Below are positions 1 through 64,000 of a DNA stretch of 64,000 nucleotides, one piece after another (position 1 is the first letter of the stretch; each line of letters starts with the position of its first letter). The stretch is from Marsupella aquatica. Taxonomy: Eukaryota; Plantae; Marchantiophyta. The position numbers and the translations under genes are program-made. Under the pieces are notes generated by a model, which did not search any database, had not been told where the DNA came from, and worked only from the letters and a program-made list of their open reading frames with translations. The stretch covers positions 28,029,145 to 28,093,144 of the forward strand of contig OZ316891.1 of the NCBI GenBank assembly GCA_973895155.1, given 5' to 3'.

Positions 1-40
1 CGGGTTAACCCAAGCTCGACCACGGCTTAGCTTATGTGAG

Positions 41-222
41 CACGGCTTCAGCTTAGCTCAGGTCAGCACGGCTTCAGCTTAGCTTAGGTAAGCACGGCTT
101 CAGCTTATCTCACGTAAGAACGGCTTCAGCTTAGCTCAGGTCAGCATGGCTTCAGCTTAGCTCAGGTCAACACGGCTTCAGCTTAGCTCAGGTCAGCGCG
201 GCCTCAGGTTAGCATAGGTAAG
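41..222. repeat. 26-bp tandem repeat, about 7 copies (CACGGCTTCAGCTTAGCTCAGGTCAG)
   Basis: Units start at 41, 67, 93, 119, 145, 171 and 197, with degenerate copies on both sides and no unique spacers. Confidence 0.9.
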
Positions 223-2025
223 CTCGGATTCGGGCTCAGCTTAGGCTAGGTTAGCGGATAGCGGGTAGCGGCCTAACCCGAGACCACGGGTTAGCTCTAC
301 TCGGGTTAGATAGGATAGCTAGGTTAGCCAAACTCGGGTTAGCTATGTAACTCGGGTTAGCGCAGCAGTGAGTACCCCCTCTCGGTTGCGGGGGCATAGC
401 TCTCTATGTATTTGACCAAATTGGCTATAATTGACCTCGTTGGAAAGAGGAGCTCAAGCCGCTTCCAACGATGCTATCCACGCAGAAAATGGTTAAATAG
501 AGAAATCGGGAGAGGAGGCGCAAGCTTGCGAAAACCATGGAGGAGGGCCGAATCCGAAGTACATAGCCAATTCGAGATAGAAATAAAGTTGCGAGTTAGG
601 GTTCAGTAGTTAGAGATAGTGGCGGCTCTGTTAGGGCTGGGATGGGGCTCTAGCAGCGTAGTATCCACCCATTTGGGCTCAGTATGAGAGAGTATATAGA
701 GCATCCCTCCGGTAGAGGCAAGGGGGGGACTTCAGTTGTGTGATCTCACTTAGACTGAGTAGCGGGGAGGAGCTCTGTGCAAGCAAGGCTGGACTTGGAC
801 GCTGCGTGTTGGGGAGAGCTTGGTTGTGCTATTACTCAGGGAGTAATCAGCCAAGCTTCACAGCAACGGGTTGCTAGGTTTGCGAGCTGGATTGTGGCTC
901 TTTCTAGTGGGCAGCACAACTGAGTTCTTTTCCCCCGATACAGAGCCTTGGTGATAGGTGATGTATTGGTGATTGTAAACTGTGGGGAGGATTTCAATTC
1001 GATTTGCGGTGGGCACATTAGGGAGGCTGAGGTACTGATTAAGGGGCAGCAGGAGGAGCATTTACAGTTCAGTCTGGCAAGGCTACGTGATCCATGGGGA
1101 GTCCCGGCCTTTGTCTGGTGGAGAGCACTAAGGGATCTATGGCCAGAGCTGAGCTTGCAGGGCAAGCGTGAGGCCGGGCCTCATTGCAGTCTGGGATAGA
1201 TCGCCGTTAGGCCTGGTACCAACTTTGAAGTCAAGTCAACTATGCATGCGTAACTTAACGTTCTGAATTGGAGGTGTGAGATCTGTATGTGCCCCCAAGA
1301 ATGAAGTGCAGTGAAGGAGGTTGAGTTCAGGATTGAGCTTGCATGGCAAGCACGGGGCTTGCAGGGCAAGCACGTCACAATCTGGAGGAGACAGCCTTCG
1401 GCCCTAGTGTTCGGATCAAGTGTTCTCAGTGAACTATTGTGCACATCTTTGAATCTAATTGAGTTTTCCTCTCAGGCCTCATTTCTCTCATGGATGTGTG
1501 TGTGTGTGAGGCAATCTGAGTGTATGATGGAACTAGCAGCGCCACTGAGAGGTGTACCGGGTGCATTGAAGCGGGCTGGGTGAGGACTGTCATAGCTCTG
1601 ATTGTTGAGAGTGGAATGGCAGAGTGGTGGGGCAATGGCTTAGAAGTCCCTAAGCCGGGAATCAGTCAGGAGTCACTGGTTTATGGGTACATTCCGGCGG
1701 CGGAATAGAAACATACCTATGACAGTAAGCATATGTATAGACCTATGCGCACCGTAGCGCTAGGCCCTGTGTGTACGGGCCCGATATGAAGACCCCTTCT
1801 CACCAGAACTATCATGAGCGCAGATCTGATCCCCAACCTTGGTTCCTTGGGATTGAGCTTGGGTGATGTGTGATGGAGTCTTGCTATGATAGTCTGGTGT
1901 TAAGGGCATAAACTGGTGTTTACCGGCATTCACAACATCCCTTGGTGATCCTCAGGTACAAGGAGATGGTTTTGGCACCCATAGTGACGTTTTTGGTGTT
2001 AAGACCCATGTCAATCGCGTGACAC

Positions 2026-4191
2026 ATGCAGAACCTGCTGAAATTGCTGGAGAAGGAAAGGAGACCGGTTCCGGCAATGGCAACGGCACCAATGCAGGAC
2101 ACTGCTCCAGAGGTGGGCCTAAGCCAGCTTACAAGGGATACCCCCTTTACTGGGGTCAAGGAGAGAAGGAGGCCGGAACACGAGCCGGGAGTCCGGATGT
2201 ATGTAGGAGCCTCAAGTCCCGAAGCCGAGGAAAAGCAGGCCGTAGCTCCCGGCCACGACAAGGAGAACAAGATATCAACACGGAAGCCGGAGGAGGAACC
2301 AAGACCGGTGAGAGGTGAAGCCGTGTTTACGACAAAACCAGGAGAACAGCGGGAGAAGCCGGTAGTCCAAGCCAAGGAGGAGGCGGTAGAGGACTACAGC
2401 AATGATGACTCCGGCTACGGGTCGGATCATCATGTTCCAGGAGTAAGGACCTGTGGCCGGTTCACCCCACGCTCCCAAGAGTAGTTCGAGGAGACCCAAG
2501 CCAGCAGAGCAGCCCCGAGTCTCCCCCACCAGATGACGCTCCCCCGAGCTTTGACGGCATAAAACAAACGGCGCAGGAATTTCAGGAGCAAATCAGGGAG
2601 GAAGAGGAGGCAGCCCTGGCTAGGGAAAAGGATTTACCAGGAGGAGAATGGCCAGAGGACATCAAGCGGCTTGCAGAAAAATGAAGCAACCCTCTTGCCA
2701 CCGTAGAAGAAATCCGCAAGACGGCTTGGGAACAGAGGCCGCGGTGGTTGATGCCGATGACTTCTAGTTACTCCACCTATGCTAAGGATAGAGCCATGGA
2801 GTACGGGGAAATGTGTGGAGAGCTGGCGCTTAGCATCTTTGGGGAGGAGTTGGAGCAAGGACCCTTTTTTCAGAGGGAGATGTTGAAGAAGCGCCAATTA
2901 GAAGAAGTGGTGGCTTTGGAAAGAAGCAAGAAGGACGAGGTCATCCGTCGGCTTAGGGCAAGGGAAGCCAAAATCAAAGACCTGAGGGCGGCCAAGAAAG
3001 CCCAAGATGAGCTGCGGATTAAGCGGCATGAGGCTAACTATCATGCAAGGCCAATTGGATACCGCACAGTCTGATAATCGGATTATCGAGAATAAACTGA
3101 CTCGAACCCAAGAAGAGTTGGCCGATGCGACCAAGGAGCGGGAGAAGTGGAAGCGAGAGCTGAGGGATGCAGAGGAGGCTCACATAACAGCCAACAACCG
3201 GGCCATGGCGGAGACCCAGAGAAGGGAAAGGGCATTGAAGGGGGAGCTCGAGGTTATCCGCGGAGCCCTTGAGAAGAAGGAGGCCGAGTTAGGGAAATCC
3301 TATCAAGGGATTATTGCGCTGCAGCAGGAGCTTGCGTCCCTGACGGCCAGCTTCAAAGCCAACCTGCGTGAGAAGGACAATATGCTCAATCAGACTTACG
3401 CCAAGATGAACCAGATGGAGTCTGTCATCATTGCAGAGCTCGACAAAGAGTTAAGAGCGACCCGGGAGGAGAGAGTTGTGTTTAAAAAGGAATTGGAGGA
3501 AGCCCAGAAGGAGCTGGAGGAGGCGCGCAAGGACCTGGACGAAGTGCAGGAAGAGTTGGAGGAAAGCACGCGGAAGCTAGAGAACTTACAACGACGAGCC
3601 GACAACCAAACGGAGCGGCTGAAGAAACAAGCCACAGTATTTAAGTGCTTGGCTTCATCAGGGCCCACTCAAATTGAGGCCACTAAGTTACCAGGAGTGG
3701 TACTGGCCGAAGGACAAGCCGCGCCATTTGCACCAGTGCCGGAAGCAAGTGGGAAGGGGAAGGGGCCAACTGCCGAACCAGAAAAGAAGAAGAAGCGGAA
3801 ACCTTCAGGGTCAGGGAGTAATACGGCTCCACAGGCCATGGTGACCAAGGAGGTAAACCCAGCACCGACCTCAGGGAGGGTTACAGCAAAGGATCCAACT
3901 ACCCTAGAAGAAGGGGATGACAAAGCCAAGGCCAGGATACTCGGTAATGAAGCCGAGGCTGAGGCCGTAGCCGAGGCTGAGGCCGTAGCCGAGGCTGAGG
4001 CCGTAGCCGAGGCTGAGGCCGTAGCCGAGGCTGATGTTGAAGCCGATGCCGATGCCGGGGGTGGACCCAGTCAGGCCGATGGAGAGTTGACTCAGTCAAG
4101 GGCAGGTAATTTGTCAGAGAACGAACCTACGGCAGTGGCTGAGGATGAAGCATTGGAGGCGTCCACTGAGGAACAGACACCGCTGCCATGA
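2026..4191 (+). pseudogene. Broken coiled-coil/low-complexity ORF, probably an accessory ORF of an unclassified repeat element
   Basis: Same-strand fragments 2026-2484, 2748-3074 and 3007-4191 share an E/K/R/A-rich composition. The last has a long heptad region and an NLS-like KKKKRK. No catalytic motif was recognised. Confidence 0.4.
3952..4032 (+). repeat. 18-bp coding tandem repeat (GCCGAGGCTGAGGCCGTA, AEAEAV x4)
   Basis: Visible directly in the DNA and in ORF 3007-4191. Confidence 0.9.
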
Positions 4192-5235
4192 CGGTGGTGG
4201 AGGGCCGCTCCTTTCAAGGAGGGCAGACGTGGAGGGAGAAGGCGTGAGTGGGCAGGACGGGCTCAGATCTCTAAGTTTAGGATTAGGATCAGGACCAGGA
4301 GGCGGCCCTGACACTTAGCTTAGTGGGATTGCGGTTCCACTGGTAAGAGCAACACTTGTACTCCTGCCTCGCTGTACATAGGTAGATTTAGTTCGGTAGA
4401 TTCAGTTAGGTAGATTAAGCTTACGCTGCAAAGAATTAGGCGGATCCACTACCAGGATAAGTACCTGGGCAGCAGGGAGCTCAGGGCCTCTTCTTTAGCA
4501 AGTTTTTAGTTGCACCAGCCGGGCTGGGATCAAGTAGTAAGAGAAGCTCTCGGTTAGTCATACAGTGACCCTTGTGTATATTCATGTTTCCTCATGCCTA
4601 AGAGCTGAATAGAGTTGGCCTCACGGCTTAGTTCGCAGAGCTTGTGTATGAGATGTACTGTTTGTATGGCAAGTGCATGGTATGACTCAGTCAGAAGGAG
4701 TCATTTTGCTATTTGTGTGTCGCATTAACTTGTGTGAAGAGTGCCCACATCAACTAATAATAGAAGGAAAGTAAGCAAGGGAGTGAGAGTTGGATGTGTC
4801 GAGCTGAGAGAGGTCTTAGCGGCTTAACCAAGCCTATTGGGGATCATTCCGGCGGCGGAATCCAAATATACCTAACAAGAAGGAGGGGAAGACAAGGGAA
4901 GGCCTAGATTAGGCCGGCTACGTATCTCATGACCCGATGAAGGATCTGTCCAGTATATGTGTGTAAAATATTAATAGTAGTAGTAGAAGGAGGTTAGCAG
5001 CGTCCCATGCCACTAAGCCGCAAAAATGGCCTTGCCAAGCGCGAAACCTGCAGGAATCGGCTTGTGAATGGGGGGTTTTGGGGTTTAGGGAGCCATGGGA
5101 CGCACCACACTGCACATATCTTTATAGTTTGTAGACACATTTTTGCCTGTTATGTTTGCACCCGTATGATTTTGTCAACTACTGTAATTATTCGGTGATT
5201 GTATTTTCAGGGGGATTCTCACGGCCAAGCTCTCA

Positions 5236-7000
5236 TGTATTTGAGCGCCATGGAGGCCACTTCCATCATTGATATAGGCGATGATGAGCCTGAGGACGGA
5301 TCGTCTAAGATACCTTTGGTGACACCAAAAGTAGAGGGTGGGGAGTCGGGGAAGAAACGAAAGGTTGAACAGGAATCAGCTAGGAAGGTGAACTATAGCC
5401 AAACGTTGTCGAGTCCAGATACAATGCCTTTTTCCCTTGAGTGTGGCGTTCATGTCAATTATAAGCGTTTGGTGTTGGTGAAGACACCTCTTGGATTCTT
5501 GAGTCAAGCACTTGGCGGAAACTCACCTACTGTGACTATTCCCGCTCATTCCTCCCAAAGGAAACTTTCTGTGGATGATTGACTTTCAAGTTATGATCCA
5601 GGAAAAATCATTGCCCTCTCCAATGTAAATTGTGCATCTACAGTTTGTAGTGAGGAGAGCTATGGTGACAATTGTTAGAAGATGCATTCAAGAAAGGTTT
5701 GCTTTAACTCAGTTTTTGTTTTGTGCAGCAAACTCGTGCACAACGGGGCCGAAAGTCCCAGTATTGAGCTTTGTGTAAGTTCCTTTTTGGATTCTCTCCA
5801 TAGCTTATGTTCATTGCTCTGTATGATTTGCACTACTTGTAGGTCGTGGAGTCAGTAACTCCAAGTCCTTGTGTCAAGACTCTTCAGGACTCTTTGAGTT
5901 GGGGGTCACGGTCCTCATGTCAGGAATTGTGGTCCTTGTGTGAGGACTCCGGGTCCTTGATTCAGGACTCGGGGTCCTTGAGTCAGGACTCGGGTCCTTG
6001 AGTCAGGAATTGTGGTCCTTGTGTGAGGACTCCGGGTCATAGAGTCGGGACTCCGGTCCTCGCGGTTCTTTAGTCAGGACTCCTGGTCCTGACTCAAGGA
6101 CTCCGGTCCTTTAGTCAGGACTACGGATAACTGATGATCAGTATTGTCTTCTAGTCAAGACTGGGGGTCCTTTAGTCAGGACTTGAGGTGCTTGAGTCAG
6201 GGTGCCGGATTGAGATCCTCTTTAGTTTGCAAGAGAGACCATCTGGTGACCAATAGTTGATATGTAACCCTTCATATATTATCTTTGTGCAGATCATGGA
6301 CAATCTTGAGGACAAGTTCACCACCCTGGTGGATATCAAAATTGACCACATGTGGGGAGTTTGTGCTGGGTCATTTGTTTATGAAGGCTGCAATGTTTTG
6401 TTGAGTGATGGTAAGCCATGCACTTTGAGCAAGAATGCCCGCAGGCTGAGAAAATTGAACCCTCAGTCTCCCGTGGGTCCTCGTTCTCAAGGACGATTCG
6501 AACATGTCTGCTGTAGTGTTGGAACTGGCAGTTTTATGTATTGCTTTGCTGTGCAAGTCGGGGATTACGTTATTTTGGTGAATGAAGATTGCGGGTTGCA
6601 GCTACTGGGGATGTCAGGAGAAGCCTTTAAGAAGCTATGGGAGAGTAGCCCAGAGAAGGTGCAAGAAGTCTGTGGGCAGGTGCAGAGTGAATTGTGGACC
6701 ATCACGTGTGTGGCAAAGTTAGGCCGTAGTGATGACCTTCGAGTAGTGAGTATTGTTAAGGCTCGTGGGCATCTGCAGGTAGATGAAGCTACTCGCGCTA
6801 TAATAAATCATTCGGACATAGATGAATTTAAGCCCAATGTTAGTAAGACTAAGATCGGTACCTCACCCAATTTTGGTGATTGTCTTGATACCACCAAAGA
6901 TGGTGGAGCAACATCATTTTAGAGACTTCAGCGTGCTATTTTGGACTTTTCTGGAGACCTCGTCATGTCTTTGAAGTCTTTTCGTATTTCGGAGGAGTAA
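5236..7000 (+). pseudogene. RPA70 C-terminal (DBD-C) OB-fold/zinc-ribbon-like gene, multi-exon
   Basis: ORF 6257-6922 reads FVYEGC..C..HVCC..YCFAVQVGD..NEDCGLQLLGMSGEAF, resembling RPA1-C YxAC..C..Y..isD...ae.llG.sa.el. Acceptors are present at about 5210, 5729, 5842 and 6291. An in-frame TAG at 6920 is followed by open frame to TAA at 7000. Confidence 0.55.
5875..6200. repeat. About 21-bp degenerate tandem array of AGGAC-N4/5-GTCCT mini-palindromes
   Basis: For example TCAGGACTCGGGGTCCTTGAG, with units at about 5920, 5941, 5962, 5983, 6003, 6024 and 6045 onward. Confidence 0.85.
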
Positions 7001-7844
7001 TTAGAGTGCTATAGTATGTAGCAGACTGTTGTATTCTAGTGATGGTATGAAATCCACACTGAACTGGATGTTGTTTCAAGCTCAAACTCTATACAGTAAA
7101 GTACTTGATCAATACAGTGTTGTTGTCTCAACACAAGCTTCTGTATATGTGTTGAGTCCTCAATTCTTGTCTATGGATGCGCCTCTGATCAATATGTTAC
7201 TTCAGTTGTACCTTTCTAACACTTAAGTCTTTGGGCATGAAGACCTCAACTATTCAAGAGAAGCTTGGAAGTTCCTTCAATAGGTGGTCTAGATGATATA
7301 TTTTAGTTGAGGTATATCTTGATTGACATGTGAGTAAACCTGTGTTCTTTGCACTAAATCCTCGAGGAGACAAATGGGCACCAGAGGTTTTGTAACTTGG
7401 AAGGCAGCTATACGGTGGGAAGAAGTTGGCTGGAAGTGACAAGTGTGGATTGGTATATACTTGCAAAAATCTTGAATGTACAAAAATAGCGCCCTGCAAT
7501 TAGGTGTGTAATCCAAGGGATTATTTTGAGTTGATACTTTTGTAGAGTACACCTGACAACAGAAAGTTTGAGACCACAAATGGATGTCCCGTACTATTGT
7601 CATCAAGTGTGACATAAACAGAGACTTAATAACCGTTTCTATCTGAACAATTGCTTTGTGCATGATTCAGATATGCTTACAGAAAGGTACAACCACACGC
7701 AAGGAAATCAAGGCACATCATGTCCACAAGGCCCTTGAAGAAATGAGAAGGAAAACTTCCTTAAGTGATGAAATGCAGATCCATTAACATGAAATATTAC
7801 AAACATGATTATCTTGTGAGCCGAGTGCCAAAAGTGGCACTAGG

Positions 7845-7919
7845 TACCATCTAGAGTATGTCACTCAGTCTCTACCATCTAGAGTATGTCACTCAGTCTC
7901 TACCATCTAGAGTATGTCA
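7845..7919. repeat. 28-bp tandem repeat x2.7 (TACCATCTAGAGTATGTCACTCAGTCTC)
   Basis: Direct inspection. Confidence 0.9.
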
Positions 7920-8187
7920 TCCAGAGTGTCCCTTAGTCTACATGATGTACGTAGTCCTGCCCGAAGTATCTTGAAGGTTTAGTCTGTGTTCAAAACGCAA
8001 AACACCAGTACAAATTGTATAAGTACTTGATTGCAAATTTACAAAGGCCCAACCACCTAAAAAAATAGAACGCATTCATACAAGCAGCTCAAAGAATTCT
8101 CATATAAGCATTGTCGCTAGTTATCTGGCCACATATATCTCCCAGACCCTTAATACATTGGGAGAGTCCTTTGTGAAGTCCATGTAA

Positions 8188-8530
8188 AAGGATATAGGAC
8201 ATGTATGGTCCTTTCTGCAGTTAAGGACTGTGTCATTAACTAAGGAACTAGTCCTTTACCATGACTTGCACCAAGGACATAGTCCTTTACCATGACTTGC
8301 ACCAAGGACATAGTCCTTGAATATGTCTTGCACCAAGGACATAGTCCTTGAATATGTCCTTAGTCAAGGATCTAGTCCTTGAATGTGTCCTTCACGAAGG
8401 ACATAGTCCTTCACAAATCCTTTTTAGTCCTTTTGAAAGGACATGGTCCTTTGCATGGTCCTTTCCAATATGACTCTGTCCTTGTCCAAGGACACAGTCC
8501 TAGTCCTTGTAAAATGACCGAGTCCTAGAC
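8188..8530. repeat. 31-bp tandem array built on the AAGGACATAGTCCTT palindrome
   Basis: AAGGA(C)-N3-GTCCT at 8242, 8273, 8304, 8335, 8366 and 8397 (31-bp period), plus 8437 and 8488. Confidence 0.9.
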
Positions 8531-9278
8531 ATGCAATCAAACCAAAAGGAGTCTCTATGTAGAGGAGTCCTTACTAACAGCAAGGACACCTTGGACATGT
8601 CTTTACATAAGAACATAATCCTTACACATGGACGCACTAAGGATGGGTTACGGGCAAAGCTCAATGACATTGTATTGCACTGCATGGTTAAGCTAGTGCA
8701 TGAAAGTGTTGATGTAGATTGCATGGAAAGTAGGAAGTTGGGCAATTCATAAATTTACCTCAATAGACGATTCTCTCATCATCGCAAAGAATCTGTAATT
8801 GCTGCAAGTGTGTCTTTGTCCAATTTGAACTTTCTGCTACCACCCTTCCGTCCTGAAGTATCACATGGGCTTAGCCCAAATCGAATGTGAATTACTGACT
8901 TTGCAAGACTAAAACTTGGTGGTGATTTGTCTAAATAGACATATGTGTGGCACGATCCTGGAACTGGTTGCATCCATCTGCCCTTCAATACCAGTTCACC
9001 CTGCTGAAGTTCCTGCTCGTATCCATCCACAAATGTCTTTGTGACATCATGTAGGACCTCCTTGCATTGCAAAATGTAAAAGTCTACATCCCAACGATTT
9101 GGGCGCTCTGCTTCCACTGCATAGAAATCACCCAACTGCACCAACTCTGCCAAAGACCCAGAGTCCCCTTCCAACAGTCCTTCATCAACTCCCATTTCTT
9201 CAAGGTCTGCTTTGACATCAATAGGGAGAATCCCTTTCACCATCTCAAGCTTATACAGTCCTACAAGATCTCGATTCT

Positions 9279-9413
9279 TGTTATACCCTAACTAGGATTA
9301 GATATCTTAACCCGAGTTAAGATCTAACCAAGATCTAACTCAACTACCTCATGTATATATATTGGACACATGAATAAGATTCATTACATTGTTGGAGTAT
9401 ATGGTTTGCAACA
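9279..9413 (+). repeat. 5' LTR of Bianca-like Copia
   Basis: TGTTATACC...TTGCAACA, 134/135 identical to 15628-15762. Confidence 0.97.
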
Positions 9414-9427
9414 CGTTATCAGCACGA
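9414..9427 (+). promoter_or_regulatory. Primer-binding site (Bianca-type, half tRNA-Ile)
   Basis: CGTTATCAGCACGA lies directly after the 5' LTR; the tRNA assignment is from recalled knowledge of the Bianca lineage. Confidence 0.7.
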
Positions 9428-10659
9428 ATGCAAATTTTTTTCACGAAGAGGTGCTAAACCATAAGGGGAGATCCGAAGAGTTTTTCCCAAGAGTTGAGCA
9501 CTTTTGGCCACATTTGAGGGCCATTTCTCGATAGAAACCTCGAGTAGAACAATATGGGCTCCCGGTTTGTCTATGGCTTGAGAACGATAGACCACCATCG
9601 AGAGATCTCGTGAGCCAGCGAGCAAAAGGCGAGAATTAAAAGGACACTGACATAATAGGAGAGGACCTGAGAGACAGAAGGAAAACAGAAACACGAAGGG
9701 CCAGCCGCAGCCTAATGCAAATGAATTGAAACGAAAGGAAACAAGAGAGAAAGACAAAATTGAAGCAGACAAGAAGGAATGTCGTAATCAAAGAAACAAA
9801 GTAAAGAAAGCAAAGGAGGACAGGCCAGCGCAGATTGAAACCTGATGTCACACAGACATTGACAGCAGAGCAGGAGAGACCGATCTGGGAGTAACCCCGA
9901 ACACGGGAAATTGAAAAACAGATAAGAGAAATTGAGAAATCAATAGAAGGGAGCGCGAACCCGAAGGTAAAGCAAAGATCAGGACCTGGAGAGGAACGCA
10001 GAATAGCCTCAGCCATAAACAAGAGCTGGAACTCATTGGAAGGGAAAAGAAGAAAATCGAGGCCCGGACCAGGATCCGATCGTAATTACTCAAAATCGAA
10101 ACACACGAATCCCCAGATTCAGAAACGCTATATTGAAGAAAACGAAAAGCAGCGATTCCCAATTCCCCCCACCGAAGAAGAAAGAATCTAACAATACCGG
10201 GACAAGACCTGAAGAAAAGTAGATACCAAAAGAAAGCTGCAGGGAAGCAAGGGGACTCATAAGGACAGGAGCACAATCTGCACTCAGGCCCGAGCAAAAC
10301 AAACAAGAAGGAAACACGGAATAGCAGCAAACGATTCACGAATTACCCAGAGACGATAAGACGGCGTAAGAACGATCGACCCCATTGAACCAGATTCGAA
10401 TGGAGACCCATAAGAACGAAACTAGGAAGAATCAGAAAGAGAACCGGGAGACCGAGAAGACGAATCAAAGGAGGAGCTCCTCCCCGTGAGCAAACGAAGA
10501 CGATCTGCCCGAGACCATAAGGACAAGTCTACCATCGAAGAAATACCACACAAAAACAGCTAAGTGCAAAACTCCATTCCCAGTGATTACAAACCACAAT
10601 AAGTGCACAATAGAAACTTATACCCACCCGACACCTCACGAGCCCATATTAGCCCCAAG

Positions 10660-13600
10660 ATGGCAATGGAGAAACTGTTATTCCCAGCACTGAGAATTGA
10701 CGGGAAGAAGTACAATGATTGGACAATAGACGTGGAGGTCAACCTCACGGCAAAGAGGATCCCAAAAACCATACATACGGATATTGGGGTGGATCAATAC
10801 CAGAAGGCACAAGCATTAGTCCTACTAAGACACCACTTAGTAGAACCATTAAAACAACAATACAAGACGATATACAACCCAAGGCTCCTATGGAATGCAT
10901 TGAAAGAGAGATTTGAACACATAACAACTATAAACTTACCAAATGCGCTACAAGCATGGGTAACCTTAAGAGTGCAAGATTTCAAAACGGTAGACTTATA
11001 CAACAGCGAGATGTTCCGCATCTCGAACGAACTCCAAATGTGCGGTGAACCAGTGAATGATAAACAACAAATCGAAAAGACACTAGCAACATTTCACCCT
11101 ACAAACTTAGTAATCTCAAACCAGTATAGAAATATGGCATTCACTAAATACTCAGCATTAATAGCACACATGCTCTTGGCAGAACAAAACTCAATCCTAC
11201 TCATGACAAATGCAAAGGATAGACCCCCGGGTACACTCCCCATACCTGCTACCACCGAGACGAACTTAATTATAAACGAGAAACAAAAAGAAGCTAACAT
11301 GACCACACCTTATGATAGAAATACAAGTAAATTCAGGGGGAGAGGCTCATATAGGGGAAGAGGAATGATGCAAGGACGATCAAACGACTCCTACAGAGGA
11401 GGATCCAGCAGATTCAGCAACCGAGGAAGGGGCCGTGGAAGAAACAACTCCCAAGGAAGGAACACATGGAAACGAGGCCGCAACAACTACCAAGAGAAGC
11501 CAAGAAACAACTCAAACAGCTCAATCACATGCTTCAGGTGCGGTACAAAAGGTCACACCCAAAAGGTATGCCATGCCCCAGCCCATCTTGTGAAACTCTA
11601 CAAGCAAAGTTTGGATGGATCAAAATATGAAACCCATGGAGTTTACCTTGAATCACCTGAGATTATACCAGAAATTCATATGGTAGACCCCCCAATGGAC
11701 CTAGAGGATATAGATGTATGCATCATAGACAGCGCAACATCACACACTATCCTCCGAGATAGAAAATATTTCCACGAAATTATCCCCTCACAAAGGCAAA
11801 TCATCACCATAACCGGAGAAAGCCAAATAGAAGAAGGCCACGGAAGAGCTACCTTAACTCTTCCGGGAGGCACTATAATCAGATGCCCATCTGCCATATA
11901 TGCCCCCAAAGCAAGAAGGAACCTTTTAAGTTTCCAAGATATTAGAGCCAACAACTACCATATCCAAACAAACACCCAAAACTCACAAGAAGTATTGCAA
12001 CTAACATCACACTCAGAAGGAGGGATAATCATTAGAGAAACCATCTCTCCCCACCCTTCAGGGTTCTACATCACCCAAAACCAAAGTTACAACCTAGGGG
12101 TAGAAACCAAAGATATCACCGAGACATGGCACATGAGATTGGGACACCCAGGAACCAGCATGTTCCATAGGATAGTCAACAACTCAACAGGAATACCAAA
12201 GACCTGTCACCCAAGGTCATTCCAAAAACCATGCATCGCCTGCTCCCAGGGCAAGATGATTACAGCCCCCTCCATCCCAAAAACCGAAAACCATATCCCC
12301 GCATTCCTTGAGAGACTCCATGCGGACGTATGTGGACCAATAGACCCACCAAGTGGACCATTTCGATACTTCTTGGTAGTGATAGACGCCAGTTCTAAGT
12401 GGTCCAGAGTATCCTTATTATCAACCCGAAACCTAGTCTTCCCAAGAATCCTTACACACATCCTAAGACTAAGGTCACAATTCCCTGAAAATCCAATTAG
12501 AACCCTTAGAACCGATGGAGCTGGTGAATTCACTTCTAGAACCTTTGACGAATTTTGCACAATAAATGGCATTGACTCCCAACATAATGTACCTCATGTC
12601 CACTTCCAGAATGGACTAGCGGAGTCACTTATTAAACGCATACAGCTGATTGCTAGACCACTATTAATGCAATCATCACTCCCAACATCAGCATGGGGCC
12701 ATGCAATATTACATGCTGCAACCCTACTCCTTTATAGACCATCAGCCTTTAACAGCAACACACCTTATCACCTAGCTTTCGGGCAACCACCAAACATCTC
12801 ACACCTAAGAATATTTGGATGTCAAGTCCTCGTCCCCATACTAGGTCCTAATAGAACCAAAATGGGACCACAACGGAGGAAAGGCATCTATGTAGGATTT
12901 GACTCAACATCTATCATACGATACATGGAACCTACAACCACTGACATATTCAAAGCCCGTTTTAGCGATTGCCATTTCTATGAACACATTTTCCCAACCA
13001 TTAACACGCAAGAGGGAAAACATAAGTCATACACCAAAACACTCACATGGCAAGCTTCCCCGGCACTTTGCCCAGATCCTCGAACTAACCAAACTGAACT
13101 AGAAGTCAATAGGATACTTCAATTAACCAAGATCATGGAGTCCTTACCCGACTCATTTACTGATGCTACCAACGTAACTAAATCCCATATACCAGCGGCT
13201 AATACACCATCCCGCATACAAGATCAGAGACTATCCTCTGACACACACCCACAACTCAAAAGAGGTAGACCACTAGGGGCAGTTGACAAACAACCTAGAA
13301 ACAAACGTAGACCACCTACACCAACCAACCATACTAGGCCACCACCCCAACCAGAGATAGCCATTAACTATAACTCCACTGGTCACATATTAGATAGAAT
13401 GATGATCAACCCTGATCCCACATTTGCTCTTCATGTTGCAAATGATATTAACAACCTACCAGATCCCAAATCAGTGACCGAAGCACAAAAACAAATAGAT
13501 TGGAGAAAATGGCAAAAGGCCATGAACTCCGAATTAGACTCCTTGATATCTAGAAAAGTCTTTGGACCTATAACAGTAGCTTCCCCAGACCAACACCTCA

Positions 13601-13953
13601 CGGGATATAGGATGACATTTGTTAAAAAGCGAAACTCACATGGAGAAATAGTAAGATATAAAGCTAGGCTGGTTGCTAAAGGCTACACACAAGTTTATGG
13701 AACTGACTATGACCTGACATACTCACCGGTCATGGACGTCACCACATACCGCTATTTGATAGCATTTGCCATAAACAACAACCTGTTAATGCACCAAATG
13801 GACGTTGTTACTGCTTACCTTTATGGTAAACTGGACAACGTGATTTATATGGAAGCCCCGCCTGAACTCATTGAGAGAGTAAACTTCCATGCAAATTCAA
13901 ACATAATCCACATATGCACAATGATAAAAGTGCAAAATCATTTGACTATATGA
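10660..13953 (+). CDS. Copia polyprotein part 1: Gag (Zn knuckle), protease, integrase, N-terminal RT
   Basis: KLLFPALRIDGKKYNDW (Bianca-type gag start), CFRCGTKGHTQKVC, IIDSATSH, WHMRLGH..CIAC, HADVCGP/RTDGAGEF/NGLAE, YKARLVAKG and MDVVTAYLYG. Confidence 0.95.
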   Translation: MAMEKLLFPALRIDGKKYNDWTIDVEVNLTAKRIPKTIHTDIGVDQYQKAQALVLLRHHLVEPLKQQYKTIYNPRLLWNALKERFEHITTINLPNALQAWVTLRVQDFKTVDLYNSEMFRISNELQMCGEPVNDKQQIEKTLATFHPTNLVISNQYRNMAFTKYSALIAHMLLAEQNSILLMTNAKDRPPGTLPIPATTETNLIINEKQKEANMTTPYDRNTSKFRGRGSYRGRGMMQGRSNDSYRGGSSRFSNRGRGRGRNNSQGRNTWKRGRNNYQEKPRNNSNSSITCFRCGTKGHTQKVCHAPAHLVKLYKQSLDGSKYETHGVYLESPEIIPEIHMVDPPMDLEDIDVCIIDSATSHTILRDRKYFHEIIPSQRQIITITGESQIEEGHGRATLTLPGGTIIRCPSAIYAPKARRNLLSFQDIRANNYHIQTNTQNSQEVLQLTSHSEGGIIIRETISPHPSGFYITQNQSYNLGVETKDITETWHMRLGHPGTSMFHRIVNNSTGIPKTCHPRSFQKPCIACSQGKMITAPSIPKTENHIPAFLERLHADVCGPIDPPSGPFRYFLVVIDASSKWSRVSLLSTRNLVFPRILTHILRLRSQFPENPIRTLRTDGAGEFTSRTFDEFCTINGIDSQHNVPHVHFQNGLAESLIKRIQLIARPLLMQSSLPTSAWGHAILHAATLLLYRPSAFNSNTPYHLAFGQPPNISHLRIFGCQVLVPILGPNRTKMGPQRRKGIYVGFDSTSIIRYMEPTTTDIFKARFSDCHFYEHIFPTINTQEGKHKSYTKTLTWQASPALCPDPRTNQTELEVNRILQLTKIMESLPDSFTDATNVTKSHIPAANTPSRIQDQRLSSDTHPQLKRGRPLGAVDKQPRNKRRPPTPTNHTRPPPQPEIAINYNSTGHILDRMMINPDPTFALHVANDINNLPDPKSVTEAQKQIDWRKWQKAMNSELDSLISRKVFGPITVASPDQHLTGYRMTFVKKRNSHGEIVRYKARLVAKGYTQVYGTDYDLTYSPVMDVTTYRYLIAFAINNNLLMHQMDVVTAYLYGKLDNVIYMEAPPELIERVNFHANSNIIHICTMIKVQNHLTI

Positions 13954-15260
13954 ACAAATTGGTACTCCACAATGCTTCTAAAGCAATTGCATTAAAAGAA
14001 CCTAGAAAGGACCATAAGGCAACCGGAGCAAAGACTCGGTATGCAGTTCAAGTCCTTAGTTCCATTTATGGACTCAAACAGAGTGGACGTACATGGTACC
14101 AAAGATTTAAAAATCAAATGATATCCATGGGATATAAGAATTCCGAAATAGCTCCTTGCTTATTTATAAAGCATGAAGGACCTGAATTCATAATCATCGC
14201 TATATATGTTGATGACCTCAACCTCCTTGGTACGAAAAAGATGATGAATGAGTCAATGCAAACGCTAAAAAGCGTATTTGAAATGAGAGACATGGGCAGA
14301 ACTTCTTATTGCATTGGACTACAATTTGAACATTTGGAAAAAGGCATTCTTTTACACCAAACTACTTACACAAAGAAAATATTACAACAATTCAGAATGA
14401 ATATGTTGAAGCCTGTTAAATCCCCCATGGACATCCGTACCCTTGATAAGGATAAGGATATGTTTAGAAAAAGAGAAGGATTCGAACCTATATTAGGTTC
14501 AGATATGCCATACCTTTCGGCTATCGGTGCTCTTATGTTTTTATCTAATCAAACAAGACCAGACATAGCATTTTCTGTCAACCTACTGGCGAGACATAGT
14601 TCTCAGCCCACTATAAGACATTGGAACGGGGTAAAACGAATTTTCAGATACCTTAATGGTACATCCGACCTCGGCCTATATTTTCCTAATGAGGATAACC
14701 ATAAGTTGACAGGATATGTTGACGCGGGATACCTTTCTGATCCACATGACGGTAGATCTCAAACAGGATATATATTCTTCATGGGATCAACACCAATATC
14801 TTGGAGAAGTACTAAGCAAACACTTGCAACAACTTCTTCAAATCATTCAGAAATTATTGCCCTTTATGAGGCTACTAGAGAATGTTTATGGCTACGGCAA
14901 GTACTAGACCATATTCTTATTCAAACAGGTAAACAACGCTTAACCATGCCTACAACTATATTTGAAGACAATATGTCATGCATCACTCAAATCAAATCAG
15001 GATTTATAAAAGGTGAACGCACAAAACATATTGCACCCAAGTTCTTTTTCTCACATGAACAACAAGGAAAAGACATTGACATACAATGGATTTCAGGAGA
15101 CAAGAACTTGGCTGACATCCTAACAAAATCTCTACCCCCATCTACTCATAGAACACTAACTCACCTCTTAGGGATGCGAAGTCTTAAGAAACTGATGCAG
15201 GATTCTAACATTGAGGGGGAGAATGGATTTTTCTACAACAACACTATTGAAGATGAATGA
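13914..15260 (+). CDS. Copia polyprotein part 2: RT core and RNase H (different frame)
   Basis: SIYGLKQSGRTWY, IYVDDL, GYVDAGYLSD, FEDNMSC, TKHI and ADILTK. Confidence 0.95.
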   Translation: MHNDKSAKSFDYMNKLVLHNASKAIALKEPRKDHKATGAKTRYAVQVLSSIYGLKQSGRTWYQRFKNQMISMGYKNSEIAPCLFIKHEGPEFIIIAIYVDDLNLLGTKKMMNESMQTLKSVFEMRDMGRTSYCIGLQFEHLEKGILLHQTTYTKKILQQFRMNMLKPVKSPMDIRTLDKDKDMFRKREGFEPILGSDMPYLSAIGALMFLSNQTRPDIAFSVNLLARHSSQPTIRHWNGVKRIFRYLNGTSDLGLYFPNEDNHKLTGYVDAGYLSDPHDGRSQTGYIFFMGSTPISWRSTKQTLATTSSNHSEIIALYEATRECLWLRQVLDHILIQTGKQRLTMPTTIFEDNMSCITQIKSGFIKGERTKHIAPKFFFSHEQQGKDIDIQWISGDKNLADILTKSLPPSTHRTLTHLLGMRSLKKLMQDSNIEGENGFFYNNTIEDE

Positions 15261-15627
15261 CTACTTACTATGAAGAAGCAAACCATCAATACTACCACAA
15301 AGGAGATCAAGACATTCTCAAGAACATCAATAACTCACATACACTACAATGAAGACAATGGAGACAACAACCTCTATGGAGCTTAACAACATAGAAAACA
15401 CAATTAAACCAGTATTGTACTCTAGATCTTACATACATACAAAATAGATCATACAAAAGAGATGGAAGGTGGCAATACTCTTTCCTTCCATGATGTTAGT
15501 AGGGAAGGTTTTAATGAGGTTGCACCTCCATCATCTCACAATATAACATAGGTAGAAGATATCTAACTGATAGCAACTTAGATTGGTTGTTATAATTTCA
15601 TCAAAAACTATAACACCCAAGGGGGAG

Positions 15628-15762
15628 TGTTATACCCTAACTAGGTTTAGATATCTTAACCCGAGTTAAGATCTAACCAAGATCTAACTCAACTACCTCA
15701 TGTATATATATTGGACACATGAATAAGATTCATTACATTGTTGGAGTATATGGTTTGCAACA
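15628..15762 (+). repeat. 3' LTR of Bianca-like Copia
   Basis: Preceded by the PPT and followed by TSD ATTCT. Confidence 0.97.
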
Positions 15763-18533
15763 ATTCTCACATTTTTGTGGTTCTTCATCAAGACAGTAAG
15801 CACAAAAATAGCATAGTTCCCTCACTTGCAATAGAGTTGAAAGTCGGTTACTAAATCCATCAAAACAATGCATTGCTCTACATCCTGGGATTGCATCACA
15901 GTCCCATTTCTTGTGCCGATTCACAGTTGTAGCACCTATTTCCCAAAACAATCGCCTCACAAGCAAAACATCACCATACTCTCTCTCAATACCAATGGCA
16001 AACTTTTCCTTGCAAAATGCAACTACATCATGAGCATTTTCCAAGCGAAAGCCATGCGTCCCCTTCAACTGCTCTCTCTGTATCCCGCTCTTGATGTGGC
16101 CTCCAAGGGCATCCTATCCATGCAGAAAAAGTCCATTCAATGTCACACAAGCATACAACTAGACTCCAAAGAATAATGTTCTTGTATAACGGTAAAGAAG
16201 CTCATATGAAACTAAATAATGAGAACAACACAGTGAATTCAAATATTGGAGGTAGAGTTCCACACTTACAGCTACACCCTTTCCATGTCCTGAAGCATGG
16301 AAAAACCATTTCATCCGTGCACCAAATCTCTTGTAATACCTTGAGACGTAGTAGAAAGGTCTACAAGCCTTAAATTGTGAGGCAGCTCCATCGGACCAAA
16401 CCCAATGCTGAGTGAATTCAATTCCCTCTTGCTTCATCCAATGGTAATGAGCATCCATGCAATGCTGCACAAACAAGGTGTCGTGAGTATTATCATCACT
16501 GATATAGAAATGATAGTCGGCGATGATATCTCTGTCACCAGCTTCACTCTGTGCCATACTCACTGTCCGTCCCACTGCAGCCTCCATAGATTGGTGCACA
16601 TCTTCTCGATGTCTATAGGTCACATGGATCAACAAAGTAATCTGTTTGTTGTCCCAATGTTGCGATTGAATCTCATTTTGCGTCTTGAAAGTGTAATTTT
16701 CAGAGAAGTCAATTGAAGACACTATGGTTCCTCTTGGGAACGTCTTCAAACACAATCTAAACTGGTCACTTTGCCAGCGAGCTCTAAAATCATGAACAAC
16801 AAATGACTTCATTCTAGCTTCGACCACGTTCCTGAAATCACTTACAGACGTAGTCTTATACACCATCCTCAAGCGTTTAGACTTTTTTTGTGAACTCTCA
16901 TCACTTCCCTGCTTCTTTGCTTTCTTCATTTGTAAGTTGTCATCTAACTCCTGATATTCAAAACTCTGCCAACTAATAGTTAGTTGTTGTGTGGAATCCA
17001 ACTCCCATGGACACCAGTCCAGATTCAGCGTTCCACAATCTACACAAACTCCCATAATACAGTCCTTCTTGTGCCATACCTGCCCCTCGGTTTTCTTACA
17101 CAACGCTTCCATCCAACCTCGAACAGAGGTAATGTGTGTCCTTGAAGCTACACAAGAAACACCTAATGGAATGGCCACTGATTTACAAGTACAACACTGA
17201 CAACTACACTCAGAGGGGTGATGAAACTTCCTGAATTTGTTTAGTGCCTCTTTCAGGAGGTCCATTTCAACGTGCTGCTTGCAGCAGCATACATTTCCAT
17301 CCTTCATGGTTCGAATGTAAAACGGTTTCAGATAACTGAAGGACCGCAGGCCTATAGAAACAACATTGTTCTCAGCCTTGCACCAATCTTGGAACTTGAA
17401 GAAAAATTCAACCTGTAAATAGACATCAACAGGGTGTTAATAGATTACCCAAATTCAGGCTCTCAAATTTGTATCGTTGGCTACAACTGAAGACGGGACT
17501 AAAGAATGCAAAAATTTTTAAGAACTCTCAAAGAAATTGAAGTAGCCAATGTGAGGATATCCTACCTCTGTATCCTCGAGCCAATGTACTTTATGTTCCT
17601 CATGTTGATTTGGTCCAAGTCGCTTTCTAGCTATCTCTTTCTTGCCTGGTGAGATTCTAGTGTATGTGCTCCAAAATAGTTCAACAATCTTGCGCACCTC
17701 TGCACTAATCTTGTCACTCCTGGTTTTCCTTTCCCCCATTGGGTATTTTATACATTGGTTCTCATCTATCTGCTTCCGCATGTTTGATGCTTTTTGAATG
17801 TTGTGTCTCTTGATACCAAAAGCCTTAGCTAAAGAGGACTGATATCGCTTGCCAACCGTGGACTGTCCGACCATAGCTACCAACATTGAATGCTTTATAG
17901 CCAAGTGATCTTTCTTTTTACCCAACTTCACAATTTGCAAGGTCTGCCTAAGGTCAGTTATAGCAGCTCCTACAGATGCATCTAACTTAGGGGTCCCAAG
18001 AGCTGCAGGATGATATTCTCTCAATGAAGAATAACACCAAAATTGCTCTAGGACTACCTTCCTTGCGGATAAGTTGAAATCTCTCATTTTTTTGAATAAG
18101 ACTGAAGTTACCTCGGAGACCACTGAATCAACCGCTCGTCTCGTTCTATTGGGCGTTTCCTCAGCAAGATGACTAGACAAACTTAAACTTCTCATCCTCC
18201 GAAGTCTCCAATAACAAGAAGCCTTAAGGGATGAGTCCAAAGCCTTATTTCTCTTTTCAAAATCTTCATGATATTAAAAAATGTGTACCAAAAAACCACC
18301 AAAAAATGGTATGTATTTTCCAAACTAGACTCAAGAGAATTTTACCACCAAAATCTAAGCATATCTTATATGATATTCTCACAATTGTATAAACCTTGAA
18401 ATATGCACTTTATAAAAGTAATCAAAATCAAACTCATCGATCAGAGTTTAAGTCAAACTCAAAGTTTTACAAAATATAACCCAACTTAAGCCCAAGTGGT
18501 TTCAAATGCTACGAGTCCCTCTATTTATCTAGT

Positions 18534-21500
18534 CTAATCCAAAGGGACCGCTTCCCCTTCCTCGGTTCTGGAAGTCCCTGTCGTCAATTCTGGAACAATT
18601 GTGGCATCGTCAACCATGCTATCCTCTTCGGCCTGAGGAATGTCTTCCTCACTCTCCTCATCCGTCTCCCCCTGTCCGTCTTCCTCTTCAATGTTATCTA
18701 CAAGGTTAAGAATCCTCCCTTTCAACACACTGCTCTGTCGCTCGTCAATCTCAATGGCAACGCAATGTCTCCCCATGGCCAAGGAGGAGGTTGTCCCAGT
18801 CCCTGATCCTGAACAAATATCCAAAACCCAGTCTCCAACCTGACTAAAATGACTCACTTCCCAATCTAACAATGCACGTGGTTTCTGATAAACATTCACT
18901 GCCTTGTTATCCCCGTTGTGTTTCAGCTTCTTAGTCACAGCTGCGCATACAACCACATTGTTCCTTGATTCATTTGTGTCAAAATTGAAGTGCTCCAATG
19001 ACCGTTTACCATCCTGGCTGTGAAAGCCAATTGTAAAGCACTCAAAGTTGTTGTTCAATCTTGGTCCACCAGCATTCTTCACATTATCCTTAACCCTGAA
19101 AAGTCACAAAAAGTCAAGGAGTTATTTAAACTTAGAAACATGGTTCATGAAATCATGAATAACTAATAGTTGTTTTTTTCAAAAACAAATATTTCTTACC
19201 ACACACAATTCTGGAACCCTCCATTACACTCCGCTTTCAAAACGGTCTTGATGGCCTCATATTGGTCAAGGCTGTGGTGAATGATAATACGCCACAACTT
19301 TGCAGTAGTAGCCACCTTGAACGATTGGACCATTTTTGTGATCTCCTCAGTTCCCCATCCAATAGTGTCCTCATGAAGACATCCAGGCAATGCAAACCCG
19401 TAGGGAATATCCACTAAAGCTAATGTGTAAGCCCGACCCGGAACCACCTCATGTAATCGCTGAGCATCATGAGTAAAAATATCATAGTGCACATCACCAA
19501 ACTCTGGATGCTCAAACGAATTTGGATGAAGTTCCCCCTCTTGGTTTGCCGACTAGAACTCTTCATGGATAGCCAATTTTGGGCTTGCACAATATGCGCA
19601 TTGAATTTGTCCGGGAATGACTTGAGATCTTTGCCTTCCTCATCTCCCTTCTTTTTCCGGGAGGTGGTATCTTTCTACAAAAAGGAACTGTACAATTAGA
19701 AACAAGGATTCCAAATATTAAATGAATTCAAACAATCATTCGAAGAAAGGTGACAGAATCTTACCCATGTCTGGAAAATAGGTACGAAATTCTTAAGCAC
19801 ATTGTCTGTGCAATGCTCAGGGTACTTGGTTTTACAACCTGACCAACTCTCCTCGTGTAGACACGTGAGGAAGGCCTTTTGCACCTGCATCTGAAATTTG
19901 TGTCGAGTAAATTCGTGACCCATTTCCTGTAAAGAGAGTTCTTTAGTAAGAACTCTCTGTAACACTGGGCAAATCATATCAGGATCTTTCAAGGCGTGCA
20001 TGTGTCTCCACTCGTTAATTTCATGTCCTCATAAGGCAATTTGGCATCTCCAAACTTAGAGACTTTCTTCTTGCCCTTGTCTCCTTTTTGACCTTTGATC
20101 TCACACATCTCCCACTTGTCACAAATCTGCCTCACAAATGACCACACAGGATCTTGTTGGAATGCCAACTGAAATAGGTTATCATTGGCATTAAGAACCT
20201 CAACATCCTTTCGTACACCCCAATCCTTGAGATTGATTTCAGTAGCACACTCTTTCTTGAAATCCTGGTTGGACGACAATCCATTCTCAACAAATCTCAT
20301 GTGAATATAATTTACTCTCTGGATTGTCGTCATCTGTTGTCAAAATTCAGAATCAATATTGTGACTCCATGCCAGGTTTCTTGCCTCTTGCACACTCAAT
20401 CCCGCAAATATCCAAGATTGCACTCTCCGAAATGCCTTGTTGTTAGGGAACTGAAGAGCAAGGTCTGCTTTGGCACAGGCTGAATGGTTGCCCCCAATCA
20501 CATAATAATGGTAATCAGCTTTCCTTGAAAAATCAAAGTCTTGCCTAGTAGCACACTCCTTCGGATCCACCAAGAGGACAAACGGAGCTGCAAGTGGACT
20601 GGCACCTACAGTCTTCATACGCAAGGTCAATTGGGTCAAGAAATATGGTTGGATGTGTCGGACCTGGTAAATGGGCAAGCCCACAGCCTTCTCTCTCACT
20701 GGAGGGTAAAGTTGACCAATGTCAATGGTCACGGTCTCCTCTTGAATACCACATCTTCCCAGAATCTCCTCCTGGTACAATACAAGTGCATCCATTGACA
20801 TTGATTGAGCCTTTTGCTCCAAATGCGCTGGAATTTTCTCCAAAGTCTTCTTTTTTGACTTTGGAGCACTGGGCTCGGTAGGCTCAGGAGTCATAGCAGG
20901 TCGCTTCTTTGAAGAAATGCGAGTTCCAGTCGTACCTTGTGCCAACCCACTAGTCAAAGCCGTTCCCTGGGATGATCTGCCAACTTGAGATCCCCCTCCA
21001 GATGCTGCTGCTTCCCGGGAGGTTGTAGGCGCTACCACGGTCAAAATATCATCGGGTAAAATGCTAGGCCTGGATCCAGAAGGAACACCGGAAGCCCCAG
21101 ATTTGGGTGGACGACTTACCCCCTTCTCTGCCGACCTTTTCTGGAGAATCTCTCTTGATTTTCGAATTGCACTCTTTAAAGTGCTAGCGTGAAATTCGAA
21201 CACAAAACCGGAAATCTTTCCCGCGACGTCGTGGTAACGTTCCTCACTCAAAAGAGACTTGACAGTCTCAATGATGCTATCGATGTCCTCATCGAGATAG
21301 CAGGTGGCAGCCGTTCCAGAAAACCTCTCCACATCCACGACAATCAAAGTTGATGTTTCCTTCGTTGTGATCAACATGTTCACAACTTCGTCGCCCCGTC
21401 GAAATACATCGATGCGGCCGTAATTTACCCACCCTAATGCCCCCGATGGAAGCCCCTCAAATACACACAGCAATAGGAAGGGCTTCTTCCATGTTTCCGT

Positions 21501-21593
21501 CCCTAAGGAAATCGTCTAGGATGAGTTGTGGAAGTCCGTCAAAGGATGGCGCGAAAAGATGTCATCCACCAGCTCTTCCTGCGACATTGTCAT
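18534..21593 (-). pseudogene. ParB/Srx-like domain fused to a beta-class N6A/N4C DNA methyltransferase, 3 exons, degraded
   Basis: ParB-like part: IDIGQLYPP..QVR..LTLRMKTVG..PFVLLV..YYVIGGNHSACA..EARNLAWSHN. MTase part: motif IV LVDIPYG (about 19411-19400), CVW|VKD..NNFE, YQKPRALL, then motif I VLDICSGSGT and GRHCVAIEID. GT-AG introns are 19764-19675 and 19199-19096. Stops at 21516 and 20340; frameshifts at about 20013 and 19550. Confidence 0.85.
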
Positions 21594-21758
21594 GTTTTTG
21601 CCTGATCTTCAAACCTGAGAACATACCACAAAATCAGTCCACTTCAACCCCAACCTGCGAGACAAAATGCCACAGGACCAAGGAATGTGCCAACAAATGG
21701 CTACTAAAGCCGTGTCCTTACGGATCTAACAACGCTCTCGGCCACCCCAGGACTCCTA

Positions 21759-21823
21759 TCATGAATTCATGAAGGGAGTCTCCCTCTCGCTCCGACCTTC
21801 ATGAATTCATGAAGGGAGTCTCC
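21759..21823. promoter_or_regulatory. Duplicated palindromic site TCATGAATTCATGA(AGGGAGTCTCC) in the divergent intergenic region
   Basis: Copies at 21759 and 21799; 21796-21815 is a perfect 20-bp palindrome (CCTTCATGAATTCATGAAGG). The regulatory role is inferred from position only. Confidence 0.5.
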
Positions 21824-22268
21824 TCTCTCTTTGCTTGTACACCTCGGTGATGCAGAATGGTATTTTAAATAGGGTTCGGAGGGGGGGTGACGTGAAGAAA
21901 TCACCCAGGGCCTAAATTACTACCTAAAATAGGGTCGAAATGAAGTGCAACCGCGACAACTCGCGACACGTCGCCGATGAGTGCTGAAAATGGCACGAAA
22001 TTGGACAACGAGATTGTTTTTCACTCTTTTACAAAGGAAATCCAAATGACATTGAGTGAAAATGAATGGGCTGCCCCGTGTTCCTTGGTTATACATACTA
22101 ATCACGGATCAGGCGCGACTTAGTAAAATTAACCCCGAATCATGATAAATCAATGTTTTCGGGCCAATTATTCATGAATATTTTGGGATATTAACGGGAA
22201 AAAGCTTGCAAATTTCATGAATATTTGATATTTTTGAAGTTAAAAAGTCCCAACAATCCGTGAAAAAC

Positions 22269-22276
22269 TATAAATA
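22269..22276 (+). promoter_or_regulatory. Candidate TATA box of the plus-strand transposase
   Basis: TATAAATA about 100 bp upstream of ATG 22374. Confidence 0.4.
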
Positions 22277-22373
22277 GGCTTGTTTATTCATGACTCTTGG
22301 TCATTATTTTGAGAAGATTTGTTAGATTTTACTTATTTTCTGAGTTTCTTGTCAATTTGCACTAGTTTTTCCA

Positions 22374-25300
22374 ATGGCGGCATGTTACGAATCAGATGAT
22401 TATTCAGATGGAGTTTCTGATGATGTTTCATTGCCAGATGGCCCCTGCACAGTGGTTGGCCCAGATATCCCTGGAATAACTACTGTTTTAGATATGCCAC
22501 CCCCACCCCTATGAGCAAGTTAAAACGTAGTCCTTTACGACTTGCAATTAGTGGGAAGAAATCATTGGTTGGTGGTAAAGAGAGGTCAGGGAGCTCCTCT
22601 GACTCCTTGGAGAGTATTGGTCCCCCTGGACGTCAAGTTGTATCTCCTTTGTCACCAACAAAGGACAAATTGGGGAGTAATCTGGAAGGTTCAATGCCTA
22701 TTTGGATGTCTGGGAAACGGTCTCATGAATTCATGAAGACTGGATTTGGAAAGACGAAGAAAGCACTAAGTGGGGAAAATGATAGAGATTTTTGTAGTCT
22801 CCAAAGTGTTCAGCGGCTGAAGCAAATGCCAAAAAGTAAAACCTTTGGTAAGCCAACGTCGGAAACATTTCACAGGGGGATGAGGGAAGAAACTAGACGA
22901 CCAGTGTTATTGAAAAGTATTCCAGAAAGGAATTCTAATGTGCGTTCCTCAGTTTTACCTAGGAGTCATGGTGTTGGGGCAGGGAGCAGATCAAGTCATG
23001 GAAACTCAAACAGGGAAACCAACCTGGTGGAGAGGGACCCTAGGAAAATATTAAAAGGGTCCCTACACGGTAATGGAGGGATTTCTGAAATATGCCCAGG
23101 TATTCCAAGGCTGCATAGAGTGAAGGAAGAGCCTCCATCTCCGAAGGTTGCAGGTCTGGAATCTCGGCATGTTCAGAAGCAAATGTTGGTGACCATTTCA
23201 TCATCGAATGAAAGCGAGTCTTCGGAGAGTGGGGAGGATGATGATGTTCCGGTGGCATCTAGTCGTTACAAACGTACGAGCAACGCCACTTTGTGTGAAA
23301 CAAAGTTGAAAGAGGAGGATATCAAGAAAACAAATAGTAAGTACTGTTGTCAGAGTCATTGTCTCCTAAGTCTATCTCCAAAAGAAATTCGTGAGGCGCG
23401 TTCTAAATTTTTGAGGCATAAATCTCAGGATCGATCTTTATCTTTGCAGTGGCTTATAAAGCGAGACGGAAATGAAGGAGGGAGGCAGACTATATCTTAC
23501 ACGTTTGGTCAAAAGAGTATTTGTCGGAAAGCTTTCAAGCTTATATTTTGCGTTGGCAATCATAGATTAAATAGAATTTTGAAATTAGACAACCAAGACT
23601 TAGGATATTCTAAACCAGTTGGACGCCCTCCATCTGTTAAAAGATTAGTCTTGGTCAGTTGGCTTAGGTTGTTTTTTGAGACACGCGTGGAAACATTGCC
23701 AAATAAAGAAGTTTCACATTTACCGGATAATTATTCAAAGCTGGAGGTATGGAAGATCTACGACTCCAACTATGCCAAGATTGATGAATCATCAAAAATA
23801 TCCTATCGACAATTCTTGAAAGTTTGGGTTCAAGAATTTGGTCATGTGAAGATTCCTCCAGTCAATCGATTCAGTGCTTGCGCGGATTGCGAGGAGTTCA
23901 AATCAATTCAGGACAAAGCTGTCTCAGAGACCAAAAAGAGTAAGTTACTTACAAGTTTGACAAGTTTTTGTTTCAAGAATATGGCTTAGCACATGATTTC
24001 TATTTTTTTTTAAGAAACTAACAAGTTGTTTTTCCAGGGCGAGGGGAAATTATGTTACAAAAACATAGAGACCAACAATCCAAAGAACGTGAGAAACTCG
24101 CGAAGCATCGTAAGAAATGTTTTTCAAATTCTGATAAATATTTGGGAGTTGTCATTGATGGGATGGATCAGAAGAAGACAAGGTTGCCTCATTGGCCGCG
24201 GCCCCCAAAATCGGTGGACGAAACATGTTTGATCCAAATGCACGTTGTCGGATGCCTGGTTTTCAATGGTGCACTATTTTCAAGAGTGTTTCTTAATTAT
24301 CCTGTATTGCATAATGATGGAAACTTGACAGTCACAATCCTGCAAAGGGTGTTTCACGAATGGGAAGAAAAGCTTGGTGGCTTGCCGCCTGTTCTCTATC
24401 TTCAACTTGATAATACCAGTAGAGAAAATAAAAATAATTTACTCTTTGCCTATCTTCATATGTTGATTTGAAGAAAGGTTTTTCGGAAAATCAAACTAGG
24501 ATTCTTGTTGGTTGGACACACACACGACCAAATAGATCAAATGTTCAGTCGATTTTCTAAACGACTAGCAAGGTTTAAGGCATTCACATACGAAAGCCTA
24601 TGTGATATTATTTGTGAATCATATCAACCCCAACCAAATATCACTCTTTTAAAGGAAACATATGATTTCCGTCAATATGCCTTCTCAGATCCACCTTTAG
24701 TCATTGAAAGGATTCGAAATGTTACCTTCCACCACCAATACAAATTTGCATTTGACAAGTTGGAAGATCAAGTTCCAACCCAATGGGGGAAGAAGTTTTC
24801 CACGGACGAGTTAACTTGGAAACCTGACGGAGGCGTGAAAGTTTTGAGGGAAGAGGAGCCAGAAAAGGTGATGGGTTGTGCTCCCAGATTACCCCTTTTC
24901 AAAAAGGGGGATAAGAACGTTACAAGGACTCAACCAAATATGTCTAGTTCTTCAAGAATGACTTTGAAGGAGATGGATGATTCGTTAAATGAGATTCAAA
25001 AGGGAATACTTGCAGTTGAAACTTTATTCTCAGAAGAGGAAGTGAACTGGTGGAGAATGTTTTTTGAAGAGCAACGGGAATTGAATAAATCTTTGCTCCT
25101 TGATCAAAGACCATTGATTTTCCCTTTTCAATGGCCACGCTCTCAAGGGGAGATTGCTGTTGCTGCTGAAGTTCCCAGAGTCCTTGTCAATGAAGAGGAA
25201 ATTGAAGAGAGAGTATACGGACCTACCAGAGATATATACGTGGGTCCTTATCGGAATCAAGGAAAGATAGATGCAGAGAAGGAGAATATGGAAGGAGACT

Positions 25301-25773
25301 TTTCGGATCTTGTAGTCAACACTTATATTTCTGTTGCTGGAGAAGAATTGGAAACATTTTGGGTGGCCAAGGTGGAAAGAATTGACCAGCGCGACGAGTT
25401 CAACATTCCAAAAATGATTTATGTTTTATGGCATGCTGCAAAAACCGGGTCAGATCCTTGGAAAGCCAAGTACTTACCAGAAGTCTTAAACTACGAAAAG
25501 AAGAAAAGTGGTCGTGGGAAAGGAACTTTGAAACCAATATGGTTTCACCAAGAGCTTGATTTATCTTCAACGACTGTTTTTGCTTACAACTTCATGTTGA
25601 CAAAATCTGATACATTGTACAAAAAGACAGTAGATCGAATCAAAATCCGATTGACTGAATTTTTGGCAGAAGAGAAAGAGCAAGAACAAGAGAATGGATC
25701 AGCTAGAACCCCGCTAGGAGATAAATCTAGGGATATTTCATTTCAAGAATTGAGGACTTCTGGATCTGAGTAA
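22374..25773 (+). pseudogene. Sola1-like (DUF7869-type) DDD transposase, 2 exons
   Basis: CCQSHCL, ICRKAF, FSACADC..KHRDQQ (C2H), and a catalytic-like triad VIDGMDQ / LQLDNTSRENKN / VGHTHDQIDQMFS. GT-AG intron 23940-24037 keeps the frame. In-frame TGA at 24469 and a probable frameshift in the C-run at about 22505. Confidence 0.8.
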
Positions 25774-26331
25774 TGAAAAGTAGTTATTGTTTGTGACATT
25801 ACCATTGAAAAACATGGATAACTTGAAATTTTACAAATTTTCAAAATGCCCTTACCACTTATTCATGAATTCATGGTTAAAGTTTCTTGAGAAATTTGTA
25901 GTTTAATATTATCTTAGTGGGTGTGTTTCAATTCAATTAGATGGTGTCATTTCTATTCTCCTTGTCTTCTTTTCACAATAATGTGTATCAGGTTAAGTTG
26001 TAGTAATTTATTTTCTGGTTTTTAAATGACAATGGCTTTTGGAGGTGATTTAGTTGTTGTTTCAAAAGACACCTCGTGTAATTGTGAGACCATTGTAGAT
26101 AATAGTGTTGTATTTGAGATCATTTATTGGTGGAATGTAACTTCAGATGAATTTGGTCATTTTTAGGTGTCAAAACATAGCTAGTTTATGTCATATTTTG
26201 TTCGCTCCATATTTTTGCTCTAAAATAGGTGCTAATTTTTGCACTTTTTTTGACTTTTTCGTTGTTTTTCTGATTTTTTGGCTAGAGTTCCTAAAGTATG
26301 GGCTTGTTACTCATCATTTAAGGCTTCTTGT

Positions 26332-26930
26332 TCAATATGCAGCTCGTTTTCTAGCAGCATCTTTCTCCCTGAATTCTCTGGCCAAATGAGGGTCCTCTTG
26401 CATGCTTTGTAGACAGTGAGCTCCTTCACCTAATCGCACACGCAGTACTTCGAGGGCGGCTTGCTTTTGCCCTATCCTAGAGCGCAAACGTGACAATGTT
26501 TCTTTGCCTTCAGCACAGTCATTCTCGATGTTGTGCAGCTTCAACGCAGCTTGAGCGGTTGCCTCTCCATGTAAGCGCAACGCCTCATTTCTAGCAGCAG
26601 TTAATAATACCTCACTTTGCTGCTGAGCATGAAGAAGCAATTGATCAGCTTGCTGCTGAGCATGAAGAAGCAACTGATCAGCTTGCTGCTTGGCATCAAA
26701 AATCAGGCCCGTACTATTGCCGTCTTTTGGTTGAATGCCTCTATTCAATTGCTCAGTGTTGACCTCTTGGCACTGCCCGATAGGCTTGTCATACCATGAC
26801 TTTCGCCTTCAAAAATTGCGCCGTTCTCTTTTTTCTTTCTCTTCTTGGGATTCATCTTGGCGCCCCGCTTGGCGCCGCACTGGTGGCATCTCGCTAAAAT
26901 TGATGGCAGCTCCTACAACACGATGAGCTT
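26332..26930 (-). pseudogene. Coiled-coil protein with 11-residue (hendecad) repeats AQQQADQLLLH
   Basis: ORF 26332-26748 extends upstream in frame through one TGA (26809-26811). There is a 33-bp DNA tandem repeat at about 26617-26690. Confidence 0.5.
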
Positions 26931-27282
26931 TTGAACGTAAGTTCAAAACAATATTTCATAAGTTAAAGAGGCCATGGTCCAAGTTAAATGAGGCTCTAGA
27001 TGGCAAAAATTCATGTGGGAACACCCGCACTCAGGCAAACAAAAAATGGAGTCTAACAACATTGAGATGTCGCGCGGCTTACCCTTTACCAACGAGGTGA
27101 ACACCCTACATTGCACAAGACGGTCGCCAAGCTTTTTGCTAGTTCTATGGATGATCTTTAGAATTTGTCGAATCCGCTTGAGGCCAGAAGCTCTCTGGTA
27201 AAACTCCTGAAGCAAACCCGCAAAACATTACCGCAGATAGTCGACAGCCCTTCAATTCCCATGGCTCCCTGCCTCTTCCGTA

Positions 27283-27310
27283 GAGTCCTAGCTGAGCCTA
27301 GCTAGGACTC
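27283..27310. other. Hairpin with 11-bp perfect stem (GAGTCCTAGCT-gagcct-AGCTAGGACTC)
   Basis: Direct inspection; lies 12 bp outside the right 14-bp inverted repeat. Confidence 0.8.
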
Positions 27311-28168
27311 CTTAGTCTACGCGTAATTAAGTATTTTGAAATTCAAATCGCTACTTAAGTCTTGTTTCATTGGTATTCATTACCACTTGGACTTCCTTTT
27401 AAGTCCTTTTGTCCTTAACCATTGAATCATTAATGGACGCTACTCCTAATCAAACCTCCTAGCACGCTTCCAAATGGACTGCTGGAGGTGAGGGGAAGAT
27501 CTCACCTTCCATTCTCAATAAAGCAATCCAGGCCATTAGGTGTAACACCTTGTCCATCCCTTGAAAAAAGGGAAGGACTGGAATCCTTTTGGTGGAGATT
27601 TTGGATATCCTTTTTGCCCCCCTCAAGCTTGCATTTGACCCATATGAAGGAGTAACTTGTCCATTGAGTGTATGCAAAAATGCTCTTTGTTTGATGGATT
27701 CTTGTTTGAGATACCCATGAGGAGATGCAGGTTCAAAAGTGGGACAAAATGGAGGCCAAAACCAGGTAAGAGGTCTTACTTTTGCCCTAGTTATTGTTAT
27801 TTCAAATTCTGATTGATGATTGTTGATGAAACCTGAGTTTGATACCCTAGAGCATGGAGAAAGTGATGTTTATGTTGTGTTTTTGAGAAGAGTGATTCAA
27901 AATCAGGTAAGAGCTCTTACTCTTGCCTTGGATGAGGTGTTCCTTGTTTCAATGCTTGTCGATTATTGCAAGCCTTGTGTTGGTTCTTGGAAGTTATGAT
28001 GATGAAGATATATGAATGATTTGCTATTGGGAAGGGTCCTTGGCTGTTGTGGGGTGTTTGACCAGTCAAAAGGGTGGCATAGGGAGGTTATAGGAAGAGG
28101 ATTCAGCCCGTGAGTTGTTAGGTCTTCCATAACTCGTATAGCTATCAAGAGACTAGGCAGGAGCTACA

Positions 28169-28579
28169 ATGGCAAATGATGAGGAGCCCACTAGTGGGTC
28201 AGTTAATATGAGGAGTGTTCAGGAGCTTTCTGATCTTTTCATAGCTATTCAGTCAGCTTTGAGAAGGGATGAGAGTAGAAGAGAGGACGTTGGTAGAAGG
28301 GAAAAGAATGAAAAGGTTCTAGAGGATAGGGTTACTAAGTGTTTACAAGCTGTCCTTTCTAGTGAAGGAGAGTTCAAGGGCAAAGATGTAACCAGGTATT
28401 TGAGAGTATATTGGAGACAAGTTGAGGTTTTTAAAATTGACCAAGCTACTGCTGTTTTGGAGTTTTCAACTCTTGTTGAGCCTGAGTTGAAGGATGTGGT
28501 TTCAAGGCTAGGGTTTGGCCTTGAAGAGGAGAATGAGTGGGAAGAGTTTGTTAAGAAGATGAAGCATCAAAAACCTTGA
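28169..28579 (+). pseudogene. Truncated Ty3/Gypsy-type gag fragment
   Basis: GEFKGKDVTRYLRVY...WEEFVKKMK resembles the retrotransposon capsid F.G.dv..fL..y...W..F pattern and ends abruptly. Confidence 0.55.
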
Positions 28580-31500
28580 AAATTACCCTGGTACCTACAG
28601 TACATGGAGGGAGAGGGTTGTCATCTAGTTATGCTCTCATATTTTAAAAGCTTTGACCCAACTTCATACCATGGTCTCCATTACACAAAGAAAGTTCGCT
28701 GTCATTCTCATTTGCAACTAAATGGGGGACCCACATGTTGTAATGAATGTGTTGTCCAGGAACAATTCTTATAAATATTTGGAGTGGCCTATTCATAGAA
28801 CAACTTCCTGGAGCATGCGTAGAGAGTGGAGTGTGCAGAGTGTGGTAAGTATAAGTGTGTGAGGTGGAGACCATGTGGGAAGGCATCCAGGGTTGCCAGA
28901 GCCTAGTCCTGCCAATGGAGAGAGATTAGTGAGTACTCTTTGTCCTGTGGGTGGGAGGGTCATTCGCCATGGGTGACACGTCCCCCTGTTGCCTGCTCCC
29001 TCCCCACCCCGCCCTGTGTTAAGCTTACCTCTCAGTCTTGGGTTACCTCTCGTAGTCTAATCAGTGTTAGGGCCTTAATGATGATTCAACTTGCCTAGAC
29101 GCGCCTAGCACAAAGAGGAGCTAGGGAGAGCTCCTTGGTGAGACTCGTGTTCATTTGTAGCAAGCTAGGAGCTAGGCTAACAATCTTGGAGCTTGTACTT
29201 GCCTGGAGGCTTGCCTTGGCTATGGTGGCCATGCCAAAGCTTAGTAAAACTCTTGTATTCATGTGGACATACCCTTGACAAAGGTAAATCATGTATTCAC
29301 AACCTCGTTCATGATGTTTGTGTGATGTGTGCCTGCACCGTCATACACAAGAAACAAAGGGTGAACAGTGCAATGTGAATGGTAAGAGCTTCTTACATCC
29401 TTTCACTGTTTTAGAGACCACCCCCTTCTCAACCCAAAACAATTTACACTAGAGTCAATGTGGGCACATGGTCCATGTTGGGTACTGGTCATGCTTCAAT
29501 GTCAAATTTTCACTTAGTCAGCCCACAGCCAAATCAGCTTTGCACAGTCCATACCAATGCTCCTGAGTGTAGTCAGGTCAGAGCTCAACGGAGCAAACAA
29601 AATGTGCCCAGGCCTTCTCAACAACAGCCTGTGGTGCGTTCCAAACCCTCTAACTACCAGAAACACCACTAACAAGCCACTCCCTTCAATTTCCGGTCTC
29701 TTAGTGGGTGGTTCTGTGTACTTATTGGGATGGGACGTTGCTAATCCCTTAGACACAATTACTGGTGAGATTCTTTCACCGGGTTATGAGGGATGATGCC
29801 AACCTCTTCCGCCCACACTTTAAGTCTCAATCTTCTTCAAGTATATTTGTATTCCACCCCTGGAATTTGCCTGATCGGCTTGGTGGTCGTTGAGGGTCTT
29901 TATCAGTCAAGCACATCGAACACTTAATCTTCACTTCTTGTCTCAGTCTCAGTCTCTCCTAGTTGGTGTGGGCAATCTCCAAACAAGCCGATGCAACACA
30001 CAAATAGCAAAAATGACTCTCACTAATTGAGATATAACCATGCAACATCCATAAACTCAGTACATCTTGTGTTCATGATCTATTACCTTAGTCATGAGGC
30101 CAACTCTATTCAGGTCATTAGTACAAGGAAAGTAGTCGAGAGCTTCCTAATGATGCACTAAAGGCGTTGCTGATGCACTAAAGGCTTGTCTTAGTGAAAA
30201 AACCATGATCTCCCCATTGCCTAGGTATTTATCCTAGCAACATGCCTGTTGTCCTACTTATGCATAATCCTAAGTCTTTACTCCTACTATAATCTACCTA
30301 TGTATAGCGGGGCAAGAGCACAAGTGTTTCTCTTGCCAAAGGATCCTCACTCCAAACTAATCTAAGTATCAGGGCCGCCTTTTGCCCCTGATCCTAATCC
30401 TAGAGGAGTGCGCCCATCTAACCGACTCACGCATCCTTCCCCACGTCCGCCCTCCCTAAAGGGGATGGCCCTCCCCCACTGTCATGCCAATGGTGGCCTG
30501 TCCTCAATGGAAGCCCCCAATCCTTCCTCCACATCCAGTATTGTGGGTCTGTCTTGTGATATGTTCCCTGTTACTGACCCGGTTAACCCAAAATTGGTGT
30601 TGTTTGGTTATGTTTGGGCTGGCAGGGCGGCTTTGGCTTTTGCCAAAAGAGTATCATTTGGAAATGTCACATGACTAGAAATGTTCAATATATACAGCCT
30701 GGTGTAATGGATACTAGAGTAGTACATATCGAATCTTGAATGTCAGGGTAGTCTGACCATATGGAGAGCACCAAAATGTTCAATGTGCATACTATTATCA
30801 TTGCTTATGGTCTTAAAGTTGGTTTATATCTATATTGAAAATGGAGTGCACTGGTTTGGATTGAGGCTATATATAACAAAGGTTTAACTTCCTAACAACT
30901 CCATTATTGTTTGCATAGTAAGCATGGACCCAATCAACCCAGATCCAATAGCGCAATCTCCATCATGGCTGAACAGTGATTCTGAGCCTAAAATCTTTGT
31001 CACCCCATATTGCATTATGTTCAACTTTGCTAATTATTTGCTAAGTTGCTTTGTTGTGTGTGTGTTTAAGAGGGTGACTTGTAGTAGCTAGTCACCTGGT
31101 AAGGGTGACCCTTTCACCCAGGTCACCACTTGTTGTGCCAAGGAAGGGGGGTTATACTTTGGAGAATGAGGATTGAGACCTCATTCTTCCAAGTTGAGCC
31201 TTTAGGCACTAGTAGGGTCTTGTCGTATGAGTATGACTATGTTGTGACAGTGGAGCCATGCCGGTTAATATGTTAGCACATTGGTCAAAATTTTGCTATG
31301 TGCATAGACAAGACTAGCGGGTGGGTTTGACTTGACTTATAGTACATTGCAATGGGGTTTTGTTTTGCATGAGATTACTTGGAAGAATTAAGAGAGGGTT
31401 CTGAGTTTGCTGGACTATGCAGGCAGCAGAGGAGCTTGGTAGAGATTTGATAATTCGTTTGTTTGTTCATCCATGAGAGTGAATCGTTGGTGCCTTGGTT

Positions 31501-32492
31501 CGTGGACATCCGCTGATCGTGGTATTGAGTCCTCGATTGAGTTGCTGGTCGGTAACAATTATTTGAGTGGGGAAGCATTGTTGAAATCCAGCAGGTTGAG
31601 CTCTGATCCTATTGAATGCAAAGTGGTTCAACCTGATTGCATCGAGAGCTTGTGGTGGTGGCTATTGCTTGTTGTGTGCCAATTGAATGGATGTGTAAGC
31701 TCTGTCCATTTTTGGTTAGAGAGAAGGGGCTACAGATTTTTGTGCGAGGAAATGTCATGCAAAGCCATGACAAACTTTAGATAGAAATAGAGTTGTAAAA
31801 CCCAATTTATAACACTATTTTTTGGAGCCCATGTCAATACGGTTGCGTGGGTGAATTCTGAGTGAAAAATGAGATGGGAAATGGATGTTAGACCCTTGCA
31901 AAGTTTACTAGAATTTTGGTTTGTACTTGAATTTTTTTTTACTGTTTTTCCGATGGGATTTTGTGACAAAATTGCTTGTTGAATTGTGGTATAAACGCGG
32001 GTGTAAACATTGAGTTTTATATAGTTGGAATGTTGACTAATTTGATGGCTTGCCCTAGTTTTTAGCTTAGCAAGTGCTTAAAACAAAACTTGTTTAGACC
32101 CTACCCTAGTCTTGGGGACAAGAGGGGTCCCAAGTCAAACCCTGGTTTTAGTGAGTGGCATATTATTTTTGGAGAAGAAAATCCTTTGGGCGAGACTCAA
32201 GAGATTTGTTTTTTGGGTATTTGTGTATGAGGGGCTCAAGGCCTGCCCACCCACCTTCACTTGGAGTTATTCTTTTTTTCCCTTGTTGGTTCTCTTTGGC
32301 ACTTGTTTACTCATTTGAGATTTTCCAGTGTACCTTGTTAACCTTTTTTCCACCCCCTTTTGTATCCCTTTTGGTCCATTTCCATTGTGTACTTTCCCTG
32401 CAAGTAATATCAAAATGTGTTAATGTATGATATGCAGTTGTTAATTTAAAGGAAAATAACAAGAAATAAATGGACTGATATTGTACACCATA

Positions 32493-33189
32493 TCTACAAC
32501 TATAATAGGCAATCCATCCATTTTTGTCCTTCGTCCCGTTATAATATTCAATATCGGGGGGAATCAAAACTGGTTGTTAGATATTTGAGTGAATTTATCG
32601 TATCCGTTTGATTCACTTGTGATTACTTCTACTCCCAACAATACCATCCGGGCCCTCTATGCCTGCCTCGCAAATGCCTGCCTCGCGAATACGTGCCTCA
32701 CGCTGGACCCTTGCGTCGCCAACAATGAGGGGATAACGATGCCTCATCATTCCCCCTCCCCTCTGTGCCTCATCATTCCCTCCCTCCTTGTGAATGCTCC
32801 CCCCATGCCTCTGTTAGTCTCTGTCCCCTCCCCTCAGTGCCTTAATTATGGACCCCCTCCCCTCCATGCCTCATCATTCCCTCCCTCCTTGTGAATGCTC
32901 CCCCATGCCCATGTCAGTCTCTGTCCCCTCCCCTCCCCTCAGTGCCTTAATTATGGACCCCCCTAAATTTTGTCTGTCGTTTGCTTACAAAAACAGTTCT
33001 GCGCGGGAATGATCAGCAGCTGTTGGATTCTTTTGCACTTTTTCCCTAACCGTTCAATGTAAAATTGGGACCCTTGAATGCAAAAGGGGTGAGGCAGGGG
33101 TACGTCCGACTGCCCACGACCTCCTCGACTCCTAGCACGTCTTCATTTTCTGACTCACCCAATTGTGCAACGCAGGGGCATGGGACTCG
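32493..33189 (+). mobile_element. Non-autonomous Helitron-like element (degenerate copy)
   Basis: 5' end A|TCTACAACTATA; the first ~100 bp are similar to 42482-42580. The degenerate 3' end is TTGTGCAACGCAGGGGCATGGGACTCG. There is an internal ~100-bp duplication at 32766-32963. Confidence 0.55.
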
Positions 33190-34329
33190 GATGTCATATT
33201 TTGATATGCACCTATCCGAACTTGTGCTTTATTCACTTTTGTGCCTTTGTATTTTGTGTTATCTAGTTACTATAAAGGAAAGAAAAAGAGAATTCTTTTG
33301 ATAATTAAATTATTATTATTTAAAAGAGGAGATCACGATGGGGGGCTGCCCAAGGTGGCAGGACCGCAGGAGCCTCACCCATGAGCTGTAAGTAAAGCAC
33401 AAGGTACAAGGGACAAGAGGACAAGGTACAAGAGGACAAGGTACAAGGTACAAGATAGTTGAGTGAAGTGATCCTTCACTGTTTTCCTTGGCATAATAAA
33501 GAATCTTGTGAGAGAGGGGAGCACATGTCTGTCGGTCCATTCCTTTGGCAGATGTACCGGTCAGTACATGTGTACTATAAGTACAAGTGTCTTTTACTCC
33601 AGTTTGGAGCCGATAGGCAAGTATACGAATCCTATGCACTACAACTTTGTTGCCATCAGTTTCATGAGGGCGTATAGGCCACAAACGAGGCGTATTACAC
33701 CGTATTCTCTGTATATTATCGTATTTTGTCATATCCTTGTATTTTGAGTAGTTTCCGCGTAGGTTCTGTTGTAGGAAGCTTCTAGGAAATCTGTAGCAGG
33801 AACCCGAGAACTGTTTTGAAGAATTCTCCTACACCATTTTGAGCCGCCCTTGGTTGACAGGCCATAGCTTGGCCATCTAATGTCCATTTTACTTGCCCAT
33901 TGTAGGGGGTGGGTGCGGTGGCTAGCTGTTTGGCCATATTTAGGTGGTCTTGTTGCTTTCGTTGGCGGTAATTGCCTTGGTTGATTGTAGTGTTGTAATA
34001 GTGTCATAGCTTGTTACAATGCCAAGCTAGAGACAGGAGTGACTCGGAGTGGTTTGGCACTAGATCTTGTCTGAAGGACCATCCTTCTCACATGTTTTGG
34101 GAGATACTGCAAGTCATGAGGTATTTGTAAGAGCATCAACTTACATCTACATCTTTAACATACATTTTAGAGAATGTTACATTGTTGGATGATACTAGAT
34201 TACAGTTAGTGACTAGTATGCACCAAGTGAGGTCTTGGTTAGGACCCATAATTTTCTTGGATGGAGCTAACATTGGATTCATTGCACATTGTCCAAGATT
34301 ATGATGGACCAACCTAATGTCATCGAAGG

Positions 34330-34800
34330 TCTTACGGCGTGCATACCAACAGATTGTGCAACCAACTAGCATCTTGGATACTTTGAGGCATGCCACTATC
34401 TAAGGAGGACGATATCATCATAATATTTGGCGTTTTCATCCTTGAGACTGCGTGTACTTGTCGTAGACAACACCGATTACTTTGGATGTCACCACAAAAC
34501 GTACTATATTGCAAGGGTAGAAGGTATTACCATCATGCGTCTTGGTGATAAAGGGTCGTGTTGGTATGGTTTGGAAGTATCATGTATACAACTATGCACC
34601 TCGTGACCTTCCAAACATTAGTGATAGCCTGGATCAAAGTTTAGCAATGGTACCTCCAGGCTTGAGATATATATTATGTGGATCTGCATGAGGAACTGCT
34701 ACCATGATGATTTGTGATGGTTATTTGAAAGGTTGGCACTTGGCATGTTTGACATCGCCTCTTGATTCAGTTATTCAAGGACGGTGATTGTGGACTATGT
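34330..34800 (+). pseudogene. Highly degenerate Gypsy integrase C-terminus with PHD finger
   Basis: Fragments read DTLRHATI*GGRY, DCVYL..TTPITLDVTTKRTIL..KVLPS, and CGSA*GTATMMICDG..KGWHLACLTSPL (PHD pattern). Confidence 0.6.
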
Positions 34801-37800
34801 GGAGGTAGAGGTTGGGTTTTGGCTAGCACAAGATTTATTAGATAATATAGATAACATACATGTAATTAACAATGGGGCTCATTTGCAAAGTAGATAGTTA
34901 TTGATTATGGTTATGTGCATTGTGAGCCAATAACTTCGGTGTCAAACCTGGGCTATAGCCTTTGGGGCATGTCTCCCACAGGCAAAAAACCCAATCAAGA
35001 GACAACAAAGAAAAGGCAAAAATGAAAAAAAAAAAACCAAGGAAAAAGCCCAACAAAAGGCTGATTCGTATAAAATTATTGCATCATTTTGGATAGCATT
35101 CTTGAGTTTTCACGTATTCCCTCTGGGTCCATGGGAGTTGTTGCACTCAACTTACGGTTCATCCCAGCTTCCTTTCCCAGAAAATTACAATTTATTATTA
35201 ATATATAGTAAAACATATAATAATAAAAATAATGCAAAATGAGACTTGGTCGCAGCGAAGGAGCCAGGAGGGCCCGAAAGGACGGGCGTGGCTTTCCGTG
35301 AAGAGCACGGAAGGAAGACTGCTACTGGAAAGAGAGACCACAGGAAAGTGAAAGAGTGCACCGAAAGAAAAGACCAATGGAAAGAAGGGGGAGATGCCTG
35401 GAAAGAAGGGAGAGACGCCTGCGGGACGGCACGTCCAGGGAAGGAAAAGCACGAGACAGCGTTGGGTTCAAGACTTCAAGTGGGTGATGTAGGGACTGAG
35501 CTAATCAAAGCTTTGCAGTACAGTACTTGGGCTGAAGAGGCGAGGTGTTTGTCGATTCGAGTGGCCTTTATTGCAAAATGCCCTGTGGCCCTGTGGGGGC
35601 ATGGCGAGCACAGAATCATTTTCCTATTCGAGTGGCCCTTATTGCAATGCACTGTGGGGCAGCGTAATTTTTAAGGCTCTGTTTTTGTCAGGGTGGTGAA
35701 CGCCAAAAATAAGATGCTAATAATAATGTTCCTTATTCTATTAGGGGGCTGAATGTCAAAAAGAAGATGCTAATAATGTTCCTTATCTAGTCGTTATCTA
35801 CTGTAAGTTGGGGTGCTGAATGCCAGGAAGAAGATGCTAATACAGTCGTTATCTAATCCAGAGAGGATGCTAATAGTGCTCTTTGTCTAGTTTCCTTTGG
35901 GGTTAATTTATGATCGTTAGAATTCCCTAGATTTCGGTCTACTGTAGAGACTTTTCGGCTATTTGCTTTTGATTTCCCCATTATTGTGTTGCTTGTTTTT
36001 GGTATCTGTCTCCCTAAACGCTTTTCGTTCTTTGACATTATTATTTTATATTAATATTAATATTACTACTACGTTACATATAATAACTGGTTTTGTGGCT
36101 AGGAGACTGGCTGCTGGAAGGAAAAATAGGACTAACTTTTGCCAAAAGTGGCGAAGACTTTCGGTGAGGTTCAGAATATAGTGAATTTTCGGCACTAAAA
36201 ATAATGGACATGGTGAGAGCGGAGTCGTTCGTGGAGGCACATCTAAGCGTTTGTACGATGAGATTGGTGGGAGGGGAAAAATGTGGAATCTTTAATGAAT
36301 AATGAAGATACTACCGTAGCGAAGGTCGTGTACGGCTGGGAGATTGGAGGGAGGAGAAAAATGTGGGACTTCAGTGACCATTGGAGGGAGGAGGAAAATG
36401 TGGGAGTTCTGTGCTGACTGGAAGGAGGGAAGAATGGAAGGAGAGGGAGCTGTGTTGGTCGGTGAATGTGCGATGAAGGATAGCACGAAGAAGATACGGG
36501 GGATTAAACGAGAGAGCTTTGGATGCGTGGCCGAGGGAGGAGAATACAAGAGTTCACAGTTCAAGTTGCCAAACTCTAGTGCTCCTGCAAGTCTTGAACT
36601 GACGAGACTGAAAAGTAAGGTTTAAACAGTGAGAGACGAAGAATGAGAGTGATTGTGAGTGGAGGAGAAGGACGAGGAGGTGGTAATGTTGTGGTCAGCT
36701 GCAAGGAATCAGTGGAGCAGTCCAGCACCGTTTTTTCTCGGTTAGAATCTGATTTAGTAGTGTAGGGTGGTGGCGAGGTCTTTTGACCTGAGCCAAGCTG
36801 GTGTCAAGTCAACACGGGAGGGAAGGAAGGAAGGGTCTGCGTTGGAGCAGAGGAGAGAGGGAGCCGCCGGTTGTAGTAAGTCGGAGGAAAAGTTGGGAGT
36901 TGGTACAGAGACACCCACCCTGATCTCAAGCAACGAACTCCTTCACATAAGGGAGAAAAAGAGACACAGCCAGAGAGCGAGAGACGGAGAGAGAGGACTG
37001 AGGAAGGAGCTTCCAGAAGAGGCAGGAAGTTCATTCTTCGTCCACAGAGGAAAACGGTGGGAAAGCTGTGTCGTATACTGTAATGAAATACCTCCCATCC
37101 GCTTGGTCAGTCTCGTGCTCGTCTCGCGAAGAGATCCTTTTTGGGATCGTGTTGGTCTGTGAAAGACTTGGGCCTCTGGCTCGTGGCTCATTAGTCGAGT
37201 GAGAGTATGAGACAAAGCTCGTTAAGCTCTTTAGAACCGAGAGATTACTCCTAGTTGGCACTTGTAATGAATGAGAAAGTAATCCGTTGCATTTGACCGG
37301 GGCTGCAAGGTGAGTTGCTGTTATCCTTTCCAAAACCATTCCCTCAACTGCTTTGTTGCCCGTGTGTCGCTCGCAGAACAGAGACGTCACAACAATCGAG
37401 CTTACCTGTCTCTCTCTGGAAGGCTGGAGGTTGAAATTGGACTAGTCAAAGAACAGCTCCTGATGCTCCGCAGTGGCAACCGACAGTCGAGACGAGTCTT
37501 AGATCTCTGCTTTGGTGTAGAATAGAGCGGAGGGGAATCGAAATCCTCGGAGGAGAGAGTTGGCAGGATCTCGGAGGAAACCGAAGGGGAAAGGGAAGTC
37601 AGCAGAGGAGAACCAGTATTTATATGAGAACCATCCATGATCAAACGAGGCAAGGGTTAGAAGAAGACCCCTGAGGAAGCGACCCAACGAGACTCGCAGC
37701 CATCATTCAAACGCTTCCCGCCGTGAGCAGGTTGTGAAACCAAGTTGGCCAAAGTTTGAAGACCTTAGTTTGAAAGCTTGCAGCATGAAGGCAAGCGAAT

Positions 37801-37865
37801 TAAGAGTTTCCCTTAGCCACGTCAAGGAGCCCGAAAACCTGGTTATGAAAAAGGGAGGGAGATCG

Positions 37866-40303
37866 ATGGAGGCCAGGAACATGGCAAGCAAAGTATCGGA
37901 TGAAACTCTGGGACGTATATTTGCCCATCTGGATAGCCCGTTGGATCGAAATGCGGCGTCGAGGGTATGCAAGCAATGGAATCGAGTGGACTCCAACACC
38001 AGGAAGCATGTGCAAATAACCAACTGTTATAGCATAGCTCCAACAGGGCTGTCAAGGAGGTTTCCCAAGTTAGTGTCCTTGAAGATCAAGGGGAAGTCAC
38101 GAGCGTTTGAGTTCGAGTTGCTTCCACCGAACTGGGGAGGTTATGCAGCTCCCTGGGTAGAGGAAGTATCAGAAGCCTATGCACATACCTTCGAAAGCCT
38201 CTGGCTTCGTCGGATGGTGGTGACCGATGCAGATCTGAAGCGATTGGCCACCTCTTGTCACGATTCTCTGCTCACACTCAAGCTGGAGAAATGCTCAGGC
38301 TTCTCCGCCGTGGGCCTCGCGTACATCACAGCAAATTGCAGGTAGAGTGCTCAACGAGAGATTGCGTTCTTCAACCTTGGCCCTCGCTGTTGGATCAAGT
38401 TGCTATGACCATTTAAATGTCTCGGATCTTGTGTCTTCAGAATCTTACTCGTCGGGCGCCTGAAGTAAAATGTGACATGTTTTCTCATTGTTGCTTTTCT
38501 ACTATGAGTGAGAACCACCCCGGCTAGGACCGGGGTAAGGAAATGGCTTTTGTCATTGGACTTCTTTCGTTCATATTTGGTAGTGGTCAGCACGGTTAGT
38601 TGCGGCCAACCTTTCTCATAGGAAAACCCCTGGTCTCAAATAAGTTTTCGTTTTACGTGAGGTGATTTCTTCAATGTGACTGAATACTAGGATGCAAAGG
38701 ATATGGATTTCCGGTTTTCTGATATGACTTGCGTTATTCCTGCCATCAGATCGTTGAAAGTCCTGTACCTGGAGGAGTCCACCGTCACAGAGTGTGATAG
38801 CAGCAGCGAGTGGTTGCATCAGCTCGCCGTTAACAATTCTAACCTAGTAGAGTTGAATTTCCAATACACCACTGGACTCGATGATATTGATGTGAATGAC
38901 TTGGAGTTAATAGCAGAGAACTGCAGGTCATTGAGATCTCTTAAAGTCGCTGAGGTTGATATTCTGGACATGGAAAGAGTAGCGGGCAAAACCATGTCAC
39001 TCGTGGAAGTGGGAACTGGGGACTGCGCCAGAATTGGAGAGCCACAAACCCCCCCGCCAATTGTGAACTTTCCCAGATCGATCATTGCCCTCTCTGGTTT
39101 ATATGAGCTCAGTGATGCGGCTGTGCCAGCTATATCAAGAATGCTGGAAAATCTTAAAAAGCTTGATCTTCAGTACTCGTCGCTGAGTCCAGATGGATAC
39201 TGTCAGATTCTCCAACACTGCACCAGCCTTGAAGTGTTGATGGTAATCCCCCAGCTATATCTCTCTGGATGGAGCCTTTTTGTGGTCCTAACGCCAACTT
39301 TGCGAAGGCACTCTTTTGCATTGCCAGAGGAATTTTTATTGTGGAGTATGAGTCCCACGGATAGAGGCGTGCGTTCACCTTTTCTTGTGCAGTCTACATG
39401 AGACTTAATGCTTCTAGGGATAATAATGAACCCACGTACTGGCAAGTTTGGAAATTTAGCTCTATGTATTTATCTCATTCTTTTCGTTAGATCTCTCATC
39501 TTTGTACTGACCGGACTGAAATTTCTTCTTCATGTGAACAGGCAAGGAATGGGCTGGGAGATGCAGGATTAATCACAGTGGCCAGGACTTGTAAGAATCT
39601 GCGGAGAATCCGAATTGATGACAGTGAAGGAGAGGCTATGCTGACTCCTGCAGGCATAATACCCTTCGCAGAGAATTGCGTGAAGCTAGAGTTTTGTGTC
39701 ATGTATGTCGCAGACATCAGCAATGCAACAATGGCTGCATTCGGCAATAACTGTCCAGTCTTGAAGGACTGCCGCTTTGTTCTGCTGCAGACCATAAGAG
39801 TCCTTCCTGATTTACCATTGGATGAAGGTGTGAAGTCTCTGTTGAAAGGATGCCGAAGTTTGACACGATTCGCTCTGTATGTCCGCCATGGAGCTTTGAC
39901 CGACAGAGGCATGGCATACATTGGGGAATATGGAACTGGGCTGAAGTGGATACTGCTGGGTTGTACTGGAGAGAGTGATCTGGGTTTGACTGAGTTGGCT
40001 AGAGGATGTCAGTCACTAGAAAAGCTGGAGATGAGGGATTGCCCTTTCACTGAAGGTGGTTGTGCTACTGCCGCTGCTGGCATGCGTAGTCTCAAGTACT
40101 TGTGGATGCAGGGACGTGATGTTACACAGGCTGGAGGAAGACTGCTTGCTATGGCTCGCCACTCTTGGACTGTAGAAATTGCCCCGTCATCGCTCACTGC
40201 GTATTGTTCTTTGGCAGAACCTCGACGAGACCATCCACGAGATACAATTTCCGTGATACGAGTTGGGGATGATCATAATCTTCATGGCAATGGGCGAGTC
40301 TGA
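37866..40303 (+). CDS. COI1: COI1-like F-box/LRR jasmonate-receptor family protein, 3 exons (start could be 37785, 37845 or 37866)
   Basis: Exons ..-38341, 38750-39242 and 39542-40303 with GT-AG introns at the TIR1/COI1 positions. F-box DETLGRIF..DRNAASRVCKQW; KGKSRA..NWGGY..PW; LRRM.VTD.DL; CSGFS; LEES; FALYVRHGALTDRG; WILLGCTGESD.GL; KLEMR; YLWMQG. No internal stops. Confidence 0.92.
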
Positions 40304-41539
40304 TAGTTTGTGTGGGCTGGAGGGTCTGAGGCTGGACACCCCAGGTGGAGGGATTCTCTCCTGAAGGCTGAGCTCACAATGGTCGACTTTTCACACAATG
40401 ACCAAGACCGATGCCGTTTTGTGCATTATTATCTGGTGGACTCCCGCACGTAGATGTTAATGAAGGACGTGACTGGGAATGAGGCACTTCTCAGGATCCT
40501 CGCCAGGCTGCCACTCTGTGACATACTTTGTAGTAGCAGACCCGCCCATTATGCCTTCGCATCACAGTCAGCCGAGACCAGAAGCGGATTAGGTTGAATG
40601 CAGTGGCCTTCTTTCGTTTTATCATCATCAACCACATGACAAGAATCAGTTTTGAGTATATAATGAGGGGCAATGCCGTTTTTTGGTTGCTTTTCATTTG
40701 GAGTCTCGATAGTCCAAATGAGCCTCCATCACTAAAAAGTCATTATATTTGGCTGGCCTGAATCCATCCTGGGTTATGCGCTGGAGCATGGGTGCTTGAT
40801 TTCCGTAAAGGCCATCGAGAGCGTGAGACCTTGCGTAGAGCGACTTTTCGTTTCCAAAACTGTTGGATGTAAGTTACATAATTGTTTCATTACTAATCTC
40901 GAAGTAGAATCAAATGAGATTTCTGTTGCTCTTCATTCCAAATTTACTTGCTCAGTTTTAGTTGGAGAATACCTCGTCTTTTCTGGCAGAGTCTTCTTTG
41001 TGCGAATTCCCTAAACCCTTCTCTGGAAAGTTTTCCACCAGCCGTAGGTTTAGAGGACACATTCTCGAGTGAATCCCTAATTGTTGGTCAGAGCCAATGA
41101 CTCCCCAACTCTTGATCGGGGATCGCAATTCCAACGTAACTGTCCGTTTACTCACATTAGGAGCCCTCTGCAGGGACGCAATCCTTGGGTCTGCTCTCCT
41201 CAATTTCTCTGCAGAGCTCTTCTCGAAGGTTTTCAAGTCAAGAATTCGTGGAAGAAATTGGCTGCTTTCTCCACGCTTTCTTCTCTGTGATAGTCCTCCA
41301 AGACTTGGCCCGAAAGCTACTCTCGAATGAGCCTGAGCCGAATATTTGTATGACAGCTTTTTTTATTTTGAGCGAGGTCTCCACAATACACTTTTGTGCA
41401 AGAACACAACTCGAGAATGGGGCCGCCACGATTGACTTTCTCCATCGAACACAATTCGTGAAAGACGACAATGTTGGACTTCTCTCTCGCGGGATTTGGG
41501 AAGGAAGATTAGACTTTCATCAAGTTTTAGGACTACGTT

Positions 41540-41812
41540 TCAGACGGCAGATCTGTTTGACTGAAATGATTGACTGCATGGAAGCGAATTCATTTGAAGT
41601 CACCAACTGACCGAAAGGAATTCGTTCGTTTGACTGAATGGAAGTGAAGTCATTTGCAGTCAGTGATTGAACTGAAGTGAAACCATTAGGTTTGACTTAT
41701 GGAAGTCAAGTCATTTGAAGTCATGGACTCGTGGGAAGAAGTGAAGAGAAAGTTGTCATTGGACGTCATTAAAGTGAAGTCATTTGAAGCCATTGGAAAT
41801 GAAATGAAGTCA
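41540..41812. repeat. Degenerate ~60-bp tandem repeat with core GAAGTGAAGTCATTTGAAGTCA
   Basis: Cores at about 41578, 41638, 41699 and 41768. Confidence 0.7.
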
Positions 41813-42481
41813 GGATGTGGATGTGCAGGCGCTTTCCATGTAGTGTGGGTTCTCATCTAAATGAGCTGAATGTTGGGCCAGTGTTATTCCATGTTGCTGG
41901 TAGTGTTATGTATTAGGTGATATATTCCGGATTTTTTCAAGGTCTGGGAGAAGTAGCCACTGTGGCGCCTCCCCATTGGCTTGCCTAAGAAGAGGTGGTG
42001 ACCTCATGGATCATGGCTTGGGAGGGGGTGGCGATCCCTTTCTCACCAAATGTTCATCCATGGTACCAGGTGGTGACATATCTAGGGTGACTATTAGAAA
42101 GTTTGGTGAGTTTGACCCAAAACATATCAGAAGGATAAGCCAGGAGAAATAGGGCTATGAAGGAAGCTTTTGAACAAACCCTAACCTCAGAAGCAGTTGA
42201 ACAAACCATAAACTCACTATTAGCAAATGTGAAGTTACATCTGGAGAGAAATTGAACCTCCCCCCCCCCCCCCTCCAAAGTGCTCATTGAAAAGAAGTCA
42301 AGTAAAGCAAGACTTGTCACAATCACTTAACCCAACCCACCCAATCCCACTTAATTTAGAGAACTCTGTAGAGAAAATTATTTGTTGCACTTTCCACAAC
42401 TTTCTTCCACAAATCAGTGTACTTTTTCCACATTGTCTGTCCACAAATCAATGGTATCCTGCAGGCATGGGAATGTTGTAA

Positions 42482-42815
42482 TCTACAACTATATAAGTGA
42501 TCCCGCCTTTTTTCGTCCTTCGTCCCGTTATGAAATACAGAATTAGCGGGAATCAAAACTGGCTGTTAGATATTTTAGAGGATTTTTGTGTCGATTGGAT
42601 TACCACTTGCCCTCTCTGGCGAGGCCTCCCACTCCCTTGCTTTCATTATGGACATACATACACAGGCATCGATGCCTAGCCGGCCCTCACGATGACTCGC
42701 CCTGCCTCGCCCTCCCCTCGGTCCCTATGCGCTCGCCCATGCCTCTCAGCCCCCCGGCCCGACTCCTTGTGGGCCAGCCCTCATTGCGCCGTGCAAAGCA
42801 CGGGCATAGGGCTCG
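42482..42815 (+). mobile_element. Short non-autonomous Helitron-like element (334 bp)
   Basis: Sits between A and T with no TSD; 5' TC; hairpin CCGTGC-AAA-GCACGG (42789-42803) 8 nt before terminal CTCG|T. Confidence 0.7.
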
Positions 42816-42829
42816 TAGACCATAAATCT

Positions 42830-44500
42830 TGTGCTTACACCCTCAAGACACAGTCCAGATGCTCAAACAACCTATTACATATGCATGTCTTGAAAAAGGA
42901 CAGGGTTGAGAAGGTCTGTACGTTCATCCTCAACAGAGCTAAGCATTTGTCACCATGGCAATCTCTGCAAACTTAGACCACTTTAACATGCAACTACCCA
43001 ACAATTCATTCACATATAATTTGCTCCAGAATTTTGTCAATGGGTTTAAATTTTGTCATCCTCAGAATCTACCATTACCTTCTTAGCATGTTATTATATC
43101 ATCAATGTGCAGATTGACTGCTGCTGGTCAAGCATGTGACCATTTTAGGCCATTTATGCTAACAAAAATGGCTATTCAAAACAACAAAGTGTCCAGCTAC
43201 TCATGGCTGATAGTGTCAGTGTAGTCCTCTACAACATCATAAAAATGTTGGAAACTCTCCTTTGAAAACCATGTATCAACATCCATATACATCACTAAAA
43301 TCAACTGACCATCGAGATCCATAAAGTAAGTTTTCAAGTTCTCAATAGCTTATTCCCAGAAGTCTCTAGAATGTGGGATAATTGGGCAGACTCAACATGG
43401 AGTTTGCACAAGTGGCAAAAATAAGCATGGAGGGATGTTACCAGCTCTTCAATCTTGCTTGGCCACAATGGGCAGGTTGCTCAAGGGACCCATAACAAGA
43501 TCTGTTTTGTGAGCTATGCAATGTATTCCCAAGCAGTATTGTGTGCTTATTAGCAAGTTGTTGCACTACTCCCGTTTGAAGACAGGGGCACCATCATCAC
43601 CATATGACACCATCTTCTGTGCTATCTCCACTTCAGATAGACCTCCATCACAATAAAATAAAGTGACAATGGCCTTAGTCACTGCATCAGACCCAGCCCC
43701 ATCAATGATCTTTTGAACAAAAGTTGGGACATGAGTTTGCACAGCAAGGATAAATGGAATTTGATTTCAACCTTCACAAACATAGACATGGGTAGACCAC
43801 CAAGACATGTTATCATGACATGTGACTCATCCGTAGATACTGCAAAGAAGGTGGCAACCCTTAAGTTTTGCCTGGTCAAGATCCCAACAACCACTTTTGC
43901 CAAGCATTTTTCCATCTCCCATGTAGCACGTACATACTATCTCTCTAATGTCTGGTGGGACAATGAGGGACTTTCAACTTAATGCACTGAACAAAAATAG
44001 ACTCATAATCAGTCATGATGGGACCTCGGATGGGACAACCTTGAGACAACAGCCCCCCGCAACAGCCAAAATGGCATGCTCATTTTCACCTCCTTGCGTC
44101 TTCGAGGGGTTGAAGTGAGTGCTACTTGCTCGACAATATGGTCATGAGACCTGAGAAAAAATGACTCTCATTTTTTACATGAGCACATGGAATATAATAG
44201 TACTCCCTGTTTTTCACTGCTCTTTACCCAACCATGAAGTCCTGCTGACAGTACAATGAACCCAAGTCATGCATCCTCACCAACAACAGGCTCTGCACAA
44301 GGGAGCTTTGCAGCCCAATCTTCCGGAAATTGGTGATGAAGTTCATAAGCTCTCCTTGTCTTCCTTGACTGTTCAGCAGCAACTACCTGCTCAAGAGTGG
44401 CTTCTAACTCCTCTACAACACCACCCTTTGACCTCTTAGACCCACCAGAGGACTCTCCTTTCTCATGCACCTTTTCTTTGCCTTTGGCCAAACCATTCTG
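42830..44500 (-). pseudogene. Degenerate hAT-family transposase
   Basis: FPEDWAAKLPCAE (N-terminus), FFAVSTDES (first D), DDGAPVF, LGIHCIAHK (CxxH at about 43510-43533) and VEDER..FSTLSFFK (dimerisation domain at about 42890-42935), with many stops and frameshifts. Confidence 0.75.
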
Positions 44501-45855
44501 ACGTGTTGGTGCATGACTCTCAGCCTCTTTTGGTTCCCAATAACCTCAGTGGTGGGGGTGTGTGCAACTTGGTATGCAAGCCTCTCACTCTCCTACGTAA
44601 GCCTCCTATGGGCGGCTAGTACAGTCCTTTAACTTTTCTCACAGATGTGCCAGGCCTCCACTAAACTTTCTCCTTGATCTGGACCTCTCATCAGCATGTG
44701 GAAACAGGTTGAAAGCCTCAAAACCTGTTTTAGGGATTAGTAGTAAATATTATAGTAGCACAAGTGATTTTGTCCATCCAGTTTAACAACACCCCAAATT
44801 ACGTGTTGTAACACAATGGCAGACCAAACAATATGTATGAACACACTTCACGATGAAAAAAAATCTAATTAAGGCAAAAGTAAATGACCTGGATACAAAC
44901 TTTGTACTCCTGCCAATTTGCCAATTTTAGTCCTCAAAATTAAATAGAAAATGTCAGATAGATTTGAAAAGGGGAATATGACATACCCCATCTTGCATCG
45001 ACCAGGGGTTCTCTAACCATAAAACATCCAAACCCTGTTAAGCCCATGATGAGGAGTTTAACAACGTTCCGGACCAATTGTGAGTGTCATTTATGTAGTC
45101 ATGTCTGCTGGTGCCCTGGGGTTGGTGCATGAGTCTCATCGTTCCAATTGGGTGTCAAACGAGTGCGAAACTGGAACTGAGTGATTCGATCTTAATAAGT
45201 CCATCGAGCAGTTCCTGTAGGGTAAGGAAAGCTTGTTGTATACAAATGGGAATGGAGACAGCGACGTAGATGAGGAGTGTACTCTTCACTAATTCTGTTC
45301 CCCTGCATTTGATTAGTTAGGAAGGAAAACATAGTGCTCCTAAAATTGCAGTCCCAAAGGCTGAATTTGAACCTTGACAGAGAGGAAAGAGCAATTGGGT
45401 ACTTTCTTTATTTTTCTTGTCTAAAATGCCTTCGGCTGTGTGATACACATTAACTTGCAAGATATTCTCGTTTCGCCGTGGTTGCTACAGTCTTCAAAGT
45501 AATCAGGGACACAACTGAAAGGCCGGCTAGGAGCACGTTCTTTATTTGGTTTTATTACACGATTTGGGCTCTTGCAATAGATATTGTCGGAGCAGCGTTT
45601 TCTGGGTTTTAAAAGTGCACTTTGGGCTCCTCCAATGGGTATTATGGATCAAGGTGCTTTGTATGTCGTTTGCAGATGTTCAACGCTTCCAGCACTTAAG
45701 AAATTGTAATTGTAAGACTCTGTCCCCGAGTTTAGTTCGTTTGAAACTGTATAGGTTTGGCATATGCTTTGATTACTGTTTTCTACTAGTGTGCAAGCAA
45801 CAGGAAGTAGTATTGCAAGGGAATGTGTAGAACGAGAACGCAACCAAGGTCCTGG

Positions 45856-46292
45856 CACTCAGTTCCACACGTACCGCTGGGGCTTACCTCAGACTGCTTA
45901 GCTTGCTAGTTATTGAATTATGTGATCCCTCCGTTCAAGGCTTCCATGCATGCATAAATCTCCAAATAAACAATTGAGTTTTCCGTATTCTAATCTCTAA
46001 ACACTCAGTTCCACACGTACCGCTGGGGCTTACCTCAGACTGCTTAGCTTGCTAGTTATTGAACTACGTGATCGCTCCGTGCAAGGCTTCCATGCATGCT
46101 TAAATCTCTAATAAACAATTGAGTTTTCCGTATTCTAATCTCTAAACACTCAGTTCCACACGTACCGCTGGGGCTTACCTCAGACTGCTTAGCTTGCTAG
46201 TTATTGAACTACGTGATCGCTCCGTGCAAGGCTTCCATGCATGCTTAAATCTCTAAATAAGCAATTGAGTTTTCCGTATTCTAATCTCTAAA
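45856..46292. repeat. 145/146-bp tandem repeat x3
   Basis: Near-identical units start at 45856, 46002 and 46147. Confidence 0.95.
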
Positions 46293-46662
46293 TGATCGAT
46301 TCAGTATTCAGTACTCAGATCTCTAAATCATTCATTAAAATTTGGTTTGAGAAAGAAACTCTTCACAAGATCTGTTCCCTCGACACTTTCAGGTAGGAAG
46401 GAAAGCACAGTACGTGTAGAATTGCAGTCCCCGACCCGACGGTTGAATTCGGACCGTGACAAAGGAAAGAGCAGAGAGCAATTGGGTTTTGGGTTTTACA
46501 AATGTTCAAGACTGTCGACCCAGATGATAAAACTTGCACACACTAAACTGTTAACAATGCACACACTAAACTGTTAACAACTACAGTAATTGTGGTAGGC
46601 TTTCAATACTCTTAGACTAAGATAATAAAACTTGCACTTTTGAAACACTAAACTATTCACAA

Positions 46663-47313
46663 CTAATTCTGGTGTGCTTTCAATCCACTCGGACTAATTG
46701 ACAAATCCTCTCGGACTAATTGACAAACGGCTCCATATGTCTCTGGATCCACCTCCTCGAGAAAATTAACAGCTTGCATGGTCGTAGAAGCCGGGGTAGA
46801 AGCAGATTTCACAAGAGTAGCCATATACTGCCTCCATCTTCTATCATGTTCTGTAAGTAGTGTAGCTGTGGAAAGCGATACTCCCAACAACGACGCGATA
46901 TCCTGAGCCGACTTAGAGCCCGCTTGAAGAGAACCTCCAAGACAGCCCTTCAACTTTTTCACTCTCCGGGCCCTCGTGAGTACTCTGAAAGCCATAGGAT
47001 GAGTAGGCTGTATTGCACGCTTTTGACGCCGACAATCCACGGATCGACTCAGAGAACTCGCAATCGCTGTTTCCAAGGAATTCCACTGCAGGCAAGAAGT
47101 ATCCACATTCTTCAAGTAGGTCGACATATCCAAACCTTGCAAATATTGCACGGCCAATTTCGCCACTGAAATATAACCTCCAGTATTACTTTCACCATCT
47201 GTAATTCGGTCCGATGAAGTGCGCTCCGATGAAGTGCGCGTCTGATGCATCTGCAACAGGGGGACAGTTTTGACATCGTCTGAGGAAGTTGTTTGCGACA
47301 CAGTATTCGACAT
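46663..47313 (-). CDS. Hypothetical 216-aa protein with an HTH-like segment
   Basis: Uninterrupted ATG-initiated ORF; SAQDIASLLGVSLSTAT fits an HTH turn pattern. No other support. Confidence 0.35.
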   Translation of the reverse strand: MSNTVSQTTSSDDVKTVPLLQMHQTRTSSERTSSDRITDGESNTGGYISVAKLAVQYLQGLDMSTYLKNVDTSCLQWNSLETAIASSLSRSVDCRRQKRAIQPTHPMAFRVLTRARRVKKLKGCLGGSLQAGSKSAQDIASLLGVSLSTATLLTEHDRRWRQYMATLVKSASTPASTTMQAVNFLEEVDPETYGAVCQLVREDLSISPSGLKAHQN

Positions 47314-47364
47314 TGCACTGTAGTAACTGATTGCCCCACTTGCTGTTGGTGGAGAGAAGACTCA

Positions 47365-47745
47365 AGCAGACTTGCTCCGCCTTGGTTTAGAGGGTACTAC
47401 GCCTGCAGCTGTGAAGCCTTAACTCCGCCTCAATTTTGAGAAGATTCGTCCCGCCTCCAGCAGACTTGCGTCGCCTTGATTAAGTGGTCTCTCCGTCGCT
47501 AGCAGACTCGCTCCGCCCTGACGCGCTCCACCTCAATTTTGTGAAGACGGGCCCCGCCTTGTGTTCGTGCTCAGCCTTGAAGTGAGGACTCGATGTTCCC
47601 TTGAAGTGAGGACTCGATGTTGTCCGTCTCTAGCAGACTCGCTCCGCCCTGACGCGCTGCACCTCAATTTTGTGAAGACGGGCTCCGCCTAGAGTTCGTG
47701 CTCAGCCTTGAAGTTCCGACTCGATGTTGTGAAGACGAGGCTCTC
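47365..47745. repeat. GC-rich compound repeat (about 130-bp duplication plus CTCCGCC sub-repeats)
   Basis: CTAGCAGACTCGCTCCGCCCTGACGCGCT...GACTCGATGTT occurs at about 47499 and 47629, with partial copies upstream. Confidence 0.85.
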
Positions 47746-49096
47746 CTTGATAGTGTGCGCTCGGTCCTGTACCAAGCCCCCCTACTATGCGTTTTGGTGG
47801 AATGCTGCGACAGTGAAGGATCCGTCTTTCTCCAGTCTTCCTCAGATCAACGCACTACCAGTATTCCTACGATGACGTACAGGACACATGGGTGTACAGT
47901 ACACATATTTATACAATTCGAACCAAGTCACGTCTTTGGACTGGGATACTAAACTTATGGTTCTGAAACGAAAGGCGGTACAAAATACTTTTTAGTTCAA
48001 CGTAAGGTATTACGCTCCTGCACAATTCACCAAGAGGGAGCACAACGGCAAGCCAGCGCCGCACAGGGATGGGCCAAAAACGAGATTCTCTTCATTTTCA
48101 TTTTTAGAAATATTTATTCATTTTTTAAATAGAAGAAACCCAGCCATAGATCTGGTTTAGATCTATATTTTTAGCCCTTTTATGGCCTTCTGAATTGGAC
48201 CAATGAGATCCCTAGATGCAAACAAAAATGGATGGCCAAGATATCATGAATTTGAATTTGAATGGATGGCCAGGATCTAAAAATTATGAAATCCACCAAT
48301 CAGATCGAGGGGACTGGCTTTTTTTTCTTTCTTTCTAACTGTTATTCCAAAGTTTTGCCTGAATTTTTTCCTAGCCCTAGCCATAGCCCTAGATCTTGAA
48401 GAAGCGTTTCTTTTGAGCCCTACATTGCATGGAACAGTGGAGAAGAAGCTCTTATGATTGATGAATCGCTAAGAAACTCAAAGAAACACTGGAGAGATTT
48501 ATGGCAACAGATAGCCAGGTGACTACTAATTTGGTCACTGATGTTCTGGCCAATGAGTTCCAAGTTTCATAATACTCCAAAGTCTTAACTTTTCAAAATT
48601 TGATGTGAAGAGTTACACTTGCTACCCCATGACTTGACTTCTATTATATAGATCTAGACTAGATGACTAGATGACTCTCCAGCATGTGGAAGGATGTTAG
48701 ATTTGTGAAGACCCAAGGTTGTTGCAGCGATTGCAGTTCTTTTTGCAAGCGTGATGCAGAGATAAACATATCCAGGCTCTGCTTCTATGGGCTGCAATTT
48801 AACATGCACATTGTAGAGAAGCTGCCCCTGTTCTTCTTGGTTGTGCCCGGCCCTTAAATTGGGAAAGGATTTTCTGTTCTCCCTCTATGTTTGCAAAGTC
48901 ATATTTATGGTTTGGTCCATTTGGATTCTGTTTCCCCAATCCTAATTAGGGGTTCCATGCTCCAAGAAATTTGCATTCATGGAAGAGGGTTCACACTTGA
49001 TCACATCTCATTACCCTGTCTTAGGCGCTTCAGCCCACGCCAAATATGCGGAGATCAGTTCCAGGTACTCAGCAACAATCCCTTCATTGCATCTAG

Positions 49097-49266
49097 ATCG
49101 ACAAGCTTTTCTGCTCTAGTGGATAATCCTTGAAAGGTGATGAATCTCTGCGTCTAGTGGTTAAGAGTCCTCTCCAGCAAAATCGACAAGCTTTCCTGCT
49201 CTAGTGGATAATCCTTGAAAGGTGATGAATCTCTGCGTCTAGTGGTTAAGAGTCCTCTCCAGCAAA
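49097..49266. repeat. 85-bp tandem duplication
   Basis: Units at 49097 and 49182 differ by 1 mismatch. Confidence 0.95.
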
Positions 49267-49723
49267 GACGTCATCGTTCCGCCTAATGAACTACACGCCA
49301 CGATCAGGGATTAGATTTTGTCGATCACCAACTCAATTGGTCTACAATCCCAAATGCCGGCAAGTTCAAATACGTATAAGGAGACGCACATATAGGCTAG
49401 GTGCTACAATGCTCTAAACATGCACCGGGCCAAATTAACAACAGAACTTAGCCGCTACTGCAAGTGGAACACTGGTTTCAGATCCGCAGGATTATGTTTA
49501 GCTTGAGGGGTAATAGAAGTTAGTCACCGACCGATCAGCCAGAGTTCTCTCTAGTCTCTTAAGACTCAAAGAGTTTACACTCAATTTGATTACAGTGGAA
49601 GGTTACATCGACACCATGTGGCATTAATACGATGGACTTATCAACAGTGGAGGAATTTTGTGCACGACCTTCCTATTTCGAAAAGCGGCCCAATAACTGA
49701 TTTGGGTATTATCTTGACTGCAG

Positions 49724-52700
49724 ATTTTTATCTGAAAGAACTTCAATGTTGATGAAAGAAGGCCAGAGTGGCTGCAAGTAGATCGTATTATCGCCTGTCG
49801 AAAACAAGGTAGCAAAGTGCCTGTTAAGCCGTCAGAGGTGTCATCCCTCCTCCGGTCAAGACTAAAAAATAAGAGTGGCGTTGAATTTTTGGTGAAATGG
49901 CAGACTTTGGAGCACAAGGGTGCCACGTGGGAACAGGAACGTGAAACAGACGAGTTTCAGCAAGCAATTGCTTGTTACACGAGAAGGCATGAAAGAGTGG
50001 AAGAAAGTGGGTCAATGGAAGAGAGAGCGAAGCCAGTACCAGCTATCAAGAAGCAGCCAGACTATCTATCTGGTGGGATCATGTACACCTTTCAACTTCA
50101 TGGACTGAGGTGGCTCCTGAGCAATTTTGGGCAAGGAAGAAGTGTTATTCTCGCAGGTATTCGTAAGACTCTTGGGTCCCTACCTTTTAAGATTATATCG
50201 TGCAGGACCTGTGTGAGGCATATGTTATGCCTTTTAGCTGTGTTCAGCAAGCCGTGGTGGCTTTGATGTAAGGGTGTAATCTCCTCCTGCGGTGGTGGCA
50301 GCCTCTTACCGCATGGAATATTGGGAGGCTTCGATTTTATTTCTTTGTAGGATGCTCAAAAGCTGCAGCAGCCTCTCATGGCTATCTCTTCTACTCATTA
50401 TAATGGGTTCTTACTAGGCTTTCCTTTTAGGTTAGGGGGGGAAGGTTTCTCCATTACAGTCCTATAAGTGCACTTCTTCCTCCCGCGTTTCTGTTTTCTA
50501 GGTCGTCACGGTCCTAGTGAACAGGTGATGCCATCAGTATTTTGATTTTTAAGTTTAGGTATTAAAGTCATGGACGCGCTGAAGGGAGACCAAACAATTG
50601 AAATAAAATAACCGGTTTAAGCTTTTTTTGCGTGCTACCTTCTAGTGTCATGCGTGGTGTTTTGGCGAATTTTACGCAAATTAGATGGGTCTTGGAAAGA
50701 CGATACAAGCGCTGGCATTCATTTCCAGCGTCAGATATGAAAAACTGAGTTCTCGGCCTGTATCGGTGATCGCCCCCAAAAGTACTCTTCCAGGATGGGA
50801 ACAGGTCAGTTACATTTCTCGCTGATGACAATCATCCTGCAAATGGCTAATCGGCAGAAAAGTTTCCTATTTCTCACAGGCTTCAGCCAACTCGTTGCTG
50901 CGCTATTGTCATGTATCTACATTTACTGAATGGAATTTAGCCCTGCTAAGAGTAGTCCTTTCATTGGCCTCATGGTGACTATATGGAAAGATTTTCCCTT
51001 GGGAATGAACTCCAGCCCAACGAAAATCACTACGAACATGTGGACGCCAGGAGCATCTCTTAAAGTCCATTAGGAGAGGATGATGGCAAGGCTGATAACA
51101 ACTGGAGTTTTTCTTCTCTACTACCCTGGAATGAATGAACTTTTGTTATTGTTGTTCCCCTTCTTTCCAATAGAACCCGAAATGAACAAAAATAGAGATG
51201 GGTACGCGATACCATCTTTTCTCTCTCACCTTTTACATATTCTGTTGGAAGTGACTATTGTATATTATATTCCTGATCTTTTAGGCTGAGGTGTCCATGA
51301 GACAAGAAAGTGGCGCAGTGACATTATTGAGGAAAACAAACAATAGTGTGTAGCCTGGACAGACGAGAGAAACTTGTATTGATCGAGCGTGTGAAATAGA
51401 CAGTCGCACATAGGTAACACTGGTTCAGTGTTATACTTTTTGTTAGCTGCTCACTTCGAGAATGACCAGGTATGTCTGTATAACGACATTCTGTAATTCT
51501 TGCCGGCTTGCAGGAATTCCGATGCTGGGCTCCTGGTTTGAATGTGATAGTCTATCAAGGTGATAAGGAGAACAGGGCTGTCATTCGAGAGCATGAGTTT
51601 CACTGTGCAGGCAAAAGTCCTTTGTTTGAGGTGCTCGTGACTTCTTATGAACTTGCGGCATTTGACAACACTTTGCTCAGTAGATTTCATTGGGCATCCC
51701 TGATAGGTAAGCTCCTTGTCAACTTCTCCTTGTGTGCTTGCCATTATTACCATTTTCTTTGAAACCTTTGTAGAAAGGTTTAAGTTTTACCCTTACATGA
51801 TTGTACAAGTATTCTGGCTTATGCACCGAAGGAAACAAAAACACTAAATGCTTTGTGCTGCAAGAAGAATAGAATTAGAAGTCATATATAGTTCCGATGA
51901 AGGTCCTAATGTAATCTTTTTGGTCAAAGTTCTGTTTTACAGTCGATGAAGGTCTCCGGGTGAAGAATGTACGCTCAAAGTTCGGCGCTCTTCTGAAACG
52001 TCACAAAGCTGATTTCCGTCTCCTTCTAACAGTGAGTATGACTGTGTTTGCGTTTCTAATAATGGAGTTTCTTGTGAAATAGACGAAGAGGTAGGGTTGT
52101 GAAAGTTTTCATGCTGGAGAACTATCTATGTGTTTCTCCTAAATGCGCCTTACTTGTTTGGCAGGGGACACCTGTGCAGAACACCCTGACCGAGCACTTT
52201 GCACTCCTGCACTTCCTTGATCCGAAGGAGTTCCCTGATCCAGAGTACTCTGCCCAGCAGTTCACTGAAATGGATGTTCGTTCTAAAAACGGCCAAACTG
52301 ATTCAAAAGGCGTTAAATCAGGTAAAATACCGACCATCTTGGTCGTCACCTTTCTGGCTTTCATATCATGTACGGCGGCTACATCTAAGGTTTATAAGGA
52401 AGAAGCAATAAAATGTTGAGCCAGCTGCAATTTTATCCTGTCCTTGTAGGTTTGAAGCGGGGTTTGCAAATGATCCTGACGGATTTGAAGATGGTCTGCA
52501 ATCATCCTGTGAGTGCAATCGTACTCTCTATTAACTGTACGATGTGTTGCTGTGCTTTGACACTGTCGTAGTTATCAAGGTTGAAATGAAAAGCCATAAT
52601 AGTGTTGACATTCCATTGCAAAGGACAAGACACTGGTTAGATACGGTCCCCTATTGTCCGGCCTTGGCTTTGAGCTCAGACTAGTGTTATAGATCTTCCG

Positions 52701-55237
52701 CAGTCTTATCACCAGTCATCATTACCTCGTTCTGAAATGAGGAGCGTCCTGATTTCGTTAAGTTTGTATGACCATATGTGGTCATTGGATGGCCAGTTAC
52801 CTTAACTCTTCGTGTATTCCACTCCTACACTTTCTGCTACTTTCTGTTTTGCCTAATATCTAATTTGTAGGTAGGCTCCAGCGAATCTCACCAACGCGGA
52901 CGGTGTTTGAATTTCCGAAAAGTCCTTGCATTGCAAAGCTTTAATCACCATAATGTCCTGTGCCTCATGTTTATCTGTCTTGTACCAAATGACACGGAGT
53001 TCCGTCATGACCGCCATGACTGTATCGTTTTTGGTATTGTCAAAGCGAAGTGCTGCGTAGATGTAGGATGAATCAATCTGCTGACCCTCAGTTGTTTTTC
53101 TTGGGTTTAGTATCTCTTTCCTGGGAAAGAACCGCAACATCTTGAACCTAGTAAGGCATTTAAAATGCTGGTGGCGGCTTCTGGCAAACTCCAACTTCTG
53201 GAGAAGGTCCGCCGTTTTTCAAAACTGTTTTGATTCACCTACGACGAAATGTATATGAAATGGCATTCCGGAGCTAGTTTTTCTTGGAATTTTTCCTATC
53301 TATATGAAGTTGCAAAATTCTGGCCTCTCGTCGATGCCAAAGAAAAGCGTTCTTGCCGTGTCCACTTTTGTAGTACTGAATTATCGTTTGAAATTGGGTC
53401 TGATTGTTGATTAGAGAGATTACTTGTCAATCGTCAATGTTGCTGTCTAACCAAGAAGAAAATTTGGGAACTGGGACAGTTGCTTCCACTCCTCAAGGAG
53501 CAGGGTCACAGGGTGCTTTAGTTTTCGCAAATGACAAAAATGCTTGACATTCTCGAGGACTTCTTGGCCGTCCTTGGTCTCAGCTACTCCCGGTGAGTTT
53601 TTACATTATTGATTACATAGCATCGCTTAGAGCAGACGAAATGTGCGTGTCGCGTGTGTTCGGCAAATAGCGATGAAAGAGATGGATTTCGCGTTGAAAT
53701 TTTTCACTTCTCTTAACATTGCTCAAACGTGTCGTGTGTTGCTTCACAGTATCGATGGCTGGCTTCAGTTCCCCAACTGTCAATGAAGAAGAGGGCAAGG
53801 AATCAAAGGCGGTGATGGAAACGAATGGCATGAGCTGCTGCATCACCTTGTTGAGCAGGATGAACAAGAAGAACTTGGGAGAGGGAAACGTGTACGCAAA
53901 CAGGTGGTATATGCAGTGGAGGGGCATCCAGAGGGTCAGGAGGAGGACGAGTATAATCCTAGTAGTAATGACGGCGAAACTTCTGACTCGGAGTTGAGCC
54001 TGGATGCAGAAGGAGAGAAGTGGAAGGCCGTATCCACACGCAGGAAATCGGATCTTGGGGGAGGAGACGTGCCGACTATGCAATATCCAGTCATGCCTGC
54101 AAACTTAAGTCAAATGTCAAGTATGGTTCACGAAGCTGGCTCGGCTGGCCTCTTTGTCCCAGGAGGAGCTAACGTACCCGTACGTCCTTTGCCTCTGAAT
54201 CCACCACAGCATGTCTCTATTCTGTCAGCGAGAGGAAACCCTGTTCAGTTGATGAGGTCTTCTGCAAATATTCTGCTTCCTCTTCCATCACAAGGAACTG
54301 CATCATTTGGTGCTGTGGCCAGTATGTCTCCTGCTTTAGCACCCAAATCACGAGAACTAGGCACTATTGGAGGTCATGGGTCTGCATCAATAGCATCATT
54401 GCCTTATACATCAAGAGGGCTACTTCTTCACATATGCGGCCCATGCCCACGAATCGGACAATGTTGGGAGACCAAGCTGGTTATATCCCTGCTGAACCGG
54501 TGGCGCTTCCTTCTACAACATTATTGTCGGGTCCAGTGCGCATAACACCCATTTCGTAAGTTCTCGTGTGCCGTTTCCAGGCGTATATCCTTACACAAAC
54601 AACATAAACCCTTATGCGGTTCCATCGTATCCTGGAATTCCTGTCCCTACTTACACCACTTCTAATGTTCACCCTCTTCCAAGCCACCCGTTGCCTTCTA
54701 AATTCTTGCTTGCTATTGTCAGAGTGGACCCTCAAAATCTGACCACAGCGAATCCTGCTTGGGCCACTTTTTCCCACTTGCAGCAGACTTCACAAGGCTG
54801 GAGAATTCCGGATGTGGAACAAATGAGTGCTCCAGCGGTCGCTGGAATTCCTTGGTCCGCGGGAGGAGGCTATATGCTCGGGGGCCATCATGGTTCAACA
54901 GGTGGCCACCAATTGTCTACAACGTCCTCTTCAAACTTCCAAAGCACGCCTTCTTCGATGCAGAGTGGGAGCGGTGCAGCCCATCAGCCCCATGCAAACT
55001 CAATGACGAAAGAAAAGAGTGAGTGATTCTTCACATCTGTCATCTGCAGCAGCAGCTCCATGGCTTGCCGGGTATTGCACTGTTTCCAATGCTCCTTCTC
55101 GCCCAGTTGGACCAAGGGTGATTAGTCCTTCCCTGGCAACACCACCTATTCCTGTCCCTGTAGTTCCTGTGATGCCGGGAGTACCTTATGTCAAGAAAAC
55201 AATCAATATCAGAAACTTCAATCATGATTATTCTTAG
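49724..55237 (+). pseudogene. CHD3/PICKLE-like chromodomain SNF2 helicase pseudogene (intron-containing, internally deleted)
   Basis: RPEWLQVDRII..FLVKW..ATWE (chromodomain); MGLGKTIQ (about 50685); VLVTSYE; VDEGLRVKN; GTPVQN; VCNHP; ASGKLQLL; HRVL*FSQMTKMLDILED (TAG 53519); IDG then jumps to LGRGKRVRKQV. Confidence 0.88.
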
Positions 55238-58200
55238 AATTTTTCTTTCAGGCAAGGTGACATTCCCCACCCTAGCGGAAAAGAAAAAACCTCAAAGATT
55301 ATGCTGCTATGAAGGAAAATGAAAATTTATTACACAAAATGGGCCAAGCACAGTAAAATGAAGCGAGAGAAAAAGGTAGTCCCAAGAGGACAAACACAAC
55401 AGAAGCAAGTGCAACCCTGATCAACCTTTTAAAAATAATTAAAAATCACGGTGTTGCCCCTAGTATTGCAAATTAAAAATGCCCTAGGAGTCTAGTACAA
55501 AAACAAAAAAAACCACAAGGAGGCGTTTCGTAAAATCATGCAGAGATGCTCCACCCTATGGGATTATTTTTGGGGCACACAAAGTGCCATGAGAGCACAA
55601 GTGGACCCCAGATGACCCTTTGACGTGTAAAGTTAAATGAGGTCATTCTCGGAAAATGTATGGATCAAATTTTATCTTTAGGTGCCTTTTCTCCTTTTTT
55701 CTCTCATGCACTTTCTGGGTTCTTTCGCCTTATGACTTTGACTGACTCCCCTGAACATTTTGAGCATCTTCTCCAATTTTGAGCTCCTAGATCCTCTGGG
55801 TGTCCATTTTGAAGGGGCAAGCTTGCAGATAACCTAAACCCCTGACACCACACTTGACAAGATCCCTCAGGTGGCTCAGACTGAAGTGTGGCAACTTGCA
55901 TCAAATTTATAGAAATTTTACTTTTACTGGGATAACACCTTCAGAAACTACCATTTTGGATTACATTGATTATGGGGAGAGAGATACAAGATGGACCCCT
56001 AAACTGAGAAGTGTTACTTAATGGAGACCCTATGAGACCCCATGAGATTTTAGGACCGTTGATGTGACGTATATCAAGGGTATGGATTACTCTGGGGTCC
56101 ATCAAGTAAAGATTTTCATTCTGGGGGTCCATCAAGCAATGCACAGTGGGCTTCATTTTGGGGGATGGCAGGCTGAAAATGCCGTGGACTGCCCTGTTTG
56201 TCCGGGCAGGTAGGTGTAATCTTGATGGCCATGGCTACTACAAAATCCTGCTAAATATAACAGCTGAGACACCTTAGGGTTGTAGCTCAGAGAATTTTGA
56301 AGGCTTTCCTTCTTTGCAAGTGTGCCAAGGTTTCTTGGAATTTGCTTTACGAGCGAAGATCTAATTTCAGAGATTTAATTACAGCCCGCAAAAGATAGTT
56401 TCGCGTGTCGTTGCTCAGAATCTAACAGAGTTTATCTTCCTCTTGGAAGTAATCGAAAATGCCAAATTTACAGCCCGTAAGAAGTCTGATTTCGAGCACA
56501 AGACAAATAGGCGAGCTTGATCAGACAACCATAAGATCGTAGGTGCCAACACCCCAAAATCCATAATGTGCTCTAACTTAGATGAAGAAGAGCTCGAGTG
56601 ATGTCACTCCTCTGAAGGAAATGCGAGGAATATCCACGACTTTAGGTGAAATTTGGATAAAAGCATCTCTTCGCCAAGGCTTTGCAAAGGCACTAGGCTC
56701 CTCTGAATCCTAAATCCTAATCATGACGCGGAGAGAACTTCACATTCATTCAAGTCTTGTCTTTCTAATTGACAGTTAACTTGCAAAGGGAGCGATAGAT
56801 GTATAAAAGCTTTGACCTGAAATGGCACAAACCTGCAAGAATTTGTCAGGTTCATGGACTCTGAATTCTGAGAGAGTCTGGGTTGGAACTCCTATACCAC
56901 AATAGAGAAAGAATGAACATATTGGAAAGTTCATTGCCCAAGACAGTCCAAGACGTGCAAGACACAGAATGAATAATGTATCGAAGAATAAATCTCAGTA
57001 TCCAGAAGATCTACTTCGGTCAAAACCCCAATCGATTTTCTTTAGAAAGAGAACTACATTTCTGAGTTGACCTTCCTGGCCATCTCTCATGAGTTTCAGA
57101 GGATCGAAACAAAACAACCCTGACGTAAAGGCCAGTTAGCCCAAAAGTGGCCCTGGAGCAGGGAATCGTAAGGAAGAGAAAAGATAAAAGAAGAATCCGA
57201 ATGCAAGCTTGAATTTGATATAAAGTCCACAGAAACCTGCAAGGTGCAAAGAAACAGCAAGTCAATTAACATGTGTTGTAAGAAATCTATAAACAAAAAA
57301 CATTTTGAGTCACTTTTGTGAGAAGGCCATGTACTGCAATAAATCCTGTTCACTGTAACTTTTTACGGTTTGTATAGTAGATGTCTAGGTTTGAGATAAG
57401 GGATTTGGCAATATCTGACCTCCACAACAATTTGGGATCTTCAACGGGATGGCTTGGGGCAATGTTGAGATGAGAAATTCAGAAATTCTGAAAGTGACTT
57501 ATTTCCTCATCTCTATAAAAACTTCTGCTAAATGGGCACCTGCTCAAACTATTCTCAGACCCGAGATGGAAGACAAGAATGTAACGCAAGCAATTGCCAA
57601 TGGATAGAGTGGGTGCAGAAATTTATGGGAACTCTCTTCGACTTGGGGAACTAAAGCACATGTTGTCTGATTCAAATCTTGATTGTGAATTTGGACAGTC
57701 CACCTTTTTCATTGCGTTTAGATTTGATTTGTGCTAACTCTTGTAGGATCAAATCTAAGAGAGATGGAATTTCTCTCCAGGCCATTCATGCTGACGGTAA
57801 GTTATAGAACTTTTTCTAAGATGGGCTTCAATTATCCGGGTTTTGGCAGCCGGGATAAGGGTAGTGCAGATATACCTGTGAGAAGACGAAATGAGGTCCA
57901 TCACTGGATAATTTGATGACGTCGGAAGAACCATCCCCAATTCAACAGGCAACTATAAGGCATATACGATCTTGTGTTTGATTTCTGAACTGTGAATTCC
58001 TCCAGTTGTTTTGAGGGGAGTTTATTCTTTATAGAACTCGTAAGCCAATCTTCTGATTGAAAATTGTCTTCTTTAAGGACCCAACACTGAGCCAACATTG
58101 ACCTGTTCGGTAGCCCGGCATTCAGTATTTCACACAGGCGAACATATTCTTCAACGAATCTCTCTGTGTCATTGGAAAATTGGTCACATTGGAAATTCAT

Positions 58201-59387
58201 CTCTATCTCTGCAGACAATTGCTTCTACTTGATTTAACGACCCAAGCTCGTTATTGGATAGATTGGCATTGAATGTTTGTGCCGATCGAGATAATGCACT
58301 TCACAACACAGGCAACTTGTTGGGAATCCTAGAATTCACATGTAGTAGAATGCTCATTACTCGATGTTGATTCCATTTGAGGTAGGAAACCCTAATCACG
58401 ATTGTCTCATTGACAAAGCCAGTTGTTTGCTAAAGACTACAATGCTGCCACATGGAAATGTTTTGAGGTGGTTCATATCAGTACGGTGATGAGAAAGAGT
58501 ATTATTACAGTACTAGTATTTTGCTGCAATGAGCATAGCATTTGGGGTAGATAGCAGCCATGGATTTTACTCTACCATCCTGAAATGAGTCAACGAAGCC
58601 CAGGTGTTGGCCCAAGATTAGGAAGTCTTCCATAGGCAAACGGCAGGGTCAAAACAATCATGCAGACAAGAAAAACCAGCCCGGGAAAACAATATTCAGA
58701 GTCCTGGTTACGATACCCTTTTCCCTCGGGGGGTTGACTATCAACAATCTTAGGAACCACATGCGATCCAAAATAGGCATTTTTCATATAAATTAGCTAA
58801 ATTTTTAAAAAGCGTAGGAAGCAAAAGAAGTTATTATAAACCTATATTTGTAAAATATTCTCTAATATATACATTTTATAAAGTAAAAAATGTCATTTAT
58901 ATTGAAAATAGATAATATTTTTAGAATATTCCCATAATAAAATAGGTGTGTTTATACTAGGCTAGGATCGCACGTGGTACCTCAAAATATACACTAAGTT
59001 AACCCCCCGAGCCTTTTCCAATGAAACAAATACACAATTTATGACTCGAAGTCTGTGAAGAGAGAAATTTTGACGGTCTTCGACGCAGCTGAGAATGGTG
59101 ATAATGGAGCTATCACCAAATTTTCCAAGATGAAAATTTTTGGTGTTGATGCTAAGGTTTTGATTTCTTGCCTCCTTGCTATCACTATGAATGTGATTGT
59201 TTCAATAACAATTATTTCTTATAATGAAACACTACCAATTTGGATTCCGAAATCGGAGCTCTTGGTTCATCTTCCCTCAACCCTACTAGAGATCTGTGGA
59301 CTTCAAAATCAATTCGTTTATTCTAACAGTTCTTGAAGTTGTGCCACTCGTCTCCAACATATGGTGGGGAGGCGATCCTGATCTCTT

Positions 59388-59730
59388 TGTTGAGCATAGA
59401 CGACATTCACAACGGCAAGCCCATGAACCATCCAACCACAAGAGTCGACACAGAGAGATACGTGGTTCACCTCCACATGAGGCTACGTCCACGGGAACAC
59501 ACAAGAGCTTTACTGCACTCTAGGCCAACCGGCCATACCAAGCATCCACAGCACAAGCTCTCCCTATCTCTCAACTAGCTCCGTAATAATGAGCTTGAGT
59601 TCCACTAGAGTCTGGCATCAGCCCTGGCTATATGCACAACAACACTACCGCTAACATTAGCTAAGTCCTAACCCGAATTAGACTAACTGTGGTTAGCTCA
59701 CGAGTCACAAGACTAGAGCAATATCTAACA
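59388..59730 (-). repeat. 3' LTR (343 bp) of Tnt1-like Copia
   Basis: TGTTAG...TCAACA on the minus strand, next to the PPT. Confidence 0.92.
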
Positions 59731-59937
59731 AACTCCCCCTTGACTCTTGTCTTGGGGACTGAACTAAATGCTACCATATGGAATCCTCAGCGGGAAATTC
59801 TAGACAATCACCAAACCAGGTCTCCCCATAAAAACCACAAGGGTTAACTAAGGGTTAACTAGAACTAAGCCGTAGCCTAACAGGAATGAGTAATCCATAT
59901 ACAAATAGTCACACATTGCTAAATAACTCTACTTGTA

Positions 59938-62900
59938 CTACAACTGCAAAACCTGCAAAGTAGCACGGTGTCTTGAGAAACTCTCCAAAGGAATCACTTT
60001 GGTAAAGGCATCAGCGGGATTGAGCTTTCCATCAATCTTGACTAGCTCAAAAGTTTTATCAGACACTGTTTGCCTGATAAAATGGTACCTGATATCAATG
60101 TGCTTCACCATGCTATCCATCACCTGGTTAGCAGCCAAGTGAAGAGCACTCTGACTATCACAGTTTAGAGTCATTTTGCCATGCTCTAAACCCATCTTCG
60201 CGATCAACTTATCCAACCAAATTGCTTCCTTTGCTGCTTCTGCTGCTGCAACATACTCTGCTTCTATAGTAGATTGAGATATACACTTCTGCAAGGTAGA
60301 TTTCCAACTGATACATCCTCCTCCAAGAGTAAATACAAACCCAGTTGTAGACCTCCTTGTATCCAGACAGCCTCCATAGTCAGAATCTACATAGCCAACT
60401 AACGTTTTATCTTATTAGTTATCAAATAGTAATCCATAGTCCTGTGTACCCTTGAGATACTTGAGAATCCATATCACAGCTTCCCAATGTACCTTCCCTG
60501 GATATGACATGAATCTGCTAACCTTGCATCGCTAGGGCCAAGTCAGGCCTAGTACAAGTCATCAAATACATCAGACTGCCTACTGCCTTCTCATAAGGAA
60601 TCTTAATTAGTCATCAGACCTTTCTCCACAGCATCCGTAGGAGAGAAAGCCGATGATAACTTGAAATGTGAAGCTAAAAGAATACTCACTGGCTTACAGT
60701 TTTCCATGTTGAATCGTGCAAGTACTTTCCTCGCATACTGGCCTTGACTCAAGCACAACTGTCCAGTATCAGAGTTCCTAAAAATCTCCATCCCTAAGAT
60801 CCTCTTGGCCTTACCAAGATCCTTCATCTTGAATTTAGCACTCAATTTTGCTTTGAGACTGTCAACCTCAGATTAATCTTTAGCCACAATCAGCATGTCA
60901 TCCACATAGATCACCAGAATGATGAAACCAAACACATTATTCTTGACTGATTTCGTATACACACAAGGATCATACACCATCATTGTAAAACCTTGAGCAA
61001 GCATGAAATCATCAAACCGCTTGTTCTACTGTCTGGGAGATTGCTTCAATCCATACAAGGACTTGAACAATCTACAAACTAAGTTCTCTTGGCCCTTCTT
61101 CATAAAGCCTAGTGGCTGTCTCATGAAGATCATCTCTTCCAAGTTGCCATAGAGAAAAACAGTAACAACATCCATCTGATCCATCACTAGACCAAAAAAC
61201 ACAACAAGCTCACACAAGATCCAAATTGTGGAATACTTAGCCACCGGTGAAAAGACCTCATTGTAGTCCACTCCTTTCTCCTGAGTGAACCCCTTGGCAA
61301 CTAGCCTTGCCTTGTAGATCTTGTCTCCACCTTTTGAAGGACTGTCCTTCAACTTGTAAATCCACTTGCTGTCCACCACTTGCTGACCTCTTGGAAGCTC
61401 CACCAACTCCCAAGTCTTGTTGTTACTCAAAGATTGCAACTCCATCTGCATTGTTGCATTCCACTCATGCTTATGCTCTAAAGCACAAGCCTCATTGTAC
61501 GAAGAAGGCTCTCCTTCTTCCAAGATCAAAGCCATGTCATCATCATCAGGTGCAATGTCAATATCATCTAGCTTAGATGAGTCTGCCCATTGACCATACT
61601 TGGTAGGAGCTCTAGTAGAACGACTGGAAGTTCTTCTAGTAGATGACTCAGGCTGATCTGCTGCTGCTGGTTGAATTTGAGGTACCCTAGCAACAATCTG
61701 CTCCTCTTGTTCCATCACAGGAACCAGCTCCAAGCCCGGAGCTTCTCCATCTCTCTCGTCATGAACAGCATCATGACTAATCTCCCCCTCAACCCGGTCC
61801 GGGATGGGAGATTTCCCCTTGTCAATATGAGAGTCCTGAGAACTCTCCCTCTATTTTGATGATCTGGATTCATTAAAGGACACATCTCTACTAAAAATTA
61901 GCTTACAGGTTACTGGATCCCATAATCTATAACCCTTCACACCTTTCTGATAGCCAAGGAAAATGCACTTCTTTGACTTGGACTCCAGCTTGGATCGAAG
62001 CTGGGAAGGTGTAAGCACATAAGCATCACATCCAAAAATCCTCAGATGTGAGTAATCTGTTGGACGCCCGTACCTCATTTCAAATGGCGTCTTGAATCCA
62101 ATAGAACTGGATGGAGAAAAATTTACCAAATAAGCTGCAGTGTTGACAGCTTCAGCCCAAAACTCATGTGGTAAGCATGATTGACTCAACATACTCCTCG
62201 AGCGGTCCAATAGTGTTTGGTTGAGTCTCTTAGAAACACCATTCTGCTAAGGAGTATAACTTGTTGTGAGATGGCGGGTAATCCCCTGCTGCTTACAATA
62301 CGTTCCAAATTCACCGGAACTGTATTCACCGCCGTTATCCGATCGAAGATATCTCACCTTATTACCAGTCTGATTCTCAACTTGGGCTTTCCACTCCTTA
62401 AAAGTGGCAAAAACATCAGACTTATTGTGTAGAAAGTATATCCACACATACCTTGAGTAATCGTCAATGAACGTGACATAGTATAACCATCCAGAATGTG
62501 AGGGAGTAGGGGCTGGACCCCACACATCACTATGTACATATTCAAGTACCTCCTTGTTGGTGTGAGTTCCAACTCCGAAGGGTTTCCTGTGCTGCTTCCC
62601 AAGCACACAGTGCTCACAGAAATCTAACTTACTAGACTGCAAATTAGAAATCAAACCTCTTTTCAGAAGTACAGCCAAACCTTTTTCACTCATGTGACCT
62701 AGCCGGAAGTGCCACAGCCGTGCCGTCTCTTCATGAGATAAGGTTACATTGGCTTCATCACATACTACTCTGCCCTCCAAAACATACAAATTTTTGTGCC
62801 TCTTTCCCTTCAACACAACCTTAGAATTGGTTGAAACCTGAAGGACACCATTAGCAGAACTCCACTGATGGCCATTTGCTTCTAACATTCCAAGTGAAAT

Positions 62901-63297
62901 GAGATTTTTCATCATGCCAGGAATATGTCTCACATTTCGCACTGTTCTTACAACACCATCAAACATCTGTAATCTCACAGATCCAAGTCCAACTACTTGG
63001 CATGGGATTCCATTTCCCATCAACACTGAACCATTGGAAACTGTGTAAGAACTGAAAAACTCTCTCCTATAGCAAATGTGAAAGGTACAAGCACTATCTA
63101 GTATCCAACCATCATCTTCCTTATGTGATACTACGTTGAGGGCAAAGTAATGGCATCACAAAATATCATCATCGAGTAAATCTACCTCATGTGCGCTGGA
63201 TGCCGCATTAGCTGATGGGGTAGAGTCCTTTACCCAAAAATCTCTCTTCATGTGGCCTGTCTTGCCACATTTCCAACATGCAAGAGGCTTCCTCCCC
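59938..63297 (-). pseudogene. Copia pol remnant (gag Zn knuckle, PR, IN, RT, RNase H) with nonsense codons
   Basis: ORF pieces 62247-63026, 61851-62210, 61026-61733, 60603-60845 and 59938-60294 lie in canonical order. Confidence 0.93.
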
Positions 63298-63629
63298 GAC
63301 GATATTCGCAACTGCAAGCCCATGAACCATCCAACGCACAAGAGTCGACACAGAGAGATACGTGGTTCACCTCCACATGAGGCTACGTCCACGGGAACAC
63401 ACAAGAGCTTTACTGCACTCTAGGCCGATTGGCCATACCAAGCATCCACAGCACAAGCTCTCCCTATCTCTCAACTAGCTCCGTAACAATGAGCTTGAGT
63501 TCCACCAGGGTCTGGCATCAGCCCTGGCTATATGCACAACAACACTACCGCTAACATTAGCTAAGTCCTAACCCGAGTTAGACTAACTGTGGTTAGCTCA
63601 CGAGCACAAGACTAGAGCACTATCTAACA
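63298..63629 (-). repeat. 5' LTR of Tnt1-like Copia, inner end truncated
   Basis: About 11 substitutions and 2 indels versus the 3' LTR (counted by eye); lacks the inner ~11 bp. Confidence 0.9.
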
Positions 63630-64000
63630 CTCTTGGGCTTATCCTGGTCCACATATGGAAAGTCAGATCTACAATTATCAGAAGAACTATGTTTCTCATA
63701 GGCTCATTCTTCGCTTTTGTCCCATGTAATCGATGTTCAGGACACCTCAGTTTACTTGCTTCCAAAATTCTGGGCCAGATCCTGTGTCTCCAGATGTTTA
63801 ACGGCATTTGGTAGCACGCTACCTTTTGTATATTTCATGTCCTGTTGGGGCACCCTGTCTTGTACATCACAGTACCAATTTTTCCCTGCCAGCCTGCCTA
63901 ACAAACTATACTTTGAAAAACTTTCCCTGACGCTGAGTTTAAGCAAGATTTTTTAGTGGTTTGTAGGACCAATATGGAAGGACAGCTCTTATCTGGGCAG

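Follow-up and report, generated by a model that had tools for sequence, protein, structure and literature searches.

The gene at 18534..21593 of the window (the whole 64,000-nucleotide stretch of DNA that we analyzed) lies inside a complete transposon, opposite a transposase gene, and belongs to a family in which a ParB-like domain is joined to a beta-class amino-methyltransferase. On balance, we lean slightly toward reading it as the accessory gene of a two-gene transposon, whose encoded enzyme would bind the element's own palindromes, deposit N6-methyladenine (6mA) and regulate or protect the element. On this reading, which we draw from sequence and models, intact copies would make the fusion protein, the predicted enzyme would load at the element's own TCATG-N4-CATGA palindromes, 6mA would be placed on or near these palindromes, and the element would be regulated or protected against a background of host silencing by 5mC. 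The features of the element are as follows:

18213..26332, complete terminal inverted repeat (TIR) DNA transposon, 8,120 bp, likely Sola1-type, with two divergent genes
18213..18244, plus strand, left TIR, AAC... terminus, initial 15 nt perfect
26301..26332, minus strand, right TIR, ...GTT terminus
18209..18212, plus strand, left copy of the target site duplication (TSD) CAAT
26333..26336, plus strand, right copy of the TSD CAAT
22374..25773, plus strand, DUF7869 DDE/DDD-type transposase gene, intron at ~23940-24037, broken in the window copy
18534..21593, minus strand, gene for ParB-like, helical and beta-class amino-methyltransferase regions, ~955 codons in three exons, broken in the window copy

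The gene lies in a compact, recently mobile transposon

We found an empty-site joint (18208->26333, with 8124 nt skipped) in three of the four runs (X1, X3 and X4), and contig depth rises across 18213..26332 in all four; the joint delimits the element and confirms the earlier note's placement of the gene inside a plant transposon. The TIRs form a 32-nt inverted repeat with 84% identity. The length of the TSD is either 4 or 5 nt, since its possible fifth base, A, is also the first base of the element; TIR symmetry favors CAAT in this one insertion. CAAT differs from the AWWT preference reported for Sola1 (PMC3845634). Depth in X1, which is possibly the window's own source and thus no independent sample, is ~570-620 over the element and 14-16 in two difference-free flank contigs; we read the element as multi-copy, depth not being taken as copy number. 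The element is compact, recently mobile and multi-copy, with exact ends. Two other candidates for its ends, the repeats at 8195-8528 and a long inverted similarity (4136-4756/29960-30537), were discarded.

We observed an excess of C-to-T changes in the window copy: between 15770 and 31000, T or A stood on the window side in 72 of 97 transitions relative to X1 contigs, and 20 of 25 selected transition sites were in CG or CHG context. We count this excess as support for host silencing by 5mC.

The transposase matched the PF25273 profile twice (69.8 and 85.1 bits) and has 134 homologues, of which the best 120 carry the motifs DGMD, QLDN and GHTHDQIDQ in 91, 114 and 104 cases, respectively. DGMD, QLDN and GHTH are motifs associated with Sola1 transposases, and the enzyme is likely of Sola1 type. 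Its window copy has a frameshift near 22499 and a stop at 24469-24471. The two genes of the window element are arranged head-to-head, and the same arrangement recurs in the divergent contig L002. Similarly, in Riccia the transposase R1sor_010795 adjoins the ParB-methyltransferase R1sor_010796 at the next locus tag; this holds for one of the three named Riccia homologues, among the transposase matches listed (best 120 of 134).

Conserved introns interrupt a gene that is dead in the window

The exons of the ParB-methyltransferase gene (21593-19765, 19674-19200 and 19095-18534, minus strand) are separated by two introns:

19764-19675, minus strand, intron 1, 90 nt, GTAAGA..TTGTAG, GT-AG, phase 0
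19199-19096, minus strand, intron 2, 104 nt, GTAAGA..TTTCAG, GT-AG, phase 2

Open-frame homologues run out at the position of intron 1, and divergent contigs break off at the borders of intron 2, which splits the Trp codon of W-V-K (the W-x-K motif). The GC content is 0.30 in intron 1 and 0.25 in intron 2, compared to 0.46 in the exons. Both introns occupy identical codon positions in the contigs L001 and L002 (65% identical in DNA), in line with the earlier note's two GT-AG introns, one through W-x-K. We infer from this conservation that these spliceosomal-type introns are spliced.

The window copy is dead: we located both stops (TAG at 21518-21516, TGA at 20342-20340) and both frameshifts (one-base losses near 20013 and 19542) that had been claimed for it. 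High-depth contigs carry one extra base at 19542 in all four runs and at 20013 in three of four. L001 and L002 have one TAG each and end before the stop codon; no fully intact copy was present among the window, L001 and L002.

The methyltransferase is under selection and is predicted to make 6mA

The beta-class assignment made in the earlier note agrees with both the profile score and the coordinates of two motifs, with motif IV lying N-terminal to motif I, the beta-class order:

19400..19411, minus strand, catalytic motif IV, DIPY, starting at 19411, codon 699
18798..18824, minus strand, SAM-binding motif I, LDICSGSGT, starting at 18824, codon 860

The last exon matched PF01555 at 35.4 bits (cut-off 26.7), and 6 of 50 scanned homologues were also above the cut-off (best, 65.7 bits). 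For the fold we used a model of the homologue P0030 rather than of the window protein; Foldseek matched it to CcrM (E 1.5e-11), M.BceJIV and M1.HpyAVI, as well as rotifer N4CMT (E 3.5e-9) and M.PvuII (E 5.6e-7); judged on this modeled homologue, the methyltransferase has the permuted Rossmann fold. Matches to scFv16 in PDB searches were rejected as chance GSGSGT matches.

In the ParB, helical and methyltransferase regions, pS was 0.67-0.83 (saturated), compared to pN of 0.12-0.26, giving pN/pS of 0.16-0.38, versus 0.81-0.89 for the linker when the window is compared with a relative. We conclude that the family is under purifying selection. Of the outcomes that the earlier note had named against its reading, neither the lack of a beta-class methyltransferase or ParB fold nor the lack of purifying selection was observed. 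We consider it likely that intact copies encode an active enzyme, motifs IV and I being conserved under selection.

With respect to the product, family members show motif IV as D-[IFLAP]-P-[YHC], and its first residue is Asp in 24/24 and Ser in none of the domains aligned at this motif; the Ser of SPPY/TSPPY, the mark of the N4CMT/DN4MT1 type, is absent. In a search of the PDB with the family profile, the top six matches were N6A enzymes (38.9-48.2 bits), and rotifer N4CMT came tenth of 15 (27 bits). These results support the earlier preference for 6mA over 4mC, which had been drawn from D-x-P-Y: we think it probable that the enzyme acts on DNA and makes 6mA, given the Asp in motif IV and the N6A enzymes as best solved matches, and rather unlikely that it makes 4mC. 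M.BamHI (DPPF) makes 4mC, and an Asp motif is no guarantee of 6mA.

We considered that the same self-marking enzyme might produce 4mC, which could occupy cytosines otherwise used for host 5mC silencing. The beta-class fold is indeed common to N4CMT and M.PvuII; two tested eukaryotic PF01555-type enzymes, N4CMT and Marchantia DN4MT1, both make 4mC according to the available portions of their reports, and the accessible text of Dinatale et al. (PMC12477816) leaves the choice between 4mC and 6mA open. Those enzymes, however, have SPPY/TSPPY where this family has Asp, and N6A enzymes score higher, such that we regard 4mC self-marking as unlikely.

The protein has a ParB-like domain that lacks the CTPase arginine

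Upstream of the methyltransferase, the gene encodes three regions:

21140..21593, minus strand, N-terminal domain of ~150 aa, 28-52% aa identity in close relatives; homologues P0002 and P0157
20343..20760, minus strand, ParB/sulfiredoxin (Srx)-fold domain with YQVR, GGNHS and HN motifs
19765..20339, minus strand, helical region after the ParB domain, where ParB has its HTH DNA-binding domain

The YYVIGGNHSACA of the ParB-like domain begins at 20507 (minus strand). An AlphaFold (AF2) model of the ParB part (pLDDT 88.4) matched Noc (E 3.5e-5) and ParB (E 5.1e-4) in Foldseek, with ranks 1-11 all Noc/ParB. Similarly, VIA aligned the model to PadC (Z 9.8, rmsd 3.2, 98 aligned), and its top 8 rows were ParB/Srx-like (Z 6.5-9.8), with the next row at 4.5. 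Thus, as modeled, the domain has a ParB/Srx fold. A Pfam scan of the ParB part gave no match, ParBc included, and ParBc was absent from the best 25 of 53 Pfam families listed for 91 homologues. A word-index search of longer proteins for the ParB part likewise gave no match, a weak test, and the sole match of the ParB profile to PDB sequences was rejected as chance. Hence, of the profile and structure checks that the earlier note had proposed, those for PF01555 and for a ParB fold succeeded, and that for ParBc did not.

G-G-x-H is conserved in 77-78 of 84-85 ParB-like domains, an upstream Arg is kept in 47/56 and a downstream Asn in 78/84. The residue that follows G-G-x-H is Ser in 46/84, Thr in 10/84, Asn in 7/84 and Gly in 6/84. 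The GxxR nucleotide-binding motif with Arg is the consensus of the ParB CTPases (Spo0J/Noc/KorB); the family does not carry it. The earlier description of a ParB/Srx-like domain with Ser in place of this Arg was therefore upheld by the Foldseek and VIA matches and the motif counts. Since Ser, not Arg, follows G-G-x-H, ParB-like CTP-dependent clamping is doubtful.

Among relatives, the helical region retains 65-80% aa identity. In Foldseek, alignments of 200-237 columns extended along Noc/ParB chains of 180-221 aa, at rmsd 6-15; taken alone, the region reached Z<=4.5 (VIA), and an HTH assignment from these models is weak.

The protein might instead act mainly by binding specific DNA sequences, as a regulator or as a co-factor of transposition; such a ParB-like loader would join palindromes or ends, with methyl transfer secondary or dispensable. 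Consistent with this idea, the ParB and helical regions are conserved to the same degree as the methyltransferase, and animal homologues such as P0145 (DVPN) and P0069 look degenerate at motif IV; thus, part of the family appears to keep ParB and lose catalysis. In addition, red-algal Plavaka has ParB fused to an oxygenase and the methyltransferase as a separate gene, as described in the part of that report available. In plant homologues, however, the same purifying selection has preserved motifs IV and I, W-x-K and YQKP, and the palindromes are internal rather than at the element termini. We therefore hold a mainly DNA-binding role to be unlikely and retain self-marking by an active enzyme as the preferred reading.

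A conserved palindrome is a candidate loading site

The element contains repeated copies of one 14-bp palindrome:

21759-21772 and 21799-21812, pair of TCATG-N4-CATGA, 40 nt apart, upstream of the methyltransferase gene
19145..19158, TCATG-N4-CATGA inside intron 2
22723..22736, TCATG-N4-CATGA in the 5' part of the transposase ORF
25863..25876, palindrome with one mismatch, downstream of the transposase

All four exact copies in the 64-kb window fall within the element (4 compared to 0.16 expected; 0/100 shuffles). CATG-N4-CATG occurs 3 times compared to 0.08 expected in L001, and 6 times compared to 0.13 in L002. Both contigs have a pair upstream of the methyltransferase gene (42 nt apart in L001, 40 nt in L002) and a copy in intron 2 (at 3215 in L001 and 4375 in L002), and L002 has two palindromes in the equivalent transposase 5' region (283, 346). 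Among palindromes of the form 5+N(0-10)+5, only TCATG-N4-CATGA is present in all three elements, which are fairly close relatives, and its three recurring places (promoter pair, intron 2 and transposase 5' end) are internal, not terminal. CATG by itself shows no enrichment in the element (4.9 vs 5.5 per kb), and TCATGA stands at 2.0 vs 0.4; CpG decay therefore does not account for the palindrome.

From its placement, the palindrome is a candidate parS-like site, and we think it somewhat probable that it serves as the loading site of the enzyme, read by a putative dimer through the helical region. ParB/Noc CTPases with their parS/NBS palindromes similarly have an N-terminal ParB/Srx fold followed by helices; the liverwort family differs in having Ser for Arg after G-x-H, no ParA partner and a fused methylase. 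We give an even chance that the mark, with an effect of either sign, either tunes the divergent promoter that the two genes share or works against silencing by the host.

The palindrome could instead be a site for the transposase or a host factor, the methylase acting in trans on host DNA (or RNA). Eukaryote-captured N6A methyltransferases have repeatedly shifted to RNA, according to the accessible sections of PMC4738411. The ParB Arg is missing and one palindrome lies within the transposase ORF, which would also fit, but the copy in the methylase's own intron and the upstream pair occur in all three elements. Furthermore, ParB proteins bind internal palindromes and transposases usually bind near ends. 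These points make action in trans improbable, and loading of the enzyme at its own element remains the reading that we prefer.

The family is eukaryote-wide transposon cargo

We found homologues in the charophyte Chara, in Riccia, Adiantum and Ginkgo, and in marine invertebrates, namely hemichordates and a sea anemone. Of the 30 homologues looked up, 18 carry an organism name, in each case that of a eukaryote. This spread marks the family as eukaryote-wide transposon cargo rather than a plant-specific capture. The phage matches listed (best 40) reach only 24-28% identity, in the methyltransferase domain alone, such that no donor can be named. Pattern scans, which are weak for distant relatives, found no family member in prokaryotic genomes, and in viral contigs nothing related to the ParB part or to the transposase. 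As for the horizontal acquisition claimed earlier, descent from prokaryotes is likely, though it would be ancient, and no donor is visible. That the gene is a piece of the host picked up passively (Pack-type cargo), or a contaminant from bacteria, with no role in the element, is very improbable. In favor of this idea, the window copy is broken and its domains resemble prokaryotic ones. Against it stand the shared intron positions, low dN at saturated dS, the recurrent pairing with one type of transposase, the eukaryotic source of every named homologue looked up, the pattern scan of prokaryotic genomes and the empty-site data.

Relationship to known systems

The earlier note had taken bdelloid N4CMT and Marchantia DN4MT1 as the nearest parallel; the accessory gene of Ectocarpus Sola1-1_Ec32 turned out to be closer. 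As described in the available text of Dinatale et al. 2025 (PMC12477816), that gene encodes a ParB-like domain with an N4C/N6A methyltransferase, for which self-binding and self-modification were proposed. Likened by description, both elements have a ~1000-aa ParB-methyltransferase fusion on the strand opposite the transposase, within a TIR element with AAC...GTT termini (4-bp TSD there, 4 or 5 nt here). The Ectocarpus element is 21.5 kb with a 282-nt TIR, compared to 8.1 kb and a 32-nt TIR in a land-plant host. For the liverwort element we found selection, conserved introns and a specific palindrome kept among relatives; the sections available on Sola1-1_Ec32 mention none of these, and they cite Iyer 2011 for similar genes in green-algal transposons. 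We found no land-plant report of such a gene in the literature searched; Iyer 2011 or Repbase entries such as Sola1-1_PPa may cover plant copies. Both the architecture and the notion of self-marking have been published before, for Ectocarpus Sola1-1; the conserved palindrome layout is new here.

The published idea draws, in the text available, on domain content alone; the liverwort locus makes it testable, with exact ends, selected catalytic motifs and a 14-bp candidate site at fixed positions. If true, transposons mark their own DNA to counter silencing by the host, and the element would offer a small methylase that is site-loaded and eukaryote-adapted. Going further, it is possible, but doubtful, that eukaryote-wide transposons run a private phage-derived ParB/parS-like circuit, with loading at internal palindromes and 6mA on their own copies set against 5mC silencing. 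Such a circuit would give land plants, among them liverworts, ferns and Ginkgo, a sequence-specific enzymatic source of DNA 6mA, and its writer would be encoded by a transposon and have a predicted target site. Enzymatic DNA 6mA in multicellular eukaryotes is disputed (PMC11065753), and land plants are said to have few N6A methyltransferases (PMC4738411), as both are available in part.

Red-algal EnSpm/Plavaka elements also carry a PF01555 methylase and a ParB-like domain (PAG2/PAG3), and inverted-repeat arrays that adjoin the ParB-like PAG3 were proposed as binding sites (Petroll et al., bioRxiv 10.1101/2025.02.11.637652, in the portion available). There, methylase-SET and ParB-2OG oxygenase are separate genes; in the liverwort element, ParB and methylase form one protein, beside a DUF7869 transposase.

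The best structural matches are bacterial and phage beta-class N6A enzymes (PHROG 67 and 498 were also matched), and CcrM, M.BceJIV, M1.HpyAVI, MboIIA and RsrI share the permuted fold, with motif IV before I, and D-x-P-Y. We group with these enzymes the phage methyltransferases of ParB-terminase loci described by Iyer et al. 2016 (PMC4738411), in whose accessible parts the permuted eukaryotic clades do not include the ParB-methyltransferase family. The liverwort family differs from these enzymes in its introns, extra N-terminal domain, long helical linker and eukaryotic TIR transposon, and its similarity to them (24-28% identity among matches listed) is confined to the methyltransferase domain.

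Finally, bdelloid N4CMT (PMC8885841) and Marchantia DN4MT1a/b (bioRxiv 10.1101/2021.02.12.428880) are, like this family, eukaryotic beta-class amino-methyltransferases of prokaryotic derivation. In the text available, they are host genes with SPPY/TSPPY and a 4mC product, N4CMT being fused to a chromodomain and DN4MT1 described with no mention of ParB, whereas the liverwort family is transposon-borne, fused to ParB and has Asp in motif IV.

The methylase gene lies inside a recently mobile transposon

An earlier note on this DNA had placed the ParB-methylase gene, a fusion of ParB-like, helical and beta-class amino-methyltransferase parts, inside a transposon, and we could fix the ends of that element at 18213-26332, based on four lines of evidence. 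Contigs of sequencing runs X1, X3 and X4 (from two studies; four runs compared over 15770-31000) carry the empty-site joint 18208->26333; contig depth is several-fold greater between 18208 and 26333 in all four runs; a 32-nt inverted repeat terminates the element (84% identity, first 15 nt perfect); and CAAT stands on both flanks, with a shared A that makes the target-site duplication 4 or 5 nt. The AAC...GTT termini and the duplication, which is 4 bp in Sola1-1, resemble those of this Ectocarpus transposon, which has a ParB-like and methyltransferase accessory gene (Dinatale et al. 2025), and the element is likely of Sola1 type.

The element interrupts a second transposase gene within its reading frame; across the empty site that gene runs on without a break. 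The copy in the window differs by ~1% from the X1 contigs listed (e.g., 16 of 1821 and 11 of 1001 letters), which argues for recent movement of the element family. Among transitions between window and contigs (whole stretch 15770-31000), the window has T or A in 72 of 97 (P = 2e-6), and 20 of the 25 best-supported, checkable difference sites fall at CG or CHG, the pattern that host 5mC would leave.

The methylase gene encodes a protein of ~955 codons in three exons (21593-18534, minus strand).

Features of the methylase element
22374-25773: DUF7869 transposase gene, head to head with the methylase gene
Minus strand: N-terminal domain, ~150 aa, first part of the ParB-methylase protein
Minus strand: low-complexity linker, between the N-terminal and ParB-like domains
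YQVR at 20669, YYVIGGNHSACA at 20507, minus strand: ParB-like domain
Minus strand: helical region, between the ParB-like domain and the methyltransferase
DIPY at 19411, YQKP at 18890, LDICSGSGT at 18824, minus strand: methyltransferase motifs, DIPY first in order
19764-19675, minus strand: intron 1, GT-AG, AT-rich
19199-19096, minus strand: intron 2, GT-AG, AT-rich, splitting the Trp of W-V-K
21518-16 and 20342-40, minus strand: stops in the window copy
Near 20013 and 19542: one-base losses in the window copy

All the features previously read from the sequence are present: the ParB-like motif, DIPY before LDICSGSGT, two GT-AG introns (one of which does split W-x-K), two stops and two frameshifts. 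Since high-depth contigs contain the extra base at both one-base losses and a Trp codon replaces the first stop in three of four runs, we consider these lesions private to the window copy. Homologues have Arg at the second stop.

Both domains are recovered by profile or structure

The beta-class assignment held up in the profile search, in which the last exon scored 35.4 bits against PF01555 (cut-off 26.7); it also matched CcrM in the PDB (E = 8e-4). Although no Pfam match was found for the ParB part, structure prediction returned the ParB/Srx folds that had been proposed. With the AlphaFold model of this part (alignment of 91 sequences, pLDDT 88.4), Noc and ParB fill Foldseek ranks 1-11 (best E 3.5e-5), and VIA aligns it with PadC (Z 9.8, rmsd 3.2, 98 aligned), with KorB, SerK and sulfiredoxin likewise above the Z 4.5 background. 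The methyltransferase fold was also recovered, as the model of a full-length homologue (P0030) matches CcrM, M.BceJIV and M1.HpyAVI, then N4CMT; it also matches viral methylases, some alignments exceeding 600 columns and one being named ParB/Sulfiredoxin.

G-G-x-H is conserved in 77-78 of 84-85 aligned sequences, followed mostly by Ser (46/84), and the upstream Arg and downstream Asn are retained in 47 of 56 and 78 of 84, respectively. We take these to be the nucleotide-site residues of the ParB consensus, the key Arg excepted.

Named relatives are eukaryotic and point to purifying selection

A library search with the ParB-helical part yielded 175 matches at E <= 0.001 (150 listed). Among 30 looked up, all 18 organism-named homologues are eukaryotic: Chara braunii (6), Riccia sorocarpa (3), Ptychodera flava (3), Ginkgo (2), Adiantum nelumboides (2), Exaiptasia (1) and Saccoglossus (1). 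PF01555 is above cut-off in 6 of the 50 Pfam-scanned homologues (the longer ones) and below it in one. Prokaryotic matches are remote in sequence: there are 554 matching phage records, of which the 40 listed share 24-28% identity, confined to the methylase domain, and plasmid matches are similarly distant. In Riccia, the top-scoring named transposase homologue (R1sor_010795) adjoins ParB-methylase R1sor_010796; no transposase neighbour was found among the matches listed for the other two named Riccia ParB-methylases.

The many Chara paralogues point to a large expansion there, and one gene model (P0007, CBR_g41648) has two tandem ParB-methylase units. Animal homologues P0145, P0142 and P0123 (Ptychodera), P0069 (Exaiptasia) and P0101 (Saccoglossus) retain the ParB-helical part, with motif IV eroded or missing; canonical DPPY is retained in P0109, P0117 and relatives, from metagenomes.

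Two of 42 candidate stretches, metagenome contigs L001 and L002, carry versions of the methylase gene that are 65% identical in DNA and keep both window-copy introns in place. On L002 the methylase gene faces, head to head, the beginning of the same transposase (14/20 residues identical). Each gene has one TAG, and both contigs end upstream of the stop codon. Both relatives have one further GT-AG intron, inside the N-terminal domain (L001:1008-1124; L002:2073-2310), that is absent from the window copy and reflects a gain or loss inside the family. Among the three copies, pN is low (0.12-0.26) in the ParB, helical and methylase parts, whereas synonymous sites have reached saturation (pS 0.67-0.83); pN/pS is 0.16-0.38, with bootstrap upper bounds of 0.23-0.49. 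These parts are thus under strong purifying selection, which the earlier note had named as a test.

A shared palindrome is a candidate target site

The 64-kb window contains four TCATG-N4-CATGA sites, a feature absent from the earlier note, against an expectation of 0.16 (0/100 shuffles). None lies outside the element: one is in intron 2, two stand 40 nt from each other upstream of the methylase, and the last falls early in the transposase frame. A further site departs from the pattern at one position. In L001 the upstream pair is 42 nt apart, with each member embedded in a perfect palindrome of 32 nt, and intron 2 holds a single site. L002 has its pair at a distance of 40 nt, a single site in intron 2 and two more in the early part of the transposase frame. 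The N4 spacer varies with the element (AATT, CTAG, ATAT/ATTT). This palindrome alone, of 144 tetramer-pair patterns and of all 5+N(0-10)+5 palindromes, recurs in all three elements. Because it survives inside an intron while synonymous sites are saturated, we conclude that this candidate recognition site is under selection.

We lean, with modest confidence, toward the ParB-methylase being a transposon accessory enzyme that recognises the palindrome and methylates adenine. A dimer would bind through the ParB-helical module, as ParB binds parS and Noc binds NBS; the beta-class domain would act at or near the palindrome, which contains two CATG; and adenine methylation might affect the shared promoter or host silencing of the element.

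Motif IV begins with Asp in all 24 domains aligned there, a count outside which the degenerate animal versions fall (DFPY 6, DPPY 6, DIPH 3, DIPY 3, DFPC 2, DAPY 2, DLPY 1, DALY 1). In contrast, N4CMT and DN4MT1 are host genes of another kind, with a Ser motif. That the ParB-methylase makes 4mC is unlikely, and a mainly non-catalytic, DNA-binding role, which comes next, seems doubtful too. We consider it improbable that it works on RNA or in trans while a different protein uses the palindrome, and very improbable that it is passive cargo or a contaminant.

ParB-methylases as a kind have recently been noted, with putative function: for the Ectocarpus Sola1-1 gene, Dinatale et al. proposed binding and modification of its own element. 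What we add is the land-plant range, the evidence of selection and the candidate target site. Full-text literature searches (Iyer 2011, Bao 2009 and Repbase lying outside their scope) found no land-plant report of the family or of the palindrome. Red-algal Plavaka elements, as reported by Petroll et al., carry PF01555-SET and ParB-oxygenase genes with adjoining inverted-repeat arrays.

Other features of the window

The methylase element and a Copia element interrupt an outer DNA-transposon gene (26810->26333, 18208->15763, 9278->8780, minus strand) with a coiled-coil N-terminus and DFSENY, WSDGAASQFK and HGKG motifs, which we presume to be Sola2-like; it is multi-copy by contig depth, has no Pfam match, and the ends of its transposon were not found. 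Repeat arrays at 8195-8528 and 5889-6208 have 31-nt and 21-nt units built on AAGGAC...GTCCTT / GGTCCT...AGGACT palindromes, and the former sits directly downstream of the outer transposase and could represent the subterminal array of the latter. The interrupting Ty1/Copia element (9279-15762, plus strand; gag-pol in ORFs 10603-13953 and 13875-15260) has LTRs of 135 nt, which is unusually short; they are 99% identical, and the element is thus a young insertion. A second Copia element (59399-63629, minus strand) has LTRs of ~330 nt (96% identical), and its pol contains stops. Inverted ~600-nt similarity between 4136-4756 and 29960-30537 (68% identity) probably reflects two old copies of another repeat, since contig depth is high in the 29994-30501 bin.

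A TIR1/AFB-type auxin-receptor F-box/LRR host gene with several exons lies at 37641-40303 (plus strand; PF18791 and PF18511 above cut-off) and marks the host as a land plant. Chromodomain and CHD-type DUF1087 matches at 49736-50266 and 53787-54545 (both plus strand) probably represent exons of a host gene encoding a chromatin remodeller.
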